From the IMG/VR virus record IMGVR_UViG_3300021255_000060, positions 62,961 through 126,960 of that record: a stretch of DNA of 64,000 bases; one strand, given 5' to 3'. Both the position numbers and the translations under genes were made by a program. The notes beneath the pieces were generated by a model. It was not told where the DNA came from. It searched no databases and was given only the letters and a program-made list of their open reading frames with translations. This stretch comes from a virus (lineage: Duplodnaviria; Heunggongvirae; Uroviricota; Caudoviricetes). Positions 1 through 64,000 of this stretch are shown here, piece after piece. Within the stretch, counting starts at the first letter, position 1; each line of letters starts with the position of its first letter.

Positions 1-284
1 CTAATCTTAAAATAAGATGGAATAGACTGTGTTGATTTTAACTGAATCTTACAAGGTAATTTATCAGCCTTATCAATCAAATCTACTTTATTGTCATCCA
101 TCGATTTAGATTCACTACGTGAAGTTACAACTTCTGTAAATCCAAGCTCTCTTAGTTCTTTTGCTATCTTTGTTTCATAGGCATGTCCTTTTGTTCGAGA
201 ATATGATTTACTTCTCTTACGTTTAGGTTTCTCAATCTCTTCTACACTTGGAAGTTCTATTTCTTGTTTCTTACTTCTCGCCAT
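1..284 (-). CDS. Holliday-junction resolvase-like nuclease (archaeal Hjc / PD-(D/E)xK fold); 3' end outside the window
   Basis: Hand translation from the ATG at 284..282 gives MARSKKQEIELPSVEEIEKPKRKRSKSYSRTKGHAYETKIAKELRELGF..DLIDK...KIQLKS. This matches the Hjc pattern KGsA.E..i...L...GF.....S..DliA...iE.KS. Confidence 0.45.
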   Translation of the reverse strand, partial: MARSKKQEIELPSVEEIEKPKRKRSKSYSRTKGHAYETKIAKELRELGFTEVVTSRSESKSMDDNKVDLIDKADKLPCKIQLKSTQSIPSYFKI

Positions 285-1272
285 AGTACGATTTTACTTT
301 ATTTATTAATTCCAAAGTCTTTCTATAACCGAATGATTTTCGATAATCAGAAATATCCTTTGCATCTTTTGGATCTAATTTTATACATGTAACATCCGGA
401 AATTGTTTCCTTATTTTTCACATAGCAGACATTCCTGGTCTATCATTATCATATAATACCAATATCCGCTTAAATTTCTTTTTTATTTTTTCGTACTGAC
501 TTTCTGTTAAGAATAGATTTTCAGAACATGGAGCTATTGCAGGAATTCCAAATTCGTACAAACACATTACATCTTTTAATGATTTAGTGATTACAATGTA
601 TTCACCACCTTCTTTAGGAAGCATGTGTGCTCCTTGTATTTGTGTAGATTTTCAATTAGAAATAAATTTATATCTTTTCTGATTTGGAAAATAAATTCGT
701 CATTGTTCTATACCATCCTTTATACCACCATAATATCCAAATATAGGTTTATTGGTTATATTCTGATAAAATAGATTACAATTTAATCAAACTGAATCAA
801 CTGGATATACTTTAAACTTCTTTAAGGTAGATTTATTAATTCCATACCTCAATCATCAGTTCAATTCGTTTTGATTAAATTCTCTAGTTTGTATTTGAAT
901 TATGGCAGATTTATTCTCTTCAAATTTGATTCCGGAATATTCATATTTTGGTTTATTTTCTACTAAATCTGGTCTATGAATAATTCCGAAATCGTTTGCT
1001 ATTATTTGAAGAGACATATAATAGGAGACTCCGAATAGTTCTTGGACAAAACCAAAACAATCTAAACACGATCCATCTCCAAAATCTTTAAGCATCAAAC
1101 GTCCTCTTTTATTTTTATAAAATGCCACAGTTGGACGTTTGTCTGGTCTCAACTTAGAACAGAAGAGACCTTTTTGTACTTTTATACCATAATGCTCAAA
1201 GATCTGTTCTTCAGAGACCTTAGAAAGGATTAATTCCTTTGTTATGTTTAGTGGCTCCAGAGTAATCTCCAC
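271..1272 (-). CDS. DNA primase: N-terminal zinc-binding domain plus Toprim domain; at least two in-frame TGA codons (856-858, 418-420)
   Basis: ORFs 856..1272 and 418..624 share a frame (end coordinates 1272 and 624 are both 0 mod 3) and both stop at TGA. Cys/His-rich N-terminus FCSKLRPDKRP...GDGSCLDCFGF. Toprim-like IVITKSLKDVMCLYEFGIPAIA...LVLYDNDRPG. The frame runs on to TAA at 271-273. Confidence 0.6.
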
Positions 1273-1282
1273 TATATTTTAA

Positions 1283-1948
1283 TTAGAACGGAAGATCTGA
1301 ATCTTTATCGTCACTAATACCAAGAGCGTCACTTAGACCATCAAGAGTAGAATCACTCTGAGTAGCCATATTTGTCGGACGAGAGTTCTGAGCAGCTTCA
1401 ATTTTACGCTGTTCTGACTGAGAAAGAGTAAGATTGTGACCAATGAATCTGGTTGCAATTCCAAGAGCACCTACTTTATTAATACGAGCAGGAAAACCAG
1501 GAATGTCATTAAATCCAGTATTCTGAGGAACCAACTTAACTTCAACATCAGTACCAATTGCAGATGCTGTATATTTTGCAGCAAGCTTTACGATTGTGTC
1601 AAAATCACCACCAATCTTAGCAGTTCCATTATCAATTGCTTCACCAATCTTAGGATTTACTGCGTCAAAAATCTGACGAAGTGCAATCATAAAGTGCTCT
1701 ACAGGAGAAGGATTTAGACCAAACTGACTCTCAGTTCTTTCTGCACTTTTTGGTTCAAAGAAGTTGTGCGTAAATTCTCCATAACCATCGATATCAAGCT
1801 TAAGAGACATTACTTTATATGTACTTCCATCCTTTTGTGAAGTAATTTTTCCGAGTTCAAGACCATTAAACTTTGCGTTGTGAATTCCCGCTGTAAGCAT
1901 TTTTCCACCTTCTTTTACGCCGGTGGTAGCACTCATATCAAAATTCAT
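1283..1948 (-). CDS. putative ssDNA-binding / replication accessory protein with an SSB-type acidic C-terminal tip (..DKDSDLPF)
   Basis: Intact 221-aa ORF with a Gly-rich central part. Its last residues, DSDLPF, resemble the bacterial SSB C-terminal tip DDDIPF. Confidence 0.35.
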   Translation of the reverse strand: MNFDMSATTGVKEGGKMLTAGIHNAKFNGLELGKITSQKDGSTYKVMSLKLDIDGYGEFTHNFFEPKSAERTESQFGLNPSPVEHFMIALRQIFDAVNPKIGEAIDNGTAKIGGDFDTIVKLAAKYTASAIGTDVEVKLVPQNTGFNDIPGFPARINKVGALGIATRFIGHNLTLSQSEQRKIEAAQNSRPTNMATQSDSTLDGLSDALGISDDKDSDLPF

Positions 1949-1973
1949 ATAATACTATTTTTAAGTTATTTTA

Positions 1974-2513
1974 TTAAAATGGAAGATCATCTTCCACAGA
2001 GGCCATTAAGGTCTCAATCTCTTTATCTAATTCTTTTGAATCCAGATTGTCAAGATCTTGCTGTTCTTGAGTTAAATCTTCTGGAGTTTCAGTTGTAGGA
2101 ATTAATTTCCAAATACCTTCTTTATATGGTTCAAGTGTAAACAATGAGCCAAAGTCAAGAAGTGTTGTTCTTTTCTCTCCTCTAAAAGATACAGTACCTG
2201 ATTTTGTAAGTCTATTGCCGTCTAGTCTGTCAGTAAAAACTTCTGCTTTACCGATAACAGGACATGATTTTCCTACACCTTCAGATATATATTGAATAGA
2301 AATTCTATCATCTGCTACAGCATTTAGTTTTTCTAATGCTGATTTGGATAACTTCAATTTATTATCAAGAACCTCTAATTCAATGTTTGCATCTGGAACA
2401 GATACTGTTTTATCTACTGATTGAATTTTGACTTCAGAAATAGTTTTTCTCTCTTCGTCAAAAATAAAAGAAATTTTATACATTATGCTAAACTTGGATA
2501 AATTCTTTCCCAA
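1974..2513 (-). CDS. hypothetical protein, acidic C-terminus ending EDDLPF (second SSB-tip-like tail)
   Basis: 179-aa ORF. The C-terminus ...LMASVEDDLPF repeats the D-D-L-P-F tail motif. Confidence 0.35.
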   Translation of the reverse strand: MGKNLSKFSIMYKISFIFDEERKTISEVKIQSVDKTVSVPDANIELEVLDNKLKLSKSALEKLNAVADDRISIQYISEGVGKSCPVIGKAEVFTDRLDGNRLTKSGTVSFRGEKRTTLLDFGSLFTLEPYKEGIWKLIPTTETPEDLTQEQQDLDNLDSKELDKEIETLMASVEDDLPF

Positions 2514-3220
2514 TGAGATGTGAATGTTCCATCTTCATTACGTTCTGCAACAATTATGTCTTTGTTTGCTAAATGTTTGGGTCTAGCACCAGTGAGAACT
2601 TCTCCATCTTGACCAAAATTGATACATAGATTAGAATCTTCATCACGATGTACAAATCCAATTGCATCAGATCTAGCAGATAGAATTCTTTTCAGTTTAC
2701 CAGTTAGATCTAAATCTTTAACTGAACCATCCAATCCTTCGCTAAGCGATACATCTCTAACATGTCCACAAAGAATAATATTATCTGTTGCACTAGCAAT
2801 TAAATCAACAATAGATTCTACGGCTTGCCGAAGAAAAGTATATCCAGAACCATTCGGTAATCTTGTAACATCAGATACATCAGCATATCTATCTGAATAC
2901 ATTGGAGACCTTTTATACAAACTAATAGCTACAGGTTTTGCCATTTCTTCAACTGCTGTGATTGTATCTATTGTAATATATTTATATGGCTTACCTGCGT
3001 CTTTAATTGCTTTAATAGTTTCTTTTAAAGTAGATAAATTATCAATTTTTATTTTAAGTGCATCAACGTATGTTGTTCCGTCTTCAAAATCCAGTATCAG
3101 ATTGTTTTCAAGAGTACTTAAAATCGTAGTCTTTCCTACTTTAGGCAATCCAAATAATATCAAATACTTAGGATCCTGCGTTTCGGCAGGAACTTTTGTT
3201 TTAGGTAATTCAATAGCCAT
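2483..3220 (-). CDS. P-loop NTPase (phage AAA/RecA-like ATPase)
   Basis: Walker A motif FGLPKVGKTT near the N-terminus and a hydrophobic Walker-B-like strand IILCGHVRD. 245 aa. Confidence 0.5.
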   Translation of the reverse strand: MAIELPKTKVPAETQDPKYLILFGLPKVGKTTILSTLENNLILDFEDGTTYVDALKIKIDNLSTLKETIKAIKDAGKPYKYITIDTITAVEEMAKPVAISLYKRSPMYSDRYADVSDVTRLPNGSGYTFLRQAVESIVDLIASATDNIILCGHVRDVSLSEGLDGSVKDLDLTGKLKRILSARSDAIGFVHRDEDSNLCINFGQDGEVLTGARPKHLANKDIIVAERNEDGTFTSHWERIYPSLA

Positions 3221-3376
3221 TTAAAAATTAAATATTATAGGCTGTTTTTCTTCAACTTGTTTGGAAGTTGAAGTATCTTCTTTTAACGTTTCTTTTCTTA
3301 TTTTACAAGGGATATTTTCACGTTCATTATGAAAACGTGTATAATCCGTGATTTGATCTGGAGGTGGTAAAGCCAT

Positions 3377-4906
3377 TCACCATCCAACACTACCAAAAAA
3401 GTTAATATTTATTACTTGATCTGCAATTCCATATCGGTGTTTACTAATTATAATTGAACGATGGTCTCGACCCAATCCATTATCCCCAAGAATTCTATAT
3501 CCACGGTAAGTGGCGAGTTTTTCTCTAAATGGATAAAACAATTGTAATACGACATCTGAATCCTGAGCAACATTTCCAGTCTGTTTAATATCATTGATTC
3601 CAGGTTCTGAAAGATCTGCTTTTCTTCTATCCATAGAAGTAGAATCTCTATTTTGTTGCATTAACATAAATCAAGACATGTTCAATTTATTTTTTAGTGT
3701 CACCATATAAGAAGAACAGATATCTATTTCTTCTTTTACGGTTCTACCTTCAGATGGTTGTAATAACAAACCATGATCAATTACTCCAATTAATAATTGT
3801 TTTGAATTGTTCGGAACATAAAACTTTTTTCCATCTGATTCTTCCCATTTGCCAAATTTTTCTGCAAAAGATAAAGTCTCTTTGTATAGAACTTTACAAT
3901 TACACATTTTATCTACAACATGTAACGAATCAGATATGCTTGCTATTCATTTTCTTGCCGCTTTTAAACATTCATATGCATCATCATTTAATGGAGTCTG
4001 AAATGATAATATATCATCCAATGTTAGATATATTCCAAATTCTTCAGCACAATATAATCCCATTAATTTTGCCAATAAAACAGATTCCGGAATTTCCAAA
4101 CTAAACACTAAAAAATGAATATCATCTTTATCTGTTTTATTTTTAAGCATACTATACATTATAAATTGGAGCAGTGAACTCTTACCTGCAGAACTTTGTG
4201 CTGCAATGGTATAATAGCGAGATGGTTGGATTCCTCCAATCACTTTATCTAATTTTGGAATACCTGTTGATACTCCGATATTTTCACCACGACGACCCTT
4301 GTCTATTTGACTTCATAAAACTTCTAGACCTGTCATTTAAATGCTTTCATAAACATTAAACGTACTTTCCACTTGTCCTTCTTGTGGATGATCTTTAAGA
4401 TATTGTAAATCGTCCCATTTATGAGATAGTACAAATTCAGTAATCCCAAAGTTAATATGATTGTGTTCTTTAGCTCAATCCAATATTTCCATAATTTCTT
4501 TATGTTTTTCTGGATTATGCTTTATTGCTGAACTATAAGCAAAGAAAAATTCATCTAAAGAATCAAATTTCTTACTTATATTTTTAAGTGAGACCATTCT
4601 TCCATTTATTGTTAAATATGGAGGATAGTTATCAAATAATTCTTTCCCAAGTTGTCCTGAACACTTAATTCAGCCTTTAAGGAAATTTTTATTGAACTCA
4701 ATGTCGTCTGGTGAATATTTTTCTGGATTATAATCTTTATGAATAATCCCCTTCTCTTTTAAAGATTCAAATAAATTACGTAATTTAGACTGTCCACCAT
4801 TGCAAAGTCATTTTGCAATATACTCAGGATGTCCTTCTTCTTCTCTGGCTAGAAACGTTAAATATATCAAAAGAAGCTCATCTGCAGTCAAATTATACGT
4901 AATCAT
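3377..4906 (-). CDS. DnaB-like replicative helicase (RecA-like C-terminal domain) with about five in-frame TGA codons
   Basis: ORFs 3377..3667, 3671..3907 and 3947..4243 are all in one frame (ends 1 mod 3) and are separated only by TCA (TGA) triplets. IGGIQPSRYYTIAAQSSAGKSSLLQF matches the DnaB Walker A motif. NMS[W]FMLMQQNRDSTSMDRRKADLSEPGINDIKQ..DSDVVLQLFYP matches the DnaB ALSQLNR...SDLRESG..EQDAD block. Hand translation from the ATG at 4906 stays open except for TGA. Confidence 0.65.
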
Positions 4907-5012
4907 TAAATTTAAAATTGTATTTAATTCCAATTGTTGCTAAATTAATATGTCCAATTTAACAACATGCTCTAGACTGTGCATTTTGTGCATTTTAAGA
5001 GCTTGGTGCGAG

Positions 5013-6230
5013 TTAAAATCTAAATTCTAAGTTTTCTACATATTCTCTTTGTCTAGTTTCAATTCTTTCTCCAGCAAGTACTCTATCTAGTTGATCTTCA
5101 TTAATAGTAATCACTCTAGACGTCTTGCTATTAGCTAGTCAAGTTACTTCTTGTGTACCTTTTAATACAAGTGTAAATATTTCTGCAACTTTTCCTTCTT
5201 CGTACCGAATACTTCTACCAAGAACTTGTGTTTTTCTAATTTTAGATGAATTTGTATATAAAATGATTTCTGTATCAATGCCCGGAATATCCAATCCAGT
5301 TTCAGCAGCTTTTGATGTATGCATTACACCGCTAGTACAAGCATTAAATGCTTCTAAAGTTTCTTGATTTTTCTTCTTTGATTTTTTAGAATGCATTATA
5401 AATCCATCACCAAGTTCTTCTGCCATTTTTATTGTAGCAGAGAATGTTAGACACTTTCGATCTTTTCTTGCAGCAAGAATCTTCTTTGCAACTTCAATCT
5501 TTTTTGGATGATTGAGTATGAAATCTTTTCTTGCTTTCATTGTACGCATGAAGGTCATTGCCATTGCAGTTACTACCTTTGCTTCGTGTCTATTATTTTT
5601 AGCTCAAATATTTCTAGCACGAACATCAGTAGCAAGTCTCATAGCTAAATTAAAATCAAATCCAAAGAATGCAAATGCACTATTGAATTTTTTATTAATT
5701 TCTTTGTATTCTGTTAGATCTACATCTAACATAACAACATATTCTCTGTGTGGTGCAACTCAACCATTGGTTTCTGCTTCTTCAATAGTAATACGGTCAC
5801 AAATAGGTGCATACTTTTCTATAAGAAGATGCCGCATATCCAATCTTTCCATTGTTCCAGTTAAACAAAGAATAAATTTATACTGTACTACTTGAAATAC
5901 TTGTGAGAAAGTTTCTGCACCACACTGGTGTACTTCATCCACTATTAGAAGATCACAAGTCCAATCCAATTTAATTACACTATTAATGATTTCAACACGA
6001 GTATTTAATCCAAGTCCTCTAGCATCAATTTGTTCAATTCATTGATCTTTTAAGACCTGGGTTGGTACAACAACTAAGACTTGAGCAGTAGGATTTTTAG
6101 TAATAAAGGCATCTATAAGGTTTAATGCTACACGAGTTTTACCAAATCCGGTGCATGCAACAACTGAAGCACGACCACCGAATTCTAATCATCGTTTAAG
6201 ACACTCCTTTTGCCTTTGAGTTCTATCCAT
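5013..6230 (-). CDS. superfamily-2 DNA helicase (DEAD/DEAH-like)
   Basis: Motif I ACTGFGKTRVAL (hand translation of 6121-6180). Motif II LLIVDEVHQCG. Motif III LCLTGTMER. Motif VI TQVLGRSIRYEEGK. ORFs 5139..5564 and 5760..5969 are in one frame and are interrupted by TGA. Start ATG at 6230, true stop TAA at 5013-5015. Confidence 0.65.
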
Positions 6231-7148
6231 TTACCACGGGTTTTTCTTACAGTTCATACAGTCATAATCTGTACAATAATGACATGGCAAATCATCATCG
6301 TCATCATACTCTCGAGGACTATCGTCATATGCATCACTTCTCCAATCCCATCCTCCATAAGTTTGAGTTCTAGGAACATATTCAATCTTTATATCATATT
6401 GTTTATCTGTAGGAATTGTCAAAAGTAATTTTTCCATAAAATTTAGACAGTTCTGAAGTTCGGAAATTATAGTATATTCCTTGTCTGTATGTTCTTTATA
6501 ATAACCACAAGAAATATTAACTCCAGATATTTTTAATTCTTCTGCAAGAACACCTATATCTGTTCCTATACCAGGAGCTTCAGAATATCCAAATTCTGCC
6601 ATTACACCAGATGCTTCTTCCAACCATTTGTCTGATGCAGAATCAATTCCATTAGTAAATGTAATTAAATCTGATTTTCCATGTCTATCTGCTTGAATCA
6701 TATATGACACATTATACCAAAAATCTATATTTTCAGCAGCAGAATATGCACCATTATATCCAATTTCTTCTTCGGTAGTAAAACAAACTTTAAGATTTGG
6801 AATGCCTTTTAAAAGTTGAATTGCACAGCAGATACCATTAGCATCATCCATACCCAATCCAATTCTTTTATTTGTTTTAACGTCCTTACCAAAGATTTTA
6901 CCTTGCTGAATATCAACTTGTTTATTCTTATGTGGTAAAACACAATCAGTATGACAGACAACTGCTGGATAATATTCTGGATTTGAACTGTTTTTAGTAA
7001 TAAAAATGTTATTATAACTATCCATTTCAAAATCCAATCCACCTATTTTATAGCACTCATTTATTATAAATGAAAGCATAGGCCATTCTTGTTTTGATGG
7101 ATGATCAATAACAAGTAATCTTTTCAATAATCTTAAATCTAACTTCAT
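6231..7148 (-). CDS. M42/M20-family metallopeptidase-like protein
   Basis: Motifs AVVCHTDCV, GLGMDDANGICCAIQLL and TTEEEIGYNGAYSAA resemble the H.D / G.A.DDr.G / QEEvGlrGA signature of M42 aminopeptidases. 305 aa, ends at TAA. Confidence 0.45.
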   Translation of the reverse strand: MKLDLRLLKRLLVIDHPSKQEWPMLSFIINECYKIGGLDFEMDSYNNIFITKNSSNPEYYPAVVCHTDCVLPHKNKQVDIQQGKIFGKDVKTNKRIGLGMDDANGICCAIQLLKGIPNLKVCFTTEEEIGYNGAYSAAENIDFWYNVSYMIQADRHGKSDLITFTNGIDSASDKWLEEASGVMAEFGYSEAPGIGTDIGVLAEELKISGVNISCGYYKEHTDKEYTIISELQNCLNFMEKLLLTIPTDKQYDIKIEYVPRTQTYGGWDWRSDAYDDSPREYDDDDDLPCHYCTDYDCMNCKKNPW

Positions 7149-9025
7149 AGGGTTAGTTGTTTGGTGTCTAAGACATCAATAATTTTATAAACTTCGTGTA
7201 AATAATACTGATAATTTATTTTACGTTCATTTATTGACTTATCATCAAAAGTGTTATATAGTGTTACGCCAGAATCTGCACATAATGTAGTTGTACGAAT
7301 ACGTCGACCGTTTTCTAATTTAAATTTAATTAAATTTTTACCGTTTGTAGACATATAATATCTATTTATATGCCTTACAGGTTGACCACCATATTCTACA
7401 AAGAAATCCTTTGCAACCTTCTGATATGTACAGAAATCAAGTATATTTGTACAACTTTCAATTGTTTGTTCTGGATCAGTACCATCAATAAGATAAGCAT
7501 TAATTGCTTTTGGCACTATCATTGGAGCCATACCCTTTCCAAGAGATACTTTATCAATAAACAATCCTTTAGTCTTTATAAGTTTTGGATCGTGAGTTTC
7601 ACTTCATCCTTTTTTAATACCAAGATAATCGTTGATTGCGTATTGATAGAATCTTTCAAATTCTTCTCTTTCCAATTCCAATCCAGTTAAATTTTCCCAT
7701 CATTCTTTCACCTGATTAACTGCATCAATTTTATCTTTACTGACACTATACAATAGACCATCAGTATTAGATTGTACAATATGACCTCCTGCAAGCATTA
7801 TAGACTCTGCATACATCAGTAATAATAACTGACCATTGATTCTAATACGTAGTACAGCTTTAGGGTCATATACTCAAGAATAAGGTGATTGAAGGTTACC
7901 AGTTAAACCATTAATTGCTAACTTGTAGGTCTCATTCTTTAACTTATTACCATTGTGTTTTGCTTCAATTCGATCATCTCGAATTTTTTTATACACTTGT
8001 ACAAATTCAGGACCTAAGTGTTGAGGATATATACTATTCTGAATAATAATTGATGGATATAGTGAAGCCACATCGTCATCATATAGAACAATGCTATCAT
8101 CAGGCTCAAACGCTTCTGGTTTATTAACACTATGTAATCCTCCCATACCAAAAGTATGTTCCACTCCTCCTAGAAAGAATTTTCTTTCAAAGGAATTATC
8201 ATTTGGATCTGCACAATGCTGCTTAAGATCAGATAATAACTTTTGTAATTCTGGAGTTTTAAATTCTATATAATCAAATATTATATCGCCAAAACATAAT
8301 CAGTCACATGGACTACGAAGATCTTTTATATCTCTTCACTGTAATCCTGTTGTTTCAAGATATTTTGTCTTGATAATTTCCATACCAAGATTAACTCCAT
8401 CCTTATTTAATGCTGATATACCAAATTCTTCTTCAACCGCTAATCTAAGTTCAATGTCTTTAATTGATTTATTTAACAGTTCTTCGGTAGAATTTACATC
8501 ATTTGCATTATACTCAAGAATTGTTGGTATTTGAGAAGGCGATACTGGTTTTTCAAAATCACCTTCATATTCCTCAACATTTTTATATTGCATTGTAACT
8601 TGCATCTCTTTTAATCCAACTCTCAGCTTCTGAGAAAATCTCATAGCAAGTAAATCTAGACTTGGAAATAAATGAGCATATTTATATTTTGATCATGAGC
8701 TAAAATTATTATCTTTCGACATAATTATTTCATCACTTAAGTCTTTTATAAACCTTAAGATATCTTCTGCAGGTTTAGAAATAAGTGTTGTAAAGTTCAT
8801 AATCAAAGCATTTATGATAGGATCATCATAGTGCAGATTATTAAATCCGCACCATCAGATACTTTTATTTAAAAATAATTTAACAATCGCTGCTAAATCA
8901 TTTTGTCACATAGATATCTGAAAAGAACGTAAATTTTCAGATTCAGTATTTTTTACAGTAATTGTAAATAAATTGGGAAATACTTCAATATCATAAACAA
9001 ATACTGTTTTCCCTTTTATTAGCAT
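7139..9025 (-). CDS. family B DNA polymerase (compact, about 628 aa) with 3'-5' exonuclease motif; several in-frame TGA codons
   Basis: Hand translation from the ATG at 9025 gives MLIKGKTVFVYDIEVFPNLFT (Exo I D.E motif). ORFs 8336..8644, 7874..8164 and 7145..7564 are all in the same frame. YDDDVASLYPSIIIQNSI is motif A (D..SLYPS). KLAINGLTGNLQ is motif B (K...NS.YG-like). LCADSGV is the motif C region. The frame ends at TAG 7139-7141 after a TGA at 7145-7147. Confidence 0.65.
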
Positions 9026-9867
9026 TAATATTCTTTAGTTTTGAGTGTAAAACCTTTTTGTTCAGCTACCTTTTCCAGTTTATACTTTAAATCTTCCCAT
9101 TTATTTACATGATACTCTAAATCTTGATCCAATAGCAACAGTGCTTTATCTCTAAGAAGTTTTAATGTATCTGTAGGGAAACTTGAAAATTTAGGACGCC
9201 CTTCAATTTTTACTAAAGATCTAAACTCATAATATGATAGTCCAGTAGGAACAAATCTCAATTCTACATTTGGATTCAATAACAATCTTTCTTTGATAAC
9301 ATCTTTTCTGTTCCTCATTTTACCAGATTCATCGAATTCCGTTAGTTCTTTCTTTTCTGATTCTGTTAGCCAAATACCTAAAGATAAAATAAATTTATCT
9401 GAAATCAGTCTTCTATTAAACGCCTCAAGTGAGTCTAAACAAGCGGCAAGTAATTTATCAATTGTTACAGTTGTAAATACATCAGGCAATCCATTAAATA
9501 TTGTTACAACTGAATCAGAATTAAGTACTCCGTTTATTTGTTTCTGTGCATTTATAAAATCTAGTAAATCTCTACTAGTCTTAAGTGTATCTATATTACA
9601 ATCATGAAGAACATATCTATGTAGTAATTCAGCATTTGCATTGTCCCACATTTTTCTTATTTGGTCTTTCTTTCTATAAACTCCCGGATGATAGATATCT
9701 TTATTATAAAGCATATCTAATACATGTGTATATGCTTGCTGCAATAAAGCATAATTCATATCCATCATTCTAATTTCCGTCTTATTTGAGTTTACTCAAA
9801 TTCAACGATTAATATCGTTTTGTTTTGCATCAATTGCCTCTGTAAGTTTATAAGCTAAATCACTCAT
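9025..9867 (-). CDS. hypothetical protein immediately upstream of the PolB gene
   Basis: ORF 9025..9768 extends upstream through two TGA codons to the ATG at 9867 (MSDLAYKLTEAIDAKQNDINR W I W VNSNK...). Its stop overlaps the PolB start (TTAATG). Confidence 0.4.
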
Positions 9868-9870
9868 ATC

Positions 9871-10182
9871 TTAAAAATTAAATTCTTTTATTTCTAGTTT
9901 AGGTTGTTCCTTAATAAAATGCAGGAAATAACACACTGTATAATTATACGTTTCTCTATTTCCTGTAGAAGCCTGAAAATATTCATCTCCAGCATTTACG
10001 TATTCACATTCTACAAATCCAATATCATCTATCTCTGGATTGACACCACACCAATTTGGTGGTTTGGTTACTGTGAAATATCTTAATAAACTATTTTCTG
10101 GTTCATCTAAGTTTTTAAACACATATAATGTATATTGTCCAGGCTGTATTGCTACTACTTTTCCTTTGAAGGTTGTTCGCAT
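9871..10182 (-). CDS. hypothetical protein
   Basis: Intact 103-aa ORF. Confidence 0.3.
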   Translation of the reverse strand: MRTTFKGKVVAIQPGQYTLYVFKNLDEPENSLLRYFTVTKPPNWCGVNPEIDDIGFVECEYVNAGDEYFQASTGNRETYNYTVCYFLHFIKEQPKLEIKEFNF

Positions 10183-10661
10183 AGTTGTAGTATATCTGCA
10201 CCATGCTCTACTGCAGCAAGTGCTCTACAACAGATATGGTCTATTCCATCAAGTTTCTTGAGAAGATAATGAAACGCTTGCCAATTTTTATCGTTATATG
10301 CTTGTGTTATAATATCATTTAACTTCTCAATAAAAGTGTCTTCGTATTCAGCCATCTTTTTAAATGGCTCTATATCATCTTTAAAATCTATATTCAGTTT
10401 AGGAATTGTAAAAGCTGGAACATCTTCCATTTGATTGATTAGAAATCCAATCAAACAATGTTTTAATTCTTCACAATTCTTATATAGACATTTGAAGAAT
10501 TTCTTATAATTCATTTGTCCAGTACTATAAAAATAGAGTTTTGCCGAACTAATAAAACTAAGTTTATCTACTTCCATTTGTATAAGTTCAATAAACTTAT
10601 CGTATAGTTCTTTAGACATTCCCTCTTTTTCTACCGGTTGTTCGTTTTGTTTGAACTTCAT
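10155..10661 (-). CDS. hypothetical protein
   Basis: 168-aa ORF. Confidence 0.3.
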   Translation of the reverse strand: MKFKQNEQPVEKEGMSKELYDKFIELIQMEVDKLSFISSAKLYFYSTGQMNYKKFFKCLYKNCEELKHCLIGFLINQMEDVPAFTIPKLNIDFKDDIEPFKKMAEYEDTFIEKLNDIITQAYNDKNWQAFHYLLKKLDGIDHICCRALAAVEHGADILQLCEQPSKEK

Positions 10662-10790
10662 CGTCTAACTTAGTTAGTTTAAAGTATGAATTATTTTTAT
10701 TATAACTTGTTTCTGGTATGTATTTATCAGATTCAAATATTTTTGAATTTACAAGATGATAATAGTCTTCTTCTCAAGCAAATTGTTCAA

Positions 10791-11147
10791 TTAAGTACTG
10801 CATATTTCAATTGTGTACATACTTTTATGCAAATTTAAATTATATTCTGATTCTAAAAGATAGTACATATCTGAAGATATTTCAAACTCATGATCTCTAA
10901 CAGTAAATCTGATATCAAAATCATCGCTTGTAGTAAAATATCTATTTATATCGAATTCGTTTAGATAAATAGTATTTTCTTCAACAATACTAAATACTTC
11001 ATATAATTTAATTTCTATTTCCGAACAATTAAATAAGAAAAAATATTTCTCTATCTTGCTATTAAAGGAAATATCTAATGGACTATTATGATTGACATCT
11101 AAATACCAGTGTTGTCCAAGTCTTTTTGCTGTAAATTTATAGTTCAT
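10791..11147 (-). CDS. hypothetical protein
   Basis: 118-aa ORF. Confidence 0.3.
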   Translation of the reverse strand: MNYKFTAKRLGQHWYLDVNHNSPLDISFNSKIEKYFFLFNCSEIEIKLYEVFSIVEENTIYLNEFDINRYFTTSDDFDIRFTVRDHEFEISSDMYYLLESEYNLNLHKSMYTIEICST

Positions 11148-11159
11148 ACATCTCTTGGT

Positions 11160-11860
11160 AAATTAATACATCTTGCTGCAAAAGTACATCATTTATCTGC
11201 TTCTTCATTTCACTTGTTGCCAATATGTCCTTTTGTTCACTCAAATGTTACATTATGTACTTCAAGCAAATCAACTATTTGAAATCACAAATCTAAGTTT
11301 TTCTTTGAAAGATCATTTTCTTCAATTCATTTCTTTGCAGAACCACTCGTAACACTTCCTATTATATACATAGAATCTGATACAATTTTTAAATTAATGG
11401 GAGTTTTAAAATATTTTAATGTTTCGAGAACTCCCATTAATTCCATTCTATTATTTGTAGTATTTGTGAATCCTTGATATAATTTTGCAACAACGTTTTC
11501 ATTTGAATCTAGGATGATACTTGCTCATCCTCCTGCATTAATGCTGGATTGGTAAGAACCATCGGTGTATGCGATATAGTCAAAATTTGAGTTAGTAGTC
11601 ATTCTTGAATATAACAAAAAACTTCTTGATCTTCACGTAATATTCCAAGGTCTTCCATTAAATCAAATGTACCATGACCCAATTCATGAACTAGAATAGG
11701 AATTGTTATTGATTTTTCATCCCATCATATTCAGGAAGTAGTTCCTTGATGTAAGCAAATTGCATTTGTTTGATTAGGATTAAATGAAAAATCGCCATCG
11801 TATACATCGTGAAGATAATCTTGAACTTCATATGGAGGTCCAAGTACAACTCAAACATCT
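11160..11860 (-). CDS. putative HExxH zinc metallopeptidase-like protein (TGA-rich; boundaries approximate)
   Basis: No six-frame ORF of 60 aa or more is listed here on the minus strand. Hand translation of 11641-11700 gives PILVHELGHGTFDLMEDLGI (HELGH motif), so the gene is fragmented by in-frame TGA. Confidence 0.3.
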
Positions 11861-11863
11861 TGA

Positions 11864-12055
11864 CTAAATATTGGAATCTCCAGTTTCAGTGTCCTTAACA
11901 TCGCATTTTTGATAATCAACATATGGAGCTAATTGATAAATCTGAAATTGTCCTATTTTTGAACCTTTCAATTCATCAATAACCCTATCTACTTCTTGAA
12001 TAAATTTTTCTGCGTCTTCTACTTCAAATGCACCCTTAAATACTACTTGAAACAT
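11864..12055 (-). CDS. hypothetical protein
   Basis: 63-aa ORF. Confidence 0.25.
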   Translation of the reverse strand: MFQVVFKGAFEVEDAEKFIQEVDRVIDELKGSKIGQFQIYQLAPYVDYQKCDVKDTETGDSNI

Positions 12056-12408
12056 TACAACTTAAAAATTCTTTTAGATTCTTTTTCAAAAATTTCAGAA
12101 ATAATTCTATTAGAAACTTCTTTGATTTCAGAAATATCGTTAAGTTCTACTGTAGCATAAGGCTTATTGAGCGCACGAACATAAGATATGTGCTGACCTA
12201 CTTTCTGTTTATAAAGATCTTTCTTTGAACATGTAGTATATCCAAATGAAACTTTATTGCCATCAAGAATGCTACAAATTACAACTCTCGGAATCCATTT
12301 TACAAAAACAGAGTTTCCAGCCTCACCAATAATGTTACCTTCTGCATCAGCAAAACAAGGAACCATTCTAACCTGCGTAGGTTTAGAATAATAATATTTA
12401 ATTCCCAT
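12055..12408 (-). CDS. hypothetical protein
   Basis: 117-aa ORF. Confidence 0.3.
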   Translation of the reverse strand: MGIKYYYSKPTQVRMVPCFADAEGNIIGEAGNSVFVKWIPRVVICSILDGNKVSFGYTTCSKKDLYKQKVGQHISYVRALNKPYATVELNDISEIKEVSNRIISEIFEKESKRIFKL

Positions 12409-12793
12409 CTTTAAATAAATTTTTATAGTTTTTTAATATAAAATAAATTACTAATGTAATTATAAGACTTTCAAAGATAAAACCCAATCCAATTAAACAC
12501 CCTAATGATGCTAAACACCACATCAAAATAGCAGTTGTAACATTTGCAATTTTATCCATGTCTTTTTTAAACACTAATCCGGCGCCAATAAATCCAACAC
12601 CAGATACAACTTGTGCAACTACTCTAGCAGGATCTCCTCCAATTCGTAGTGACAAATAAGAAAACACAAATGCTCCAAGCATTATAAGTGTAACAGATCT
12701 TACACCTACAATTCCATGAGTTTTTTGTCTTTCTAAGCCAATAATTATTCCACAAATTAGAAGAATAATTAGATTGAATAAAAACTTTAACAT
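12398..12793 (-). CDS. MgtC/SapB-family membrane protein
   Basis: IIIGLERQKTHGIVGVRSVTLIMLGAFVFSYLS matches the MgtC N-terminal domain signature (GLERq...GiRT..Li.lGs). Multiple transmembrane helices. Confidence 0.55.
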   Translation of the reverse strand: MLKFLFNLIILLICGIIIGLERQKTHGIVGVRSVTLIMLGAFVFSYLSLRIGGDPARVVAQVVSGVGFIGAGLVFKKDMDKIANVTTAILMWCLASLGCLIGLGFIFESLIITLVIYFILKNYKNLFKDGN

Positions 12794-12851
12794 TTTCTAT
12801 CTATAAAATCCAATCCAAGGTATAAAAACATACCAACAATTAATCCTAAGA

Positions 12852-13589
12852 TTAATCCGATAAAACTTGTGGCCATTGAAAATAAAACGGTTCGTTTACA
12901 AAATCATAATTTTCGTCTAGAATACTAACATTTCTAATCCAACATCCGGGTTTATATTCTGTTAAATTGTGATTTCCAGAATGAATGTGACCGACTAATG
13001 TTAATTTTATATTTTTATCAGTAATTGCTTTTCCAAGAACATCGTTTCCCACTTGTAAAGTACCATCAGACCACATTGTTTTTTGCATAATAGTACCTAC
13101 ATCTTTTATATTTGGAGCATCGTGACTTATAAGAATATCTAGGTTATCTGGAATCTCAGAATATTTTTCTTTCAAAAATTGAGAATTTCCCATAAATGCC
13201 CAATTTCCAAATATTTTACAATACGGTGTACCAAATATACTTATATGTTCTTCTCCTGTAACAAAATCATACAATTCGTTTTCAAGATAAACAAGTCTAT
13301 TATTAGAACGATCCTTTAATGCAACAAGAAATATTTTCTTTCTATTAGGTTTCATTCTATACAAACCCAGATCATGGTTTCCAGCAATTAAAATTACTTT
13401 AGAATCATCATTTTTATACGGAAGGGAGATTATCCAATCCATAAATTCATCAAGATACCAACTTTCTGAATTAGCAGTGGAACTCTGATTATATAAATTT
13501 ACAACGTCACCTGGAAGAAGCATTAAATCGAATGGTTTTTCCACTTTTGGAAGAATTCCATGTAAATCACTTAATGCTATTATATCCAT
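12852..13589 (-). CDS. calcineurin-like metallophosphoesterase
   Basis: Motifs LSDLHG, LLPGDVVN, LIAGNHDLG and GHIHSGNH. Confidence 0.55.
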   Translation of the reverse strand: MDIIALSDLHGILPKVEKPFDLMLLPGDVVNLYNQSSTANSESWYLDEFMDWIISLPYKNDDSKVILIAGNHDLGLYRMKPNRKKIFLVALKDRSNNRLVYLENELYDFVTGEEHISIFGTPYCKIFGNWAFMGNSQFLKEKYSEIPDNLDILISHDAPNIKDVGTIMQKTMWSDGTLQVGNDVLGKAITDKNIKLTLVGHIHSGNHNLTEYKPGCWIRNVSILDENYDFVNEPFYFQWPQVLSD

Positions 13590-13590
13590 A

Positions 13591-15180
13591 TTATATTTCT
13601 TTAAAAACGTCTTTATCTACAATGATACAATTTGTAGAAATAAACATATTTAAAACACTAACTGCATTTTCAAAACTTAATCTATCTGCTTTAGTTGGAT
13701 TGATAATTCCGGACTCTAAAAAATTAACATACTGTTCTGTTTCCGCATTCCAAGATATGTTTTTATCAGGAAATACCTTCCTTCCAATTTCTTTAGGATC
13801 ATATCCGGCATTAGAAACAATTGTATCAAAAATAGAAGTAAGACTTTGTTTTACAATATCAATTCCACGTTGAATTTCGTCATCATCGTTACTTGGCATA
13901 GTTAGAAATGCTTTTAAATAAGATAGACCACCTCCTGCAACAATACCTTCTTCTAATGCTGCTTTTGTGGCACAAACTGCATCGTCAATCCTATCTTTTC
14001 TTTCTCTCATTTCTAATTCAGAATTACCTCCAACTCTTATTACACCAATTCCTCCATTAAGTCTAGCGATACGCTCCTTTAAAAATTTAATTTGAATTTC
14101 TTCTCCAGATTGTATTGACTTTAATTGTTCTTTTAAAGAATTTACTCTTTCTTCAATCATGCTTTTAGTTCCAGAACCTTCCAATATTGTAGTACTATCT
14201 TTTGTAATAATAACCTTGTTGCATGATCCAAGCATTGATCCATCTACTTTTTGAAGTTCTATTCCATTATCATATGTAGAAATTTGAGCTCCAGTTAATA
14301 TTGAAAGATCTTCTAGTATAAATTTTCTAAATTCTCCAAATGACGGGGCTTTAACAAGACAACTTTTTAAAATTCCCTGAAGATGATTAATTCTCATATT
14401 TTGAATGACTTCATCATCAAAATCTTGAGCAATTATTAATAAAGGACGATGATTTTTAGCACAATATTCTGCAGCAGGAACAATATCTCTCGTTAGCTGT
14501 ATTTTTTGATCAGTAATTAGAATTAATGGTTTTTCTAATACACATTCACCTTTTATTTGATCTGTAATAAACCAATGTGAAACAAACCCACGATCAAACT
14601 GCATACCTTTTACTATGTCGATACTTGTTTGATTATTTGAAGATTCTTCTACTGTTATAATTCCATCTTTTCCAATTTCTCTAAACGCATTAGATACAAG
14701 TTTACCTATAGTACTATCGTTATTAGAAGAAATAGAAGCTATTTTTTCAACATCTGATTCTTTTATATCAATAGAAGATTCTAATATAGTCTTTTTAACT
14801 CAATCTACAGCAATATTTATTCCTTGTTTTATAAGAGATATATTTTTAAACCCAGACAAATATTCGTTATATGCATTATTTACCATATTAAACGCAAGTA
14901 CTGTACTAGATGTAGTAGAATCTCCAACACTATTAACAGTATTTAATGCAGCTTGCTTTAATAATGTCGCTCCAACATTTTCAAATTTATCTTCTAAAAA
15001 TATATTTTTTGCTACAGTAACTCCGTCTTTAGTTACATGAGGAAGTCCATTACTATAATCGTCAATTATTACACACTGACCTTTTGGACCAAGTGTAGAA
15101 CCAACAGCTCTTGCTAATTTAGACATTCCTGTTATAAGACTTCCTTTAGCAAAATTATCAAATTTTAGTTCTTTAGCCAT
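13591..15180 (-). CDS. groEL: GroEL-type chaperonin (Cpn60), at least one in-frame TGA at 14800-14802
   Basis: N-terminal part MAKELKFDNFAKGSLITGMSKLARAVGSTLGPKGQCVIIDD...TKDGVTVAKNIFLEDKFENVGATLLKQAA...GDSTTSSTVLA. C-terminal part ...LNGGIGVIRVGGNSELEMRERKDRIDDAVCATKAALEEGIVAGGG. Both ORFs are in the same frame (ends 0 mod 3) and are joined by TGA. Confidence 0.7.
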
Positions 15181-16283
15181 TAAAATCCAATTTTCTTTCT
15201 TTTCTTAGTTTCGGAATATTCCGTCTTATCTGCATTATAGATTTCTGCTAAAGTCATAGGTTTAATTTCTTCTATACCAAGATCATATTTATCGTTAAGT
15301 TTCTGAACTTTTTCTTCCGATAAATCTCCAAATTCGTATTTAGCATAGCATCTTCCTTTTCTTAATAGAGCAGGATCAATTTTATTTACATCTGCATTAA
15401 ATGTACATATGAATTTAATATTCATAATATCAGACAAAAGTCCATCAGACATATTTAAAATATTACTAATTGCTCCATTAAACATGTTTTCACTTCTATC
15501 CATAAGAAGTTGTTCACAATCTTCAAGGACAAATACCGAATCCCTATTACTTACAAGAAATGATATAAAATCTGGATCAGATAATCTAGTTGCCATTGAA
15601 GTTGGTACAACAATATAATCTTTTGGATGTGTAGAACATAGATGCCGAATCATTGAAGTTTTGCCACTTCCCATTTTACCATAAAGGAGAATCAATCCAC
15701 TGTCTCGTTGATCTAAGAAAGAGAGAATGTCTTTATATACAGGTAAGAAGTCATCATTATAGTTTTCTTCCAAATTAATATTAACTTTCTTAATTTTAGA
15801 GTCCATTGTATAATAATCTCCTTGACTATAACAAATTAATTTTACTGTTGCTTCTTTTGGACGTTCTTCAACTTTAGGACAATTTTCCCACAATTTCAGA
15901 CAAAGTTTAGATGCTTCTTCTTCATTTGTACAATAACAACAAATCGAGTTGTCGTCAATTACAAATATTTTTTCATCTGAACAAAATATCCTAATATAAA
16001 TAGCCGAGTTTCCAACAATATATTGCAGTTCTCCACCTTCTTTATACTCTTGAATATCGTCTTCTTCTGATGTTGTACTAGATGAATGGTTTGTACTTCT
16101 AGATACTGATGTTATAGTAGGAATTATAGAGTATAACCAAGAATTATTGATTTTTGATAAGTCTAGATTAACGTCACGATTTACATATTGCACTTTATTT
16201 GGAATTTTTTTCCATAATTCTACAAACGCTTTCTCTGTAATGAAAGTTCCACTTAAATTATAAGCATTTAACCAATTTACCAT
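15180..16283 (-). CDS. AAA+ ATPase
   Basis: GLILLYGKMGSGKTS (Walker A), VFVLEDCEQL (Walker B), FICTFN (sensor 1), DPALLRKGRC (AAA second region of homology). Confidence 0.55.
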   Translation of the reverse strand: MVNWLNAYNLSGTFITEKAFVELWKKIPNKVQYVNRDVNLDLSKINNSWLYSIIPTITSVSRSTNHSSSTTSEEDDIQEYKEGGELQYIVGNSAIYIRIFCSDEKIFVIDDNSICCYCTNEEEASKLCLKLWENCPKVEERPKEATVKLICYSQGDYYTMDSKIKKVNINLEENYNDDFLPVYKDILSFLDQRDSGLILLYGKMGSGKTSMIRHLCSTHPKDYIVVPTSMATRLSDPDFISFLVSNRDSVFVLEDCEQLLMDRSENMFNGAISNILNMSDGLLSDIMNIKFICTFNADVNKIDPALLRKGRCYAKYEFGDLSEEKVQKLNDKYDLGIEEIKPMTLAEIYNADKTEYSETKKRKKIGF

Positions 16284-16582
16284 ATATTAGGCTTATTTAA
16301 ATCAATATCTATTAATTCCGGAGCCCACTTCAAAAGTACTTCTCTGATTTCCTTTTTAGGTGGATTTCCAAGTCGTAACTGAATGTTACCATAACTAAAT
16401 CCATTTAATCTAAGAAGTAAAACACACTTCTCAAACCATGTAGCAGAATCATATTTTTCTGGAATATCATTAAATCCGAAAAAATCTCTTATTTGTTTAT
16501 ATTTTTGTTCCATATTAACGTATAAATAAAATATACCAATCCAATCCAATTTATAAAAGGAACTAAACAAAAAATAGCACAA
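16277..16582 (-). CDS. hypothetical protein
   Basis: 101-aa ORF. Confidence 0.25.
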   Translation of the reverse strand: MCYFLFSSFYKLDWIGIFYLYVNMEQKYKQIRDFFGFNDIPEKYDSATWFEKCVLLLRLNGFSYGNIQLRLGNPPKKEIREVLLKWAPELIDIDLNKPNIW

Positions 16583-16732
16583 AGTTGAGGACTATTCAAT
16601 AAATTCCTTTTATAACATTCGTTCATTATTAAAAACGATACCACTGTTGGTAACGAATATATTATTACATATTCCATAATTTAGATAATTAAAGCCTCAG
16701 ATGCAAATTAGATAGCTTCTGAGGCGGTAGTG

Positions 16733-16803
16733 CGGGCTTGTAAAGACTCGAACTCTAACAAATGGTTTTGAAGACCATTGTCCTACCATTAAACGACAAG
16801 CCC
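16733..16803 (-). tRNA. suppressor-type tRNA with anticodon UCA (reads UGA; Trp-inserting by the paralogue evidence)
   Basis: Minus-strand sense GGGCTTG..AATGGTAGGAC.. anticodon stem ATGGT/ACCAT with loop CTTCAAA (U33, anticodon TCA, A37). T-arm TAGAG-TTCGAGT-CTTTA. Acceptor GGGCTTG/CAAGCCC. The D-arm is non-canonical. Confidence 0.5.
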
Positions 16804-16844
16804 ATAAATAAATGTTACTTTACTTTATAAAATGATTAGTAGTC

Positions 16845-16925
16845 ATTCGCGTAAACCAATTTCGCCATTTTCGTTAAAACGAAAAGTAGGATTCGAACCT
16901 ACATTAGTGTTCTTTTTGTAAGTAA
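16845..16925 (-). ncRNA. tRNA-like element: T-arm hairpin (GTAGG-TTCGAAT-CCTAC) plus a 3' hairpin, preceded by an ACTTACAA motif; no 5' half found
   Basis: Plus strand shows GGATTCGAACC at 16889-16899. The expected 5' acceptor partner is absent. Confidence 0.3.
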
Positions 16926-16950
16926 CATATACAAAATTAATAAATATTTT

Positions 16951-17451
16951 TTAATTTTCCAAATTTATTTTTGATAAAATTTCTACGGCTTTCTGAATGT
17001 CTTCTTGAGTCAATCCTCTATATGAATCAACTTTAACATAATGATTTAACTGTTCAAAATCTTCACGATCGTCAAAAATTACAAAATTTTCTACTTCTGG
17101 ATGCGCATCTAGCCAAAGTTGAATTTCCTCTCCCCTAGTAAAATGTATTTTGTTATTTCTTGTTTGAAAAATTGTAATAGGTGTTGTATCAATAATATTT
17201 CTAACACCTGCATTTTTTAAACGAGGTATACAGTAAGAACTAATTCTCCAATCAGAAGAAATTACAACTTTTAAATCAAATGTTTGTGTAAATTCATTTA
17301 GTAAATTAATTGCTACAGGATCCAAATCTGGATCACCTTGACTTTCTTCAATTGTTTTAGGTCTAACAGTCCATAGATAACTGTTAAGCACACCATCTAC
17401 ATCCAGGAATACTATCCTGGATGTTTCGGTGTTATTATTTTGTTCAATCAT
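16951..17451 (-). CDS. HAD-superfamily phosphatase
   Basis: N-terminal motif I FLDVDGVLN (D.DGV). 166 aa. Confidence 0.5.
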   Translation of the reverse strand: MIEQNNNTETSRIVFLDVDGVLNSYLWTVRPKTIEESQGDPDLDPVAINLLNEFTQTFDLKVVISSDWRISSYCIPRLKNAGVRNIIDTTPITIFQTRNNKIHFTRGEEIQLWLDAHPEVENFVIFDDREDFEQLNHYVKVDSYRGLTQEDIQKAVEILSKINLEN

Positions 17452-17663
17452 AATACTTTATTCACATGTTTAGTTCGTGTACGTAAACGAATCAACGCAT
17501 TAAGAAATACATCGTTTGTAAACGGTAAAAAGTTTTAAAATAATTCGCACTATCTACTCCATGGGTTTCTTCTCTAGTTAGTATTGCTCTAATTGCCTAG
17601 AAGCCGCAAATTAGTACTATAAGCTTTTTATACAAGAACTTATGACTTGTACATGATTTTGAA

Positions 17664-17912
17664 TTATGATTTAAACATTGCAGGGCATTCTCTTTTTCTA
17701 CGTTCATATTCTTCAAGAGAATCTTTTTCTTCTTGTAAATTATTATAAATTATATCTTTTAATTGTGTTATATCTCCATAAGTTGCAGTTGAACACAATC
17801 CTAAAAATACTTCAAACAGTTTTGAAAGATCAGAATCCCATGAACCTTCCCAAGAATATTTGTTTCCATGAGACTCTAAAGTTAACTTCATTGGTTTATC
17901 TATAACTGACAT
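17664..17912 (-). CDS. hypothetical protein
   Basis: 82-aa ORF. Confidence 0.25.
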   Translation of the reverse strand: MSVIDKPMKLTLESHGNKYSWEGSWDSDLSKLFEVFLGLCSTATYGDITQLKDIIYNNLQEEKDSLEEYERRKRECPAMFKS

Positions 17913-18969
17913 TTCCTATAAATTCTTCTAGTGTTCTTTTTCCACAATAACTCATTGTAGAACTAATAGCTGCTACAAATTGTTTTTCAAATTCAGGAAG
18001 TGTATTGTCTACTTCTATCCATTTTTCTTTGCCTTCTGAAAGTTTAATCTTAGTGTTACCCATTTCTTTTTGGGCCCTTTCAGTAGACATTCCATAATAC
18101 TTTCTATATGTCTTACGTTTAAAACTTATTGCACCTGATTCAGATTTAGCTGGAATATTAATAACTCTAGTTTCTCCACAAGCTTCTTCACATGCAGCAA
18201 ATAGTTTACCACACATTACATAATCTGCACCAATAGCAAGAGCTTTAATAATATCAGATATACTATCAATTCCTCCATCTGCTACAATTTTTGGAACAGA
18301 TTTATAAATGCCATCAAAATTCTTTATATTATTCTCAACATAGAATTTTCTATTTCTACAGCTTAGAATTAATTCAATAGGATCAAAATGAATTCCTGTT
18401 AAATCTGTAGTTGCACAAACATTGCCTGTACCAATACCTAATCTAATGTAATCAATTCCTGCTTTTGCATATTCCAAATATGTATTTGGGTTTGCTATAT
18501 TACCTGCCATTAAGATTAAATTCTCTCCAAATTTATTTTTTGCTTCTGTACACATATCAATTAATTTTTTCATGTGGCCATTAGCAATATCAACACAGAT
18601 TCGATATTCATCTTCAAGCGAATCATGTTCATCAATAAATTTTCTAAATTCATCTAATCCAATAGCAATCCAAATTAGTTGCTTTGCAATTTCTAGTCTT
18701 CTTTCATAAGACACCGTTCTTGGAATAATAGTATTAATACTATTTCTATCAAAATCAAGATAATTTTTATCATTTACAATAGATGACATTGGTGCAGTAA
18801 AAATTGGAAGATGTGCACCAGCTAAACACCACGCATCTGCATCATCAGACCAAAAAGCATCATAGTAAGGTAAACATTCAGAACGATGTTCAATATCTGA
18901 AATTACTGCAGGAATAATTTTAATTCTGCTATACTCACTCATAAATTTGTTCTCCGTTATAATTTGCAA
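17896..18969 (-). CDS. guaC: GMP reductase / IMPDH-family enzyme (GuaC-like)
   Basis: PIFTAPMSSIV (cf PIIAANMDTV), CVDIANGH (CIDVANGY), LMAGNIANP (ICAGNVVTG), GIGTGNVCATT (GIGPGSVCTT), ADGGIDSISDIIKALAIGADYVMCG, YYGMSTERAQK (FYGMSSESAMK). Confidence 0.65.
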   Translation of the reverse strand: MQIITENKFMSEYSRIKIIPAVISDIEHRSECLPYYDAFWSDDADAWCLAGAHLPIFTAPMSSIVNDKNYLDFDRNSINTIIPRTVSYERRLEIAKQLIWIAIGLDEFRKFIDEHDSLEDEYRICVDIANGHMKKLIDMCTEAKNKFGENLILMAGNIANPNTYLEYAKAGIDYIRLGIGTGNVCATTDLTGIHFDPIELILSCRNRKFYVENNIKNFDGIYKSVPKIVADGGIDSISDIIKALAIGADYVMCGKLFAACEEACGETRVINIPAKSESGAISFKRKTYRKYYGMSTERAQKEMGNTKIKLSEGKEKWIEVDNTLPEFEKQFVAAISSTMSYCGKRTLEEFIGNVSYR

Positions 18970-19129
18970 TAAAATCCATTTCTGGGATTACTTCATCAGT
19001 AGAAAAATAATTTTGAATTTTATTTTTATAAGATCTTACCAATATAAAATTATCATCTAATACATGACGAATTATGTATTTTACATATCCGTATGTATTT
19101 TTATGATAAACTATTTCTCCTGCATGCAT
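18935..19129 (-). CDS. hypothetical protein
   Basis: 64-aa ORF. Confidence 0.2.
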   Translation of the reverse strand: MHAGEIVYHKNTYGYVKYIIRHVLDDNFILVRSYKNKIQNYFSTDEVIPEMDFIANYNGEQIYE

Positions 19130-19416
19130 GGTTCTTCCAAAAATAATGTTAGATTGTTTTGTTTTAATTGTGTTTGTGTTAAAGGCCGAGTTAATGAAAA
19201 ACGATAGTCTTGATTATTTCCATCACTATCATATACAGTAACAATTATGTGTTTTTTGTTTAAATCAAAAATCCAACCTTTTAAAATCTCTCCATCTGAA
19301 TTTTGAATCCAGATTGTATCAAAAATCTCCAAATCTTGAAGAGTTTTAGAAGGAGGTGTAATAGGAACTTCAAGACCTGGAGATAGCCATTTTATTATTT
19401 TATTTAAAATTTTCAT
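19111..19416 (-). CDS. hypothetical protein
   Basis: 101-aa ORF. Confidence 0.25.
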   Translation of the reverse strand: MKILNKIIKWLSPGLEVPITPPSKTLQDLEIFDTIWIQNSDGEILKGWIFDLNKKHIIVTVYDSDGNNQDYRFSLTRPLTQTQLKQNNLTLFLEEPCMQEK

Positions 19417-19434
19417 AATATTTAATTTAAGTTA

Positions 19435-19521
19435 GGGAGTAGTAACAGATTCGAACTGTTGTGTTACTTTCGTAAAGCAGAGCCACATTCTGCTGGCATC
19501 GACCATCTAGCCGAACTACTC
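19435..19521 (-). tRNA. class II (long variable arm) tRNA; anticodon loop reads ATGTGGC, so the apparent anticodon is GUG (atypical)
   Basis: T-arm AACAG-TTCGAAT-CTGTT. Acceptor GAGTAGT/ACTACTC. Variable-arm hairpin TTAC-GAAA-GTAA. The anticodon stem GCAGA/TCTGC is the same as in E. coli tRNA-Tyr. Confidence 0.45.
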
Positions 19522-19761
19522 CATTACAATTACAGAATAATAATCAATAAAATTATCTGTAAAATCTGACCAATTAATCCACCAATCATAGTTGCACACC
19601 AATCCAATCAATCCCAATGTTCTCAAGATCAATCCTTAATTGGCTTATAATAACTATATTTGGCTTCATCTTTAAATTCCATTCCAGAAGCAAGTCCTGC
19701 TACAAAAAGAATAGTAAATAAAAATCCTGCGGGAATAGCAAACAACAAGTGCTTATCCCTA

Positions 19762-19941
19762 TTACTCTCTTTCAGTCACATCGCTATCTAATGCTTCATA
19801 GTAATCTATCTTCTTTTCCCGACGTCTTTTCTTTTCAGGATACTTTGCTTCTTTTGGTTGTTTTGATTTTTTGCTACGAACTTTCTCGAATGTTACTTCG
19901 TCTTCTTCATGTTCTAGTTCGTAAAGAGAAACTTTAGGCAT
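19762..19941 (-). CDS. small basic protein (59 aa)
   Basis: Hand translation: MPKVSLYELEHEEDEVTFEKVRSKKSKQPKEAKYPEKKRRREKKIDYYEALDSDVTERE. Confidence 0.25.
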   Translation of the reverse strand: MPKVSLYELEHEEDEVTFEKVRSKKSKQPKEAKYPEKKRRREKKIDYYEALDSDVTERE

Positions 19942-20115
19942 TTAAAGAAATATAAATTAAACATAAGACACTGAAAGTTACTTTCCACTTACAAGTCACC
20001 CATAACATAGGGTTTACGTTCTGATTTAGCTCAGACCGCTGCTTGTCCAGCAAGCCACTGGTTACATGTTGTTTAATTAAAATCACCTTTGATTTTGTAA
20101 GTGTCTTCTAATATG

Positions 20116-20190
20116 TCGGAGCACGTAGATTCGAACTACGGACCCTCTGCTTGTAAGGCAGATGCTCTGAACCAACTGAGCTATGCTCCG
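20116..20190 (-). tRNA. tRNA-Val (UAC)
   Basis: Sense CGGAGCA-TAGCTCAGTTGGTTCAGAGC..TCTGC-CTTACAA-GCAGA..CGTAG-TTCGAAT-CTACG..TGCTCCG. Confidence 0.6.
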
Positions 20191-20194
20191 ATAG

Positions 20195-20266
20195 TACTCG
20201 CGCCCAGATTCGAACTGGGGTTACTGCCGTGAAAGGGCAGGGACTTAACCATTGGTCGACACGAGC
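20195..20266 (-). tRNA. tRNA-Glu (UUC)
   Basis: Anticodon arm CTGCC-CTTTCAC-GGCAG. T-arm CCCAG-TTCGAAT-CTGGG. Acceptor GCTCGTG/CGCGAGT with G-U pairs. Confidence 0.5.
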
Positions 20267-20269
20267 ATA

Positions 20270-20600
20270 AATCCAGAGTATTGCACCCTCTGGCATGGAG
20301 ATGAAACCTAACAGCACTCCTAGGAAATTACTCCGTGGTCTGTCGCCTACATGCACTGCAGTCAATTCGGCTCAAGGGCTCTGGTTTGTCTCAATTTAAT
20401 ATAGCCCTTTGTTATAGTGACCCCGACGAGGCTCGAACTCGTGACCCCAACATTAGAACCGTTAACGGGACTTGCACCCGTGCCTCACTTGTTTCCCAAG
20501 TGTTTTCCACTACTCGAATTCTAACGGTTTGGTTCGTTACGGTGAACCACTCCTTATAAAGTGTTGTGCTCTACCAACTGAGCTACGAGGTCTTTCCACA
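20270..20600 (-). ncRNA. GC-richer ORF-free structured region with tRNA-like pieces (unresolved)
   Basis: Contains a canonical tRNA 5' half GACCTCGTAGCTCAGTTGGTAGAGCAC (sense of 20563-20592), a TTCGAGC T-loop-like hairpin at 20432-20448, the direct repeat GTGACCCC twice, and the hairpin CCAGAG..CTCTGG. I could not fold a complete cloverleaf by hand. Confidence 0.3.
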
Positions 20601-20634
20601 CCGTTTAGATGATGTCCAGAAATATTTCAAACAA

Positions 20635-20976
20635 CTATAAATCAAACTCTTCGTTTTCTTGGCCATATTCACCGTAAAAGTTCCTAAGAGCTTTTGTTGC
20701 ATCCATAAGTTCCTTTACTGTATGCGTCTCTGAATCTGTAATTACCACAATGTAATTCTTCACCAATTCGGTATATTTCTCAATCTCTTCATCAGTTGGA
20801 CTTTCAATGTAGTAAAAATCATCTTCCTTTGAAATAGACCAGTCCCCATTATGTTCAACGAGTTGCCCGAATGTTTTTCTTCCACAAGGAAAACCATAAA
20901 AAGTGCGGTTTGCCCATTCGCCGGTCTCAATCCATCCAAGGTTCTTAATAAAATCAAGTTTTTCTTTATAATTCAT
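20635..20976 (-). CDS. hypothetical protein
   Basis: True start probably MNYKEKLDFIKNLGWIETGEW... The N-terminal extension of ORF 20635..21186 is a translation of tRNA sequence. Confidence 0.35.
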   Translation of the reverse strand: MNYKEKLDFIKNLGWIETGEWANRTFYGFPCGRKTFGQLVEHNGDWSISKEDDFYYIESPTDEEIEKYTELVKNYIVVITDSETHTVKELMDATKALRNFYGEYGQENEEFDL

Positions 20977-20999
20977 AAACCTTAAATTTTTTAAATTTG

Positions 21000-21072
21000 T
21001 GATACTACCGGAATTAGAACCAGAGGCCCATACATTAAAAGTATATTGCTCTACCAACTGAGCTACAGGACC
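21000..21072 (-). tRNA. tRNA-Lys (UUU)-like, imperfect stems
   Basis: Sense GGTCCTG-TA-GCTCAGTTGGTAGAGC-A-ATATA-CTTTTAA-TGTAT.. The T-stem and acceptor carry G-U pairs and mismatches. Confidence 0.4.
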
Positions 21073-21077
21073 AATGG

Positions 21078-21150
21078 TGACTCCAGATGGATTCAAACCA
21101 TCGACCCACAGCTTAGAAGGCTGTTGCTCTATTCGCTGAGCTATGGAGCC
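21078..21150 (-). tRNA. tRNA-Arg (UCU)
   Basis: Sense GGCTCCA-TA-GCTCAGCGAATAGAGC-A-ACAGC-CTTCTAA-GCTGT-GGGTC-GATGG-TTTGAAT-CCATC-TGGAGTC. Confidence 0.6.
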
Positions 21151-21195
21151 ATTTAAATGTAACTTAATAATACGTTGCTCTACCAATTGAGCTAC

Positions 21196-21265
21196 TGAAA
21201 ATCTTCAGATGAGGATCGAACTCATAACATACGGGTTTCAGGCCAATTTTGATTTGTAAGTTACA
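21196..21265 (-). ncRNA. tRNA-like element: ACTTACAA motif, T-arm-like hairpin ATGAG-TTCGATC-CTCAT, then a 3' hairpin; no 5' half
   Basis: Same architecture as the elements at 16845-16925 and 28150-28228. Confidence 0.3.
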
Positions 21266-21403
21266 TATAAATTTAAATTACAATCCAATAATAAATTGCA
21301 TGAACTAAACTCTTAGCATATTGTGTTTTGTGTTTATACACAACATAATATTTATATCCAAAACTTCTCAAAAACTGAGTAGCTTTTATGATTCTGGGCA
21401 TTG

Positions 21404-21592
21404 TTAACTAAGTTTATTAATCCACCAACCAATTACGTCTTTATGAGGTTTATATAATGCAGCTACAAGTAGTAAAAATACTACTGCAGGAATAACCCAA
21501 GAAATAGGAGTATATACTGCCCAACATATACAAGCTGCAATTGCAATAATATCAAATAATACAATTAAAATTGTTCCAATAATAGCATCCAT
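21404..21592 (-). CDS. small membrane protein (2 TM helices)
   Basis: 62 aa, hydrophobic. Confidence 0.3.
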   Translation of the reverse strand: MDAIIGTILIVLFDIIAIAACICWAVYTPISWVIPAVVFLLLVAALYKPHKDVIGWWINKLS

Positions 21593-21594
21593 AA

Positions 21595-21816
21595 TTATTT
21601 CTTTTTAAATGGGTTAGAAGAAGACAGTCCGGTCCATCCAACATAAGTCCAAATTGACATAAAAAATATTAGAAGGAGAGAACCAAATACAACAACAACT
21701 TCAGGAAGTGCGTATGTCCAAAGCATAATAAGTCCAACCACTCCACAAATATCCAAAAAAATTACTAATAAAGTAACTAAAATGGCTTTAATTTTGTCTT
21801 TTGTTAAATCAGTCAT
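21595..21816 (-). CDS. small membrane protein (2 TM helices)
   Basis: 73 aa, adjacent to the previous gene. Confidence 0.3.
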   Translation of the reverse strand: MTDLTKDKIKAILVTLLVIFLDICGVVGLIMLWTYALPEVVVVFGSLLLIFFMSIWTYVGWTGLSSSNPFKKK

Positions 21817-21818
21817 TT

Positions 21819-22088
21819 TTATTTAATAAGAGCTCGTTTAGTGAAATCTTTTATAATGGCAACTAAATCATTAGTATCGTTAATAGACCAACCGTTATTT
21901 CCAGTTTTAATATTAATAAATCTTGCTACGCCATTATTTCTAGCAGTTAATGTCAAATCTTGACATTCATCTCTATCTTCTGTACAATCTACAGTCTGTA
22001 TATATGTAATACTAACTTCATCTATACAGACTTCGTAATCTCCATAATTCATTTCCTCGAAAGGAACAATCTTTTGTTTATTTTCCAT
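21819..22088 (-). CDS. hypothetical protein
   Basis: 89-aa ORF. Confidence 0.25.
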   Translation of the reverse strand: MENKQKIVPFEEMNYGDYEVCIDEVSITYIQTVDCTEDRDECQDLTLTARNNGVARFINIKTGNNGWSINDTNDLVAIIKDFTKRALIK

Positions 22089-22106
22089 AATAAATAATTA
22101 ATTTTG

Positions 22107-22177
22107 AGCAGAGTAAGGGAATTGAACCCTCGTATCAAGCTTGGAAGGCTTGCATTCTACCACTGAACTAACTCTGC
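22107..22177 (-). tRNA. tRNA-Gly (UCC)
   Basis: Sense GCAGAGT-TA-GTTCAGTGGTAGAAT-G-CAAGC-CTTCCAA-GCTTG..GAGGG-TTCAATT-CCCTT-ACTCTGC. Confidence 0.6.
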
Positions 22178-22186
22178 TTTATTTAG

Positions 22187-22274
22187 TGCCCATAGCAGGA
22201 CTCAAACCTGCACGCTACTATTACTTCGCACTTGATCCTAAGTCAAGGGTGTCTGTCTATTCCACCATATGGGC
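22187..22274 (-). tRNA. tRNA-Leu (UAG), class II
   Basis: Anticodon arm CTTGA-CTTAGGA-TCAAG. Long variable arm. T-arm GCAGG-TTTGAGT-CCTGC. Acceptor GCCCATA/TATGGGC. Confidence 0.55.
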
Positions 22275-22318
22275 ATAAGCGTTGTTATAAAACCGTGCAA
22301 CGCCACACGTTTGGTTAA

Positions 22319-23461
22319 TTAAAAAGGAATTTCTTCATCAAACATATTCATCTGTTGTTCCAATAAACTTGTTTTGGTGTTTACTGGTTCTTTGAACATT
22401 CTTAAGATATTGTCTTTATTACAATCAACAAATTTCTGAGCAACATCTTTTGTACTATCTTGAACCATTCTATCATATTTTAAATAAATTTGATCAAATA
22501 TGATATTATTGTGCATACCGGGACGTACACTAAAGGTGCAATCTTCTGGATATCTCATGTGAAATGCAATGTATTCTTTATTGCGAATTCTAGAATAATA
22601 ACATCTGTAAAGACAATGACACATCATTTCACTTTCCAGAAAAATATCTTTCTCTGTATTTAGAAGTTTAATGTTATCATCACCAATTACTCTTGTATAA
22701 ATCGGAGTTTCATCTTTTTTAGATAATTCTCCGTTTCTTTTAGCAAGAATTTGCTTTTGGTGTTCTTCATTAATTCTTTTTCCTGACCAAGTAAAATCTA
22801 CAATTTGATTAGATTCACAAGCGTACGTTAATAAATCACGATACAGATGTAGATTAGTAAAATGACGTTTAGCAATAACCTGAATACTTTGTTCTACATT
22901 TTTTGTAAAATCTCGTAAGTCATATATACTAAATTCATAAAAATTAGAATTAGTACAGTATTCTCTAACACTTTTCCATGATACATCTTTTAATTGGAAA
23001 CAAGATGCTCCAATTCGTTTATATAATGTTTCTTCACTATATATTCTTTTTGTAAGAAGTGCTCTAAGTATCGTTGATTTTACAAAATAAAAACTTCTAA
23101 TATATTCAGGAATATCTCTAAACCAATTTAAGTTTAAATGTTTTAAAAGAAGCATAACAGCTTCAGCATTACCTCTGACTATAACTTTATTTGGTTCAAT
23201 ATAGACAGATGAAGAAGTTTCTGATTTTCTAAAAATTCTACAGCCAACTCTATTTACTTTTAGAAAGTTAACTGTTGCATAAATTGCATTGTTTTTTACA
23301 CTTAATTTAAATAATTTGTCACCTTGACCTGCATAGTTATATTTTTCTTTATAACTAAGTTCATTAAAATTAAGTGGAAGTTGTTTACAAAGTACTTCTT
23401 GAAAAGAAGTTAATGGAAAATTCTCTACAAACTTTCTAAGTGTAATAGGTTTCTGTTTCAT
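22319..23461 (-). CDS. hypothetical protein (380 aa) ending DEEIPF (third SSB-tip-like tail)
   Basis: Intact ORF. C-terminus ...QQMNMFDEEIPF. Confidence 0.35.
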   Translation of the reverse strand: MKQKPITLRKFVENFPLTSFQEVLCKQLPLNFNELSYKEKYNYAGQGDKLFKLSVKNNAIYATVNFLKVNRVGCRIFRKSETSSSVYIEPNKVIVRGNAEAVMLLLKHLNLNWFRDIPEYIRSFYFVKSTILRALLTKRIYSEETLYKRIGASCFQLKDVSWKSVREYCTNSNFYEFSIYDLRDFTKNVEQSIQVIAKRHFTNLHLYRDLLTYACESNQIVDFTWSGKRINEEHQKQILAKRNGELSKKDETPIYTRVIGDDNIKLLNTEKDIFLESEMMCHCLYRCYYSRIRNKEYIAFHMRYPEDCTFSVRPGMHNNIIFDQIYLKYDRMVQDSTKDVAQKFVDCNKDNILRMFKEPVNTKTSLLEQQMNMFDEEIPF

Positions 23462-23484
23462 AATAATAAAATGAATATTTATAA

Positions 23485-23560
23485 GTCGGGATAGTGCGAC
23501 TCGAACGCACGACCACGTGGTCCCAAACCACGCATTCTAACCAACTGAACTACATCCCGA
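23485..23560 (-). tRNA. tRNA-Pro (UGG)
   Basis: Sense TCGGGAT-GTAGTTCAGTTGGTTAGAAT-G-CGTGG-TTTGGGA-CCACG..GTGCG-TTCGAGT-CGCAC-TATCCCGA. Confidence 0.6.
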
Positions 23561-24060
23561 TGATGTGATTTTTGTCAACTTTTCACAATACTACTTATTG
23601 ATTATCCGGCTCAACCGTACCTCAGCATTTGTTCTACCCATACGATCCTGCTTCGCATTGTTGTTTAACCATTCCTGAGTTATTTTCACCTTTCAAAACT
23701 CCGAAATCGGCGTTCACATGCCTACTCACTAAAACTAGTTTTAAGGAGTAACGTTACCTCTCCCTTAGTGTTCATTTTACAGTGGTCTCACACATTACCG
23801 CTGATATTAACGCATATCTCCACGACGCGCTTTGAGGACGGCGTAGTCCTTGCGGAAGAGGAGGAATTCGAATCCCCGGAACGTTATTAGCGTTCGCTTG
23901 TTTTCAAGACAAGTGCATTAAACCTCTCTGCCACTCTTCCAAAGCGAGAGACTTTCTGTTCCCAGGCGTCTCTCTAAGCCAACCCGGCTGGAAGACACTC
24001 CAGCAAATGCAAGAATCGCATTTCTACGATTCCGTACCCTTTTCAACAACCTGGTTGATA
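23561..24060 (-). ncRNA. about 500-nt ORF-free, GC-richer region between tRNA-Pro and tRNA-Cys (candidate structured ncRNA)
   Basis: No ORF of 60 aa or more on either strand. Visibly higher GC than the flanks. Contains GGAGGAATTCGAATCCCCGG and several stem-forming segments. Confidence 0.3.
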
Positions 24061-24065
24061 GGATG

Positions 24066-24138
24066 TGGAACGTAGGGGATTTGAACCCCTCCTATAGGCT
24101 TGCAAAGCCCACGTGCTACCAACTATCACTAACGTCCC
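24066..24138 (-). tRNA. tRNA-Cys (GCA)
   Basis: Anticodon arm GGGCT-TTGCAAG-AGCCT. T-arm GAGGGG-TTCAAAT-CCCCT. Acceptor GGGACGT/ACGTTCC. Confidence 0.55.
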
Positions 24139-24756
24139 TTACTCATGTTTAAAATACAACAATGTAGGATTATCTTTGTGAATATCTATATTTGAATATT
24201 CTTGACTAAATTTCTGATAATTAAATGGAGATGTAATTAGATGAACACCATGTAAAGTTGGAACTCTAAACTTTATTTTAGATTCAACAGTGTGTGGTTC
24301 TAGCGAATCAATAAACAGTTCCAAAGATTTTATATCACCTTTATTGATTGCGTTATATTTTGTTTCATCATAATCAATATCAACAATCCATTTCTTATCA
24401 GATTCGTCTGCATATTTACCTACAACAGATGGAATTAAATTAGGAAAATGAAGATAATTATCATCAATTGCCATTTTTGCAGCATCAGCAAGCATATTTA
24501 ACATACACTTCTTATAAGAACGTCTATTAAGAAGAATATATACTCTTGCTCCAGTACAATCAGATAATTTTTTTACTTCATCTTCAATTTTATTATAATA
24601 CTCAAGAGAATAAACAAAATAGTATTTTACCATTCGATTGTTTGCAGGAAAAGAAGAATCATCTTTCTTTCTTTGCATTAGTTCTATAAAATAGAATTTG
24701 TCTTTATCAGAGAAATCTAATTTCTCTCTAATCAAGTTCCAATTATCTACTACCAT
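24139..24756 (-). CDS. hypothetical protein
   Basis: 205-aa ORF. Confidence 0.3.
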   Translation of the reverse strand: MVVDNWNLIREKLDFSDKDKFYFIELMQRKKDDSSFPANNRMVKYYFVYSLEYYNKIEDEVKKLSDCTGARVYILLNRRSYKKCMLNMLADAAKMAIDDNYLHFPNLIPSVVGKYADESDKKWIVDIDYDETKYNAINKGDIKSLELFIDSLEPHTVESKIKFRVPTLHGVHLITSPFNYQKFSQEYSNIDIHKDNPTLLYFKHE

Positions 24757-24762
24757 ATTTCA

Positions 24763-24963
24763 TTAATGGTTTAAAGTATCGTGTAATTCTTGCAAGATCC
24801 GCAATTGATTATCCACTTTAACTTTTATAGAAAAATATGAAAACCAGTTTGGACTAAAAGAACTAGCTTTAAGTAAATTTTTATTCAAATCTTCTATAAT
24901 TTTTCTAGTATCTTTTATAGATGATTGAACATTTTCCTTTAATTTATCTATTGCTGTTTCCAT
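24763..24963 (-). CDS. hypothetical protein
   Basis: 66-aa ORF. Confidence 0.2.
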   Translation of the reverse strand: METAIDKLKENVQSSIKDTRKIIEDLNKNLLKASSFSPNWFSYFSIKVKVDNQLRILQELHDTLNH

Positions 24964-25547
24964 AATTCAATTTGAGAATTAATCTTATTGTTTAATTCTT
25001 CCCAAGAAATAGGAAAATAATTGTTGTTGTCTACTCCAACATCATATTGTGTTGGATATAGATATTGAAGTCTTCCAATATCTGCACCAGTAGAACCTGG
25101 TTGACTATGAACATGTCCAAATGCTTGAATTGCATAGTTATTACCATATAGTACCGAATCACTATGGGCAAAGCATAAAAATGGAAAGTGATTTAAATAA
25201 ACTGTTCTTCCATCAACAGTAATTCTTGCTTGATAAGCAACATCTTCAAACAAATGATACAAAGATTGTTGAAGATTCTTATCATCATGATTACCTTTTA
25301 TGAGAATTATATGCCCATTTAATTGTTCTCTAATACTTTTCCACTTAGGTGCACCAGCAAAACAAAAATCACCAAGATGAAAAATAGTATCATCTTGTTT
25401 AACAACCGAATTCCAATTATCAATTAATGCTTGATCATGTTCTTCAATTGTATTCCAAGGACGATTACAAAATCGTAGAATATTATTATGACAAAAATGA
25501 GAATCGGATGTAAACCACAATCCATCTCCTGTATATTTAGTTATCAT
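24948..25547 (-). CDS. metallophosphoesterase
   Basis: Motifs FTSDSHFCH, IFHLGDFCF, IKGNHD and FGHVHS. Confidence 0.5.
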   Translation of the reverse strand: MITKYTGDGLWFTSDSHFCHNNILRFCNRPWNTIEEHDQALIDNWNSVVKQDDTIFHLGDFCFAGAPKWKSIREQLNGHIILIKGNHDDKNLQQSLYHLFEDVAYQARITVDGRTVYLNHFPFLCFAHSDSVLYGNNYAIQAFGHVHSQPGSTGADIGRLQYLYPTQYDVGVDNNNYFPISWEELNNKINSQIELWKQQ

Positions 25548-25854
25548 TTTCTACATCTTCGTAATCTATAAATTGTATCTTCTCAGACATTTTCTTTTTT
25601 AGATATGTTTGAGCTTCATTATAATCATCGAACTCTGCAGGCCAATCCACCATATGTTCATAAATATTTGTTACTTCAAAGAATGGCCACCAAAGTAAAA
25701 ACCTTTTAAACTGTGGAACATATATAGTTTTACCACCATGATAATGTTCTTTTTTAATCCGGAATTTCATATCTTTTAAACTTTTGTCTATTATAAACTG
25801 TTTTAGGAACATGAATCTTTTTTCTAAAGATAATTTGTTTACCATGAGATTCAA
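25537..25854 (-). CDS. hypothetical protein
   Basis: 105-aa ORF. Confidence 0.25.
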   Translation of the reverse strand: MNLMVNKLSLEKRFMFLKQFIIDKSLKDMKFRIKKEHYHGGKTIYVPQFKRFLLWWPFFEVTNIYEHMVDWPAEFDDYNEAQTYLKKKMSEKIQFIDYEDVENDN

Positions 25855-25923
25855 TTTCCTCTTCTCTAGCTGCCTTTCTATTAGCCAGCATAAAGTCTTT
25901 TTGTGTAATTCTGTATTTCATAG

Positions 25924-25995
25924 AGCCTCCTATCGGAATCGAACCAATATCTACTGATTACAAATCAGTTATAATAACCTTTATACTAAGGAGGC
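25924..25995 (-). tRNA. tRNA-Thr (UGU)
   Basis: Anticodon arm ACTGA-TTTGTAA-TCAGT. T-arm ATTGG-TTCGATT-CCGAT. Acceptor GCCTCCT/AGGAGGC. AT-rich D-arm. Confidence 0.5.
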
Positions 25996-26003
25996 AAGCA
26001 TAA

Positions 26004-26309
26004 TTATCCAATTCTACAACGTGTTATATCAAAAGCAGTCTCAAGCTTTTTATAAATATCAGATAAGACATTATTATATCTAATTTTATACTTTCCAGTT
26101 AAATTTGGTTTTCTTGCAGAATTAAATAAATTTATTATCCAAATTTTACAATTTACATATTGCATGTACGTTTTGCAAGAATCTAGTACTTTACATACAT
26201 AGTCACATTTAACAAACAAACCATTTGGTCCATAAACCTCTTCCATATAAATTTCTTTAGAAGATTTTGGAAGCAGCTTCTTTAATGAGATTTTCATGAT
26301 TAAATGCAA
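26004..26309 (-). CDS. hypothetical protein
   Basis: 101-aa ORF. Confidence 0.25.
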   Translation of the reverse strand: MHLIMKISLKKLLPKSSKEIYMEEVYGPNGLFVKCDYVCKVLDSCKTYMQYVNCKIWIINLFNSARKPNLTGKYKIRYNNVLSDIYKKLETAFDITRCRIG

Positions 26310-26742
26310 ATTGATAGTTATCTATTTCATCAAGTTTAATCCATTTAACTTCTTCTACTTCATCTGGTTCAGAATTAGATGTATCAAATCTTTGAGTAAA
26401 ATATGTAGAAGAATAAAATATAAATCTAAATGTTACATTCTGTCTAGTTTCATTTGGATCGTCATTGTATCCAAGATTATCTTCAATCAATGTATAACTT
26501 ACATCAACTCCGGTTTCTTCCTTAATTTCACGAATGCAACATTCTTTAACTGTTTCATTATAGTCAAGATATCCGCAAGGACAACACCAGTATCCTTGAT
26601 AATTTGGAGTACCTTTTCCTCTTTTCGTTATTAAAACAACTGGTTCTTGTTTTTCGTTTACAGAAAATACAAAACCTACGGTAGCAATTGAACGACTAAT
26701 TCAATATTCTCTACCATCTACTATTACTGGAAAATTATTCAT
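26257..26742 (-). CDS. NUDIX hydrolase (in-frame TGA codons)
   Basis: Hand translation from the ATG at 26742 gives MNNFPVIVDGREY[W]ISRS...GYWCCPCGYLDYNETVKECCIREIKEETGV, a Nudix box G.5E.7REuxEExGu. It is in frame with ORF 26257..26490. Confidence 0.55.
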
Positions 26743-26758
26743 ATTAAAAATGTTTTAG

Positions 26759-26833
26759 AAGCGCAGGTTGGACTCGAACCAACGTACACCTGCTTATGAG
26801 ACAGGGCTGGAACCATCTCCAGTCTACCGCGCT
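26759..26833 (-). tRNA. tRNA-Met/Ile2-type (CAU)
   Basis: Anticodon arm CCTGT-CTCATAA-GCAGG. T-arm GTTGG-TTCGAGT-CCAAC. Acceptor AGCGCGG/CTGCGCT. Confidence 0.5.
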
Positions 26834-26841
26834 ATTTTAAG

Positions 26842-26912
26842 TTGCGCTGCTCTGGTTCGAACAGAGACTAAGGGAACCAAAATCCCTGGTGCTGCCATTA
26901 CACCACAGCGCA
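26842..26912 (-). tRNA. tRNA-Gln (UUG)
   Basis: Anticodon arm AGGGA-TTTTGGT-TCCCT. T-arm CTCTG-TTCGAAC-CAGAG. Acceptor TGCGCTG/CAGCGCA. Confidence 0.5.
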
Positions 26913-26989
26913 ATACAGATTATGTAACTTAAACAAAAATTATCAATTTAAACTCATAATAAAAAGGTTGTAAGTTACATTATTAAACA

Positions 26990-27676
26990 CTAAATAACAG
27001 TTACCAAATATTCAGTAACTATATATCTTCGCCAAGATGCACTAAATATCATTTGTGTACCTTTAGGAAGTTTCCATTTATGGACCATATTATAAATATT
27101 TTTCTTTGTTAATGGTCCTATAACAAATTTAGCAGAAGATGTCCAAGGTAGTTCTTCATCGTTAGTATACCATTCATCAGTATCTTCATTGTACCACATT
27201 GAATCCTTATTTTTACTTCTTTTCCCTTTTACCCAATAAGGTGTTTCAATATGCCAACACATATTAGAATCTCTAAATGGTGTTCCAAGAATTCTTTCTA
27301 TTTTTATTTTCTTACCTGTTTCTGGACGTACATATGTATCATATGGAGATGTTCCATTTTTTATTTGTTCATACAAACTTTCATTGTGATCAGTAAATGC
27401 TGTCTTAGACCATCCACCTCCATATTGTTCTTTTAATCTATTCTGAATAAAATCAAAAGGACAATTTCTAATTAACCAAATATCAAAATATGTTGGAGTG
27501 TTCCAAAGAACTTTTTCTTTGCCAAATTCTTCCTTTGTAATATCTGGATAATAAATAAAATCAGATGGATAGATTACTTGTCCATTCGAAAGTTTGAATG
27601 ATTTATCTTGACACCAATCAATTACTTTCTTGTAATCTTCGTATGATGTAATATATGTCTTATCTATTCCTGCCAT
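26990..27676 (-). CDS. hypothetical protein
   Basis: 228-aa ORF. Confidence 0.3.
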   Translation of the reverse strand: MAGIDKTYITSYEDYKKVIDWCQDKSFKLSNGQVIYPSDFIYYPDITKEEFGKEKVLWNTPTYFDIWLIRNCPFDFIQNRLKEQYGGGWSKTAFTDHNESLYEQIKNGTSPYDTYVRPETGKKIKIERILGTPFRDSNMCWHIETPYWVKGKRSKNKDSMWYNEDTDEWYTNDEELPWTSSAKFVIGPLTKKNIYNMVHKWKLPKGTQMIFSASWRRYIVTEYLVTVI

Positions 27677-28006
27677 ATTCTAATAGACATTGTTTTAAAA
27701 ATTCTTCAATTACTTTTTTATTATTACCATCTGCGTTCTTAAGAAGCATACGATAAAAGTTGATATAGGTAATCAACGTTGTTTTAGCTTGTCCTTGAAA
27801 AATCATAATAAATTAAAAGTCTTATTTCATCAGCCGGAGGAAAGACTTTAAGAAACCCGGAAGTCCGTGAGTGTAGGATTTGTTTTGTATTATGGCCAAG
27901 TACCTACTTTCCTATAGTTAGACAACCAAAATGGAAATTAAAGTCGCTATAGATGGAATTTGCCACTCCCCCACATTTCCTTTTAAAAGTCTAATGCTAC
28001 TTTGGC

Positions 28007-28078
28007 TTAACATGTTGGATTTGAACCAACGTATTCAAGTTCCTGATACTTGCGTGATAACCACTTCACTAATGTTAG
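28007..28078 (-). tRNA. class I tRNA with apparent anticodon CAG (atypical for bacterial tRNA-Leu, which has a long variable arm)
   Basis: Anticodon arm CAAGT-ATCAGGA-ACTTG. D-arm GTGA-AGTGGTTA-TCAC. T-arm GTTGG-TTCAAAT-CCAAC. Short variable loop AATAC. Discriminator G. Confidence 0.4.
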
Positions 28079-28149
28079 ATAGATCTAAATTATTGTAAGT
28101 AGCATAAAATATATTTCTAAAGACACTTAAATCTTTGCTGGAACCATTC

Positions 28150-28228
28150 AGCTATTTGACCTAAAAGATGGCAGTCAAAACCGGATTCGAACCGATATAT
28201 AAGAAATTATTTTATTGTAAGTGTCTTA
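28150..28228 (-). ncRNA. tRNA-like element: ACTTACAA motif, TAnnTTTG-like motif (TTTCTTATATATCGG), T-arm ATCGG-TTCGAAT-CCGGT, then TTTTGACTG-CCA followed by a hairpin
   Basis: Lies immediately downstream of the terminator hairpin of the vWA gene. No 5' acceptor partner was found within 100 nt. Confidence 0.3.
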
Positions 28229-28245
28229 TAACCATTTCGTTTTAC

Positions 28246-28292
28246 AAATTTAGGGATTATTTCTGAAAAATCCAAATTTAATCCCTAAATTT
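28246..28292 (-). terminator. stem-loop terminator of the vWA gene
   Basis: Sense ATTTAGGGATTA-AATTTGGATTTTTCAGAAA-TAATCCCTAAAT, a perfect 12-bp stem directly after the stop codon. Confidence 0.4.
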
Positions 28293-28294
28293 TT

Positions 28295-30121
28295 TTAAAG
28301 AACATTCTGTCGGACTGGTTCATATCTGTTACTCCTATAGAGAGATTGAAGTGGAGTATAAACATCAAAGATGTCAATATCCTTAAAATTGACAAGCATT
28401 TGCTCAATCAATTCAATCTTTCCAGGAATATACATTACCTGATCAAGATCTGCAAAATGATTTACATCATAATTGTTATAGTTCTTGATCTCAATAATTA
28501 CAAGATATGGAGTAAATCCAAGATACTGCTGACATTTATGCTGGAATTCCAGTACGCTTTCCTTAGCGTTCCAACTAGAGTTTATATCACCATCAGAACA
28601 GATAACCCATACAGGATATTCAGCAAGAGCATCCTTAATCTCAGGATCATTCAATCCAATCCTCTTGATTTCATCAGTCATGCCTCCAAGATTGGTTCCA
28701 CCTCCCTTAAAGGCAGCATTGAGATACTTAGAGATTCTCTCATAGTTCTCATACAAACTAAGTTCTGGAACAACAAACGGTTCAGGCTTAATTTGAATTG
28801 CAGGCTGACGATGCCAGAACGAATTAACTTGATTGTGTCCCTGCAAATCAATAGCAGAAAGGAATCTACCCTGATTTGCAAACATTCCAATCAAATTACG
28901 AGCAGTATCATCTGGATTCTTAACAAGAAGAATTGATGCTAGGAACGCTGCAAAATTGAATGGAGCACCTTGCATAGATCCAGATTCATCAATGATTGTC
29001 AAGAAGTTAAATGGAAGGTTTACCTTATTGGCAAAAGACTCCAAACGGAGTTTATCAACATTTCCATTAAGAATATCTTGATAGAGCTCCTTAAATGTTG
29101 TTGCACCAACAGTAACTTTTGCTTCTTTTTTAACTTTCTCAAGACGAACCTGTTCTTCTACAGATGCTGTACCCTGACGAACCTTTTCTTCAAGAACACG
29201 CTGTTCTTTCTGAGCCTCATCTTTATAACGTTCCCAGTTTTCAAACCAAGTCTTCAGTTTAGGCCACTTAAGACCAGATTCAGGTTTATTCTTCTGATTA
29301 TATGAATAGAACACTCTATTCTTTACACGATATCTTGCTTGTGCAGGAAGTTTGTTGAGCCAGTTAGTAAACTCTACCTGATCAAACTCATTAATCTTTC
29401 CAGAGGAGAATAGAACAGACTCAAGATCAGAGTTATACTGCTTACGCCACATTCGATATCCTCTAAAGTTGGCATAATTGCCAGCAAAGATATAATCCCA
29501 TCCAAGCTTATTAGAAATATCCTTAAGGAACTGAGCCTTTTCCATCATATTCCTATAAGTATCAGTAAGCATCTGTTTGTGACCAGAACGCTTACCAAGA
29601 CGAGGAAGAGTCAAGAACTTTGCTACAAGCATCTTATTAAAAGGATTTGAACCATTAATAATACTTACAACATAGTCTGCAAGGTCATTCCTATAAGTCG
29701 GATTGGAAAGCATACGATAAACAGCAGAAACTCTATAAGTTCCAGGGATAGTTTTTACACGATTCCTGAAAAGATGATCAAAGCAAGTATACTCATTAAA
29801 GAGTCCAGCATTAAGAAATACTTTAAACTGTTCATAGTCGTTCTGAATCATCCAATTCATAATCGTAAAGAATCCTTCACGATTCGACTGTCCACCAGTA
29901 TCTTTCTTCTTTCCACGAAAGATATTGTGTTCACGATTAGTAATATCTCCAATAGAGAAGAGAAGAGAATAGAACATCTCTTTCTTTACTTTATCAGATT
30001 TTACTTCATTATATGCAGCAGTGATTGCAGCATCATTAATATTATGTCCCTGGAAAAGAGACAAACAAGCCTTTAGTCCGTAGAACGGATTTTCGTTCTT
30101 CTTGTTAAATTCGATTTGCAT
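28295..30121 (-). CDS. von Willebrand factor A (MIDAS) domain protein with a roughly 370-aa helical N-terminal region; Ro60/TROVE-like architecture suspected
   Basis: 608-aa intact ORF. NFLTIIDESGSMQG (DxSGS MIDAS) lies at about residues 378-383, the same position as the DVSASM MIDAS in 60-kDa Ro proteins. Coiled-coil EEQVRLEKVKKEAK. Confidence 0.45.
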   Translation of the reverse strand: MQIEFNKKNENPFYGLKACLSLFQGHNINDAAITAAYNEVKSDKVKKEMFYSLLFSIGDITNREHNIFRGKKKDTGGQSNREGFFTIMNWMIQNDYEQFKVFLNAGLFNEYTCFDHLFRNRVKTIPGTYRVSAVYRMLSNPTYRNDLADYVVSIINGSNPFNKMLVAKFLTLPRLGKRSGHKQMLTDTYRNMMEKAQFLKDISNKLGWDYIFAGNYANFRGYRMWRKQYNSDLESVLFSSGKINEFDQVEFTNWLNKLPAQARYRVKNRVFYSYNQKNKPESGLKWPKLKTWFENWERYKDEAQKEQRVLEEKVRQGTASVEEQVRLEKVKKEAKVTVGATTFKELYQDILNGNVDKLRLESFANKVNLPFNFLTIIDESGSMQGAPFNFAAFLASILLVKNPDDTARNLIGMFANQGRFLSAIDLQGHNQVNSFWHRQPAIQIKPEPFVVPELSLYENYERISKYLNAAFKGGGTNLGGMTDEIKRIGLNDPEIKDALAEYPVWVICSDGDINSSWNAKESVLEFQHKCQQYLGFTPYLVIIEIKNYNNYDVNHFADLDQVMYIPGKIELIEQMLVNFKDIDIFDVYTPLQSLYRSNRYEPVRQNVL

Positions 30122-30272
30122 GTTACTTCTTTATTTCAACATTTGTCACAAAGACCACAACGGTCAAATAAATTATAAATCGTTCAATATATAGGCTTAG
30201 AGGAGGTCATTACAACCTCCTCTCCACACTCTATACATTTGTACGTATGTGTATAAGATAACATTCTATAGA

Positions 30273-30698
30273 TTACTGCAATGCAGCAATTTGATCTTCG
30301 ATTTCCTTAATTCGATCTTCAGGTGTCTTCTGAGATTCTTTAAGCTCTTCAAGCTTGGAATTAAGTACAGCTAGTTCATGCTCTTTCTTCTGTTCCTCTT
30401 CTTTAGCAAGTTTATAACCAAGTGCCAGATTAACAAATTCCCTCTTGAAGGTAAGATTTTTAATTGCTTCTTCATTAGGATTCTTAACCCATTCATCTTC
30501 AAGAGAAAGAGCATTAATCTGTTTATCCAAGGATTTAATCAAAGATCGAAGTGAATTGATTGTAAGGTTCTTAACAATATCAATTGCTGAATACTGCTGA
30601 CCCATAGGTCCAGTAACAACAATATCATTCATTATTGCATATGCAATTTTGTCTTTAAGCTGAGACATGTGCTCTTCAGTAAAATTAATCTTTCCCAT
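30273..30698 (-). CDS. coiled-coil protein
   Basis: 141-aa ORF. Confidence 0.3.
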   Translation of the reverse strand: MGKINFTEEHMSQLKDKIAYAIMNDIVVTGPMGQQYSAIDIVKNLTINSLRSLIKSLDKQINALSLEDEWVKNPNEEAIKNLTFKREFVNLALGYKLAKEEEQKKEHELAVLNSKLEELKESQKTPEDRIKEIEDQIAALQ

Positions 30699-31452
30699 AG
30701 ATTTTTAATTCTTTAGTTTCTGTATTAAATTCAAATATTTCTCTACTATCTATACAATATGCAGGAACATGATTAGTATTTCTTATTGTAGAAATATTTA
30801 TAAATATTCCTTGATGTTCTAACTGCGTATGTCCAAAAATCTGAATAACTGAAAATGGATTTAACATTTCAGATGCATCACACCAAAATGGTCCACCATA
30901 TGGTGCTTCTCCACCTCTAATGTATCCAATGTCAAATATGGTAGATCTAAAGTTTGTATACCACATCTTTTTAACTAATCCATCATAAGAACATTCTTTG
31001 TTCCATTCAGAATTAATCCAATCCAATAATCCATTTAAGTCTACATCATCTGGAATAAATTTTTCTCTTTTATTTGCATCTATCCAACCTTTACTTATTC
31101 CAGCATGACTAAATATAACTTCAGTAAATTGTTTAAATGGTTTAAATAGTTCTATATTTTCTCTAAACAATGCATGTGCATCATTATAGAATTTCTTATT
31201 AAATCTAGAACAACCATAATCTTCCCAAATATAATGACAATCATGATTACCTGCTAATAGTGTCACATTGCTATTATTCTTAGCAAAATCAATAATTTCT
31301 TTAAGATTTGCTAATCCATCTTCAAAGGAGCATCCTTCATATGAATATGGATCAAGATAATCTCCAAGAAAAACAATTGGAGTATCTTTTACTTCCAATA
31401 CAGGTTTGTAAAAATCCCGACAATGAATGTCTGGGCATATAATAAGCTTCAT
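30685..31452 (-). CDS. PPP-family Ser/Thr phosphatase-like metallophosphoesterase (lambda phosphatase-like)
   Basis: Motifs ICPDIHC, FLGDYLDPYSYEG (GDxVDRG-like) and LAGNHDCHY (GNHE-like). Confidence 0.5.
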   Translation of the reverse strand: MKLIICPDIHCRDFYKPVLEVKDTPIVFLGDYLDPYSYEGCSFEDGLANLKEIIDFAKNNSNVTLLAGNHDCHYIWEDYGCSRFNKKFYNDAHALFRENIELFKPFKQFTEVIFSHAGISKGWIDANKREKFIPDDVDLNGLLDWINSEWNKECSYDGLVKKMWYTNFRSTIFDIGYIRGGEAPYGGPFWCDASEMLNPFSVIQIFGHTQLEHQGIFINISTIRNTNHVPAYCIDSREIFEFNTETKELKIYGKD

Positions 31453-31487
31453 ATTTTTATTTTTTTATTTTAATTAGTCAGCAGGCT

Positions 31488-31588
31488 GGGACTCGAACCC
31501 AGATCACGGCAATCCAAAGAGCAAACTTGAGTTTGTAAGTATCTTATAATATACTTGATACGTGTCCTAACCATTAGACGACCTGCTA
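31488..31588 (-). ncRNA. about 100-nt tRNA-like RNA: canonical acceptor, D-arm and T-arm, but an aberrant 60-nt central region containing the ACTTACAA motif
   Basis: Sense 5' TAGCAGG-TC-GTC-TAATGGTTAG-GAC ... GATACTTACAAACTCAAGTTTG ... CTGGG-TTCGAGT-CCCAG-CCTGCTG. No standard 7-nt anticodon loop could be drawn. Either an intron-containing tRNA or a tRNA mimic. Confidence 0.4.
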
Positions 31589-31598
31589 AATATTTAGT

Positions 31599-32381
31599 TT
31601 ATTTTAAATCTCCGAGACTAATAAACGTATTTGATCCAGTTCCCATAAAAGTTGGAACTTTCCCATCCCATTTTTCAATCCACATCTGCTGAAGGATTTC
31701 TTTAGTCAATGCACGATTCTTAAGTTCATTAGCTTCTTTCTCTGCCTGTGCAGCAACAACTAGCTTTTCTGCTTCTGCTTTAGCAAGTGCTACTTCATTC
31801 TGAGCACGCATAGCATTCTGTTCAGCCTGAACTTTACGATTGATTGATTCCTCAATACTACTAGGATATTTCAATCCACTAGTAAGCTGCTCAAGATGGA
31901 ATCCTTCTTTCTCCAAAGATTCAGATAGATAAGACTCGATATTCTTTTCAAATTCAGCACGCTTAGAAACCAATTCATCTGTAGTATACTGATTTAACTG
32001 AACACGAAATGCATCACGAATATAATTAAAAAGAACACCTTCAATAATTTTATCAAGTTTCAGTCTATATTTCTTAAATACAACTGGAGACTGTCCTTCA
32101 TTAATTCGCAGAGAAATAGTAGGATCTACAATAAACTCTGGACCATCCTTTGCATTAATTGTAAATTCAGGATAATCAATTGTCTGAACAAAAGTAGGAT
32201 ACTCGTATACTTTAGTAGTAAACGGATTAAAGAACACCCATCCAGTGACAGATGCTACATCATCAACACCTTTATTAGATCCATAAAGGTGTACTTTCAT
32301 ACCTTCACAACCTGCATCAATGCGAGTACAACTAGAAATAGCAATAATAATTGTAGTAAGAATAATAATAAACTTTTTCAT
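31599..32381 (-). CDS. SPFH/Band-7 domain lipoprotein
   Basis: Signal peptide with lipobox (..AISSC). C-terminal ..AEQNAMRAQNEVALAKAEAEKLVVAAQAEKEANE. Confidence 0.45.
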   Translation of the reverse strand: MKKFIIILTTIIIAISSCTRIDAGCEGMKVHLYGSNKGVDDVASVTGWVFFNPFTTKVYEYPTFVQTIDYPEFTINAKDGPEFIVDPTISLRINEGQSPVVFKKYRLKLDKIIEGVLFNYIRDAFRVQLNQYTTDELVSKRAEFEKNIESYLSESLEKEGFHLEQLTSGLKYPSSIEESINRKVQAEQNAMRAQNEVALAKAEAEKLVVAAQAEKEANELKNRALTKEILQQMWIEKWDGKVPTFMGTGSNTFISLGDLK

Positions 32382-32382
32382 T

Positions 32383-32577
32383 TTATTTGATAATTGTTGT
32401 TAAACATTTAGTTTTAACACTAAGAATTGCAGCTACGACAATAATAAAAACTCCAATAATGTTGGCCAATGTATCTGCTGCACTAAGTAATGCGAACGCT
32501 CCATCTAAGATAAGAATGACAGCAATAATCCACACTACAAATAATAGGATTTTACTTGTCTTCATAAATCCAATCAA
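32383..32577 (-). CDS. small membrane protein
   Basis: 64 aa, hydrophobic. Confidence 0.25.
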   Translation of the reverse strand: MIGFMKTSKILLFVVWIIAVILILDGAFALLSAADTLANIIGVFIIVVAAILSVKTKCLTTIIK

Positions 32578-32776
32578 TTATAATTTCTTCTAGCCATAAA
32601 ATTGGCCAAGCGATAATGAATAAACAATGTTCCCAACCTTTAAATTCTTCATTAACAATTCTAGATATACAATATCCAGATATTATATAACAAAGAATTC
32701 TGAAAGAGATGAGAATGATTCTTGCGATTTCGATTGACATGATGGAAAAAATACTTTTAAGTGGGATCCGTCCCAA
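32552..32776 (-). CDS. small membrane protein
   Basis: 74-aa ORF. Confidence 0.2.
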   Translation of the reverse strand: MGRIPLKSIFSIMSIEIARIILISFRILCYIISGYCISRIVNEEFKGWEHCLFIIAWPILWLEEIIIDWIYEDK

Positions 32777-32937
32777 TCAAACATGTTATCAATTACATAT
32801 ATCGCACAATTATAGATAGAATCAGGATCTTTACAAAGACTCCAATTACTATCTTGTCTAGCAGATTCTTTAGAAGAATCTCCAGTTCTTACATATCTTA
32901 TAAGAATATTTTCTAAAAGATGTTCTTCATTAGTCAT
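32683..32937 (-). CDS. hypothetical protein
   Basis: 84-aa ORF. Confidence 0.2.
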   Translation of the reverse strand: MTNEEHLLENILIRYVRTGDSSKESARQDSNWSLCKDPDSIYNCAIYVIDNMFDWDGSHLKVFFPSCQSKSQESFSSLSEFFVI

Positions 32938-32969
32938 TTATTTCCTCTAGAATTTTTGTAGATTTTACT

Positions 32970-33542
32970 TTATATTTCATTTTCAAATCTAAAATTCATC
33001 ACCGCATCAGCAAGGTCGTTTCCGTCCGGGCAAAAAGCCATGAGCATGTGAGCAACAAGACCGGCAGACATCCCGCTATGCCCCTGGTCCATAAAAGCTT
33101 TGTAAGCTTTCCGAATCCGTTTATCATAGGACATGCTTTCGTCACGCATAATCTTGCAAAGGTCAAGAGTGTAATCCAGCTCCATTCCGTGATAGAGGTC
33201 TCCAAGGCGGATAGGGACAATTTTATCCCAATAGTCATACTGGTCTTCAAGGATTACACCACGGGCTCTCTCGCAATAGACAGGAACAAGGCTCGGAATG
33301 CTATCTTTATGCTCTTTTTCCTTACGTTCATATTCATCACGCCAATCCTGCACTTCCTTATCATACTGTCCCTTGGTCTTACCCATAATCTTCATATAGG
33401 CTTCATCAAGAGTGTCCGTAGAGAGGATTTCATGGCCGTTGAACTTACCAAAGCAAGTATCTTCGCATTCTGCGCTCTCTTTAAGGAGCCTCTTCCAAGC
33501 GCTGTCAATATTCTCGCCTGGATAAAATTCAATCTCTTTCAT
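32970..33542 (-). CDS. hypothetical protein (markedly GC-richer gene)
   Basis: 190-aa ORF. Local GC is visibly higher than the backbone. Confidence 0.35.
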   Translation of the reverse strand: MKEIEFYPGENIDSAWKRLLKESAECEDTCFGKFNGHEILSTDTLDEAYMKIMGKTKGQYDKEVQDWRDEYERKEKEHKDSIPSLVPVYCERARGVILEDQYDYWDKIVPIRLGDLYHGMELDYTLDLCKIMRDESMSYDKRIRKAYKAFMDQGHSGMSAGLVAHMLMAFCPDGNDLADAVMNFRFENEI

Positions 33543-33608
33543 ATTTATTCCTCCTTTTTTGCGTTATAAACATATCGCTACATAAATTTTCGTATCTCTT
33601 TCGTTAAA

Positions 33609-34001
33609 CTATTTCATATACGGGTCTTTACAACCAATCCATCCGCCAATTTCCTTATCATAGTGCGACCAGTCATTTCCGTTATAATTGGTCATGACAC
33701 CATTCACATAGGCCCTTATTCTCCACAATTTGATGATTCCCTTCTCAAACATATCCAGAAACATCTCCTTTTCTTTTTCACTGGCCAATTTGGTATAAAA
33801 TGTTCCCCAATCGCCATAACTTGATAATGAGAATCCATTCAGACCTTTTGCCTGATAACTACAATCAGAGAGCATTTCCGGTTCGTATCCGAGATTCCTT
33901 ACATAATCGTGATCACCTCCATTAGTGTTGTAATCAATGGTGTCACCTCGGTCAAAGGCGGCGTTAAATGGATATGGTAAACTATTCTCTTCTTTCTTCA
34001 T
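33609..34001 (-). CDS. hypothetical protein
   Basis: 130-aa ORF. Confidence 0.3.
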   Translation of the reverse strand: MKKEENSLPYPFNAAFDRGDTIDYNTNGGDHDYVRNLGYEPEMLSDCSYQAKGLNGFSLSSYGDWGTFYTKLASEKEKEMFLDMFEKGIIKLWRIRAYVNGVMTNYNGNDWSHYDKEIGGWIGCKDPYMK

Positions 34002-34158
34002 TTAATTAATTTTTATTTTTGAAAAAATACCACCACATAAATTCCTTTATATATCCATTATTAAACCACCAACATTTAAAATGGCGATACATGCCAAATT
34101 CTAACTTGCCGATTCTAAATGAAAAAAGTATATCTGCCATTATTCCTCCTTTCTTGTG

Positions 34159-34650
34159 TTAATCCATTGTCGCTTTTGGAAGACTATCATACCATTGCCT
34201 TGCGACATTGGGATATTGATAAAACATTCTCGCAGTGAAAGCCATAGTTGCTTTAATTGGAATATTATCTGGGTGATTATATCTTGCCTTCCAATCGTTC
34301 ATATTTTGGGTGAATTTCTCCAAATCCACCTCTGGCTGCTCCTGCTCTTTCTCACAAAACCCAGTGCATTCGTACACACCATTTTCATTTATCAAACTCC
34401 GCATACCGCCATGTGGATTATAGCAATAGTCATCATCTTTTCCATGATGGATGCATTTTGAACATATTTCTTCGGGCTGCTCCTGCTGGAGAGAGTTGAT
34501 GATTTGAAGAATACTCATATCCTCTCCATTTAAGTCTGACCATAATTGGTCTTGCCTATCAGACCTGTCTATGTTTTTCATCCATTCCTTTCGTTCCTTA
34601 ATTTGAACTTTTATAATGGATTTCAGTTTTTCTGCGTCAATATATCCCAT
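34159..34650 (-). CDS. hypothetical Cys/His-rich protein
   Basis: 163-aa ORF. Confidence 0.3.
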   Translation of the reverse strand: MGYIDAEKLKSIIKVQIKERKEWMKNIDRSDRQDQLWSDLNGEDMSILQIINSLQQEQPEEICSKCIHHGKDDDYCYNPHGGMRSLINENGVYECTGFCEKEQEQPEVDLEKFTQNMNDWKARYNHPDNIPIKATMAFTARMFYQYPNVARQWYDSLPKATMD

Positions 34651-34653
34651 AAT

Positions 34654-34944
34654 CTAAAAAATATCTTCATCTAAGTCAACTATTAAAGATGTCTGAGTTG
34701 TAAGACCTACTATCTCTTTCAGATCATTCTCAGTCTGATGGATATAACCTCTTGTAACTGACTGATAGCCTCCTACATAATAACTATTACCTTTCTTTCT
34801 CCACTCTTCTTCGACCATCTTCCAAGCTTCTTCCTTTGTTTCAGCTGATACAAGATAGTGAGGTGTACCTGCTCCCCAGGTTTGTATATGCCATACTTTC
34901 ATATCAAAGTTTATTAAAAAGGTGCGGCTCCGTATGCGTTGCAA
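34654..34944 (-). CDS. hypothetical protein
   Basis: 96-aa ORF. Confidence 0.3.
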   Translation of the reverse strand: MQRIRSRTFLINFDMKVWHIQTWGAGTPHYLVSAETKEEAWKMVEEEWRKKGNSYYVGGYQSVTRGYIHQTENDLKEIVGLTTQTSLIVDLDEDIF

Positions 34945-35358
34945 CTGACTTAATCCTTATGCCATAAGTTCATCTACGGACTTGTCTCTACCGCACCCTA
35001 TGTTTTATATCAGTCTTCTTTTTCTTTTCTTTCTTCTATAAATCCATGTAAGCATCCAAGAACAAAAGGTAGGAAAAGGAGTAATTTCCAACAATCCTTG
35101 TTGTTAATACACATGATAATGCAAACAAAGATTCCACAGCCTAATATAAATGGGTAAAAGCTATATCTTCTCATTCTTCTTACATCAGTTTCTTTTAAAA
35201 TTCTCAATATCGAGCGTCAATGTATTTACTCATGGTATAGTCTGTCATGTCTTAAAGTTATCAGCCACCACTTTGCTTTCCAGAGAGAACGACAATTAAG
35301 ATGGTTAATTCCATCTCCATAGATGTTTTCTATCCATTCAGCATATCTCTCTGGATAC

Positions 35359-35691
35359 TTACAATTCTTGAATAAAAGTTCTATGATAAGTGTTAATACA
35401 ATCATTGGCTAATTTAAGAAGGTCGTTATAAAGGGATTCTAATGGTACTTGCTGCCTACAAGTCATAGGGACAGTTTCAAGGATATCTTTTAACCATTTC
35501 ATCTGCTCCTCGCTGGGTTTCCAATGAGATTGTCGTTCTTTTTGCCAGTTTGCAAAGTGATGAGCCGTTTTTTCAATGGTTTGTGTTATATCCTCCCAAT
35601 CAAATTCATCAAGTGTACCCTGTCCATTACCAAAGATTTCATTGAATAGTTCTTCCGTGTATCTTTTAATTTCTTCTTCCATATTTTTCAA
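35359..35691 (-). CDS. hypothetical protein
   Basis: 110-aa ORF. Confidence 0.3.
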   Translation of the reverse strand: MKNMEEEIKRYTEELFNEIFGNGQGTLDEFDWEDITQTIEKTAHHFANWQKERQSHWKPSEEQMKWLKDILETVPMTCRQQVPLESLYNDLLKLANDCINTYHRTFIQEL

Positions 35692-36586
35692 TGTATCTGA
35701 TTATCTTATTCCAATCATTCTCCTTAAAAGCCTTGTCTATATCCTCACATTCACCATTTGACAAACACATCTTCCCTTCCGGTCTATTCTCGTCAAGATA
35801 GTTCATAAACTTTATTGCAAGGTCGTGCTTGACGGACTGATAGATTTCTTGCTTTGGTTGTGGACGGAGGGATTTAAGAAAATACTGCAATTCCTTCTTA
35901 TACTCTTTGCTAAGTGTCATTGTTCCACCACTATAAGGGACGGCTGTACAATGTTCGATGATTTCAGAAATGTTATTTATTTTTTCTTCGTCCTCCTCGC
36001 TCCACTCTGTGAGCTTCATACCATCATCACCATTCCACGTTGCGGAATTAGGTTTTTCTTGTACGATCCCATTACAATTGGAGGCACGACAATAACCGAA
36101 TCTAGAACGGATTATATCCAATTGCCCCCTTTCTGTAGATGTAAGTGTATTATTTGTGATTATGGCTTTATTCAAAAGGGCTACATCAGTTTTTGTAGGT
36201 TTCCAACAAAGTTTCTGCTCTTTCTTCAACATCTCATCCACCTCATCAGAGACTCTCTTCATTATCTTCGGGTCACAGTTCTCTACACATTTATCAAAAA
36301 GAGCATTACGCTTGGTGTAGTTTGGCTCTTTCTGCTTTTCGAGGTAGGCAATCCATCTATCTATCATTGGTTGAGCATAATCGCCATCACTTTTCCCAAC
36401 AAGACCAAGATAATTGATAATCTCTTTTCTTATTCTCTCGTCCTCACTCTCAGCAAGCTGTGGAAAGATAAATTCAGCTATGTCTTTCGGAGAATCATCA
36501 ACACTATGTCCCCAAGTACCAGAGGCCCATTCTTTACATCTCTCCAAAGCTTCATCATAAGCTCTTGCTTTTTCTTCTATATTCAT
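35666..36586 (-). CDS. hypothetical protein
   Basis: 306-aa ORF. Confidence 0.35.
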   Translation of the reverse strand: MNIEEKARAYDEALERCKEWASGTWGHSVDDSPKDIAEFIFPQLAESEDERIRKEIINYLGLVGKSDGDYAQPMIDRWIAYLEKQKEPNYTKRNALFDKCVENCDPKIMKRVSDEVDEMLKKEQKLCWKPTKTDVALLNKAIITNNTLTSTERGQLDIIRSRFGYCRASNCNGIVQEKPNSATWNGDDGMKLTEWSEEDEEKINNISEIIEHCTAVPYSGGTMTLSKEYKKELQYFLKSLRPQPKQEIYQSVKHDLAIKFMNYLDENRPEGKMCLSNGECEDIDKAFKENDWNKIIRYIEKYGRRN

Positions 36587-36588
36587 AT

Positions 36589-37056
36589 CTAAATTAAATA
36601 TTCAAGACAATAATAAAGGGCACCATCTACAGCTTGTTCATATGTTGCATATTCAGAATCACTTAGTTGAAAGTCTCTATAATAAATGATGTCTCTATTC
36701 GCATTTCCTTCATCGTCATATGCTATACCTTCAACTGGAAATTTTTTAGGTTTACCGTTCTTTCCAAGACAATATATCTTATAGCAATATGATTTAGAAG
36801 TACATTCATAATTATAGTCAATTACTACTAGAATAGAATGTACTTCTCTAAGTCATTTCATTGCCATTTGAAGAGTTGGAGCGGAACATTCATTCTTGTA
36901 ATCAGTAAAAAGAGTTTCACCTTTATTCCAATTACATGCACATCCCTGTGCTCTTACAAGTTTTCCATTAACATATAGATAATCACATTCTGCATCAAAT
37001 CCTTTTTCTTTCAAAAATTTTGCTGCCTCGTAGGAAACATAATCTTCGGTTATCAT
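36589..37056 (-). CDS. hypothetical protein, paralogue A (in-frame TGA at 36853-36855)
   Basis: ORF 36853..37056 continues through TGA: ..LQMAMK[TGA]LREVHSIL... Ends at TAG 36589-36591. The N-terminus MITEDYVSYEAAKFLKEKGF matches paralogue B. Confidence 0.45.
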
Positions 37057-37058
37057 AA

Positions 37059-37478
37059 CTAAATTAAATTTTCTAGACAGTATTTTATAGCTGCTTCGCA
37101 GGCTTCTTCATAAGTTTGATATTCATGACATGAAGTTCCCTTTGTTCCTTGGATTAAATCCATTGTATTGGAGCAACTAAATGTGTAACAAATACCATCT
37201 TGTGAAAACGATGTGACAATATCAATATAGAGACTGTGTACTTCCCTCAACCATTTCATAGCCATTGCCTGCGTCATTAGCCGATATCCGTTTTTGGGCC
37301 TTTGAAAACTTTCAGTTGGAGCGTCTACATAATCATAAGCGCCGATACGACTTATCCAATACATTTTATTATCAGCATCAATGAGCCAATAACTTTCGTC
37401 CGGATTATATTCGAACCCTTTTTCTTTCAGGAGTTTCGCTGTCTCATAAGAGACGTAATCTTCGGTAATTTGTGCCAT
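37059..37478 (-). CDS. hypothetical protein, paralogue B
   Basis: MAQITEDYVSYETAKLLKEKGF ... QAMAMKWLREVHSLY, with TGG at the position where paralogue A has TGA. Confidence 0.45.
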   Translation of the reverse strand: MAQITEDYVSYETAKLLKEKGFEYNPDESYWLIDADNKMYWISRIGAYDYVDAPTESFQRPKNGYRLMTQAMAMKWLREVHSLYIDIVTSFSQDGICYTFSCSNTMDLIQGTKGTSCHEYQTYEEACEAAIKYCLENLI

Positions 37479-37490
37479 AATTATTCATTT

Positions 37491-37712
37491 TTATAAAATA
37501 CTTCCGACAATTGCACCGATTATTCCAGTTATTATCATGACTGCTGTACAAAGAAGAATAAAAATACAAAGCCATATTTTTAAATTCATAACTGTTTCCC
37601 AATGAGTCTTTCTTAATTCACGAAAAACATTTGAATTTGTTATTATGTTATCAATCATATAGCAGAGTAACGCAAGTACAAATGCAATGGTTACAATAAT
37701 AACATAAGTCAT
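37491..37712 (-). CDS. small membrane protein
   Basis: 73 aa, 2 TM helices. Confidence 0.3.
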   Translation of the reverse strand: MTYVIIVTIAFVLALLCYMIDNIITNSNVFRELRKTHWETVMNLKIWLCIFILLCTAVMIITGIIGAIVGSIL

Positions 37713-37732
37713 ACTCTATTCTGTTTTATAAT

Positions 37733-38089
37733 CTATTCATCTACAAAATCCTCAAAATCGTATGGATTGTCATCCAGCGAACGTTGCCTGAACGTTCTGC
37801 ATAACTTCTCCCTATCCATCCCATCGTAAAAACTATAAGTTCTGAAACTATCCATCAGTTCTTCATATGACACCCCTTTCAATCCGCCATTTCCAACGGC
37901 TGACCTATAGTCATTGTATTCCTTGTATAATACCCATTCGTAGACGTTATATTCAGGAACACACAGCCAATAGGCATAGGGTTCATCGTTGAAATATAAA
38001 TTTGTAGCATCAAAGTATTGAGGACACAGCGTTTCAAATCTATCTATCATACATTCCTTCAGGTGCTTCAATGGCAAGTCCCTTCTCAA
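37733..38089 (-). CDS. hypothetical protein
   Basis: 118-aa ORF. Confidence 0.3.
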   Translation of the reverse strand: MRRDLPLKHLKECMIDRFETLCPQYFDATNLYFNDEPYAYWLCVPEYNVYEWVLYKEYNDYRSAVGNGGLKGVSYEELMDSFRTYSFYDGMDREKLCRTFRQRSLDDNPYDFEDFVDE

Positions 38090-38435
38090 TTAAACCACGG
38101 AAGTCAAAATGATGAGAAAGAAGCCAATCAAACATATTCAGTTCATTTGCAAGATTGCACATCATTGGTTGAAAATCAGGATGCAGTTCATATACACAAT
38201 GACATGCTTGAAATTCTTTCTTCTCTTCCTCCGTCATACTTGACATCGGGCGAAGATAAGGCTTAAACGAACTATCTCCTGTTGAGTATAGCGACAAATA
38301 TAATTCATCATACAGCCTACCATCAAGTTCCCTATCAAATGGTACATTACCCTTCCACTGATATAATCCTATAACAAGGTAAGGCAACCTTGCACAAAGG
38401 TCCTTCAATAATAGTTGCTTTTCTTTCTGTGTCAT
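38040..38435 (-). CDS. hypothetical protein
   Basis: 131-aa ORF. Confidence 0.3.
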   Translation of the reverse strand: MTQKEKQLLLKDLCARLPYLVIGLYQWKGNVPFDRELDGRLYDELYLSLYSTGDSSFKPYLRPMSSMTEEEKKEFQACHCVYELHPDFQPMMCNLANELNMFDWLLSHHFDFRGLIEKGLAIEAPEGMYDR

Positions 38436-38588
38436 GATTAGTCTAAATTAAATGGAAGTTCACTGATTACTTCTCCTTCCAATTTAAGAACAAGTATAGA
38501 TCTATGATTAATATAATCGTAATCCCAAGTAATTTTAAGATTATTTTTAAGATATTTTCTTATTTCTTCCATAATATATAATTTTTTG

Positions 38589-38663
38589 TACTCTGGGTAG
38601 GCTTTGAACCTACGACCTTCACATTATAAGTGTGCTGCTCTGACCAGGCTGAGCTACCAGAGT
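38589..38663 (-). tRNA. tRNA-Ile (UAU), decodes AUA
   Basis: Sense ACTCTGG-TA-GCTCAGCCTGGTCAGAGC-A-GCACA-CTTATAA-TGTGA-AGGTC-GTAGG-TTCAAAG-CCTAC-CCAGAGT. Confidence 0.5.
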
Positions 38664-38674
38664 ATTTCCAGTAT

Positions 38675-38968
38675 CTACAATACAATTAGTTTCGTAGCTT
38701 TGCTCTTCCTATCAATAATGATTGCATAGATTGGCTTTCTATTAAATCGCTGATACACTTTATGTCTAACTACAGACTGTTTGTTAGACATATAAATTTC
38801 TCCATCATATTCAGCAAAATATTCAATTCGAATCTTTCCTGCCTTATTGATAGACTGTTCTTCAAAGAACGTTATACTTGCAGTATCTTTAAGAACAAGT
38901 GTATCTTTCTGAGCATATCCAATCAAACACACAAATAAGGTAATAATAGTAATGATAAACTTTTTCAT
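38675..38968 (-). CDS. secreted protein (signal peptide)
   Basis: 97 aa. N-terminal MKKFIITIITLFVCLIGYA. Confidence 0.3.
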   Translation of the reverse strand: MKKFIITIITLFVCLIGYAQKDTLVLKDTASITFFEEQSINKAGKIRIEYFAEYDGEIYMSNKQSVVRHKVYQRFNRKPIYAIIIDRKSKATKLIVL

Positions 38969-39053
38969 TTAATAAAGCATATAAATTAGATTGTTTGCAA
39001 TCAAAAAATCAAGAAGTAATTCTGGATCAGTATCATGAAATAAATTATGATAC

Positions 39054-39464
39054 CTAACGCTTCCAAAACTTAAAAGTCTTTTTCGAAGCAAGTTTCTCAT
39101 ATCTTACATCACTAGTAATAACTTCATCGTGATCATTTATTGCATAAAAAGCTCCCTTGGGCACAATTGCTTTAACAATAATATACTTATAGGAACTATT
39201 TGCCAAAGATTCTGCTGATTTTCTATTTTTGAATAAATGAAAAACACCAGAACCTACAGTCATATCAGAATTACAAAATTCAACTGTTGCAGAATCCGAA
39301 CTATACCACTTTCCAAGACAAACCTCCATTTCTATATATGGCGTTCTGTATTTGTAATATCTTTTGCCATTAATTGGATATGTATCAATCTGTTCAAGAA
39401 TTTTGTAAAATACTTTATTCCTTTTAGCTTGTTTTAAAACGAGCTTCTTTGTAGAAAAACACAT
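39054..39464 (-). CDS. hypothetical protein
   Basis: 136-aa ORF. Confidence 0.3.
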   Translation of the reverse strand: MCFSTKKLVLKQAKRNKVFYKILEQIDTYPINGKRYYKYRTPYIEMEVCLGKWYSSDSATVEFCNSDMTVGSGVFHLFKNRKSAESLANSSYKYIIVKAIVPKGAFYAINDHDEVITSDVRYEKLASKKTFKFWKR

Positions 39465-39467
39465 GTC

Positions 39468-39902
39468 TTAAAGTTCTTCAGGAGATTCTAATTTTTCAAG
39501 ATTGTATTTACCATTAGTTGTACGGAATACAACATCGTTAAGAGTATCAATATAGATGTAATCATCATAACAGAAGAAGACAAGAACTACTTTATTAATG
39601 CAACCATCAACTTTGTTTGCATAACGTTCATCACCACCAGTTGCAAAGATCAACTGTTTGATAATATCAATTTCTTCCTGATTTTTAGGAATACAAACCA
39701 ATACACGATTTTCAGAATTTCCACAATTAAAGATAGCCTCTTCATCAGCATCTTTAATTGCCATTTCTTTTACTCGACCTTTGAGTACTCCTACTGCACT
39801 TTTATCATATTTTTCACATTCGGTACGATCATCGAATTCTGTACCATCTGCTGCCACATATACAGTTTTATATGACAGCTGTTCAATTTTCTTTTCTTTC
39901 AT
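39468..39902 (-). CDS. hypothetical protein
   Basis: 144-aa ORF. Confidence 0.3.
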   Translation of the reverse strand: MKEKKIEQLSYKTVYVAADGTEFDDRTECEKYDKSAVGVLKGRVKEMAIKDADEEAIFNCGNSENRVLVCIPKNQEEIDIIKQLIFATGGDERYANKVDGCINKVVLVFFCYDDYIYIDTLNDVVFRTTNGKYNLEKLESPEEL

Positions 39903-39904
39903 AT

Positions 39905-40144
39905 TTATTCAGATTCAGGGTTCCACATTGGAGCAGTAATACCTCCCTTCTTAGCAGAAGAGACAAGATCCTGATGAAGAGTTGCAGATTTAACATCTAC
40001 ATGCTTTCCATCAATAAAGAAGCCACGATTTGTCTGGACAAGAATTCCAGGAACAAACTTATGGGAAGGATAACGCTTATAGAAGCGTTCATTATGACGA
40101 ACAGTTTTGTTCGAAACTACAGAGTAAAGATTGTAAAGTTTCAT
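39905..40144 (-). CDS. hypothetical basic protein
   Basis: 79-aa ORF. Confidence 0.3.
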   Translation of the reverse strand: MKLYNLYSVVSNKTVRHNERFYKRYPSHKFVPGILVQTNRGFFIDGKHVDVKSATLHQDLVSSAKKGGITAPMWNPESE

Positions 40145-40261
40145 AATTTATTATGATTTAAGATTGGATACACTTTATAAGTAAAATGTAATTGAAAACT
40201 TTAATTGATACTTAGATTAAACAATAAATGATAGTTTTTCTAATTTTAATTGTAAGTATCA

Positions 40262-40545
40262 GATAGTACCCAAGTGCAGTAATGAACTGCTTACTCCCAG
40301 TAAAATCCGGGGCTTCATCAATAAAAGCCTACTTGGGTATGGTCGTTCTGGTCACCACCCAGAACTTTGATTTTATGTCGGTAAAATCACAAAACCCGAA
40401 AAGACTCCCAATATCGATCTTACAGCGTTCCTATGCTTCTCGTTGTAGGCACGGTTGTTTTGGGTTAAACAACAACCCGATCCCTTTGTGGTGTTTAGGC
40501 TGGATCGATTGCCTAACTATTTTTGTGAATGTATATACCAAGATT
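40262..40545 (-). ncRNA. GC-richer ORF-free structured region (candidate ncRNA), flanked 3' by the ACTTACAA motif
   Basis: Long-range complementarity ACCCAAGT..ACTTGGGT. Only a spurious plus-strand ORF (40282..40554) covers it. No tRNA cloverleaf could be drawn. Confidence 0.3.
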
Positions 40546-40692
40546 AAACGGTAAGAGAATTGGAGCAAAAATAAGTGCTAAAACAATTCCACCGAGTATA
40601 ATCCAAGCATTTTCTTCATCAGTATCTGTTATATATCCAGACATGAAGAAAACGCTAAATAAATAATAAAATATGAAAAAAAGTGTAATCAT
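40513..40692 (-). CDS. small membrane protein
   Basis: MITLFFIFYYLFSVFFMSG... The listed ORF 40513..40752 has an N-terminal extension that is a translation of tRNA-Leu sequence. Confidence 0.3.
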   Translation of the reverse strand: MITLFFIFYYLFSVFFMSGYITDTDEENAWIILGGIVLALIFAPILLPFNLGIYIHKNS

Positions 40693-40709
40693 AATAAAAA
40701 TGTTTTTAG

Positions 40710-40795
40710 TAGCCCCGACTGGACTTGAACCAGCACGGACCTTGCGGTCCAAGGGATTTTAAGTCCCTCATGTCTACCTATTCCATCACGAGGCC
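40710..40795 (-). tRNA. tRNA-Leu (UAA), class II
   Basis: Anticodon arm AGGGA-CTTAAAA-TCCCT. Variable arm TGGACC-GCAA-GGTCC. T-arm GCTGG-TTCAAGT-CCAGT. Acceptor GGCCTCG/CGGGGCT. Confidence 0.55.
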
Positions 40796-40802
40796 GTAAA
40801 TA

Positions 40803-41078
40803 CTAATATACTTTCTTACCAGTTAATTTTTCAAACCAGTTTTTCCAGTAATCGTATTGTTGATCATTAACTAATTTTATGAATTTCATTAGATTTTCTT
40901 CACTTGGAAACCAAGGAAATACTCCATCTCTAGAATACTCACAAGCCAATCCAGACTGTTCTGCAAGAGAATGTAAATCTACTTCATCTGTAGTAAAAGG
41001 ATGACCTGATGATTCTTCTATTAGATAGTAACCTTTCCATTCCTTTATTATTTTGCATTCTTTACCTAATAGTCGCAT
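40803..41078 (-). CDS. hypothetical protein, paralogue pair member 1
   Basis: ..GYYLIEESSGHPF..GVFPWFPSEENLMKFIKLVND..YWKNWFEK. Confidence 0.35.
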   Translation of the reverse strand: MRLLGKECKIIKEWKGYYLIEESSGHPFTTDEVDLHSLAEQSGLACEYSRDGVFPWFPSEENLMKFIKLVNDQQYDYWKNWFEKLTGKKVY

Positions 41079-41373
41079 TTTCTTTTACTTTATCCCAGAT
41101 TTCCTTTCCAAACTTCTCTTCAAAATATTTATCCCAATATGTAACCATATCTGGGGCATTGTTTAGAAGATTTATAAATTTGAGAATTGATTCTTCATCT
41201 TTGATCCATGGAAATATTCCACCTTCAGCACCTTTCCAACCATTTACAACTGCAATTTCTTCAAGATCTAAAGTTGGATGTACAAAAGATCCACGTGAAT
41301 CATCATCATAGAGATAGTATCCTCCACTACCTCTTCTAATTTCGCAATTCTTTCCGCATACTATCATAATCAA
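41062..41373 (-). CDS. hypothetical protein, paralogue pair member 2
   Basis: ..GYYLYDDDSRGSF..GIFPWIKDEESILKFINLLNN..YWDKYFEE. Confidence 0.35.
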   Translation of the reverse strand: MIMIVCGKNCEIRRGSGGYYLYDDDSRGSFVHPTLDLEEIAVVNGWKGAEGGIFPWIKDEESILKFINLLNNAPDMVTYWDKYFEEKFGKEIWDKVKENATIR

Positions 41374-41623
41374 ACAATTCTATAATTTCTGCATCAAGAT
41401 ATTTAGTAAATTCTTCTTGATGTTCCACTTCAAAATAATACGGAGATCTCTCTGCTACATCTAAAAAGAGATAGTGAATCTGAGAATCTCGAATGTAATT
41501 AATTTGAAGTGTACGCTTCATTGGTTTAAACTTATTCTGATTCAAACCAATACCGATTCCTGTAATAAAACTAAGAATCAGTACTGCTATCATCACTACT
41601 AGATTGAATACTTTGGAGCTCAT
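41336..41623 (-). CDS. membrane-anchored hypothetical protein
   Basis: 95-aa ORF with an N-terminal TM helix. Confidence 0.3.
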   Translation of the reverse strand: MSSKVFNLVVMIAVLILSFITGIGIGLNQNKFKPMKRTLQINYIRDSQIHYLFLDVAERSPYYFEVEHQEEFTKYLDAEIIELFDYDSMRKELRN

Positions 41624-41903
41624 TGTATATTCTTTCTATATCTTTTCTTTGATTAGATGAAAGAGAAGAGATCTTCTCCTGAATTCTGTAATATTCATTG
41701 GCTAAAGAGAAATAAGTAAGATTATACTTAGGTTTCTTTTTAGCAATTACAAAAATAAGATAATCCGATGCTGAAATAAGAGGGAGATGTGCATACTTCT
41801 CCTTAAGCTCATCTAATGTGATGAGTTCAGAATCTTTCGTAATTTCAGTCGGATTTAATTCTGTATCATACAGAACAAATTCTTTGTTTACTAATGCTAG
41901 CAT
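41571..41903 (-). CDS. hypothetical protein
   Basis: 110-aa ORF. Confidence 0.3.
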   Translation of the reverse strand: MLALVNKEFVLYDTELNPTEITKDSELITLDELKEKYAHLPLISASDYLIFVIAKKKPKYNLTYFSLANEYYRIQEKISSLSSNQRKDIERIYNELQSIQSSSDDSSTDS

Positions 41904-42032
41904 AGCATACGATGATCAAGTGGAACACCAGCATTTACTTTACAAGGAAAAAGTCTAACTCTTTTCTGCTTTTTTACTTGTCCGTTTTTGTCAATAATTT
42001 CAATTTCTTCAGTACGAAGGATGGAGATGTTT

Positions 42033-42407
42033 CTAGTTTTCATATTTAAAGATATATGTTATTGAAATGTCACTATAATCAATATAAATTTGATTGTTAT
42101 TTTCTGCATGGAATTCAAATCGAATAGTTACTCTTTTACCATTTTTGTCTATTCCTTTATATGCTACTCGAATTGAATTTTGAAGTTCCTTTTGATATAT
42201 AAGGTCTAAGACAATATAAACTTGTTTTGAAGAAGAATATATTTCTATAACTTTGTCTTTTATGTCCAATTTCAGATTTGATTCTTTCCAATCAGACCAA
42301 TAATATTCTGTATCTGTTATAACTGCTGTATTAAATGCAGTAGTTCTATATTGTGCAAATGCAGATATAGAAATAAAAATTGCTAAAATAGCAAAAATGT
42401 GTTTCAT
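42033..42407 (-). CDS. secreted protein
   Basis: Signal peptide MKHIFAILAIFISISAFA. Confidence 0.3.
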   Translation of the reverse strand: MKHIFAILAIFISISAFAQYRTTAFNTAVITDTEYYWSDWKESNLKLDIKDKVIEIYSSSKQVYIVLDLIYQKELQNSIRVAYKGIDKNGKRVTIRFEFHAENNNQIYIDYSDISITYIFKYEN

Positions 42408-42664
42408 AATCTTTGTATTTGATGCATTAATGTTGTAATGTCGTCTTCAGAACAATATCCAATATTATCATCTGAAATTCTTTGATCAATGACTGGAACA
42501 TTATTCCTAAGAAGTTCTAGTTCGTAAGGAAGTTCTTTGTTTGTTGCAGAAGAACGATAGTATATGTTTACTCCAAATCCATTTGGAAAATTCAATGTTG
42601 CTTTTGCTGGTTTTCCTTCAGAAAATTTAAGATCTGAGAATGAAAGAAACTTTCTTTTTGGCAT
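42404..42664 (-). CDS. hypothetical protein
   Basis: 86-aa ORF, first gene after the divergent region. Confidence 0.3.
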   Translation of the reverse strand: MPKRKFLSFSDLKFSEGKPAKATLNFPNGFGVNIYYRSSATNKELPYELELLRNNVPVIDQRISDDNIGYCSEDDITTLMHQIQRL

Positions 42665-42904
42665 GGCAGATATATATTTTAATGGGTAGATTGGGATTTT
42701 GAGAGTTGGAAGAATTGGAGAGGATTGGAGAGGAAAGGAGAGTGTCCCAAAGCCTATCCAATGTCGATCAACCCAAAAATTCAGCTACAAAGATAGCATG
42801 AATTTTTTAAATTTCCAAAAAATAAAATGATAATTTTTAATCTTAAAAATCTATAATTAGAATAGAAGGGGTAACTATTTAACTTATTGAAAATCAATAT
42901 TTTA

Positions 42905-42975
42905 ACCCTATTTTTTGATTCACCTGTGAACCTTTTTGAGTCATCTATGACCCCTTTTGATTCATCTGTGATTCA
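42905..42975. repeat. iteron-like tandem direct repeats, set 1 (about 20 nt x3)
   Basis: TCACCTGTGAACCTTTTTGA / TCATCTATGACCCCTTTTGA / TCATCTGTGATTCAAAAG. Confidence 0.5.
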
Positions 42976-43079
42976 AAAGTTGCAAAAATTTGCAACAAAA
43001 TTTTTTTATGACCCAATGGCGAAGCCATTAAGTATAGTTCCTTTTATTTATTTTATATAGTTCGTGTCCTTTTTTGGCG

Positions 43080-43150
43080 CGAACCTATACCGTTTTTGTC
43101 GTCAACCTATGTCATTTTTGTCGTCAACCTATACCGTTTTTGTCGCGGCA
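43080..43150. repeat. iteron-like tandem direct repeats, set 2 (22 nt x3)
   Basis: AACCTATACCGTTTTTGTCGTC / AACCTATGTCATTTTTGTCGTC / AACCTATACCGTTTTTGTCGCG. Confidence 0.55.
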
Positions 43151-43227
43151 GTCCAATTTTTCAAAACTGGTGTAAAATTTGGACATGTTATTTTTTATTA
43201 TTATATTTGTAAAAATAAAAATAATGT

Positions 43228-43962
43228 ATGGAAGAACAAAAAACTAAACAACATGTACAAGTACCAAATCCAAAACAAAACGATGGTACTAAACTTAAAT
43301 CAATTGATTATCTTATATATGCAAATATAAGACGCTTTATGAATAAAGAAACGATGTCTTGCTATCCATCAATAGATACAATTGCATCCGTATCTAATTG
43401 TAATAGGAAAACTGTAATGGCATCGATTAAGAGATTAGAAGAATTGAATATGCTAACTACAATTAAAAGAAAAGGGGCTTCTACTATTTATAAGTTTGAT
43501 AAATTGAATAAATTTGAAATGTTTACTCCAGAATTCTTAGATAATGAAGATATGACTCCTGAAGAAAAAGCATATCTAATTGGATTGCAATCACAATCTT
43601 ATAAAAATGAGGATTATGCTGTAACTACATATAGTAATACAGAATTATCTGAAAATTTAAACATTCCTATTAGAAATATTCAAAGATACAATAAGTCTCT
43701 TAAAGAAAAAGAAATTATGATGGAAATAGATACGCAAATCAAAGATGAAGCTGGATTTAATGTACCTGCTAAAGCTGTAGATTTGCATAAGATTGGGCAA
43801 GCAATTCTCTTTATAAGTAAAAGAGTAGATGATCATGAAGATCGTATTACCAGATTAGAGAAAATGATAGATCTTCTTAGTAAAGAAAATAAATCTCTTA
43901 AAAAAGAAAATGAACTTCTTAAAACATCTAAAACTGTAGAACCAATCAACATTGATTTCTAA
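43228..43962 (+). CDS. replication initiator / replisome-organiser-like protein (N-terminal winged-HTH) with a C-terminal coiled coil
   Basis: ETMSCYPSIDTIASVSNCNRKTVMASIKRLEELNMLTT is typical of the DnaD / phage replication-O / RepA HTH. Preceded by two iteron arrays. Intact ORF with no TGA. Confidence 0.45.
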   Translation: MEEQKTKQHVQVPNPKQNDGTKLKSIDYLIYANIRRFMNKETMSCYPSIDTIASVSNCNRKTVMASIKRLEELNMLTTIKRKGASTIYKFDKLNKFEMFTPEFLDNEDMTPEEKAYLIGLQSQSYKNEDYAVTTYSNTELSENLNIPIRNIQRYNKSLKEKEIMMEIDTQIKDEAGFNVPAKAVDLHKIGQAILFISKRVDDHEDRITRLEKMIDLLSKENKSLKKENELLKTSKTVEPINIDF

Positions 43963-43971
43963 AAAAATAAT

Positions 43972-44005
43972 CCCCAGCGACCTTCACAGGTGGCCGGGGA
44001 TTTTT
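43972..44005 (+). terminator. rho-independent terminator
   Basis: AATCCCCAGCGACC..GGTGGCCGGGGATTTTTAATT directly after the stop codon. Confidence 0.45.
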
Positions 44006-45100
44006 AATTATTGAGTCCGCAAAAACTAATATTTCATTTTAATGGATTACGGACATCCTTTGCACTTTTATATGGAAACTAACAAAATCTTTCAGTCTCA
44101 ATGAAACTGCAACACTTAGTACTCGATAGCCGATTCAAACAGCTGTTTCCGACTGGAGAAGTCGATGTCCTAGATCGCTAGACGAATCGAGCATATTTTA
44201 TCACTTGGTATCTTTGTCAAGATCCATAATGTGTTTGGATACAACATGCCCATATGAAATGACATGCGAATAATTTCGATTTACAGTCTGTTTGTAAACC
44301 GGATTTGGATTGAATTGTTTGGTTGTTTTCTTGAGTCCCATATAAATTTTGATTTGGATTTTTCTCTTTATCTGTTGCCCTGAGCGTAGCGAAGGGCTTA
44401 TATAAAAACTGGAGAACACACTAAACTCCAGTTATATACACTCTGAAAACCACTACCTATGACAAAGAACGCTGTGTGTTTTTACTTTGCACCTGGGCAA
44501 ACGATCAAGTTCACCCAGGCATAACTACTACTAACCGGATTGGAGGACTCCCTAGAGATAACAGAGCCGTATGTTATCAATCCTTGAACTCGTTTCACCT
44601 TAAACTGTCTAGGGACAGGCGTACAACCAGTTCTATTGTACGACTACGGAATAGTTTTATCACCGTTTATGCCACTCCCAACGACCCTGGCTTTGTATGG
44701 ATCTTACAAACTCTTTACTATGTCCATCAGTTCATAAAGAGCGGGTGACCAGTCCATCAAAAAACACAAGACGCGACCCTTGTGTAGTCAAGATTTTAAA
44801 AACCATATGGGCAGTTCATTCTCCTTATATGAACTGGTGTTCCCTTAAATCTTGGATAATGGAGTTACCCTATTTAGTACTAAATTAAGGAGTAGTACCA
44901 TCTCCTATTGACCTTATGCAGGTATTATAAGCCCTCCGGTTTCTAAATAAATGTCTCATCTTTAAATGAGACCCATGATGAAATACTTGTCATCTATTAG
45001 ATGGAGAACTCAAAATCCAGTACAAGTATTCCATTTGTTGGCATTTTTAATTCGGAGGGTACCGGCATTGGATAGTAAATAATCACCGTACAAGCGACCT
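44006..45100. other. 1.1-kb ORF-free convergent intergenic region rich in hairpins (candidate ncRNA or cis element)
   Basis: Hairpins GCCCTGAGCGTAGCGAAGGGC, CTGGAG..CTCCAG, CCTGGGCAAACGATCAAGTTCACCCAGG, GTACAACCAGTTCTATTGTAC and TCTCATCTTTAAATGAGA. Only short spurious ORFs. Confidence 0.3.
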
Positions 45101-45118
45101 CATACGGTGATTATAAAA

Positions 45119-45688
45119 CTATTCGGTAGGTCCAACATACTCGCTGATGAGGACAACTTTTTGCTTCTTTACAGCGGGTTCACTTACCTGCTTGCCATCT
45201 TTGATTACAGGGTTACCTGCATCATCGAATACATCGGTATAGATTCGATTCCCATCAGCATCAAATGCAGGAACATCGATTTCGATAGTACCAGCACCAG
45301 TGATTTCACCGACAGCAGCAAGAGCCTTCAGGCGAGCGAGATTGTTACCAAGGTCATACCAGGTAGGATTCACAGGCGTGTTGTTAGCATCACGCTTTGA
45401 AAGTGCAGGCAGACCGAACCAAGTAGCCTTCTTACGGCCATTGTATTCGGATTCACATTTCACAATGTGATAGCCAGCCTTCTGACCTTTACGAACTGCG
45501 ACCCATTCAACTTCCATGTCCTCGAATTTAGGGAACCGAAGGGTCTCACCTTCACGAATAGTGTAAGTGTCAAAATTTACACCATCATTCTGCAGGGCAT
45601 TAAGGTTAGTGACGCGTTTGTGCTCACGTGCATTCTGCCCAGTAGTGCCAAAGATAGGCACCTCAACGTTAATCTTTTCAATATTCAT
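45119..45688 (-). CDS. hypothetical protein (first gene of the GC-rich island)
   Basis: 189-aa intact ORF ending TAG. Preceded 3' by the hairpin ACCGTACAAGCGACCTCATACGGT. Confidence 0.35.
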   Translation of the reverse strand: MNIEKINVEVPIFGTTGQNAREHKRVTNLNALQNDGVNFDTYTIREGETLRFPKFEDMEVEWVAVRKGQKAGYHIVKCESEYNGRKKATWFGLPALSKRDANNTPVNPTWYDLGNNLARLKALAAVGEITGAGTIEIDVPAFDADGNRIYTDVFDDAGNPVIKDGKQVSEPAVKKQKVVLISEYVGPTE

Positions 45689-45778
45689 ATTCTTTAATTG
45701 AGCATTTAGTTGCTCTTCCAGTATGGGTGCTTGGTCTTAGTTAAATTAAGAAAAAAATAAGGGTAGCCGAAGCCACCC

Positions 45779-46003
45779 TTACTTGATAAGACGGAGAGAG
45801 AACAACTCTCCATCCTTGCAAACAAACCAGCGATAGTGCCATCTTTGGATGAAACCCTCGCTGTTCTCAATAGTAGAACCATCCTCCATTGCTAGAAGAT
45901 CCTCGTTGTCTTCCTCACGGATAGCATAAGTAGGCACATCAAACGTGTCTCCGTCCACAGTAATCATGAACGGAGACATCTTGATGTCAGTAGTGTACCG
46001 CAT
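45779..46003 (-). CDS. hypothetical protein (GC-rich island)
   Basis: 74-aa ORF. Confidence 0.25.
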   Translation of the reverse strand: MRYTTDIKMSPFMITVDGDTFDVPTYAIREEDNEDLLAMEDGSTIENSEGFIQRWHYRWFVCKDGELFSLRLIK

Positions 46004-46533
46004 TACTCCGGATTGACAGAGATTGCGGCAATAAAGATTTTGCGAAGGCGGTCAGTACGATGAACCTTGCCCTCAGAATCTGTCTCAAAGACAGGCTGAT
46101 GGGCCTCGAAGAGGTCATCACACTTGATACTTCCAATCTGGCAGAGCTTGATGAAGCGCTGCAGATCAGTTGCCATCATCGCCAACTCGCAATTGAGCGG
46201 CCGAACAGACTCATCATAGAAGGAGTCAAGTTCTCCTTCTCCTGACGGAATTCTGCGGAATGTAGAGATAGGGATCTCCACAAACCGCTTTCTCTGGACA
46301 GAATAGCCAGAGATGTACAGGACTTCTGCTCCTTTGAATTCCTTCACGAACGGAAAAGCCTCCTCCTCTTTAGGGAAGATGATTTCCTCGTCCTTCCGGA
46401 ATGAGAAGGCGAGTCCACGGCCTTCGCCAAGTTTTGCAATCTTGGCGTTCTTCTTTGCATCAGCAAGAGACACGCCCTTGTTGTTGCGAATCTGGTTCTC
46501 CTTCGAAAAGGAGATTTCACTACGATTGATCAT
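46003..46533 (-). CDS. hypothetical protein (GC-rich island)
   Basis: 176-aa ORF ending TAA. Confidence 0.3.
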   Translation of the reverse strand: MINRSEISFSKENQIRNNKGVSLADAKKNAKIAKLGEGRGLAFSFRKDEEIIFPKEEEAFPFVKEFKGAEVLYISGYSVQRKRFVEIPISTFRRIPSGEGELDSFYDESVRPLNCELAMMATDLQRFIKLCQIGSIKCDDLFEAHQPVFETDSEGKVHRTDRLRKIFIAAISVNPE

Positions 46534-46597
46534 GTTGCGATGTGTTTATTGAACCTTGTAAACTCCTATCAAGAGAATCTAAGCAAACCTGTTAAGA

Positions 46598-46855
46598 CTA
46601 GATGGCTTGACCATTGCAGTCAAACATCTTCTTCTTGAAGCCAAAATCCCAGACGATCTTGGCAACAACGATCCAGTTACGGCCAATGCCGCGAGAATCG
46701 AGTCTCTCAACAATTTGGAAATCCGCATCCGGATGTTCCGTCATGTAGAGAAGATTCTCGTTGGTGATGAACGCGTGTTCACCATTGCACAGGCGAACAA
46801 CGAAGGAGCAGCGGCATGCGCGCTCAACTTTAAAAGGAAGGTTGTAATTGAACAT
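46598..46855 (-). CDS. hypothetical protein (GC-rich island)
   Basis: 85-aa ORF. Confidence 0.25.
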   Translation of the reverse strand: MFNYNLPFKVERACRCSFVVRLCNGEHAFITNENLLYMTEHPDADFQIVERLDSRGIGRNWIVVAKIVWDFGFKKKMFDCNGQAI

Positions 46856-47039
46856 CGTTAGATAGTTTTGTGGTTGAACATTTTCCCAGTGATCTCCGAA
46901 TGACGGAAATCGTTAGGACTTGAATAATTTGTCTTGCGAAGGCTCATGAAGATGCCTTCTTTGCGCATGTCGCGCATTGCAGCCTTATAGGCCGCATTGG
47001 TGGATTTTGTGTGCATAATATAAGTAAATAATGGTTGAG

Positions 47040-47107
47040 AGTCCTACCGCAGAATCGAACTGCGGTTTACTCCAAGGAGCTGTTCTAGCCATCTGAACTA
47101 GTAGGAC
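47040..47107 (-). ncRNA. tRNA-like element lacking a normal anticodon arm
   Basis: Acceptor GTCCTAC/GTAGGAC. D-arm GTTC-AGATGGCTA-GAAC. T-arm CGCAG-TTCGATT-CTGCG. Only a short GCTCC-TTG-GAGT hairpin sits where the anticodon arm should be. Confidence 0.3.
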
Positions 47108-47138
47108 TTACAGATCTTCAGTTTGAAGAGGTTTCAAG

Positions 47139-47456
47139 CTAATAATAACTTGGTTTAAACTCTTCTCTGAACTGGAGATTTATGCGGAATTCGTCATATT
47201 CCAGGAGTTTTACTCCAAATACATAACGATGACTAACTGTCTCCGCAGGATTCTCCACAGACATTAATATTGATCCACAAATGGCATCAATACTATTAAT
47301 CTTAACAGATTTCCAATCCATCATTGAAGTGATGGCATTCTCGATATCAGGAAGCATATCCTGAAGAATCTGTTTTCTCTGTTCAAGCAGAGCTTTAATC
47401 TGCTTTTGCGTGTCTTTAAATTCTAAGACTTTTGTTGAATACGGCATATTTAGCAA
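47139..47456 (-). CDS. hypothetical protein (GC-rich island)
   Basis: 105-aa ORF. Confidence 0.25.
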   Translation of the reverse strand: MLNMPYSTKVLEFKDTQKQIKALLEQRKQILQDMLPDIENAITSMMDWKSVKINSIDAICGSILMSVENPAETVSHRYVFGVKLLEYDEFRINLQFREEFKPSYY

Positions 47457-47779
47457 ATATTAAACGATTCGACATCATAGAATGCGTGATGATAAGGTTC
47501 ACACGAAACATTGAAGTTTCGCATGATTTCTTTATTATCGCATACATAATCAGGACCAAGAATTACTTTAAGTTTCTTGTGGATGGCATCATACTCAACA
47601 GCACGAATGTCGTTTGAGTATCGGATAGACACATAACCTCTCGAATCATGTATCTCAAAACGAAGTTCACTTATCATGGTTGTATTCAACTGCACGGTTA
47701 TACAAGTATTGCAAATCTTTACCCTCACGAACCCATCCCATTGAAATAGGATACCAAGCCGTTTCCCATTTCTTAGCAA
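47450..47779 (-). CDS. hypothetical protein (GC-rich island; true start may be the internal Met near 47680)
   Basis: 109-aa ORF that overlaps the next gene by 113 nt. Confidence 0.25.
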   Translation of the reverse strand: MLRNGKRLGILFQWDGFVRVKICNTCITVQLNTTMISELRFEIHDSRGYVSIRYSNDIRAVEYDAIHKKLKVILGPDYVCDNKEIMRNFNVSCEPYHHAFYDVESFNIC

Positions 47780-48011
47780 AATCAGGATGCTCTTTAATAG
47801 TTTTCTCTAAATAGAGATACATATAAGCGCATTCGTGATCATAGAGAGTTTTACTAGCAGTAAGTACTGTTTCAAGTGCTTTCTGCAGTTCTTTTGCCGA
47901 ATCGCCAGCAGAATGGCGGCCACGATTACTGAAACCGTTCTTATTAATCCAGTCTTGTATTTCGTACAGACGATTAATAATTGATTCAGGAGTGAAGATC
48001 TGTGTTTTCAT
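47667..48011 (-). CDS. hypothetical protein (GC-rich island), ORF ends at TGA
   Basis: 114-aa ORF. Confidence 0.3.
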   Translation of the reverse strand: MKTQIFTPESIINRLYEIQDWINKNGFSNRGRHSAGDSAKELQKALETVLTASKTLYDHECAYMYLYLEKTIKEHPDFAKKWETAWYPISMGWVREGKDLQYLYNRAVEYNHDK

Positions 48012-48316
48012 TAGAATCGCATTTTAAGTGTTGCACGTTCCTCCTCAAGATAGGTAATGAATTTCTCCTCTACCTTATCCAGAGTATTTCTACACAAAGG
48101 TCCGTTCCAATGATAACTTCCATCAGAATTGACTACGATTGAAGCACCGACATAGCCGATAATAGTATACTGCTTGCGGTTTCTTGCCATCCACTCACAG
48201 ATGGCGTTAACGAGTTCTTCACGCTCTACTTCGAAAGCACGAAGATCCATCTCCAGACCCTTGATCTGAGTCTGGAGATTCTTAATAGTTTGAATGTTAT
48301 TTTTCATATATCCCAA
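48011..48316 (-). CDS. hypothetical coiled-coil protein (GC-rich island)
   Basis: 101-aa ORF. Confidence 0.3.
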   Translation of the reverse strand: MGYMKNNIQTIKNLQTQIKGLEMDLRAFEVEREELVNAICEWMARNRKQYTIIGYVGASIVVNSDGSYHWNGPLCRNTLDKVEEKFITYLEEERATLKMRF

Positions 48317-48552
48317 TAATTATCAGGTATTTCAGAACTTTCAAGTAATTCATACTCAATGTCGCTTTTCAGTTTCTTGAGCATGCTGAGAAGAGCTTCG
48401 CATTCAGCAATTGCATTTCTGCACTGCTTATATGCTCCGCAGAGGTCAGTGCGAGGTTCGCACTCAAGAGACTTGATCACATCTTCGGTGATAAGTCTCT
48501 GATCGGATAGAGTTAATTGTTTCATATTATATGAATTTGGTTTGGCACCCAC
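48304..48552 (-). CDS. hypothetical protein (GC-rich island)
   Basis: 82-aa ORF. Confidence 0.25.
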   Translation of the reverse strand: MGAKPNSYNMKQLTLSDQRLITEDVIKSLECEPRTDLCGAYKQCRNAIAECEALLSMLKKLKSDIEYELLESSEIPDNYWDI

Positions 48553-48604
48553 TCAACCCCATCAGGATTATTACATAGAATTCTACTAAAGTGGGTAAAC
48601 TACA

Positions 48605-48877
48605 TCAGACTCCGAGAGCCTGGAAGATGTTAGCGCATGACTCAGAAGCCATGGGGACAATCCTCTTGCTTCTGAGAGTTGCACGAATTGCAATCATTCT
48701 CTCCAGCTCTTTGGAGAGAAGTTCAATTCTTGTAAAGTTCTTGAACCCATACTGATAGGTCAGAACTTTAACATTGATCTGCTCAGGCTTGAGCTGAGCC
48801 TTCTCACGCATCCTAACGTAAGCGGCTGCAATGAGAACGATGCGTTTTCTCATCTCGCTGTTCTTAACGTGGCACAT
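48605..48877 (-). CDS. hypothetical protein (GC-rich island)
   Basis: 90-aa ORF. Confidence 0.25.
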   Translation of the reverse strand: MCHVKNSEMRKRIVLIAAAYVRMREKAQLKPEQINVKVLTYQYGFKNFTRIELLSKELERMIAIRATLRSKRIVPMASESCANIFQALGV

Positions 48878-49085
48878 AGTCTTAAGCCTTGTTAGAAGTT
48901 AATAATGTAACAGACCCTGCAAGAATGCAAGTAAAGAGGATTACTCCGAAGAATCCAAAGATCTTCAGAAGATACAGACCGAGTGCAGCAATAGCGCAGA
49001 CTCCAAAGAGTCCCAGGATTAATCCCAGGACTCCGAAGATACAAAATAAAAGATCTTTCATGATAAAACGTCTTTAAGAGAAGCC

Positions 49086-49457
49086 TTATCCATTGGGATT
49101 GATACCTTTAATATAATCATCATAAGCATCACTGTACTCTTCCATATGCTGTCTCCAGCTAGGAAGGATTTCAGGAACATCCACGAAGAACATCTGTTTG
49201 ATATCTTCACGAATCTGGAAATCATTGAAACTAGAGAGACACGCAATCTCAAGATACTCCTTGACAGGAGCGACTTGCATTACGTATGCCTCAGCATCAA
49301 TAATGTTGATCCAGCCTGCTTTGTCGTCGGCCAAGCGAGCCCCAATGAAGTAATCTTCGCACTGATTGAATGCGTTGATCACCTCAATGTAGGCATCGAA
49401 CGTGCTGTTGAAGACCCTATCGGTTTCTCCATCAGCAAATACGAATTTAAATGTCAT
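49086..49457 (-). CDS. hypothetical protein (GC-rich island)
   Basis: 123-aa ORF. Confidence 0.3.
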   Translation of the reverse strand: MTFKFVFADGETDRVFNSTFDAYIEVINAFNQCEDYFIGARLADDKAGWINIIDAEAYVMQVAPVKEYLEIACLSSFNDFQIREDIKQMFFVDVPEILPSWRQHMEEYSDAYDDYIKGINPNG

Positions 49458-49542
49458 AGCGTGGTTGCTATTTAGTACTCAAGGCATGACTCGAACATGC
49501 TGATCTCCTATCGGATTCCTCCTTGATACATGAGTATTCCTA

Positions 49543-49770
49543 CTAGTAGCAAATCGCAGTGTCCCCCTCGAGATAATCAATCTCGTAATCGTTGTCATTA
49601 GCAACGTAATTCATGAACATGAGCATAGACATGCCAGCTCTGTTTACGTACGTTTTGACAACGTTATCGTTGACTACCAGGTTAACTGCCGGTTCGCCCT
49701 CGTAGACGGTTCCAACAAGCTCTACCATAATAGACCATGTTGCGGCTGTATCAGTACTCTTATTCTGCAC
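49543..49770 (-). CDS. hypothetical protein (GC-rich island)
   Basis: 75-aa ORF. Confidence 0.25.
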   Translation of the reverse strand: MQNKSTDTAATWSIMVELVGTVYEGEPAVNLVVNDNVVKTYVNRAGMSMLMFMNYVANDNDYEIDYLEGDTAICY

Positions 49771-49822
49771 AATACAGCCTTACCTATGCAGAATAAGTTT
49801 TGGACTATTGAAAGATTGATAC

Positions 49823-50173
49823 CTATTTGAGATACCAATCTTTCACTTTGAACTGCCGACCACTATACCAGCGGTCGCAGATATCCCGAACTTCAGGATA
49901 ATTCATGCCAGTCTCCAGGAGACAAACACGATTATCCTTAAATCCTCGACAATAATCATCGAGGATTTTGGAATCGGTCCATCCAGAACAGTATCCTCCT
50001 AAGAGGTAACTAGTCTCTTCGGAGATTAGCTCAACGTCATCTATTGTGACGTTGTAATAATCTGCGAGGATGCAGATTATATTCTCCTTGGGGATTATGT
50101 CACCTTTGCTTGTTCTCTCGGCAATAACACCGAGAATTACTTCAAAGTTGTTGATAGCAAAATACTTTGCCAT
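49823..50173 (-). CDS. hypothetical protein (GC-rich island), preceded by leader repeat A
   Basis: 116-aa ORF. Confidence 0.3.
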   Translation of the reverse strand: MAKYFAINNFEVILGVIAERTSKGDIIPKENIICILADYYNVTIDDVELISEETSYLLGGYCSGWTDSKILDDYCRGFKDNRVCLLETGMNYPEVRDICDRWYSGRQFKVKDWYLK

Positions 50174-50350
50174 AACATTTTACTAGCCAGGCCTAGATTT
50201 ATTGCGATCCTGGAAGGACACGAATTATCAGTACTTAATGGATCATGCCGCACACCTACCTTGTAGGCGGGTCCCCATCGTTCCACGACTCTTCGTGGTT
50301 TGCCAGAAGCAAAACGCCTTATTATAATGGAAAAGGCTCCTGGCTAGTGC
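50174..50350 (-). promoter_or_regulatory. about 180-nt conserved structured leader, copy A
   Basis: Starts immediately upstream of the ATG at 50173. ACTAGCCAGG ... CCTGGCTAGT form a long-range inverted repeat enclosing CCACGAC..TTATAATGGAA. Homologous to copy B. Confidence 0.4.
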
Positions 50351-50556
50351 TTTACTCAAGCAGAGACGATCCTTATATAGATCGAGAGATTACAGCCTCT
50401 GTCGCAGCTGAGCCGCTCCATGTTTGGAGAACATAGACCCCAATGCAGGAATCGGACCTGCCAACATATAATGTTGCCACTTAAAGGGGTTTGGACATTT
50501 CTATACGCTTAGATTCACCTACGAGCAAAGCTATGAACTCTTGTAGGTGTAAAATG

Positions 50557-50781
50557 TTATTTAGGTAAGCGATATCTCCGCATTCTGCGAAGGTACGCTG
50601 TGAACAGTGTACCACCCTTGCGAGTACGTAAGGGCATTTGAGCCCTCATAGCCAAAGGGTCCACATTATTCACCTTGCGGTGAAGTCTAGCTCTTCGCAG
50701 AGCTTCTTCGAACCTTGAACGGAGACAACCGTCTCCGTTGATGATGTCGTTGACATTGATAATGATGTTTTTGTACATCAT
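50557..50781 (-). CDS. hypothetical basic protein, preceded by leader repeat B
   Basis: 74-aa ORF. Confidence 0.25.
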   Translation of the reverse strand: MMYKNIIINVNDIINGDGCLRSRFEEALRRARLHRKVNNVDPLAMRAQMPLRTRKGGTLFTAYLRRMRRYRLPK

Positions 50782-50960
50782 AGTGCTTTACTAGCCAGGT
50801 CTAGATTCATTAAAGCCCTGGGAAATCACAACTCATCAGTACTAAACGGATCTTGGCTCACGCTTACTATTATTCAGCGGCTCCCCGTTATTCCACGACT
50901 TGTTGTGACGCCAAAAGGCAAACAGCCATTGTTATAATGGAATGCCTTTTGGCTAGTTTG
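50782..50960 (-). promoter_or_regulatory. about 180-nt conserved structured leader, copy B
   Basis: TTTACTAGCCAGGTCTAGATTCATT...CCACGACTTGTTGTGACG...TTATAATGGAATGCCTTTTGGCTAGTTTG, collinear with copy A. Confidence 0.4.
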
Positions 50961-51160
50961 ATCAGCTTTCACGTGGCTGCTGTGCTGATCAGTTACCCTT
51001 GTAGCTCAAGGTACCATATCAGTTGACCCTACCCGGGCCTCGTTGGAATTCAAAACGAATTTCCCATTGGAGGTGGGGAGGGGTCGTTGTGTATGATACT
51101 CCTATCATCCCCGCAATATACACAAATTCCGTAATTTCAACATCTCAGCTCTCTTTTATA

Positions 51161-51197
51161 TGTTTTTGAAATTTTCAAAAATTTTCTTATATTCGCA
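51161..51197 (+). promoter_or_regulatory. Bacteroidetes-type promoter (TTTG -33 element, then TAnnTTTG-like -7 element TTATATTCG)
   Basis: TTTTTGAAATTTTCAAAAATTTTCTTATATTCGCA lies about 22 nt before the ATG at 51219. The same motif recurs at 52647-52680. Confidence 0.4.
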
Positions 51198-51218
51198 CAA
51201 AACTAAAACAATAATATT

Positions 51219-52097
51219 ATGAAAATTAAAAAATATCAAAATGGAAGTAAAGTACAAGAATTTGTAATAAACAAAATAAAGAATACTTTAAAAGACGAAG
51301 ATAAAACACAAAGAATTTTAGATTTTGCCAGAAATCATCCAAAACTAGTAAATTGAGTAATGCCGGAAATAAGAAGAAGGCTTTACGACTACGTTGATCC
51401 ATACGGATACGATGATTTTGGGTCAAGAATTAATACAGCACTATCTGGTAATCAGGGAGAGTACCCAATGCATCTACATGGTAGAGATGATATTTTTGCA
51501 GAATATTTGGGAATTCCAAAAGATAAAAGACACAATTATGAAGATTCTATCAAAGTAATACCTTCTAAATATAGACCTACAAAAGGAGATGATCCAAATT
51601 CAAATTACAAAGCGTTGGATATTGATGATAATACAAAATTTAATCTGATATTTGATGCTTTGTATGATGGAAGAACAAATAAACTTTCTCGAAATAATAG
51701 CAGTTTAACTGACTTATTATCTACTCATACTATTGGAACAGGATTTGATGATAAAGGTCAGTATGTTTCGTATTATGATTTATGAGACATTAACCCAAAA
51801 GTTGGGGAAAGTGCGGTAGATCTTAACAATAGTCCAGAAGAAAAAACAATTAACAAAATAATTGGAAATAATAAAAAAGATGTATCTCTTGGAATAGGGA
51901 AGCCCGTAGAATTTTACGATCGAATATATCTCAATGATTACTTTAATGTAACTCCAGAAGTAGAAAAAAATGCATATTATGGAGGATACATTCGTCCTGC
52001 ATTTTTAGAAGATAGTAGAAAATACAATTCTCCAATTACTGGAGATGAATACTATCAATCAGAAGGTTCTATTCCAATAGTTAAAAATTTAAGATAG
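51219..52097 (+). CDS. hypothetical late protein (2 in-frame TGA)
   Basis: ORF 51360..51785 is in frame with the ATG at 51219 (..PKLVN[W]VMPEIRRR..). It continues through TGA to TAG 52095-52097. 292 aa. Confidence 0.45.
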
Positions 52098-52263
52098 TGA
52101 AATTAATAAAATTACAAAATGCAGATTCTATACCTGCATCTACAGTAATGCACGCGCTCCTAGTATAAACACAAACAAAGTAGAAATATCCAATAATACA
52201 TAAGTTAATATACTTTTGTTGATCAACACTCAAAATTATGTTTAACTTTTAAATTTTAGTATT

Positions 52264-52611
52264 ATGGAAACACTTTTTAACGGTTGAGGAAGTCAACAAT
52301 TTGGTTCTTCACTTTTAGGTTTATTTTTAGCATTATTATTTGCACCAGAAGATTCATTATTTGTAAAGCACCCTTTCTTTCCTTCAGATGTTGTTGTTCC
52401 TGAAGATTTCTCAGAATGATCAGAAGATAAAAAGAAAGCATTTATGGATGAACATTTAGATGAATATTGAAAGAAGTATTTCGATAAAATAGTAAATCCA
52501 AATAAAGAAGAAACTGATAAACTAGAGGAATCTTTAAAGGACATAAATGCGGAAATTAAAACTTTAAATGATGAAAAACAAGAAATTGTAGATGATTGAA
52601 TTCTCAAATAA
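52264..52611 (+). CDS. small secreted/membrane protein (4 in-frame TGA)
   Basis: METLFNG[W]GSQQFGSSLLGLFLALLFA.. with a hydrophobic N-terminus. Hand-translated to TAA 52609-52611. Confidence 0.35.
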
Positions 52612-52615
52612 CGAA

Positions 52616-52644
52616 AATCCCGACTCTTATGAGCCGGGATTAAT
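52616..52644 (+). terminator. rho-independent terminator
   Basis: AATCCCGACTCTTATGAGCCGGGATT followed by AATTATTTT. Confidence 0.45.
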
Positions 52645-52646
52645 TA

Positions 52647-52680
52647 TTTTGAAAATCCAAAAAATTTTCTTATATTCGCA
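52647..52680 (+). promoter_or_regulatory. Bacteroidetes-type promoter, second copy
   Basis: TTTTGAAAATCCAAAAAATTTTCTTATATTCGCA. Confidence 0.4.
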
Positions 52681-52708
52681 GCGATATAAATATTAAAATT
52701 AAAAAATT

Positions 52709-53257
52709 ATGAAAGAAGTAAATAAAGTTTTTGGAGAATACATTGATTCTTATAGCACAGAAACAGAATATAATTGAGCATATAAATTACTTCCACATGT
52801 TTCTGAAATAAACGGAAAGATTAAATACATTCCTCTTGGATATTTTGATAATAAATACATATATCATATATTAGTGATAAATGATTTTGGAGATAGATAC
52901 TCATCTTTTAATCCAAATGAATACATAAGAGATAATATAGAAAGGATAGGTACTGTTTATGAAGAAGGAACCGGAACATTAGTTGGAAAGATATGTATTT
53001 CTGATAAAACATATTATCTTTGAAGAATTAATATTACAGGAGGAACAATGTTTATATCCGATAGCTCAAAAGACGATGGTATAAGAGATGTATGCTGAGG
53101 ATTAACAGAAGAACTATTTCCAAATGATGAAGAGTATTATGATACTAATACACTATGGAAAGATGCAGAAAGAATAATATTAATAGATGATAACAAGAAA
53201 CATTCTTATTCTGAAGGAAAACACAGAGTGGCCGCAATATGAAAAACTTTACGGTAG
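52709..53257 (+). CDS. hypothetical late protein (4 in-frame TGA)
   Basis: MKEVNKVFGEYIDSYSTETEYN[W]AYKLLPH..., ends at TAG 53255-53257. Confidence 0.4.
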
Positions 53258-53433
53258 GTTCAACTCAATTCTTCTATAAATATCCAGATTTTAAATCAAA
53301 AGATATAGATATCCTATCAATACAACCAGAATTACCAACTACTTGTTTACATCACGAGTTTGGACAATTAGATGTGTTCTTATATAAAGATTTATCAAAA
53401 GAAGAATGAATAAAAGATGCATTTGACTATCCA

Positions 53434-53661
53434 ATGAAAATGATAAAATTCTTAAATCCGGAATTTTGTAAATATATAAACTTTACAGTTGAAGAATTAC
53501 CTGTATTTCAAGAATTAATAGATAAAATGGACGAAATGCATAAATACGTTAAGATTATATATGACGCTTATTTAAAGAATAAAGATTTTACTTTAACAGA
53601 CGAACAATTAGATTCTGCTTATAAGGAATATAAATTAGAAAGAAAAAATCCAGATTCATAA
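53434..53661 (+). CDS. hypothetical protein (possibly joined to the upstream gene by a frameshift; its frame is open from 53293)
   Basis: ORF MKMIKFLNPEF... The +2 frame is open from 53293 with no ATG before 53434. Confidence 0.3.
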   Translation: MKMIKFLNPEFCKYINFTVEELPVFQELIDKMDEMHKYVKIIYDAYLKNKDFTLTDEQLDSAYKEYKLERKNPDS

Positions 53662-53704
53662 TTAATCTGGATTTTTATTTTATCTGAATTTTGTTATTAG
53701 CAAA

Positions 53705-53724
53705 ATTTTTATTATTTTTGCGAC
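53705..53724 (+). promoter_or_regulatory. Bacteroidetes-type -7 promoter element (TATTTTTG)
   Basis: TTTTTATTATTTTTGCGACA lies about 40 nt upstream of the ATG at 53765. Confidence 0.3.
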
Positions 53725-53764
53725 AAAATGAAGATGTGTTTAAAAATTAAAAATAAAATTAGAA

Positions 53765-54892
53765 ATGGCAAGAAACTTAACTGGTAATGATATAAAGCTA
53801 ACTAGAAAAAGATCTAGAGAGTTAGCAAACGAAAACATGGGTTTTTCAAACGCCCAATATAATATTGCACTTGCAAATGCAAAAGCTAGCTTGAGAAAAC
53901 AAGGACTTCGTGGAAGAGAATTACGTGATAATGCAAAAGCACTAGTTACTGGAATACAAGTAGAAGATCCAAAGGGTTTAACTGTACCACCAATACAGGT
54001 GGCATTAAATTCTAATGAATTTGTTGGTCCTGCAAGATCTTGAACAGAAGCTATTACAACTACTGGTCCATTAACAGAAACTGCAGAAAGCGTTGCTAAT
54101 AGAAAAGCAATTGATAATCAAATTGTTAAACAACTGGTTGAAAATAAAAAAGATGTTAGAGATGGATTTGAACGTCCTACCGTAACAGTATCCTTAGATG
54201 AATTAAAAGAAATAGGTAGGGGTGTATCTGACACCTATATGAAGGACAGAGAAACAAAAGAAGCAGAAAATCCAAATAATTGGGCACAATATCAAGGTGA
54301 ATTCTGAAAAGCAATGAATAAAGCTAATGCATATCGTCCTTATACAGATTTAGCGGCAATTCAGAATTGAATGTGGGATGATTATAACAGAAATTGGAAA
54401 CCTTATGATAATGCTCACCCTAATTATCGTTGGCACTTACCTACTGAAGCAGAGCTTGCTCCTTATAAGAATTTAACTGGAGTTCCAGCTGGTACACTTA
54501 CTGGTCCAATGGGAACTTGATATGAACAAGGATATAATCCGAATGTTAATTATTTTGATTTTACTAATGCAAAATATGGAGAGCTTGGAGGAAGTAAAAA
54601 AGCATATAATCAAGGTGCAGCTGCTACCGGTGCAATGGTGTTAACTCCAGTTGTCGCTGGAATTGCATCCGATGTCATTGCTGGAGGTCTTCCTGAAACT
54701 ACTGGATATAATCCTGTTGGTGTACAGATGAAACGGCCTGGAGTTATAGGACAAACACGATTACCAAATGGACAATTTGGTTTAAATAAACAAGGCTCTT
54801 GATATATGGACATCTTTAATGGTCAAAGAGTTCCAGGATGAAGAGTTGGAGGTTTTAAATTTGGTGGCAAGCTAGTTAAAAATTTGAAGTAA
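53765..54892 (+). CDS. hypothetical virion/late protein, Gly-rich C-terminus (6 in-frame TGA)
   Basis: ORF 53765..54043 continues through TGA codons (..GPARS[W]TEAIT.., QN[W]MWDDY, GT[W]YEQGY, GS[W]YMD, PG[W]RVGGFKFGGK) to TAA at 54890-54892. TGG Trp codons are also present. Confidence 0.5.
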
Positions 54893-55233
54893 TGAATGAT
54901 ATTAAAACAATATACGAAGCAATCCTTAAAAGAAAAAGTGGTAATTGTGAAGAAACAGAATTACCAATAGATATAGGATATGGTATTGCAGTTGCTCCAT
55001 CTATACCAGTTGAAGATCCGAGATACGATATAATACCTTGAGAAGAAGTTAATCAAAATGACATTAATAAAATTATAGAGATTGTATATAGTGGAGAACC
55101 AGAAAGTAAAGGAAAATTAACACTTGTTAAAACTAGTAATGATATAAAAGTTGATTTAGATTATGATTTAGAATTGAAAACCGATCATTTGCCAGTTGGA
55201 TTTTATTACTTTTACAAACCTTCTATAGCCTAA
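54892..55233 (+). CDS. hypothetical protein
   Basis: MNDIKTIYEAILKRK.., 1 TGA, 113 aa. Confidence 0.35.
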
Positions 55234-55234
55234 T

Positions 55235-55876
55235 ATGAAAAACTATTTAAATTCTTTTAATCCAAGTATTACGTACACTCCATATATTGTACAACAAAAT
55301 CCAATCAAACTTGAAACTCCAGAATTTAAATTTGACACATATAAACCAGAATATAAACTTAAAGATCTTAAAGATGAAGTAATAGAACCTGTAGCAAAAC
55401 CAGCAGATGTTCCAGTTCCTTTATCTCCAAGTATGGAAGGTAAAATTTCATTATCCAATTTAGGTAGTGTGAATTACGATAATCTAAATTATATAGGTGA
55501 AAAATTAAGAAACGCTGGAATTAAAAATAATCAATTAGCGGCCATTCTCGCTACAGTTGTTGCAGAGTCTGGTGCAAATCCGAAAGCGGTAGGAGATGCA
55601 GGAAAAGCAAAAGGTTTGTGACAATGGCATCCCGATAGGTATAAAGCTGGAGAAGATTTAGATTCTCAAGTGCAATTAATGTTAGATGAATTGTCTAATG
55701 TTAAAAGTGGAGGATGATTAGGTAGACAAAATTATATGGATGCGTTTAATGGAGATGATCTATGAACAAGTGTGGATACACTAACTAGAAGATTTATACG
55801 TCCTGCAGATGGTCACGGCCAAGCAAGGAAACGATATGAAATAGCACAAAAAATATTAAAACAATTAAATGGCTAA
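55235..55876 (+). CDS. lytic transglycosylase (SLT-domain) protein; probable lysin or virion-associated murein hydrolase
   Basis: ..LAAILATVVAESGANPKAVGDAGKAKGL[W]QWHP.. matches the SLT motif ES...NP.A...GA.GLMQ. The Trp is encoded by TGA at 55619-55621. 213 aa. Confidence 0.5.
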
Positions 55877-57704
55877 CATAAAAGATATATTAAATAGTAT
55901 AAAACTTGCTATTAGATCTAAAGGTGTTAGTGTTGCAGATTGTGATTCTCCAGAAGTTTATCCAGAGAAAATACTACAAATAAAAAGAACAGTAAGCGAT
56001 GCAACAGATACAGTTTGTATACATGCTTACTGTTCTTCTCAAAATACTCCTTCTAAGCCTACTGGAAATCCATATAATTTTAGTACTGGAGCTATAACTT
56101 ATCCAGAAGGATGATCTAATCCAGATAATTTATCTGGCAATATATGGGAATCACATATTGTTGTAACATCTAATACAAGTGTGCAAGACGGTATAGTTGA
56201 AAATTGAACAAGACCGATAAAACTAATTGCAAGTTATAACTTAGAAGACATTCTTGATTATGACGCTTTAAATGAAGAAATTTCTCAGAAAATTGCAGAA
56301 GATTATCAAGAGGTATATGAAGATTATCAAACTGCATTATCTGAACTTCAAAGTGATGTTGAAAGATATAAAAATAAAACAGATACTTTAGAAGGAGAAT
56401 ACGAAAACCTTGTAATTAAAACTACAGAAGATTTAAATGGTGTAACTAGAGATATTGCTGAACAAGTACTTAATTCTGAAAGCTTTTCAACTAAAGTTAC
56501 TCAGATTGTTGGTGAGGATTACGTAACTCAATCTACTTTTAATCAAACTGCGAATTCTATTACATCTAGAATTACAGAACTAGATGGAGAAAATGGAAGA
56601 ATGTCTCAGTTAGAACAATCTGTTAATGGTATTGAATCGGAAGTATTTGATTCCGAAACAGGGGCGTCTAAAATCACACAGTTAGCAAATTCCGTTTCGA
56701 CAACAATTAGTAATGAAACATCTGCAGCTGCTATTGTAGCAAAAGTGAATGAATCTGGATCAGAAATTACTTTAAACGCAGATAAAATAAATCTTACTGG
56801 AGGGCAAACTTTTATAGACAAGCTTGTAAACAATAATTCGTTTATAAATAATCTCCAAGTAAAAAAATTGAACACCGTTTCAACCGAAGCCAAAATCCTC
56901 ATAGAAAACGGAGAACTGATTGTTTATCAATATATAAATAATACTTGGATAAAAAGATTATCATTAGGTTTCGATACATTTAGAAATAAGGTAGCAATTG
57001 TAATATATGATGAAAATGGAGTTGCAATTAAAGATCTAACTGATGCTGGATTAAATGATAGAACCGGAACTGCATCTCATGTAGTAGTACGACAAGCATC
57101 TACTATGGAACTTGGAGAGTATAAACAAATTCCAGAAACTACAGAACAAACTGTAGGATGACCAAACTATGTAGCTGGAGGTTTAGTTCCGTGTGTTTGT
57201 GATGGAAGCATGTTATATAAATACGTTGCAGAAAAAGTTGAAAGATACATAGATGGAGTTAGTACTGGAGAAATATTATATAATGATCCTACAATAAATT
57301 CAAGCGTTACAGAAGATCACTATGTTTCATCTTGTTATGTAGATGGTAAGATATTTACATCACAAAATGTAGATTGAAATAACTATCAAGATTATTTAGC
57401 TGATGGTTACTATAGATATAAAGCAGACACACCATGTGATTATCGACAAAATTCGCAAGATGAGTTATTAACAACAATGCATGAATTTGATGTATTAACA
57501 ATTGATAATGGAGTTATTACAAATACTAGAACTTGTGTATTTGATACATTTGAAAATATACAATATACTGATCGTACAACTAATATTTGTGATGAAGTTT
57601 CTACTCCATCTCAATGAAATATTTTGATTGATCACATATCTGATTCTTCAACACAAGTAGACTTTGTGCCATCTGAAGAAAACATTGAACAAGGTACGCC
57701 ATAA
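55869..57704 (+). CDS. tail fibre / tail-associated structural protein with coiled-coil segments
   Basis: 611 aa. ORFs 55869..56114 and 56601..57161 are in one frame joined by TGA codons. Coiled-coil EDYQEVYEDYQTALSELQSDVERYKNKTDTLEGEYENL. Ser/Thr/Asn-rich. Confidence 0.45.
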
Positions 57705-57709
57705 ACAAA

Positions 57710-57750
57710 AAAAATCCCAGACTCTTAATTGAGCCTGGGATTTTTATTTT
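57710..57750 (+). terminator. rho-independent terminator (same hairpin family as 52616-52644)
   Basis: AATCCCAGACTCTTAATTGAGCCTGGGATT followed by TTTATTTT. Confidence 0.45.
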
Positions 57751-57921
57751 ATTTTGGTACTGCATCATCTCCTCCTTCATCATCGCTCTCTTCATCTTCT
57801 TTTGGATTTTCTACTGTGTAAGGAAAGTGTTTATATTCATCATATAGTTCTTTTTCCATTTCAATTGATATTGGTATTTCTCTACCAATGATTTTGTTAT
57901 AAAGTGTTTTTAAATCGTTCA
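57748..57921 (-). CDS. small acidic protein
   Basis: Hand translation: MNDLKTLYNKIIGREIPISIEMEKELYDEYKHFPYTVENPKEDEESDDEGGDDAVPK. Confidence 0.3.
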
Positions 57922-58032
57922 TTTTATTTTAATTGTTTTATAGTTGAAATTATCTTTTAATTTTATTCCTTTGACGAAGGAAAATAAGGTCCCACAAGTT
58001 TATATGCAAAGAACCATAATTATTTAATTGTC

Positions 58033-59478
58033 TTATGCAGTTTCAACTGTCCAACCAGTAGGAATACCATTAGCACCAGTTACATCCCATGTAGCTTCGG
58101 AGTTCTTGACGAACGTACCAGTTGCAGATACGTTTGCCAGCCAATTGTTTGTATATGAAGTCCCAGGCGTTGTTGTAAAAGCACACTTAACAAAGCTGAG
58201 GTTGGCACAATCACTGAACATGAATTCGTAGCACTTATTTGCCAAAGTTATAGCAGGAAGCTCTGGAGCAGTAGTGAGACCGGTGCAGCGATCGAACATG
58301 TGGGCATAGCAAAAACTACTTAAAGTAGTAGCAGGAAGTTCCGGAGCTGTAATCAGATTTGTGCAATGATAGAACATTTCTTTGTAACAATTATCAGTTA
58401 ATGTAGTAGCAGGAAGTTCCGGAGCAACTGTTAATGATGTACAATTTCTGAACATAGATGAGTAACAATATTCAGCTAACGTAGTAGCCGGAAGTTCTGG
58501 AGCATTGGTTAAACTAGTGCAACTGCTAAACATGTTGCTGTAGCAGCTATGTGCAAGTATAGTAGCAGGTAATTCAGGTGTAGTAATTAAACTAGTGCAA
58601 CCGCCAAACATGTTGCTGTAGCAACCCTCAGCCAAAGTAGTTGCAGGAAGTTCTGGAGCAATGGTAATGCTGGTACAATCATTGAACATGGAGCTGTAGC
58701 ACGAAATTGCTAGCGAAGTCGCAGGAAGTTTAGGCGCAATATTTAAATATTTGCAACTACGGAACATACCACAATAACAACTGTTTGCTAGCGTAGTGGC
58801 TGGTAGCTCAGGGGCGATGGTTAACCCAGTGCAACCAGAGAACATGTATGCGTAGCAAGACTTAGCTAGCGTAGTAGCTGGTATAAGTAATTTCTTTATT
58901 GGATGAGAAAATAACGAATGTTCGTTTGTCCACTCATAATTATCGTAATTTTCGAATAAAGAAGGGAATGCATATTCCGGCACTTCTTTCATAGATGCAA
59001 AATTCTCCTTACTTAATAAACTCATTATGTTACCATAAACATAAGTTTCACCAACAATCTGAAATGAACCAGCGCTACAAAAATCATCTTCGCCCATCCC
59101 CATCCCATTAGGATTATTTCCACGAACCAACGCTTTCTGACCCATATTCAGAGTTGCAATAGGAGTATTATTACCTTCGTCGTAATTCTCAGATGTAAAT
59201 TCAGTCCAAGTCTCACCATTATCCGTGCTAACCTCTATCGTCCTTGTCTGTGACTCTGCATCATACGCCAAAAAGTAAATCTCAGTGTTATCTGCTTTTG
59301 CTTCAAATGTAAGCGGAATATTGATATCAACAGCATCTGATTGATTACTTTTCTCCAATATATAAGGAAAATGTGCGTATTCAAATCAAAGATCTTTATC
59401 ATTCGCAAACTTTCCTTGTTTTTCAATAGGTATATTCAAATTTACTATTGCGTCATATAATGTTTTATAATCTGTCAT
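58033..59478 (-). CDS. tail fibre / receptor-binding protein with BspA-type leucine-rich repeats (about 11 tandem 23-aa repeats)
   Basis: Repeats LPATTLAxxCYSxMFxxCTSLTxAPE (LRR_5/BspA-like, Cys-containing). The listed ORF starts at a TTG. Extending upstream through one TGA reaches the ATG at 59478 (MTDYKTLYDAIVNLNIPIEKQGKFANDKDL[W]FEYAHFPYILEKSNQ..). Confidence 0.55.
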
Positions 59479-59495
59479 AATTATTTAAATTCTAT

Positions 59496-59945
59496 TCAAA
59501 TTTTTTCGCCCTTATCATGGGCTTTTTTCATCTTCTTATATAGTTTCTCAAAAGTATCTTTAGACTGAGTTACTCGGCCAACTTGCGTATTCTTTCCAAC
59601 AAGTAAACAACCATATGTATCAATTGGAGAGTTTCCAGTATGTATAAGAATTCCTTCAAAACCTGGAACATTCATAATTCTTGGAACCATTCCATTACAA
59701 AGTTTCTTAAAGAAAGACACGGTGTTGTACTTAGGCGAAACAATATCCATTCTTACTTGATATGTGCCTGTTGGTATTGCGGTTTCTCCGTATACTTTCT
59801 TCTTTTTAATTTCTTCTAAAGAATCCGTCTGTTTCAATCCTCTATCAGTGTCTTCTAAAGTATTACAGAATTTAACTCCATCTACATAAAGATTGCCGAT
59901 TGTATAGGCAGTCTTTTTTCATTTTCTATCTACTGTTAGCTTCAT
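59496..59945 (-). CDS. L,D-transpeptidase-like (YkuD-fold) protein?
   Basis: ILIHTGNSPIDTYGCLLVG resembles the H..(n)..S.GC catalytic motif. ORF 59496..59837 extends through a TGA to the ATG at 59945. Confidence 0.3.
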
Positions 59946-59969
59946 AATACAATTTCTTTAATTGTTTTT

Positions 59970-60411
59970 CTATTTTATATTGTTCTTTTCTTGCTTCAAT
60001 TTCTCAAGGTCTAGATCAATAGTTTATGTTATTGTACTCCATACCTTTTCAAGAAAAAGTTGTACCTTTCAAACTTAAATCACCTCTATAATATTGGCTT
60101 AAATGTACCATTTCATGACAAATAATAGGAATGATGTCTGTAATATCACTTCTTAAATGAAGTGTATACATATTAGTTTTACCTGCTCTACTTAAAATAG
60201 CTTGCATTTTAACATCATCTGTATCAAACCTTTTTAATGCAGTATCGTTAGTAAAAACATTTAAAATAACATCTGTTATACCTAATATTTCAGTAAGTAT
60301 TATTTTACATACAATCTGTAAATCATATTTTGATTTTACTCTTGCATGTCAATTTACTTCTGGTTTTAAGCCAAACTCTCATTTTCGAGGTTGTTTCTTT
60401 TTAAAAAACAT
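59970..60411 (-). CDS. HExxH zinc metallopeptidase-like (SprT/ImmA-type) protein, several TGA
   Basis: Hand translation from the ATG at 60411 gives MFFKKKQPRK[W]EFGLKPEVN[W]HARVKS.. ..IIPIICHEMVHLSQYY. Confidence 0.35.
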
Positions 60412-60431
60412 TATACACATTATTTATGATG

Positions 60432-60626
60432 TCAAGATCTTGCATTACGTGCGAAATTGGCCTTCTTTCGAATTTTTGGATTCGGAGATCTTAAGCCTTT
60501 TGCTATACACGCCTCTGTTACTTTACCGTTACAATATTTTGTAAACGATCCTTTTTGAGACTCTTTTATTTTAATCTTAGAGCCTTTCTTAAATTTTTGT
60601 ACTAAGTATTCTATTTTCTCATTCAT
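60432..60626 (-). CDS. small basic protein
   Basis: 64-aa ORF. Confidence 0.3.
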   Translation of the reverse strand: MNEKIEYLVQKFKKGSKIKIKESQKGSFTKYCNGKVTEACIAKGLRSPNPKIRKKANFARNARS

Positions 60627-60711
60627 AATATTCTATTTTTATTTATTATTTGCAAATATAAATATTTTTGATTATATTTCAAAATACAGATTTTGAATTG
60701 CGAATAAAAAT

Positions 60712-60727
60712 GATTATATTTGCGCGG
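60712..60727 (+). promoter_or_regulatory. Bacteroidetes-type -7 promoter element TATATTTG
   Basis: GATTATATTTGCGCGG lies about 55 nt upstream of the ATG at 60781. Divergent promoter region 60627-60780. Confidence 0.3.
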
Positions 60728-60780
60728 AAAATAATAAGAATATAAGAACATAAAATAAATAAACTTAAACTAATATATAA

Positions 60781-61161
60781 ATGGATATTACATCAATACT
60801 AATTGCAATTATTGGAGCTCTTGCTGGAGGCGGCCTTGTATCTCTTTTAACAATACGTGAAACTAGAAAAAGTATGAAAATAGATAATAAAGCAAAAGAA
60901 GATGATCGTTGAAGTAAATTAGCAGATGAACTTCAAGATCAAAATGAAACTTTGAACGAAAGAATTGATAAAAAAGATGCAAGAATCATTGAACTTGAAG
61001 ATAGAAATGCTACTTTGCGAGAACAATTGGATAAATCTAGAAGTAAGTGTATTGCTGCGGAACTAATAAAATGTGTAAAATTAGAATGCACAGATAGAGT
61101 GCCTAAAATAGGTACAAAATATTTAGATGTAGATCAAATTGTTAAACAAAGCGAAGAATAA
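60781..61161 (+). CDS. type-II membrane protein with periplasmic coiled coil (spanin/holin-like?)
   Basis: MDITSILIAIIGALAGGGLVSLLTI (TM helix), then a coiled coil. 1 TGA. 126 aa. Confidence 0.35.
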
Positions 61162-61196
61162 AAGATGATTATGATAATGCTAAATGTTAATGAATT

Positions 61197-62144
61197 ATGC
61201 CAGCTGCAAAGAATATTGAAGAAAAATACATAAACGGAATTAAGGTAGACAAAGAAGATGATAACGTTTTCTTTAACGATGAAACACACACATATTATGA
61301 TAAGAAGACTTTAAAAAAATATATTTCAGTTACTACACTTATAAATGCTTATTCACAAGAATTTGATGAAGAATTTTGATCTGCATATAAGGCTCTAGAG
61401 GAACTTATGGATGGAGACAAATGGTCTATCGTAAAACCAATGTTACTTAATACAAAAAAAGTAAAATTGGAATTACTTCCAAAATGAGGTATAAACGAAG
61501 AACAATTTAAACTTACTCAGGACGCAATTAAAGCAGAATATAAAAGAAAGCGTGATGAATCTTGTGATAGAGGAACTAAAATCCACGAAGAATTTGAAAT
61601 GGGATTTTATAATAATAAAAAATTTGATTTTGAATTATATAAACTTCCAAATCTTTGTGGAGAATTTGAGTGTAGACAAAACTATTATAAACTAGATCTT
61701 AAAAAAGGTGTTTATCCGGAATTACTATTGTCTTGCATATTTGATAATGTATATATATCTGGACAGATTGATCTTTGCATTGTAGATGGTACTGATGTTT
61801 ACATCATAGATCACAAAACTAACGCAGAGATTAAAAAACACTCGTTCTTTGACAGTAGAAGAAAGAAAAGAATAATGATGAAGGCACCTTTACAAAATCT
61901 AGAAGATTGTTCATGGTCTCATTATTGTTTGCAATTATCTTTATATGCTTATATGATTGAAACGCTCTATCCGCATTTAAAAATCAAAGAGCTGAAAATA
62001 AATCATATAGATCATAATGATGTAGAAACAATATTGGACGTTCCATATTTAAAAGATGATGTACAAAGAATGATAAAAGATTATTCTAAGAAACTTAGAA
62101 TAAAGGAACAATTAGATAGAAATGAACCATATAAATTAGGTTAA
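61197..62144 (+). CDS. PD-(D/E)xK family nuclease (RecB/Cas4-like exonuclease)
   Basis: ORFs 61197..61379 and 61599..62144 are in frame, joined through 2 TGA. Motifs YISVTTLI ... GQIDLCIVDGTDVYIIDHKT (D...D.K). Confidence 0.45.
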
Positions 62145-62145
62145 T

Positions 62146-62361
62146 ATGACTTCTGAAGAAAGAATGGCAATATGTAAAGCATGCCCTATTAGGAAAGAGG
62201 ATCCTACATACGGCATTATATGTGATAGTAGTAAGTATATGAATAAAGATACAGGAGAAGTATCCAGACTTCCTCATGCTGGGTGAATTAAAGGCTGCGG
62301 ATGTAAAATGAACTATAAAACAAAAAGTCCATCTGCTAAATGCACTGCTGGAAAATGGTAG
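62146..62361 (+). CDS. zinc-ribbon protein
   Basis: MTSEERMAICKACPIRKEDPTYGIICDSS...GCGCKMNYK, Cys pairs. Confidence 0.35.
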
Positions 62362-62582
62362 TGACTGATTTGTTTGCAGAAGTAGATAATCATGCAAAGA
62401 ACCTTGATTTTCAATTTATGGATACCAAGCATTGTTTAGGAAAAGATTTAAATAGATTATATAAGGATTTAAATATACATTCTTACTATAGTTTAGATTT
62501 TCCAATAGGTCATACAAATGATGGAGAACCAATATATTTGGTAAGTGTTCCTAAGAATTGTAATTTGGATTATATATGATAA
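62355..62582 (+). CDS. hypothetical protein
   Basis: MVVTDLFAEVDNHAKNLDFQF.. ends ..DYI[W] then TAA. Confidence 0.3.
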
Positions 62583-62803
62583 GGTTTTTTAATTGGTTCA
62601 AAAGAGTATACGAAGGATGAAAAAATGTAATTCTTGGTATAAATACAGAAGAATATCAGAAAAGGTATGATATTTGTATGGCTTGTGATAAAAAAATAAG
62701 ATTAACTCGTAATCACTATATATGTTCTATTTGTGGTTGCGAATTAAAAGCTAAGTCTAGATCTAAAGACGAAGTATGTGATTTAAATAAATGATAATAT
62801 GGA
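62576..62803 (+). CDS. zinc-ribbon protein
   Basis: MIRFFNWFKRVYEG[W]KNVILG..YDICMACDKKIRLTRNHYICSICGCELKAK.. (CxxC...CxxC). Confidence 0.3.
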
Positions 62804-63215
62804 AATAAATGATTTTAATAAGTTAATGTCTGATAATGTGCTATCTAAACAATTAGATGGAATTAAAACCGAAGAGGTTGATATAATCCCATGTAATACT
62901 GGGGTATTAATTAAATTTTATGATGAAAATCCTTATAGAAATATTGAAAGAACTGAATCTGGTTTAATCATAGGTATACAAAGTTCTCAAAAATATCAAT
63001 CTACTGATTCAGGAGAAATTGAAGAAAATGAAGAATATGTAGCTTGTGCTAAGGTGATAGCCGTTGGACCAAAATGTCAGAATGTGCAACCTGGAGAAGA
63101 TGTATATGTAATAAAGCATATTGCTCAGCCAGTGCCATTTCGTAAGAAAGGTTATTTTAATATTTCTGAACAAAATATAATGTGTCGAATTGTTCCAAAA
63201 GGAACAAATGTTTAA
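62799..63215 (+). CDS. GroES-like co-chaperonin (T4 gp31-like)
   Basis: TESGLIIGIQ is identical to TESGLIIGK of T4 gp31. IIPCNTGVLIKF, ACAKVIAVGPK and GEDVYV..NIMCRIV follow the GroES/gp31 beta-barrel pattern. Confidence 0.5.
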   Translation: MEINDFNKLMSDNVLSKQLDGIKTEEVDIIPCNTGVLIKFYDENPYRNIERTESGLIIGIQSSQKYQSTDSGEIEENEEYVACAKVIAVGPKCQNVQPGEDVYVIKHIAQPVPFRKKGYFNISEQNIMCRIVPKGTNV

Positions 63216-63236
63216 TTTAAAAATTAATTGTAAAAT

Positions 63237-63476
63237 GTATAATGAATTAGATGACTATCGTGTATTTTTTAATCCTGGAGATGTATGCACAATTAAACAT
63301 GATATTCCAAATAAACCACTTATGTGAGTTGTTGAAAAATCTACACGTACTATGTTAAATAAAACAACTAACGAGAAGGAAAATATATTTTTAGGTATTA
63401 AATGCAGATGATTTGATGTAAATCAAGTTATGCATGAAGAATTATTTTCTACTAAAGATCTTTTAAAAGTATAAAC
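63237..63476 (+). CDS. hypothetical protein
   Basis: MYNELDDYRVFFNPGDVCTIKHD.., 2 TGA. Confidence 0.3.
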
Positions 63477-63477
63477 A

Positions 63478-64000
63478 ATGATAAAGCCGATAAAATTCGA
63501 AAAAGGTGGAAAGTCTGTAAAAAGAGCTAAAGATGCAGATATGATCAAAGGAATACAAGATGCTCTTGGTGTAGATGAACAACAAATGGTACAACTATGG
63601 CAGTCTGGTATTGAAAAATATGGTTCTGAAGAAGGTCTATATGATGCAATTGGTCAAGCAATGTCTGGGTTTGATGAAACTACACCAAGAGAAGAAGTTG
63701 GAAAAGCGTTAATGCAAGTATTCTCTCCAGAAGAATCACAAATGTTTAAATGCGGAGGAAAAATGCAGCAACTTGTTGCTAAACACTCTAAAGGGAAGAA
63801 AGTAGATTGTGGTTGTGGTGGTACTAAGATTGCATTCGGAGAAGATGGATTTTCAGATGGAATGCCAAAAGGCACAAGAAGAATCACTGCACAAAAAGAT
63901 ACTATTGAAACATATCCATTAGGAAATATTGCAGAAGTTACAAGAAGATCATATTTTGGAAAACCCGATATAGATTATAATGTAATGTATGATAATGCAA
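63478..64000 (+). CDS. hypothetical protein, partial (continues beyond the window)
   Basis: MIKPIKFEKGGKSVKRAKDADMIKGIQDALG.. is open to the end of the window. Confidence 0.35.
   Translation, partial: MIKPIKFEKGGKSVKRAKDADMIKGIQDALGVDEQQMVQLWQSGIEKYGSEEGLYDAIGQAMSGFDETTPREEVGKALMQVFSPEESQMFKCGGKMQQLVAKHSKGKKVDCGCGGTKIAFGEDGFSDGMPKGTRRITAQKDTIETYPLGNIAEVTRRSYFGKPDIDYNVMYDNA

Follow-up and report, generated by a model that had tools for sequence, protein, structure and literature searches.

A UCA suppressor tRNA in a code-neutral block upstream of TGA-recoded replication genes in a probable Zeta-group crAss-like phage

Earlier work on crAss-like phages has already described the recoding of TGA to Trp, also in PolB and helicase genes, as well as dual-coded blocks. 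Multiple TGA codons have been found in the PolB gene of a Zeta-group phage (Yutin et al. 2021; PMC7886860), and phage Lera, of the genus 'Echekvirus', has TGA codons in its helicase and RNA polymerase genes (PMC12386605). [quoted passage not shown] The first-pass annotation of the DNA analysed here saw a conflict between its recoded replication genes and a model restricting recoding to late genes. The conflict was overstated, as recoded replication genes had already been published in these three studies.

The window, i.e. the whole stretch of DNA that was analysed, spans 64,000 nt (positions 62,961 to 126,960) of the IMG/VR virus record IMGVR_UViG_3300021255_000060. The source scaffold measures 167,915 bp, and a further scaffold 167,933 bp. 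No nucleotide-level match to any annotated phage was found by megablast of the 26-38 kb segment, or by blastn of the higher-GC island described below. Compared with annotated phages, the PolB protein is 46-49% identical to Crassvirales polymerases over its full length. Its best 15 listed matches all come from uncultured gut phages of humans or macaques, and 13 of these are 'cr' genomes, a type that occurs in Crassvirales. Just beyond the window, as seen in a 93%-identical relative (L160), a probable terminase gene carries 13 TGA codons, and a portal-like gene is found next to it. The probable terminase of this relative matches only crAss-like phages (about 28% identity, E = 1e-43; best match 43%). 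Close relatives feature GIY-YIG and LAGLIDADG insertions. The genome size of about 168 kb, the presence of a tRNA block and the recoding pattern suggest that the phage is probably a member of the Zeta group.

In-frame TGA codons, 99 in total, are found in 33 of the 96 called genes. The GC content of the genome is about 0.31, the density of off-frame TGA triplets is the same everywhere (30-37 per 1000), and TAA is the main stop codon throughout. When genes are predicted again with table 4, in which TGA is sense, coding density rises from 0.61 to 0.90 in the replication module, and from 0.44 to 0.88 in the late module at 51-64 kb. Values at 12-44 kb are 0.76 with table 11 and 0.78 with table 4, corresponding to 53 and 50 ORFs, respectively. 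A control in which TAG was taken as sense had no effect on coding density. ORFs become longer only where TGA occurs, and the higher-GC island is unaffected. Table-4 translations of the Toprim primase, DnaB, SF2 helicase, RNase H and GroEL genes give full-length matches. In-frame TGA codons number 6 in primase, 4 in DnaB, 5 in the SF2 helicase, 9 in PolB, and one each in GroEL and NUDIX. They are found also in RNase H and in all eight plus-strand genes at 51-58 kb. The inclusion of replication genes, as proposed in the first-pass annotation, is thus confirmed for primase, DnaB, SF2 helicase, PolB and RNase H. Two motifs quoted there as Trp-like contexts are exact: GL[TGA]Q[TGG] is found in the 55235-55876 gene, and QN[TGA]M[TGG]DDY in 53765-54892. 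All the genes that it named carry TGA, though GroEL and NUDIX are single-TGA exceptions within a TGA-poor region.

TGA usage divides the window into blocks. The replication module (271-11728, minus strand) has 40 TGA vs 23 TGG codons, with TGA-free genes interspersed. It includes the genes for the Toprim primase (271-1095), DnaB (3221-4336), SF2 helicase (5013-6230), PolB (7139-9025) and RNase H (11099-11728), all on the minus strand. Recoding is here a gene-by-gene mosaic: the peptidase M20 gene has no TGA and 6 TGG codons, and genes with TGA/TGG counts of 0/11, 0/6 and 0/7 lie beside NrdD, which has 5/4. The adjoining block on the same strand (12060-44000) comprises 51 genes (8,184 codons) and all the 18 tRNAs of the window. 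It encodes GroEL, an AAA ATPase, an IMPDH-like protein, NUDIX, phosphoesterases, a Band_7 lipoprotein and many small ORFs. Its genes end with TAA (34) or TAG (17), and none has a clear TGA stop; at most two ambiguous TGA codons are found near C-termini. In this block 9 TGA vs 140 TGG codons were counted. The flanks, where TGA makes up 60-76% of Trp codons, have 40/23 and 26/8, and both differ from the block (Fisher p about 2e-18 and 3e-17). Genes with a single TGA are exceptions, and include GroEL, NUDIX and the paralogue A discussed below. Because the block needs no TGA stop and is almost TGA-free, its proteins are nearly unchanged whether or not a suppressor is present, and it is accordingly called code-neutral, or dual-coded.

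A higher-GC island (44200-51100, minus strand; GC 0.41) hosts about 16-17 small genes that use the standard code. Three to four of these stop at TGA; among them, ORFs 48605-48877, 48304-48525 and 47667-48011 overlap or abut the next gene. On a short contig (L175), gene calls made with the standard code tile the island, and the island ORFs have no PHROG match. The last block (51219-64000, both strands; 44 TGA vs 19 TGG) is a recoded module leading into virion genes. Its plus-strand genes, at 51219-57704 and 60781-64000, include a lysozyme/SLT-like gene (55235-55876), an exonuclease and GroES; minus-strand genes are found at 57749-60626. The strand switch at about 51 kb coincides with part of the code switch, whereas the code switch at about 12 kb takes place with no change of strand. 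Three regimes follow one another on a single strand: standard code with TGA stops, code-neutral, and TGA as Trp. The earlier claim that the entire AT-rich backbone is recoded is wrong, since the 12-44 kb block reads alike under either code and the 44-51 kb island is standard with TGA stops; half of the window is code-neutral or in standard code.

The residues aligned with TGA were monitored in homologues. For PolB, 76-80 relatives were compared; 157 were confirmed in IMG/VR, and 80 loci (L001-L080) were kept. References in the family comparison were table-4 translations given as concatenated sequences. PolB TGA columns feature W in 74/76 relatives in one case and in 61/76 (plus 5 TGA) in another; two further columns are F/W, and one is Y. 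The 36 TGA columns from all genes, compared to L001-L080, contain on average W (25%), TGA (18%), Y (17%) and F (15%). In 44 control columns, corresponding to TGG codons, the means are W 45%, F 12%, TGA 6% and Y 6%. Together, W, TGA, Y and F account for about 76% of the entries in TGA columns; W is the commonest residue, and the residue profile agrees with that of the TGG controls. Two TGA codons coincide with Arg residues that hardly vary among homologues (PolB codon 40, R in 75/75; primase codon 226, R in 54/56). None of the 36 columns is mainly Gly, and this residue, which is outside the ten commonest, was seen in one column only (4/80 relatives). Close relatives (83-98% nucleotide identity) keep TGA at 16-29 sites each; where they differ, 10 TGA/TGG interchanges and one with TTT were found, and none with Arg, Gly or stop codons. 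The reading of TGA as a sense codon for tryptophan, put forward in the first-pass annotation, is borne out by table-4 densities, homologue columns and TGA/TGG swaps; Gly, the reading of table 25 that it had suggested as a control, is not supported by the columns. From these alignments, and from the tRNA described below, we infer that UGA is decoded as tryptophan.

A phage could merely mirror a host that reads UGA as sense. Code 4 is used for example by Mollicutes, and code 25, in which UGA is Gly, by Gracilibacteria and Absconditabacteria. Both the AT-richness of the genome and the occurrence of sense TGA codons in essential replication genes, usually considered early or middle, are in keeping with such a host. 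Uniform TGA usage would be expected, however, and a host of this type is very improbable for a phage in which TGA makes up 6% of the Trp codons in 51 consecutive genes (TGG 94%) vs 60-76% elsewhere, 3-4 island genes end in TGA, and a UCA tRNA is phage-encoded. A code 4 host was discarded on the usage of TGA as codon and stop, and code 25 because no TGA column is mainly Gly. Moreover, terminase and polymerase relatives are all crAss-like phages, for which Bacteroides, Flavobacterium, Cellulophaga and Azobacteroides are the recorded hosts. All these bacteria use the standard code.

The tRNA with anticodon UCA is located at 16732-16803 on the minus strand. It is the most downstream of the array, and the first gene to be heavily recoded is found about 5 kb further downstream, on the same strand. 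Identified by ARAGORN, it fits the Rfam tRNA model with 60.1 bits (72 nt, all 71 model positions aligned, loop CUUCAAA). It was compared with tRNAs annotated in phages and with a verified tRNA-Trp of E. coli. Among annotated tRNAs it is best matched by tRNA-Trp genes, including two from Crassvirales; blastn against E. coli genomes gave no match. The anticodon arm, ATGGT-CTTCAAA-ACCAT, differs from that of a Kehishuvirus tRNA-Trp(CCA), ATGGT-CTCCAAA-ACCAT, solely by the change of C34 to U (T in DNA). The discriminator base is G, and the D loop resembles that of tRNA-Trp. By all these sequence features, the UCA tRNA is taken as a derivative of tRNA-Trp, originated by the C34-to-U change. Its resemblance to tRNA-Trp, and what is generally known of identity elements, suggest that it would be charged with tryptophan. 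For a comparable tRNA, the authors of the Lera paper report that tRNAscan-SE could not separate Trp from Arg (PMC12386605). A UCA tRNA is found at the same relative position in a relative (L001) carrying a 61% identical PolB on a 166 kb contig. Genes for a release factor or a Trp-tRNA synthetase were not seen in the window.

ARAGORN labels the UCA tRNA 'SeC', which would suit TGA being selenocysteine, or else being read through in a context-dependent fashion with no general reassignment. The chances of this are negligible. The tRNA is 72 nt long; its acceptor stem has 7 bp and its variable region is short, whereas tRNA-Sec has a long extra arm and an extended acceptor. In addition, 99 TGA codons in 33 genes interchanging with TGG, and aligned residues that are W, F and Y, not Cys, do not fit this reading, which is refuted by tRNA structure and alignments. 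A second tRNA of the array, at 21000-21072 on the minus strand, was miscalled by ARAGORN as reading a stop codon (anticodon tta). According to the Rfam covariance model (42.6 bits, loop CUUUUAA) it is a tRNA-Lys(UUU), and no other Lys tRNA was called by ARAGORN in the window. Ochre (TAA) suppression was discarded on this ground, and because TAA is the main stop everywhere.

A single TGA of the code-neutral block can be followed closely in two adjacent genes on the minus strand. Paralogue B (37059-37478) encodes a protein of 139 aa of the phrog_12005 family, and has no in-frame TGA; its conserved Trp is encoded by TGG. Paralogue A (36589-37056) starts 2 nt past the TAG stop of paralogue B, and encodes 155 aa if TGA is Trp, 67 aa in the standard code. 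The TGA is codon 68 (36853-36855), at a nearly invariant Trp column. Read on the minus strand, B has AMK-W(TGG)-LREV and A has AMK-TGA-LREV. The TGG/TGA pair at the same aligned Trp, reported in the first-pass annotation, was therefore found as described, and so was the open frame of A, of which only the end had been given: it continues past TGA for 87 codons, up to a TAG at 36589-36591. The description of A and B as tandem paralogues holds for their adjacency. As they are only 36% identical, they are old members of a multi-copy family (phrog_12005), and do not stem from a recent tandem duplication. The TGA column of A is TGG in 148 of 149 homologous copies (IMG/VR loci L081-L155).

Such a gene may be regarded as a pseudogene: a single G-to-A nonsense mutation would have changed TGG to TGA, leaving a 67 aa product and an open frame not yet decayed. 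A change from TGG to TGA is the classic single-step nonsense change at Trp. Paralogue A sits in a block that otherwise avoids TGA, the neighbouring TGG-bearing copy B would make its loss tolerable, and standard-code gene callers end it at 67 aa, as in short contigs; it is called as 155 aa on the long scaffold. All the public contigs carrying the locus are 100% identical to the window, so that the substitution pattern offers no selection test; the B protein is identical on 4 public contigs. The hypothesis is nonetheless improbable. About 90 other TGA codons are read as Trp in the same genome, which has a matching tRNA, and the TGA of A would be read through once this tRNA is present. Furthermore, a stretch free of TAA and TAG as long as that following the TGA is found in only 0.2% of shuffles, and the C-terminal half of A, searched alone, matches homologues with E = 1e-23 and 47% identity. 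By these measures, the sequence after the TGA is clearly still protein-coding. Paralogue A would be one of the few genes of the code-neutral block in which TGG drifted to TGA. The change is probably tolerated, because a full-length protein would be made once the suppressor is present, and the upstream copy B keeps TGG.

Altogether, the data very probably describe a crAss-like gut phage of about 168 kb with two coding regimes, in which the UCA suppressor, expressed from the code-neutral block, lets replication and then virion genes be read. The tRNA array, suppressor included, would be transcribed from this block, and the suppressor would be charged by the host tryptophanyl-tRNA synthetase. On accumulation it would outcompete release factor 2 at UGA, leading to full-length synthesis first of the replication enzymes, encoded downstream on the same strand, and then of virion proteins. 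Gene order and strand are what suggest this temporal order. How early genes could be translated had been regarded in the first-pass annotation as a puzzle, to be solved by a host reading UGA, or by a suppressor that is virion-delivered or immediate-early. The option of an immediate-early suppressor gains support from the UCA tRNA located in the TGA-poor block, upstream and on the same strand; UGA reading by the host at large appears unneeded, and is contradicted by the block structure.

The 12-44 kb block could also be TGA-poor for a different reason, having been assembled recently as an accessory region from standard-code phages, too late for TGG-to-TGA changes to take place. The gene-by-gene mosaic seen elsewhere suggests that gene history matters, and the age of the genes or their horizontal origin would explain mosaic recoding no less well than timing. 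The N-terminal half of paralogue A is 84% identical to a TGG-bearing copy from a jumbo-phage contig of 392 kb, and members of the family occur widely in unrelated large phages. Proteins of the 12-44 kb block are found on 4-9 public contigs, vs at least 24 for a late-module protein, which is indexed in 70 blocks. Imports from standard-code phages should have brought in TGA stops, as observed in the island (3-4 of 17 genes). The block has none that is clear, and would rather have been shaped to tolerate a suppressor. In addition, dual-coded early blocks recur in such phages (bioRxiv 10.1101/2022.06.29.495998), and in L001 a TGA-poor stretch including GroEL, AAA ATPase and the UCA tRNA is kept, in the same order, upstream of the recoded RNase H and PolB genes. 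An accessory origin is therefore considered unlikely, although it retains some weight.

The suppressor is the last tRNA of the array, and the early, code-neutral block that contains it is followed immediately downstream by the heavily recoded replisome. This arrangement raises the possibility, still doubtful, that in this lineage the code switch gates the start of DNA replication, and not just virion assembly and lysis. If so, the isolated TGA codons in paralogue A, GroEL and NUDIX might be built-in delays, lasting until the suppressor accumulates.

The principle is already published, and the finding refines the known picture without changing it. It offers a clear example of a phage that would change the meaning of a stop codon during infection, in which the tRNA held responsible is visible beside the genes depending on it. 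In this lineage the replication enzymes as well as the late genes would depend on the switch, which is relevant to the debated question of whether recoding serves for timing, acts as a weapon against the host, or reflects drift under AT pressure. The consequences for annotation are immediate. The standard code breaks about a third of the genes, among which those for polymerase, helicases, primase and virion proteins, and if table 4 alone is used it is the higher-GC island that is broken; to be correct, gene calling must take blocks into account.

In Mollicutes and mitochondria using code 4, the tRNA-Trp has the anticodon UCA, reassignment is organism-wide, and release factor 2 has been lost. 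The phage resembles these systems because UGA would be Trp through a tRNA-Trp with U as first anticodon base, and because the genome is AT-rich and TGA is preferred over TGG in the recoded modules. It differs because reassignment affects only parts of a virus genome, and faces competition from the host release factor.

The 12-44 kb block is similar to the dual-coded blocks described in the Mgcod study (Pfennig, Lomsadze & Borodovsky, bioRxiv 10.1101/2022.06.29.495998). In both, near-identical proteins result from codes 11 and 4, and the block holds the suppressor tRNA and is located upstream of a recoded block. Dual-coded genes were enriched in that study for early functions such as DNA replication, whereas here the replication enzymes are on the recoded side; the 12 kb switch without strand change, and a third regime represented by an island with true TGA stops, are further differences. 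With the Jade, Sapphire and Agate clades (Borges et al., 10.1101/2021.08.26.457843) the phage shares a TGA suppressor encoded in a standard-compatible region, a standard-code host (probable here), heavily recoded structural genes, and TGA almost abandoned as stop. A 'code change module' of release factor 1 or Trp-tRNA synthetase was not detected in the window. Replication genes are in the standard code in Agate, and recoded here, as 'mostly' in Lak phages and variably in representatives of TGA-recoded clades (10.1101/2021.08.26.457843).

The Zeta-group crAss-like phages, Lera included (PMC7886860, PMC12386605), are also among the closest systems. The size of about 168 kb is within their 145-192 kb range. 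Shared features are a tRNA block including a tRNA-Sup(TCA), a family B polymerase, and TGA as Trp in structural, helicase and PolB genes. Homing-endonuclease insertions, and a probable TGA-bearing terminase of crAss-like type, are seen here in relatives. As differences, there is no match to annotated phages at the nucleotide level, PolB is only 46-49% identical to annotated Crassvirales, and the best terminase match is 43%; the unused TAG suppressor carried by Lera has no counterpart in the window. Unlike in Zeta-group phages and Lera, the core replication module is here among the most heavily recoded parts.

Paralogues A (36589-37056) and B, adjacent genes on the minus strand, both match PHROG 12005, a family of no known function. 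In paralogue B (37478 to 37059) the W of the motif QAMAMK-W-LREVHS is encoded by TGG. Paralogue A begins at 37056, 2 bases past the TAG of paralogue B, and reads LQMAMK-TGA-LREVHS; its TGA lies at 36853-36855, and the 87 codons downstream are open until the TAG at 36589-36591. The presence of TGG and TGA at the same aligned tryptophan, noticed in the first-pass annotation, is therefore confirmed. Identity between the two proteins is 36%, with clear homology at the N and C termini. The column hosting the TGA of paralogue A is TGG in 148 of 149 homologous copies from IMG/VR contigs, and in-frame TGA is found in none of these homologues. A nonsense mutation would look the same as this TGG-to-TGA change, but it is very improbable that paralogue A is a pseudogene: only 0.2% of shuffles keep the 87 codons past the TGA free of TAA and TAG, and the C-terminal half, searched alone, finds homologues at E = 1e-23 and 47% identity. 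As TGA is moreover read as sense genome-wide, and a tRNA with a UCA anticodon is present, the TGA is much more likely a sense codon than the mark of a pseudogene. Public copies of the locus all have the same sequence as the window, and consequently allow no substitution-pattern test. Genes of the phrog_12005 family are present in several copies on many large phage contigs (L081-L155, up to 412 kb), and the conserved Trp is TGG on all of them. The N-terminal half of paralogue A shares 84% identity with a copy from a 392 kb jumbo-phage contig, and the C-terminal half has its best matches on other contigs, which suggests that the gene was exchanged horizontally or is a chimera.

TGA encodes tryptophan in the modules at 1-12 kb and 51-64 kb. 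When ATG-started ORFs are simply tiled, coding density rises from 0.61 under the standard code (table 11) to 0.90 with TGA as sense (table 4) in the former, and from 0.44 to 0.88 in the latter; ORFs average 146 aa and 260 aa under the two codes in the former module, 119 aa and 201 aa in the latter. Densities are 0.76 and 0.78 at 12-44 kb, and 0.67 under both codes at 44-51 kb. The same tiling with TAG as sense, run as a control, left densities unchanged. Table-4 products match Toprim primase, DnaB, SF2 helicase, RNase H, GroEL, NUDIX and other proteins. The PolB gene (7139-9025, minus strand) features nine TGA. Eighty related IMG/VR loci (41-93% identity) were fetched, and 76 could be aligned. 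One TGA column is W in 74 of the 76 relatives, another is W in 61 and TGA in 5; two are F or W, one is Y, three are variable, either hydrophobic or acidic, and one is Arg. The survey was extended to all genes of the window that have homologues among the 80 loci. Residues found at 36 TGA columns are W (25%), TGA (18%), Y (17%) and F (15%), to be compared with W (45%), TGA (6%), Y (6%) and F (12%) at 44 TGG control columns. None of the 36 TGA columns is mainly Gly, which excludes code 25 (UGA = Gly). Close relatives from other samples (83-98% nucleotide identity) keep 16-29 TGA codons each; differences are 10 swaps with TGG and one with TTT, and no exchange with Arg, Gly or other stop codons was found among them. 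Two motifs singled out in the first-pass annotation are exact at the codon level, GL[TGA]Q[TGG]HP in 55235-55876 and QN[TGA]M[TGG]DDY in 53765-54892; the former hosts one of the 10 swaps, being TGG in two relatives. Density, restored proteins, alignment columns and TGA/TGG swaps thus all agree with the proposed reading of TGA as a sense Trp codon.

Two TGA fall at near-invariant Arg columns. Codon 40 of PolB is R in 75 of 75 relatives (CGA in L001, a 166 kb contig), and codon 226 of the primase (271-1095, minus strand) is R in 54 of 56. Both are most simply explained as Arg-to-Trp replacements via a CGA-to-TGA transition. For a comparable suppressor tRNA, Trp and Arg could not be told apart in another study (PMC12386605).

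The extension of recoding to the whole backbone, also claimed at first, did not hold. The replication module at 1-12 kb has 40 TGA and 23 TGG, and TGA/TGG counts are 26/8 at 51.1-57.8 kb (plus strand), 9/5 at 57.7-60.7 kb (minus strand) and 9/6 at 60.7-64 kb (plus strand), versus 9/140 in the 51 genes (8,184 codons) at 12.06-44 kb (Fisher p about 2e-18 and 3e-17 against the two flanks). Off-frame TGA density is equal across blocks (30-37 per 1000), hence base composition is not the cause of the difference. Genes at 12-44 kb end with TAA (34) or TAG (17) and, in-frame TGA being few, the block reads nearly the same under both codes; it hosts the entire tRNA array. Only two of its genes have a TGA near enough to the C terminus for a possible stop, 18929-19129 (codon 65 of 66) and 42383-42664 (codon 87 of 93), both on the minus strand. 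A TAG follows 1 and 6 codons later, respectively; these TGA may be former stops with a second stop close behind, read-through adding few residues. In the same block, a small minus-strand ORF (19530-19781) next to tRNA-His has 4 TGA and a Trp-rich motif, DWSWEHWDWLDW; its product is probably membrane-associated.

TGA, lost as a stop in this block, is kept as such in the adjoining island (44.2-51.1 kb; GC 0.41 vs about 0.31 elsewhere). Tiling under table 11 fills the island with ~16 small genes on the minus strand; TGA is the stop of three or four, which overlap or abut the next gene, and an active suppressor would lengthen their products by 25-32 residues. The standard-code gene caller used on a short contig tiles the island, and calls on the long scaffold, where TGA is read through elsewhere, are sparse in it. 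Searches of PHROGs and of annotated phages gave no match to the island, which is either a module of recent acquisition or the part of the genome expressed earliest.

The minus strand hosts all 18 tRNAs identified by ARAGORN, at 16.7-44.2 kb. The last in the direction of transcription (16732-16803) has a UCA anticodon, and is located ~5 kb upstream of the RNase H gene, the first heavily recoded one past it. It is a canonical tRNA of 72 nt (60.1 bits, loop CUUCAAA) with a short variable region, features contradicting the SeC label assigned by ARAGORN. Its best matches in annotated phage genomes are tRNA-Trp genes, two of which in Crassvirales. The D arm, T loop and G discriminator are shared with tRNA-Trp(CCA) of the Kehishuvirus 'tikkala' and with E. 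coli tRNA-Trp (sequence checked at 100% identity), and position 34 (C to T) is the sole difference between its 17 nt anticodon arm and that of the Kehishuvirus tRNA. The UCA tRNA hence derives from tRNA-Trp, and is encoded in a block not itself dependent on it. The main Trp identity elements in bacteria are G73 and the last two anticodon bases, and arginyl-tRNA synthetase requires A20 in the D loop. As the former are kept and A20 is replaced by U, charging with Trp is likely, judging from primary structure. The tRNA at 20999-21073 (minus strand), assigned a TAA-reading tta anticodon by ARAGORN, is a register artefact: its loop, according to the Rfam tRNA covariance model, is CUUUUAA, and it is a tRNA-Lys(UUU) with minor imperfections in the acceptor stem and T arm. 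Nothing in the window points to TAA suppression. The segment adjoining the suppressor (16805-16874, minus strand) gives a weak match with a shortened T arm (20.9 bits, Rfam threshold 29), and may be a degenerate tRNA.

Searches with its proteins locate the window on an ENA scaffold of 167,915 bp; a second assembly, of 167,933 bp, breaks elsewhere, as expected for a circular genome. Full-length PolB is 46-49% identical to polymerases of uncultured Crassvirales genomes, and the probable terminase of a close relative matches only crAss-like phages (hosts Bacteroides, Flavobacterium, Cellulophaga and Azobacteroides) and uncultured gut phages. Local gene order is the same in L001, where PolB is 61% identical: TGA-poor genes, including AAA ATPase and GroEL, precede a UCA tRNA, followed by recoded RNase H and PolB, the tRNA lying on the PolB strand, 8.6 kb upstream of it. 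Homing-endonuclease insertions, typical of large crAss-like genomes, set close relatives apart from the window, such as a GIY-YIG gene beside or within DnaB (L163, 6832-7593) and a LAGLIDADG-like gene in the terminase region (L161, 13471-14397). The phage is provisionally assigned to the crAss-like Zeta group, with which its genome size (~168 kb), block of tRNA genes, reassigned TGA and homing-endonuclease polymorphisms are all consistent.

Along the minus strand, in transcription order, the standard code gives way to the code-neutral block with the tRNAs, and this to TGA as Trp. Recoding also affects the divergent module on the plus strand, which runs from 51.2 kb and continues, in a 93%-identical relative, into a probable terminase (13 TGA/4 TGG) and a portal-like gene (4 TGA/2 TGG). 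The host probably reads the standard code. Island and code-neutral block would be expressed first; a host enzyme would charge the suppressor, which would accumulate, and replication enzymes would then become translatable, virion proteins later. TGA content also varies gene by gene. The peptidase M20 gene between helicase and PolB (6231-7148, minus strand) has 0 TGA/6 TGG; left of the window (L162, a close relative, 12385-15522) NrdD has 5 TGA/4 TGG, and neighbouring genes 0/11, 0/6 and 0/7. Such a pattern points to gene age or horizontal origin as a determinant of how many TGA a gene has. The main alternative explanation of the block structure is gene history, the code-neutral block being a variable accessory region newly taken from standard-code phages. 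Besides the mosaic, the similarity of the first half of paralogue A to the jumbo-phage copy and the rarity of code-neutral block proteins in public data speak for it; it is nonetheless unlikely, because TGA stops are absent from the block and the arrangement is kept in L001. Expression order and gene history are compatible with each other.

In 243 crAss-like genomes TAG-to-Gln or TGA-to-Trp reassignment was found 'mostly' in late genes, along with suppressor tRNAs and a Zeta-group PolB carrying multiple TGA (Yutin et al. 2021, PMC7886860). According to a 2025 study of the Zeta group (PMC12386605), most Zeta genomes begin with a tRNA block, and phage Lera (179.6 kb, 26 tRNAs, among which tRNA-Sup-TCA) has TGA codons in the genes for terminase, RNA polymerase, helicase and structural proteins. 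A timing model has been proposed in the preprint of Borges et al., where replication genes are in alternative code 'variably' in representatives of TGA-recoded clades, and 'mostly' in Lak (10.1101/2021.08.26.457843). Dual-coded blocks holding the suppressor upstream of recoded genes are described in the Mgcod preprint (10.1101/2022.06.29.495998). Given these published systems, the recoding observed is a correct rediscovery; of the initial interpretation, TGA as Trp at the paralogue locus and in the recoded modules stands, its extension to the whole backbone does not. The window goes slightly beyond published descriptions in that the replisome lies on the recoded side of a switch that involves no strand change, a standard-code island is retained, and a few single TGA occur within the code-neutral block.

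Follow-up and report, generated by a model that had tools for sequence, protein, structure and literature searches.

Hypervariable accessory and anti-defence loci of phages are made up of small ORFans in the same orientation, with cassette-like replacement and conserved flanks. Recoded gut phages are AT-rich and partly recoded from TGA to tryptophan, carry an opal suppressor tRNA and concentrate recoding in late genes; a subset of their genes is free of in-frame TGA and is presumed to undergo translation ahead of the switch in code (Borges et al., bioRxiv 10.1101/2021.08.26.457843; Yutin et al., 2021, PMC7886860; zeta crAss-like phages, PMC12386605). Their early genes are thought to use the standard code (Borges et al., bioRxiv 10.1101/2021.08.26.457843). 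In other phages codon usage differs between expression classes, with bulk and late genes matching the phage tRNA pool, and late genes can depend on phage tRNAs (PMC12482277); a partition of codon usage between early and late genes was also described by Mioduser et al. (2017, PMC5683454), as cited in PMC12482277. In the crAss-like phage phi14:2, the virion RNA polymerase carries out transcription of the early genes, and highly abundant early RNAs come from two long intergenic stretches in this group (bioRxiv 10.1101/2020.03.07.982082).

Here we analyze a GC-rich gene island in a 64,000-nucleotide stretch of DNA (the window; positions 62,961 to 126,960 of IMG/VR record IMGVR_UViG_3300021255_000060). 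The phage belongs to an AT-rich crAss-like lineage of ~170 kb whose PolB is of the Crassvirales type. Like recoded gut phages, it has an opal suppressor tRNA and a genome partly recoded from TGA to Trp, with the recoding concentrated in late genes. It differs from those phages in that the unrecoded part is split into a 31-kb AT-rich block and a 7-kb block with its own composition, codons, RNA structure and boundary motif, and in that primase, helicases and PolB are recoded too. A compositional island of this kind is not mentioned in the literature on recoded and crAss-like phages that we searched. As in phi14:2, the transcription unit opens with a cluster of small genes of unknown function, and long intergenic stretches separate the first of them; in phi14:2 these stretches give RNAs that are highly expressed from the earliest time point. 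The early non-coding RNAs of that phage appear to be the closest precedent for the island. Its early region, however, is 25-33% GC, so a GC-rich island is not a general crAss-like trait. Relative to phages with codon partition, the difference here is extreme (GC3 0.46 vs. 0.16; CCA 2% vs. 54% of Pro codons), lies in one contiguous, sharp-edged block conserved in the clade, and is coupled to a difference in genetic code. The island shares with hypervariable loci its ORFans in one orientation, cassette replacement between close relatives and conserved flanks, but adds conserved RNA elements and a distinct composition, and general family searches gave no match to a known anti-defence protein.

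Extent and composition of the island

A sequence-only reading of this DNA had placed a GC-rich series of small genes, tiled almost without gaps and without TGA read-through, at positions 45119-50960. The GC-rich block is borne out: the span 44.2-51.1 kb has 37-47% GC against ~30% elsewhere, and 1-kb bins from 44001 to 51000 have a GC content of 0.37-0.47, with most other bins of the window at ~0.27-0.33. The true unit is larger, and is best read as one leftward (minus-strand) transcription unit of ~7 kb, from a conserved motif at 51131 to a tRNA-Glu(CUC) at 44119. The tiling likewise held up, as minus-strand standard-code ORFs cover 94% of 45119-50781, compared with a mean of 47% and a maximum of 71% in 300 first-order Markov shuffles. 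Sixteen genes, all on the minus strand, tile the island, and its coding sequence has a GC1 > GC3 > GC2 periodicity. GC3 ranges from 0.32 to 0.60 per gene (pooled 0.46), against 0.16-0.17 in the backbone. The compositional boundaries at the island edges are sharp, and the GC skew changes sign at this location. Smaller GC-richer patches occur elsewhere in the window, for example at 32970-34902 and 37733-38435.

Genetic code and codon usage

The 16 island genes (1575 codons, including 21 TGG) contain no in-frame TGA, whereas ~19 would be expected at the rate of clearly recoded genes in the same window, ~12 per 1000 codons (53 TGA in 4388 codons, from per-gene counts). The TGA stops reported earlier at 47667, 48304 and 48605 are confirmed for all three genes; at 48304 the stop overlaps the start codon of the following gene (ATGA), and TGA stops and ATGA overlaps are present in the islands of the window, L003 and L004 (L numbers denote related loci). 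The surrounding genome had been described as TGA-recoded, which is correct for part of it, including the replication genes primase, helicases and PolB, but not for the adjacent 31-kb block at 11.8-42.7 kb, which is essentially free of in-frame TGA as well. The absence of in-frame TGA is therefore not peculiar to the island, and the contrast between a standard-code island and a recoded genome was overstated, because 31 kb of neighboring genes can likewise be read in the standard code. TGA stops are not significantly more frequent in the island (3/16) than in that block (4/52; Fisher p=0.34). Since the 31-kb block is TGA-free and yet keeps AT-rich codons suited to the phage tRNAs, the GC shift of the island is not explained by code compatibility alone.

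Compared with same-strand, TGA-free backbone genes, the island avoids A-ending codons decoded by the phage's own tRNA array. CCA makes up 0.02 of Pro codons in the island and 0.54 in the backbone, ATA 0.08 and 0.27 of Ile codons, and NNA/(NNA+NNT) is 0.32 and 0.48, respectively (p=3e-8), with a shift in the same direction in L003, L004, L005 and L007 (p=9e-3 to 3e-4). The shift goes beyond GC, as it includes GC-neutral changes such as CCA to CCT. GAG, the most enriched codon, accounts for 52% of island Glu codons and 11% of those in the backbone, and is read by the tRNA-Glu(CUC) (44119..44192, minus strand; ARAGORN), which is co-oriented with the island and lies at its 3′ end. With a matching phage tRNA at its own 3′ end, the island cannot be wholly independent of the phage's tRNAs. 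This tRNA has conserved counterparts in L005 and, in two copies, in L003, and a similar sequence is found in L004 and L010. What is special to the island is its composition, its avoidance of A-ending codons, its excess of predicted RNA structure and its new structured leader RNAs.

Island genes and their products

All island features described here and in the next section are on the minus strand. The first gene (50557..50781, stop TAA) encodes a 74-aa arginine-rich ORFan product with no Pfam or PHROGs match, and has given way to different sequence in L013, a close relative. The variable part (46598..50173) follows, with 12 small genes delimited by ORF tiling, stop codons and GC3: 49823-50173, 49543-49770, 49086-49457, 48882-49061, 48605-48877, 48304-48525, 48011-48307, 47667-48011, 47450-47677, 47139-47447, 46858-47016 and 46598-46855. 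None of the 12 matches Pfam or PHROGs, and the ORF at 49823-50173 has only two homologues among 5.8 billion proteins. Syntenic homologues were found for the genes starting at 49086 (L005 6384 and L011 7006), 47139 (L005 7381), 46598 (L005 8892) and 49543 (L007 5066).

Two core genes complete the operon. The first (46003..46533) encodes a 176-aa protein that is 54-87% identical in L003, L004, L005 and L007/L008, and is paralogous to the 189-aa product of the second (45119..45688), which anchors the island in all relatives (hhalign probability 95%, E=3e-8 between the two families). Between them lies a 74-aa gene (45779..46003), conserved in L003 and L004, with a TAATG overlap with the upstream gene; a terminator scan placed a terminator-like hairpin after it (45755-45784). 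AlphaFold2 models of both core proteins are confident (pLDDT 90 for the 176-aa protein), and fold comparison of the 176-aa protein gave no significant match. Judged by sequence searches and modeled fold, the island proteins match no known family or fold, and most island ORFs are ORFans.

Non-coding elements and predicted RNA structure

The 5′ head of the island carries Motif 1, a conserved non-coding element of ~110 nt (51020..51131) with the core AGTATCATAYACARYGACCCC ... GGGAAAU ... CCGGGGTAGGGTC. Strong matches (nhmmer E=1e-27 to 1e-33) occur in 12 loci (the window, L005, L007, L011-L015, L017, L018, L022 and L023), where the motif marks the exact GC jump from ~28% to 40-50%. L004, L009 and L010 have only weak matches (E=1e-6 to 1e-9), close to the head of their islands; nhmmer found none in L003, and the motif has no Rfam match. 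The duplicated structured leaders noticed earlier at this end are real. Copy B (50783..50960; fold z=-3.1) stops 5-6 nt short of the ATG at 50781, and copy A (50176..50399), which has a 5′ hairpin element and is 74% identical to copy B, stops 5 nt short of the ATG at 50173. Homologues of copy A are found at L015 2288-2468 and L009 7319-7499, and in an alignment of four leader copies 12 of 24 predicted pairs are kept through compensatory changes on both sides. The leader helices contain RNA-type G-U pairs and stop precisely at the start codons. Between the leaders, Motif 2 (50501..50560) begins directly 3′ of the stop codon of the 74-aa ORFan gene, and is a hairpin with a 7-bp stem (CACCTAC/GTAGGTG) and a 20-nt loop, followed by AATCTAAGC. 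Its stem covaries (CACCCAC/GTGGGTG in L005, CACCATC/GATGGTG in L007), and nhmmer also matched it in L013 and L014.

The 1.1-kb stretch at the other end had been taken as structured and non-coding. It does contain a structured untranslated tail of 926 nt (44193..45118; fold z=-6.3) with several hairpin/T-run elements, including terminator-like hairpins at 44953-44972 and 44764-44785, but it is not wholly non-coding, the tRNA-Glu(CUC) inside it having been overlooked. The first ~60-160 nt of the tail are conserved in L003, L004, L009 and L010, its segment 44542-44803 is 94% identical in L013, and the corresponding non-coding tails of L005, L007, L010 and L011 have fold z-scores of -2.8 to -7.7.

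Predicted RNA secondary structure is in significant excess throughout the operon, and strongly so even within ORFs. In 300-nt windows the predicted fold z-scores average -4.1 and -3.9 for the island and -1.45 and -1.25 for other parts (Mann-Whitney p=2e-9), and outside the island they are independent of GC. The same contrast is predicted in four relatives (islands -2.5 to -3.7, elsewhere -1.2 to -1.7). The excess is present on both island strands, with z=-3.9 for sense and z=-2.9 for antisense.

Conservation in related phages and the neighboring Rep module

At least 10 related phage contigs (166-177 kb where complete) have an island of 40-50% GC in the same place, in a background of ~30% GC (L002-L011, L012-L015, L017, L018 and L022). 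These islands are anchored by the same 176/189-aa paralogous pair and headed by Motif 1 copies where detected, and gene order is partly conserved, with protein-level homologues in the same order. The core genes are widespread in the clade, down to 41-55% amino acid identity; their GC3 is 0.41-0.60 in every lineage, and identity to relatives at third positions has dropped as low as 0.33-0.47. Substitutions in island genes are concentrated at third codon positions. The core module is 85% nucleotide-identical to that of L003, whose backbone proteins are 25-55% identical, and in the close relative L013 blocks of ~90% identity alternate with replaced blocks. Such comparisons show a mosaic gene content, in which variable ORFan genes have been exchanged as cassettes between related phages.

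A Rep-like gene plus iterons had also been recognized beside the island, and both are well supported. This backbone module (42913..43962, plus strand), outside the island, comprises two sets of three iterons of 21-22 nt (42913-42971 and 43071-43145) and a gene (43228-43962) that matches Pfam HTH_36 (E=1e-14) and has backbone composition (GC3 0.16). The island always adjoins such a gene with iterons, on either side; in L007 and L012 the gene lies on the opposite side, beside Motif 1.

Interpretation of the island

The island is best read as an ancestral module maintained by selection, and not as an insert. We give a probability of about 0.5 to its being an early or accessory host-takeover operon, translated by the host before phage tRNAs and the opal suppressor act, where we infer “early” only from position, code and codon usage. 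This reading is favored because of the standard stops, the codon shift away from phage tRNAs, the mosaic ORFan content, the head position in a divergent transcription unit and the phi14:2 precedent. That the region is an early or anti-defence one, expressed ahead of the suppressor tRNA, had already been considered, and all results are compatible with this. None of the island proteins matched a known family of anti-defence or takeover proteins (Pfam and PHROGs among the searches). Island genes would be adapted to the host's unmodified translation machinery, either in the first moments of infection, when neither the phage tRNA array nor the opal suppressor has accumulated, or under any condition that leaves these unexpressed, and their products may help the phage to take over the host or counter its defences. 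The remainder of the genome would be adapted to the tRNAs that the phage supplies, and in part to TGA as Trp. The folded RNA and the leaders probably act in stabilizing or processing the transcript, or in translational control. The island properties (GC3, TGA as stop only, codon avoidance, RNA structure) recur in relatives.

It is possible, though doubtful, that the GC content reflects recombination flux through a mobile gene pool shared by many phages, some being GC-richer, from which genes keep being re-imported, and not translation timing. Mosaic content with cassettes replaced between close relatives, the high identity of the core module to L003 and the other GC-richer patches in the window fit such a pool, but the core genes are vertically widespread with high GC3 throughout despite strong third-position divergence, the non-coding head and tail are likewise GC-rich and conserved, the codon shift includes GC-neutral changes, and no donor was found: the 189-aa family, the one of the core pair that was scanned in this way, did not turn up in 185,579 bacterial and archaeal genomes, and has no homologue among GenBank phages. 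The same negative result gives no support to the plasmid- or satellite-like insert once envisaged, nor does the lack in the island of integrase, att-like direct repeats, replication or packaging genes, or the backbone composition and, in L004 and L005, the sense TGA of the neighboring Rep-like gene. The recent arrival, in this genome only, of a foreign cassette or satellite-like element, suggested by the raised GC and sharp boundaries, is the least credible explanation, and was rejected on comparative data: every relative examined carries an island of the same composition at this locus, with gene order conserved in part, and third positions of the core genes have diverged strongly while GC3 has stayed high. 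Very improbable, too, is a mostly non-coding locus of structured RNAs in which ORFs arise by chance from higher GC and fewer stops; the structure excess inside ORFs and the many ORFans would suit it, but ORF coverage beyond any shuffle, codon periodicity, third-position substitution bias, collinear protein homologues and confident core-protein models argue for genes.

In phage N4, hairpin promoters are recognized by the injected virion RNA polymerase. Hairpins and GC content could similarly act on the DNA template here, for virion polymerase entry or replication initiation, and the excess folding on both strands, the position next to the iteron/Rep region at the GC-skew sign change, and the assay of the phi14:2 virion polymerase on denatured DNA are in line with this. 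We consider it quite unlikely, as folding is stronger on the sense strand, the leaders have G-U pairs and end at start codons, and codon-usage selection is left without explanation. Somewhat less improbable, but still unlikely, is a plasmid-like maintenance unit formed by the island with the Rep-like gene and iterons, an episomal or carrier-state module that, as part of the same proposal, would be expressed while TGA-recoded lytic genes stay silent without the suppressor. The constant proximity of the HTH_36 gene and iterons, standard-code compatibility as in a “code as a switch” model, and the long-term persistence of crAss-like phages without lysogeny (PMC8375218) would agree with it. Against it, searches of the island revealed no partition, toxin-antitoxin or repressor domain, and the composition of the Rep-like gene is that of the backbone; in L004 and L005 this gene uses TGA as a sense codon, with three in-frame TGA, and therefore needs the suppressor there.

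A partly recoded genome

The window has a GC content of ~30% over its 64 kb and encodes a primase, DnaB-like and SNF2-like helicases, a family-B DNA polymerase (PolB), and a GroEL-like chaperonin, all named by reading their translations. Against GenBank phages, PolB matches uncultured crAss-like phages best (cr52_1, cr56_1 and others), with full-length identities of 47-49%. Judged on this polymerase, the phage appears to be related to the Crassvirales, with replication genes of Crassvirales type.

Eighteen tRNA genes were found in the window, one of which has the anticodon UCA of an opal suppressor (16732-16803), and long ORFs become twice as long once TGA is opened. PolB contains nine in-frame TGA codons; the primase, DnaB-like and SNF2-like genes have four to six each, and the late genes (51.2-64 kb) have one to six each. 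TGG is rare in the recoded genes. From this restoration of ORFs we infer that TGA is read as tryptophan. In-frame TGA in conserved genes, a UCA suppressor tRNA, and a TGA-free subset of genes, the features of code-4-like recoded phages, all occur here. A per-gene map resolves three regimes: the replication genes (0.3-11.7 kb) together with the late or structural side (51.2-64 kb), with 1-11 in-frame TGA codons and few TGG; a minus-strand block at 11.8-42.7 kb, which holds the tRNA array, uses TGG and is essentially devoid of in-frame TGA; and the island region, likewise TGA-free. The genome is therefore partly recoded, as already reported for such phages (bioRxiv 10.1101/2021.08.26.457843).

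Composition, genes and stop codons of the island

The sequence-only reading described a GC-richer region tiled almost without gaps by small genes that need no TGA read-through, and on these points it was borne out. GC is 0.37-0.47 in 1-kb bins over 44-51 kb, and sixteen minus-strand genes span 45119-50781, giving a one-strand ORF coverage of 94%, whereas 300 shuffles averaged 47% and never exceeded 71%. Their 1575 codons include 21 TGG and no in-frame TGA. Genes at 47667, 48304, and 48605 do end in TGA, one of them forming an ATGA overlap with the next start. Such stops are not significantly enriched (3/16 in the island versus 4/52 in the adjoining TGA-free block), and two of the four in the adjoining block are really recoded codons inside longer genes. 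The proposed opposition between a standard-code island and a recoded genome is overstated: the island is free of in-frame TGA, but so is the 31-kb block beside it. Patches of intermediate GC (GC3 0.27-0.47) lie inside that AT-rich block at 28295-30121, 32970-34902, 35666-36676, and 37733-38435 on the minus strand. Their codon usage falls between that of island and backbone (CCA is 0.37 of proline codons), and they are without the island's excess of RNA folding.

Ahead of the island we recovered the predicted Rep-like gene (43228-43962, plus strand; HTH_36, E = 1e-14), along with iterons in two sets. The stretch taken to be structured and non-coding includes a 926-nt region with much stronger predicted folding than its shuffles (z = -6.3), and also a tRNA-Glu(CUC) gene at 44119-44192.

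Conservation and mosaic gene content

A pair of genes for proteins of 176 aa (46003-46533) and 189 aa (45119-45688) anchors the island. The 176-aa protein has 18 homologues and the 189-aa protein 44, at 41-90% identity on contigs of up to 177 kb. We examined the DNA around nine homologue sites, which gave loci L002-L011. Every locus has a 3.5-7-kb stretch of ~40-50% GC in a ~30% GC background, more weakly so in L010 (38-43%), with the gene pair at its end and, in most loci, a non-coding tail after it. The tRNA-Glu(CUC) was found or matched in L003, L004, L005, and L010, the HTH_36 Rep-like gene comes after in L004, L005, and L009, and the late genes on the other side of the island are TGA-recoded in L003, L004, and L005. 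In L005, L007, and L011, homologues of several further island genes keep the order seen in the window. At the island's 3' end in L003 the tRNA-Glu(CUC) is tandemly duplicated (11803-11878 and 11883-11956). In L009, where the source annotation gives a 293-aa protein for the 189-aa homologue (10001-10882), the region of the 74-aa spacer gene appears to be fused or read through.

The Rep-like gene lies downstream of the island tail in the window, L004, L005, and L009, and upstream of the boundary element described below (motif 1) in L007 (3886-4614, 67% identical to that of the window) and in the motif-search locus L012 (7798-8712). Origin module and island are always neighbours, but with a rearranged order. 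The Rep-like genes of L004 (11312-12022) and L005 (11989-12708) have three in-frame TGA and no TGG, and that of the window has neither codon, which suggests that recoding has reached this gene in some lineages only.

Gene content is mosaic. Positions 44961-46533 are 85% identical at the nucleotide level to L003, whereas backbone proteins of the same two phages are 25-55% identical. In the close relative L013, blocks of 89-94% identity alternate with replaced blocks, and the core genes are a divergent allele. A search of 5.8 billion proteins turned up just two homologues of the ORF at 49823-50173. The island therefore behaves like a conserved frame in which cassettes, and even the core, are swapped by recombination.

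A profile of the 189-aa family detected no bacterial or prophage homologue in 185,579 bacterial and archaeal species (one genome per species). Searches of GenBank phages with the 189-aa protein (tblastn) and with 43-52 kb (megablast) returned nothing, and neither the Rep-like protein nor the first late protein, used as queries against viral contigs, led to useful relatives.

Non-coding elements

An element of ~110 nt (motif 1; 51020-51131, minus strand) shares 70-89% identity with copies in L005, L007, L011, and eight JGI metagenome loci found through its core pattern, and each of these copies sits at the exact GC step from ~28% to 40-50%. With a profile search, L004, L009, and L010 show weaker copies close to the head of the island, and L003 shows none. 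The core pattern had 12 matches in JGI metagenomes, including four chance seed matches in GC-rich contigs (L016 and L019-L021), and no match among viral contigs. Neither RNAalifold nor a pairwise covariation scan yielded convincing helices, most positions being invariant or showing G-U changes; we therefore call it simply a conserved element. In motif 2 (50501-50560), a 7-bp stem shows sequence covariation across three lineages.

The duplicated leaders noticed earlier were confirmed. The two copies (50176-50399 and 50783-50960) each end 5-6 nt ahead of a start codon in the window, and further copies of the family occur in L015 and L009. In a four-sequence alignment, pairing is kept through two-sided changes in 12 of 24 predicted pairs. 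Rfam 15 gave no match for the leaders, motif 1, motif 2, or the tail (43900-51400, both strands, E up to 1); whether run with gathering thresholds or with E up to 1, Rfam returned only tRNAs, with nothing in the island. A scan for sigma-70-type promoters was uninformative (29 sites, 25 expected), and by eye the sequence upstream of motif 1 showed no obvious promoter of the Bacteroidetes -33/-7 type.

Codon usage

Compared with backbone genes that lie on the same strand and lack in-frame TGA, the island avoids A-ending codons that phage tRNAs read by Watson-Crick pairing. CCA makes up 0.02 of proline codons in the island versus 0.52 in the AT-rich TGA-free block, with the same direction for ATA (Ile, 0.08 versus 0.28), TTA (Leu, 0.10 versus 0.39), AGA (Arg, 0.23 versus 0.63), and CAA (Gln, 0.26 versus 0.70). 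In a 13-gene same-strand subset of the TGA-free backbone, CCA is 0.54 and ATA 0.27. Codons cognate to a phage tRNA make up 0.245 of the island's codons, a fraction that is 0.34 for the TGA-free block and 0.39 for recoded genes. This shift is not only an effect of GC, because NNA/(NNA+NNT) within four-fold families also differs (0.32 in the island versus 0.48, p = 3e-8), as it does in L003, L004, L005, and L007. GAG accounts for 52% of glutamate codons in the island versus 11% elsewhere, and GAG is the codon read by the tRNA-Glu(CUC) that lies at its 3' end. As regards decodability by the host alone, the island has standard stops and is depleted in codons cognate to phage tRNAs, and attached to it is a phage tRNA that matches GAG.

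RNA structure

Folding of 300-nt windows of the transcribed strand against exact dinucleotide shuffles gave a mean z of -4.1 in the island versus -1.45 in the rest of the window (Mann-Whitney p = 2e-9), and an offset set of windows gave -3.9 versus -1.25. Outside the island z is independent of GC (r = 0.15), GC-rich windows there having z of about -0.7 to -1.0. The excess of predicted structure extends into coding segments and is somewhat weaker on the antisense strand (z = -2.9), and the same contrast between island and flanks is present in L003, L004, L005, and L007 (p = 0.04 to 6e-4). The most extreme values (z ~-8) stem from long near-perfect hairpins in minus-strand coding sequence, at 45946-45978 in the 74-aa gene (14 bp) and at 50016-50070 in the ORF 49823-50173 (24-nt arms).

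Island proteins

By hhalign (probability 95%), the proteins of 176 and 189 aa are paralogs, and their AlphaFold2 models are confident (pLDDT 90 and 88, respectively), with secondary-structure elements in the same order. For this pair there is also a weak hint of an OB-fold or SSB-like structure. An exhaustive profile search of this family collected 78 cluster representatives, 160-220 aa long, and turned up no relative with an annotation. Among all 16 island proteins, the only Pfam or PHROGs match was one sub-threshold hit to SKA2, and 43 remote members of the 189-aa family gave isolated single-member matches only. Those to RHS and TIR probably belong to a 1777-aa protein (P0100), and we treat them as spurious because P0100 matches the 189-aa family only through a short repeated stretch. 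No island member matched a characterised anti-defence protein in these searches.

Interpretation

These results show a conserved operon with sharp boundaries and mosaic gene content, set apart by its composition, codon and stop usage, RNA-structure content, and non-coding motifs. Such an operon would be tuned for translation without the phage tRNA array and suppressor, the simplest cause being that it is expressed first. Its products would then be candidate host-takeover or counter-defence factors, and its RNA elements may stabilise or regulate the transcript. Three precedents support this reading: in the early region of the crAss-like phage phi14:2, very abundant early RNAs come from long stretches between the first small genes (bioRxiv 10.1101/2020.03.07.982082); recoded phages have been modelled as translating early genes with the standard code (bioRxiv 10.1101/2021.08.26.457843); and late genes can rely on phage tRNAs (PMC12482277). 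Against it count the phage tRNA attached to the island and the early region of phi14:2, which, unlike the island, is not GC-rich.

Other explanations fare less well. The recent acquisition suggested in the sequence-only reading is contradicted by the presence of the same locus, with its composition and partial gene order, in all relatives examined rather than in a patchy subset. A mobile insert was rejected since Pfam and PHROGs gave no hit above threshold, and so no mobility gene, in any island ORF, a search for direct repeats in the flanks found none, and the neighbouring Rep-like gene has backbone composition. Between the window and L004, L005, or L007, the core genes are 33-47% identical at third codon positions and 62-94% at first and second positions, yet GC3 is 0.41-0.60 in every lineage, versus 0.14-0.22 in neighbouring genes. 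Composition that has simply failed to ameliorate does not fit these values; the composition is therefore an equilibrium maintained in the block and not a donor leftover. Continual import from a GC-richer gene pool is less well supported than expression first. So is a carrier-state module working with the Rep-like gene: the two are constant neighbours, but that gene has backbone composition. Hairpins acting at the DNA level are likewise a less well supported explanation.

In partly recoded gut phages, the genetic code is believed to act as a timer. To our knowledge, the genes of a "host-only" phase have so far been inferred only from absent in-frame stops. This locus is a much sharper marker, as composition, codon choice relative to the phage tRNAs, stop usage, and RNA folding all differ, and its boundary motif is recognisable and so searchable in metagenomes. 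The principle itself is known: early genes can be read with the standard code, and bulk or late genes are matched to the phage's tRNAs. The literature searched does not describe a clade-wide compositional island with a boundary motif, an operon-wide excess of RNA structure, these leader RNAs, or this paralog pair of unknown fold.

Our tentative joint reading, to which we give a probability of about one in four as a whole, is as follows. Two translation regimes would coexist in one genome, with a bounded operon kept host-like, standard-code, and GC-rich by selection, and the remainder would be tuned to the phage's tRNA array and, partly, to TGA read as tryptophan. The whole transcript would be selected for dense RNA structure, and the ~110-nt boundary motif and the ~180-220-nt start-abutting leader would represent a new class of cis-regulatory or protective RNA, acting for example in resistance to host or phage RNases or in translation control in hosts that initiate without Shine-Dalgarno sequences. 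The paralog pair, for which no fold relatives were detected, would act as a new host-takeover factor. If the operon is the first-expressed unit, it pinpoints candidate takeover or counter-defence genes of an uncultured group of ~170-kb crAss-like phages, and would also provide testable RNA elements and a conserved protein pair. It is also a natural case for asking whether translational or RNA-structure selection can hold synonymous sites 30 GC3 points off the genomic equilibrium.

Further features of the recoded genome

The GroEL-like chaperonin gene (13591-15180, minus strand) lies in the otherwise TGA-free block and has one in-frame TGA, about one quarter of the way along; it is the one gene of that block that would need the suppressor. 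ARAGORN also reports a tRNA with anticodon UUA (20999-21073, minus strand; Rfam tRNA score 42.6 bits), which would be an ochre (TAA) suppressor. TAA is nevertheless by far the commonest stop in the genome, and this tRNA may be inactive, mis-called, or weakly reading. The C-terminus of PolB (7139-9025, minus strand) is ambiguous, because its ninth and last in-frame TGA, two codons before a TAG stop, may be a stop or tryptophan. Within the late TGA-recoded block, but on the opposite strand, a gene with a GC content of 0.39 (58033-59478, minus strand) encodes a 481-aa protein built of leucine-rich-repeat-like units of ~22 residues (CYxxMFxxCTSLTxAPELPATTLA).

What the first reader, a model, noticed from the sequence alone, without database searches (positions are those of the whole stretch)
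50174..50960. Two homologous ~180-nt structured leaders upstream of two adjacent small genes
Copies at 50174-50350 and 50782-50960 share ACTAGCCAGG..(~150 nt)..CCTGGCTAGT long-range pairing plus internal conserved blocks (CCACGAC, TTATAATGGAA). Each starts right at the ATG of a minus-strand gene. They may be a riboswitch, attenuator or T-box-like leader, or a duplicated promoter-operator module.
Basis: seen in the sequence. Interest (0 to 1): 0.55.

Follow-up and report, generated by a model that had tools for sequence, protein, structure and literature searches.

The report
Duplicated structured leader RNA, phage early genes
Two diverged copies of a ~170-nt folded RNA sit directly in front of two unrelated small early genes of an uncultured crAss-like rumen phage; the fold is kept by compensatory mutations and matches no described RNA family, but it was found only in this phage lineage and its function is inferred, not shown.

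Summary
Copies c1 (50182-50348) and c2 (50790-50957) are about 75% identical. Homology stops at the ATGs of two unrelated minus-strand genes. A covariance model built from c1 and a relative's copy finds c2 at E 1.5e-28 and nothing else in any sequence searched with it.

The sense (minus) strand folds into a four-way junction: P1 closing stem, P2, a long P3 arm and P4. Of 47 pairs, 98.6% of cells are paired and 8 pairs carry double compensatory changes (0 of 500 shuffles reach this). Three G.U pairs are invariant. One-base indels rule out a conserved ORF.

Rfam, the GenBank phage collection, IMG/VR, JGI metagenomes and GTDB genomes gave no homologue. The only relative is one copy in a sister phage.

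P1 ends exactly 8 nt before each AUG, and each AUG lies in a small predicted hairpin. Junction bases are not conserved and no terminator follows, so a riboswitch, T-box or attenuator is not supported.

My best reading is a portable cis-acting 5'-leader module for translation or mRNA processing of early genes. Its repeated copies also seem to act as recombination linkers for gene cassettes. It is a new, narrowly distributed RNA family whose mechanism is unproven.

The parts
50182..50348 (-). Copy c1 of the structured element (ACUAG...CUAGU), the leader of the 116-aa gene
   Evidence: The model R1 hit 50179-50350 scores 219.9 bits. RNA MFE is -57.9 kcal/mol, z = -2.77.
50790..50957 (-). Copy c2 of the structured element, the leader of the 74-aa ORF
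   Evidence: The R1 hit 50787-50959 scores 122.7 bits, E 1.5e-28; the model was built without c2. MFE is -57.7 kcal/mol, z = -3.50, and the MFE fold is the four-way junction.
50344..50348 (-). c1 P1, 5' strand (ACUAG). It pairs with 50182-50186 (CUAGU). In c1 it can extend to 10 bp (50339-50348 with 50182-50191).
   Evidence: Invariant in all three sequences (helix 1). The inner GG/CC pairs of the extended form are broken in c2.
50303..50343 (-). c1 P2 arm: P2a CCAGGAGC/GCUUCUGG, closing an apical region that holds the invariant UUCCAUUAUAA (50322-50332)
   Evidence: P2a has 2 compensatory pairs, 1 G.U-to-A-U change and no broken pair between c1 and c2 (helix 2). The loop block is invariant.
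50219..50297 (-). c1 P3 arm, about 27 bp in five helical segments with internal loops. It includes the invariant segment AGUCGUGGAA (50281-50290) opposite AGUACUGAU (50227-50235).
   Evidence: 6 compensatory pairs lie in helices 4-7 and three G.U pairs are invariant. Invariant blocks.
50187..50213 (-). c1 P4 hairpin: CCAGG/CCUGG stem and a 17-nt loop whose 3' half, AAUNAAUCUAG, is conserved
   Evidence: The stem is invariant (helix 8). The alignment shows loop conservation.
50174..50181 (-). 8-nt spacer (AAAAUGUU) between P1 and the AUG of the 116-aa gene. The spacer is also 8 nt in c2 (50782-50789, AAAGCACU) and in L010 (AACACGUU).
   Evidence: Read from the sequence.
50149..50177 (-). Predicted hairpin that sequesters the AUG of the 116-aa gene (positions -4..+8 pair with +13..+25)
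   Evidence: P(unpaired AUG) is 0.02, rank 2 of 99 candidate ORFs (code-4 ORFs of at least 60 aa) in the window. L010 keeps it as a 10-bp hairpin.
50762..50781 (-). Predicted hairpin that sequesters the AUG of the 74-aa ORF (AUGAUGU/ACAUCAU)
   Evidence: P(unpaired AUG) is 0.06, which would rank about 8th against the same set.
49823..50173 (-). 116-aa early ORFan downstream of c1
   Evidence: No Pfam hit. Only two protein clusters among 5.8 billion sequences.
50557..50781 (-). 74-aa arginine-rich ORF downstream of c2. It is unrelated to the 116-aa protein and absent from relative L010.
50504..50550 (-). 47-nt hairpin module (CACCUACAAGAG...CUCGUAGGUG) just after the 74-aa ORF. It is 100% identical to L010 1354-1400, where it follows the 116-aa gene instead.
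50345..50356 (-). 12-nt junction repeat AGUAAAGCACUA at the 5' border of c1. The identical 12-mer lies at the 3' border of c2 (50781-50792). The pair brackets the ORF74 cassette.
   Evidence: family D12; read.

Best explanation
The two copies belong to a lineage-specific structured RNA, read on the minus (sense) strand. It forms the 5' leader (c2) and the intercistronic leader (c1) of small early ORFan genes in a TGA-recoded crAss-like sheep-rumen phage. The conserved fold is a four-way junction of about 166 nt. P1 clamps the two ends together. P2 carries the invariant loop UUCCAUUAUAA. P3 is a long arm with an invariant internal helix. P4 is a hairpin. P1 ends 8 nt before the AUG, and the AUG itself lies in a small local hairpin. 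I infer that the module acts in cis on initiation of the gene behind it. It would be a self-contained folded domain that sits at the ribosome platform (standby) position just upstream of a sequestered start codon. It is probably recognised by a protein rather than a small ligand, and so sets when or how well the early gene is translated; it may also mark a processing point. At the DNA level the repeated copies appear to serve as homology linkers through which early-gene cassettes are gained and lost. Shown here: the homology, the strand-specific conserved structure, the fixed position relative to the AUG, and the cassette differences between relatives. Inferred: transcription as part of the early mRNA, the translational role, and the protein partner.
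For: Structure: 47 pairs, 98.6% of cells paired, 8 pairs changed on both sides, 0 of 500 shuffles reach this, and slid controls give 25-42% paired. c1 and c2 differ at 20 of 94 paired and 25 of 75 unpaired positions, yet only one pair is broken in c2. Strand: three invariant G.U pairs plus several variable ones would be A.C mismatches on the + strand. Minus-strand RNA folds better than plus-strand RNA, -57.9 and -57.7 against -54.0 and -47.2 kcal/mol. Non-coding: 1-nt indels shift the reading frame between c1 and L010, and every frame has stops. Leader position: homology stops at the ATG and the downstream proteins are unrelated; the spacer from P1 to the AUG is 8 nt in all three distinct sequences. 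Both AUGs are predicted to be sequestered, ranking 2nd and about 8th among roughly 100 candidate ORFs. Junction bases vary while apical and internal loops are invariant, which fits protein or tertiary contacts better than a ligand pocket. Cassette behaviour: relative L010 has one copy and lacks ORF74; the 47-nt hairpin is 100% identical but sits at a different position; a 12-nt repeat brackets the ORF74 cassette. From established knowledge, structured leaders that abut the start codon dock on the 30S platform in the rpsO and thrS operators, and the lambda N leader is a phage early-gene precedent.
Against: No expression data were available, so transcription, transcript ends and processing are unknown. 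There are only three distinct sequences, two of them 94% identical, so all covariation comes from one c1-c2 comparison, and the scored alignment was fitted to the model. In every predicted fold the 8-nt spacer stays single-stranded and P1 does not touch the AUG, so no structural link between the element and the AUG hairpin has been shown. The AUG hairpins are thermodynamic predictions on AU-rich sequence. In c2 the 8-nt spacer may be a recombination scar, since it equals the c1 5' flank plus ACU, rather than a selected distance. The nearest-neighbour MFE of c1 and L010 prefers an extended-P1 rod by about 6 kcal/mol over the four-way junction, so the base of the structure is not settled. The invariant TTATAATGGAA could be conserved as an antisense -10 box rather than for any RNA function.
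Confidence: 0.4

Rival explanations
1. The elements are RNA processing or stability signals. They would be intercistronic double-stranded structures cut by host RNase III (or RNase P/E), splitting the early polycistronic mRNA into monocistronic pieces. This would leave protective structures at the new ends and could free the downstream start codon, as at the T7 early RNase III sites and the lambda N leader.
For: The elements lie between or ahead of early cistrons. P1 brings the 5' and 3' ends together, and the P3 arm is about 27 bp of irregular duplex. Homologous copies precede successive early genes, as in T7 (established knowledge). The AUG hairpins could be opened after cleavage.
Against: No cleavage data exist. 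The conserved fold is a branched four-way junction of about 170 nt, not the 50-60-nt single hairpin of T7 sites. The invariant loops and the invariant P3b helix exceed what RNase III needs. This reading overlaps with the best explanation and does not exclude it.
Confidence: 0.2
2. The elements are stable, abundant non-coding RNAs made early in infection and acting in trans, for example as a decoy or sponge for a host factor or defence system. Their position before genes would then be incidental.
For: The crAss-like phage phi14:2 makes two very abundant early intergenic RNAs of unknown function that persist through infection (bioRxiv 10.1101/2020.03.07.982082). The element is compact, closed by P1, has invariant loops suited to binding a partner, and occurs in two copies.
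Against: R1 finds no homologue in the phi14:2 early region or in cr52_1. No promoter or terminator brackets the elements on the sense strand. The element keeps a fixed 8-nt distance to a start codon in all three cases, which a free-standing RNA gene does not need.
Confidence: 0.12
3. The elements work at the DNA level as repeated regulatory and recombination cassettes. Each would be a promoter/operator module, possibly the antisense sigma-70-like promoter or a structured early promoter. They would also be linkers for modular shuffling, like the PeSL cassettes of T4-type phages.
For: The + strand of c1 carries TTGCCA-17-TATAAT, 11 of 12 matches. TATAAT lies inside the invariant TTATAATGGAA in all copies, with a TG-extended -10 in c2 and L010. 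crAss-like middle promoters are sigma-70-like. ORF74 is flanked by two copies here, while the relative has a single copy and no ORF74, and a 12-nt junction repeat brackets the cassette. This parallels the PeSL deletion/insertion scheme (PMC2839356).
Against: The promoter-like site points away from the adjacent genes, and no promoter-like site lies on the sense strand within the elements. A promoter or recombination linker does not select for 8 double compensatory changes across 47 pairs or for invariant G.U pairs on one strand. The shuffling role is compatible with the RNA explanation and is included in it.
Confidence: 0.1
4. The element is a riboswitch or ligand-controlled switch. Its two alternative foldings at the base, extended P1 plus a rod versus P2a plus P4, would be toggled by a metabolite.
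For: Four segments (GCCAGG, CUGGC, CCAGG, CCUGGC) can pair in two mutually exclusive ways. c1 and L010 favour one form and c2 favours the other.
Against: No Rfam match. The junction bases are not conserved between copies. Neither state changes the accessibility of the AUG or of the 8-nt spacer. No terminator follows. The downstream genes are unrelated ORFans with no metabolic link. The rod-specific helices have 0 compensatory changes and 7 broken cells in c2.
Confidence: 0.05
5. The elements are selfish miniature inverted-repeat elements (MITEs) or a neutral tandem duplication with no function.
For: There are terminal inverted repeats (10 bp in c1, 8 bp in c2). Copy number varies between relatives.
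Against: There is no target-site duplication. Only two copies exist, both in the same orientation and at the same distance from a start codon. Substitutions inside the element are compensatory, which neutral decay would not produce. No copy was found in IMG/VR, JGI metagenomes or GTDB genomes.
Confidence: 0.03

Closest known systems
PeSL (promoter-early stem-loop) cassettes of T4-type phages (PMC2839356, PMC4122927)
   Same: Both are repeated intergenic modules of about 100-170 bp that run up to the start codon of small ORFan early genes. In both cases an ORFan flanked by two copies in one phage corresponds to a single copy in a close relative, and recombination scars lie at the module borders.
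   Different: PeSLs are defined by a strong sigma-70-like sense promoter, a G/C stem-loop terminator and a Shine-Dalgarno sequence. Here there is no sense-strand promoter or SD, no U-tract terminator, and the conserved feature is a 47-bp four-way-junction RNA fold with covariation.
RNase III processing sites of the phage T7/T3 early region, and the lambda N-leader RNase III site (established knowledge)
   Same: Both are homologous structured RNA elements placed ahead of successive early genes in one polycistronic transcript. Both lie next to start codons and influence mRNA stability and translation.
   Different: T7 sites are single irregular hairpins of about 50-60 nt. This element is a branched structure of about 170 nt with invariant loops. 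No cleavage has been shown and there is no sequence similarity.
Abundant early intergenic non-coding RNAs of crAss-like phage phi14:2 (bioRxiv 10.1101/2020.03.07.982082)
   Same: Both come from the order Crassvirales, lie in non-coding sequence between small early genes near the start of the early region, and have unknown function.
   Different: There is no detectable homology (R1 best hit 7.3 bits). The phi14:2 regions are about 1.7 kb and AT-rich. Expression is shown there and not here.
Structured translational operators that dock on the 30S platform (rpsO pseudoknot, thrS operator) and start-codon hairpin operators (MS2 replicase) (established knowledge)
   Same: All are folded domains that end a few nucleotides upstream of the AUG, or place the AUG inside a small hairpin.
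   Different: Those operators bind a known repressor protein and belong to autoregulated genes. Here the partner is unknown and the two downstream genes are unrelated.
Riboswitches and T-box leaders (Rfam)
   Same: They share the 5'-leader position, a P1 that closes a multi-helix junction, and alternative pairings at the base.
   Different: There is no Rfam match, the junction core is not conserved, there is no terminator or RBS-sequestering expression platform, and there are no specifier or T-box motifs.

Membership tests
Any Rfam family (riboswitch, T-box, leader, ribozyme, sRNA) | Covariance-model match at or near the family's gathering score | tested here: not met
   Only 15 tRNA hits in the window at gathering thresholds. 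No hit overlaps either element at E<=10 with permissive filters over 49700-51300.
T-box leader | Stem I specifier loop, the conserved T-box sequence, and a terminator/antiterminator upstream of an aminoacyl-tRNA-related gene | tested here: not met
   No RF00230 hit. No terminator-like site lies in or after the elements. The downstream genes are ORFans without Pfam domains.
Riboswitch (generic) | Conserved unpaired core nucleotides that form a ligand pocket | tested here: not met
   J2/3 is CAAAC in c1 and CGU in c2; J3/4 is UCCUU in c1 and AUUUC in c2. Only three sequences are available, so this is weakly informative.
Riboswitch (generic) | An expression platform: alternative pairing that hides a terminator, RBS or start codon | tested here: not met
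   Both alternative folds leave the 8-nt spacer and the AUG region unchanged. No terminator is present.
PeSL-type regulatory cassette | Repeated intergenic motif that abuts the start codon of ORFans in a variable early region | tested here: met
   Homology ends at the ATG of two unrelated ORFans. The region differs between relatives.
PeSL-type regulatory cassette | Sense-strand sigma-70-like early promoter inside the motif | tested here: not met
   No minus-strand promoter-like site lies within 50174-50350 or 50782-50960; the only strong site is antisense. No TAnnTTTG motif occurs in the elements on the minus strand.
PeSL-type regulatory cassette | Stem-loop that terminates upstream transcription | tested here: inconclusive
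   The elements are highly structured, but no T-run follows them. Terminator activity cannot be tested here.
PeSL-type regulatory cassette | Gain or loss of ORFans between two copies in close relatives | tested here: met
   The window has c2-ORF74-c1, while L010/L011 have one copy and no ORF74. A 12-nt junction repeat brackets the cassette, and the 47-nt hairpin has moved.
T7-type RNase III early processing site | Irregular dsRNA of about 20 bp or more in an intercistronic position | tested here: inconclusive
   The P3 arm has about 27 bp interrupted by three internal loops, and c1 is intercistronic. The branched architecture differs from T7 sites.
T7-type RNase III early processing site | Specific cleavage by RNase III | not testable with these tools
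   This needs in vitro cleavage or in vivo end mapping.
MITE / small transposable element | Terminal inverted repeats with target-site duplication, and dispersed copies | tested here: not met
   Terminal inverted repeats are present, but the flanks are not duplicated. There are two copies only, in a fixed context. None was found in the public collections scanned.
tRNA / tmRNA-like gene | Cloverleaf recognised by ARAGORN or the Rfam tRNA model | tested here: not met
   ARAGORN finds 18 tRNAs and none at 50-51 kb. Rfam agrees.
Retron msr-msd | Terminal inverted repeats a1/a2, with a reverse transcriptase gene immediately downstream | tested here: not met
   A P1-like terminal pairing is present, but the downstream proteins (116 aa, 74 aa) have no Pfam domain.
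N4-type virion-RNAP hairpin promoter | Small (5-7 bp, 3-nt loop) hairpin on the template strand upstream of early genes | tested here: not met
   The structure is about 170 nt, and the G.U pattern places it on the non-template (sense) strand.

The most novel reading that the evidence does not exclude
The element could be a new kind of portable translation-initiation device for a host that does not use Shine-Dalgarno pairing. The host is inferred to be Prevotella or another Bacteroidota, from the kinship with Suoliviridae crAss-like phages. In this reading the folded RNA's closing helix sits where an SD duplex would sit, 8 nt before the AUG. It recruits or parks the 30S subunit and unlocks a start codon held in a hairpin, so the phage can attach any newly acquired early gene to a ready-made expression module. 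A second unexcluded reading is that it is the long-sought recognition element for early transcription in crAss-like phages, whose early promoters show no common sequence motif.
Probability: 0.1. Interest if true: 0.75.

Novelty: new member of a known kind. Interest (0 to 1): 0.45.

Why it matters
crAss-like phages are among the most abundant gut and rumen viruses, yet control of their early genes is poorly understood. Their early promoters show no common motif, and abundant early non-coding RNAs of unknown function have been reported in one cultured member. This locus offers a compact candidate with good covariation support: a folded RNA module reused in front of unrelated early ORFans, in the non-recoded early block of a TGA-recoded phage. 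If it controls translation or processing, it would be a handle on early gene expression in Bacteroidota hosts, which lack Shine-Dalgarno pairing. It would also be a concrete example of regulatory RNA cassettes driving gene shuffling outside T4-type phages. Its very narrow distribution limits how general it can be.

Tried and rejected
1. Homologue hunting by exact DNA blocks. Three IMG/VR scans, one JGI metagenome scan and one GTDB genome scan returned only chance matches. L001-L008 are terminator hairpins. L013-L024 and L037 show no similarity beyond the pattern. L038 scores 16.9 bits only because it was pre-selected by the pattern.

2. blastn of 49800-51150 against GenBank phages gave no match.

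3. Protein-anchored searches. The 116-aa protein has only two clusters. The 141-aa code-11 fragment of the neighbouring late gene found nothing, which wasted one search. The full code-4 protein found 20 relatives, but their contigs (L025-L032, L039-L042) lack an adjacent early operon and give no R1 hit.

4. L034 at first seemed to join c2 to a different gene. It is a scaffold gap of Ns caused by collapse of the repeat.

5. R1 on the phi14:2 early region and on the whole cr52_1 genome found nothing. One 15.9-bit hit (L046 33915-34076) has P4 and other pairs broken and was discarded.

6. Coding hypothesis. In code 4 an ORF (50481-51017) runs through c2, but it needs 6 in-frame TGAs, and the frame is not conserved in c1 or L010. 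Rejected.

7. Motif recall. Hammerhead CUGAUGA occurs in c2 only (CUGAUAA in c1). The loop-E AGUA/GAA register does not fit the flanking pairs. The cloverleaf analogy gets no tool support.

8. Pairing of the invariant P2 loop (CCAU) with the start codon is 7 bp in c2 but interrupted in c1 and L010, so it is not conserved.

9. A literature search for the sequence blocks returned only unrelated primer sequences.

10. A shuffle script for DNA-parameter z-scores timed out. Only MFEs were compared.
Full report
CONTEXT

The window comes from an AT-rich phage, about 30% GC, that carries 18 tRNA genes. Two of these are suppressors, with anticodons UCA (16732-16803) and UUA (20999-21073).

Translating with TGA=Trp roughly doubles the summed ORF length, from 7,667 to 14,532 aa for ORFs of at least 150 aa. 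In-frame TGAs concentrate in genes at 0.3-12 kb and 51.2-64 kb. ORFs between about 12 and 50 kb mostly lack them; the exceptions are largely short or overlapping ORFs that may be spurious.

The DNA polymerase (7139-9025) is 47-49% identical to those of uncultured crAss-like phages such as cr52_1 (Suoliviridae). A relative of the neighbouring late gene lies next to a Crass_capsid gene. The same sequence occurs in sheep-rumen metagenomes, namely the Logan contig from SRR873603 and the SHIW14 scaffolds.

The finding lies at the right-hand end of a GC-richer block (44-51.1 kb, 37-47% GC) of small minus-strand genes. This is just inside a divergent promoter region at about 51.15-51.22 kb, where cumulative GC skew reaches its minimum.

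OBSERVATION

The two copies are real. The alignment of the copies with their flanks has 80% mean column identity. Homology starts at ACUAG on the minus strand and stops at the start codons. The downstream proteins, 116 aa and 74 aa, are unrelated: BLASTP finds no alignment, and the DNA alignment collapses after the ATG.

In c2 the 5' strand reads ACUAGCCAAA. No further copy exists in the window.

THE ELEMENT IS A STRUCTURED RNA ON THE SENSE STRAND

A related phage contig was found through an 83%-identical homologue of the 116-aa protein. L010, and the identical L011 and L012, carry a single copy that is 94% identical to c1.

I built a covariance model (R1) from c1 and L010 with a four-way-junction structure. 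It finds c2 at 122.7 bits, E 1.5e-28, and aligns it with only one non-canonical pair.

On that alignment (A6):
- 47 pairs are 98.6% paired.
- 8 pairs changed on both sides while staying paired.
- 4 more pairs changed on one side through G.U.
- No shuffle out of 500 reaches these values.
- Sliding the 3' partners by 1-3 columns drops pairing to 25-42%.

c1 and c2 differ at 20 of 94 paired and 25 of 75 unpaired positions. With that much divergence, independent substitution would give about two doubly changed pairs, most of them broken.

Three G.U pairs are invariant and several more are variable. All would be A.C mismatches on the + strand. The minus-strand RNA also folds better: -57.9 and -57.7 against -54.0 and -47.2 kcal/mol, with z-scores of -2.8 and -3.5.

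One-base indels between c1 and L010, and stops in every frame, exclude a conserved ORF. The long code-4 ORF through c2 needs six in-frame TGAs and is not conserved.

Caveats: there are only three distinct sequences, two of them close, and A6 was fitted to the model.

ARCHITECTURE

c1 (window 50350 to 50179, minus strand):

GCACUAGCCAGGAGCCUUUUCCAUUAUAAUAAGGCGUUUUGCUUCUGGCAAACCACGAAGAGUCGUGGAACGAUGGGGACCCGCCUACAAGGUAGGUGUGCGGCAUGAUCCAUUAAGUACUGAUAAUUCGUGUCCUUCCAGGAUCGCAAUAAAUCUAGGCCUGGCUAGUAAA

..(((((((((((((.....((..........))......)))))))).....((((((..((((((....((((((..(((((((((...)))))))...)).....))))))...))).)))..)))))).....(((((.................))))))))))...

- P1 (ACUAG/CUAGU) is invariant.
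- P2a has two compensatory pairs.
- The P3 arm has six compensatory pairs.
- P4 (CCAGG/CCUGG) is invariant.

An alternative fold has an extended 10-bp P1 plus a helix between the P2a 3' strand and the P4 5' strand, forming a rod. It is thermodynamically preferred in c1 and L010 (-57.9 against -51.3 kcal/mol). c2 prefers the four-way junction (-57.7 against -53.5 kcal/mol). On A6 the rod-specific helices show no compensatory change and seven broken cells in c2. I therefore take the four-way junction as the conserved architecture and leave a two-state behaviour open.

Bases at the junction are not conserved. The invariant bases lie elsewhere:
- the P2 apical region, UUCCAUUAUAA;
- the P3b helix with its flanking loops, AGUCGUGGAA opposite AGUACUGAU;
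- the 3' half of the P4 loop, AAUNAAUCUAG.

UUCC in the P2 loop and GGAA in the P3 internal loop are complementary and both invariant. This could be a tertiary contact, but it is speculative and untestable without variation.

RELATION TO THE GENES

P1 ends exactly 8 nt before the AUG in c1, c2 and L010, although the spacer sequences differ. There is no Shine-Dalgarno sequence, which fits a Bacteroidota host (inferred from the phage family).

In the context of leader plus 60 nt of CDS, both AUGs are predicted to lie in local hairpins. For ORF116, positions -4..+8 pair with +13..+25, and P(unpaired AUG) is 0.02, rank 2 of 99 candidate ORFs (code-4 ORFs of at least 60 aa) in the window. L010 keeps this hairpin at 10 bp. 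For ORF74, AUGAUGU pairs with ACAUCAU, and P(unpaired AUG) is 0.06, about rank 8.

The element itself does not touch the AUG in any predicted fold.

CASSETTE BEHAVIOUR

Relative to L010, the window carries an extra unit made of c2, ORF74 and a 47-nt hairpin. That hairpin (50550 to 50504) is 100% identical to the one that follows the 116-aa gene in L010, while the surrounding sequence is 88% identical.

The 12-mer AGUAAAGCACUA occurs at the 3' border of c2, running into the AUG of ORF74, and again at the 5' border of c1 (family D12). The ORF74 cassette is thus bracketed by a junction repeat, as if c2 and c1 were once adjacent.

This mirrors the PeSL scheme of T4-type phages, in which an ORFan flanked by two regulatory cassettes in one phage corresponds to a single cassette in its relative (PMC2839356). 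Unlike a PeSL, the element has no sense-strand promoter or SD.

DISTRIBUTION

No Rfam family matches. There is nothing in the GenBank phage collection, IMG/VR, JGI metagenomes or GTDB genomes. There is also nothing in more distant crAss-like relatives, in phi14:2 or in cr52_1. The family is so far confined to one rumen phage lineage.

INTERPRETATION

The element is a functional sense-strand RNA structure used as a portable leader in front of unrelated early ORFans; my confidence in this is about 0.85.

A translational role seems most likely to me, for three reasons: the fixed 8-nt distance to the AUG, the sequestered start codons, and the conservation of loops rather than of the junction core. 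The element would act as a platform or standby domain, or as a protein-binding operator, in cis. Cleavage there could be part of the same mechanism.

I give the combined statement 0.4. RNA processing or stability alone gets 0.2. A trans-acting stable early RNA gets 0.12; the precedent is phi14:2. A purely DNA-level cassette or promoter gets 0.1. A riboswitch gets 0.05. A MITE or neutral repeat gets 0.03.

The invariant TTATAATGGAA doubles as a strong antisense sigma-70-like -10 box. c1 has TTGCCA-17-TATAAT, and c2 and L010 have a TG-extended -10. crAss-like middle promoters are sigma-70-like. An antisense promoter embedded in the element therefore cannot be excluded and might contribute to shutting off the early genes.

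VERDICT

The 'structured leader' interpretation is supported. The specific riboswitch, T-box and attenuator classes are not. This is a new, narrowly distributed RNA family of a known general kind, with an unproven mechanism. The matching metatranscriptomes (PMC4158751) could test transcription and processing directly.

Noticed in passing
window 16732-16803 and 20999-21073; genes at 271-11728 and 51219-64000: The phage carries a UGA-suppressor tRNA (anticodon UCA) and a tRNA with anticodon UUA, which would read UAA. In-frame TGA (read as Trp) is used in replication genes at 0.3-12 kb and structural genes at 51-64 kb. It is largely absent from ORFs in the 12-50 kb block, so recoding is partial. 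The UAA-reading tRNA is unexpected, because TAA is the commonest stop codon here.
   Followed up: partly
window 44000-51100: A block of 37-47% GC lies within a genome of about 30% GC. It holds small minus-strand ORFans without Pfam or PHROG hits and ends at the divergent promoter region. It looks like a separately evolving early or hypervariable module.
   Followed up: partly
window 50504-50550 (minus strand); L010 1354-1400: A 47-nt hairpin module is 100% identical between two phages whose flanks are about 88% identical, but it sits after different genes. Its loop contains TAGCTTTG, which matches the Bacteroidetes -7 promoter motif TAnnTTTG.
   Followed up: partly
window 51020-51130 (minus strand); L010 about 440-540; L011 about 613-690: A GC-rich hairpin (GACCCCUCCCC...GGGUAGGGUC) at the very start of the early leader is conserved at 81-89% in the relatives, and its inner hairpin differs between them. 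In L011 it follows a different upstream gene. The fold z-score of the whole 185-nt stretch is only -0.84.
   Followed up: partly
window 50300-50328 (+ strand); also 50930-50938: A sigma-70-like promoter, TTGCCA-17-TATAAT (11 of 12 matches), lies inside c1 on the antisense strand. c2 and L010 have a TG-extended -10 at the same place. It would drive transcription antisense to the early genes, toward the late operon.
   Followed up: no
L034 5261-5358: A public scaffold of this phage has a run of Ns exactly between the end of c2 and the inside of the 116-aa gene. The c1/c2 repeat breaks or collapses short-read assemblies, so copy number in public contigs may be unreliable.
   Followed up: yes
window 58033-59478 (minus strand): A 481-aa protein is built of many repeats of about 23 aa (APELPATTLA..CY..MF..CT.L), resembling leucine-rich repeats. 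It is encoded on the opposite strand, inside the plus-strand late region, in a local GC peak of 41%.
   Followed up: no
window 13591-15180 (minus strand): A GroEL-like chaperonin gene (PHROG 5725, E 5e-83) needs one in-frame TGA to reach its full length of 529 aa.
   Followed up: no
window 44200-45118; L010 6462-8750: Stretches of about 0.9 kb (window) and about 2 kb (L010) next to tRNA-Glu(CUC) have no convincing ORF. They were not examined for further non-coding RNAs.
   Followed up: no
window 49750-49758 (minus strand): The 9-mer AGUACUGAU, invariant in the P3 arm of both elements, recurs just after a hairpin upstream of the next early gene (ORF 49543-49770). The window has 4 matches against 0.64 expected.
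   Followed up: no
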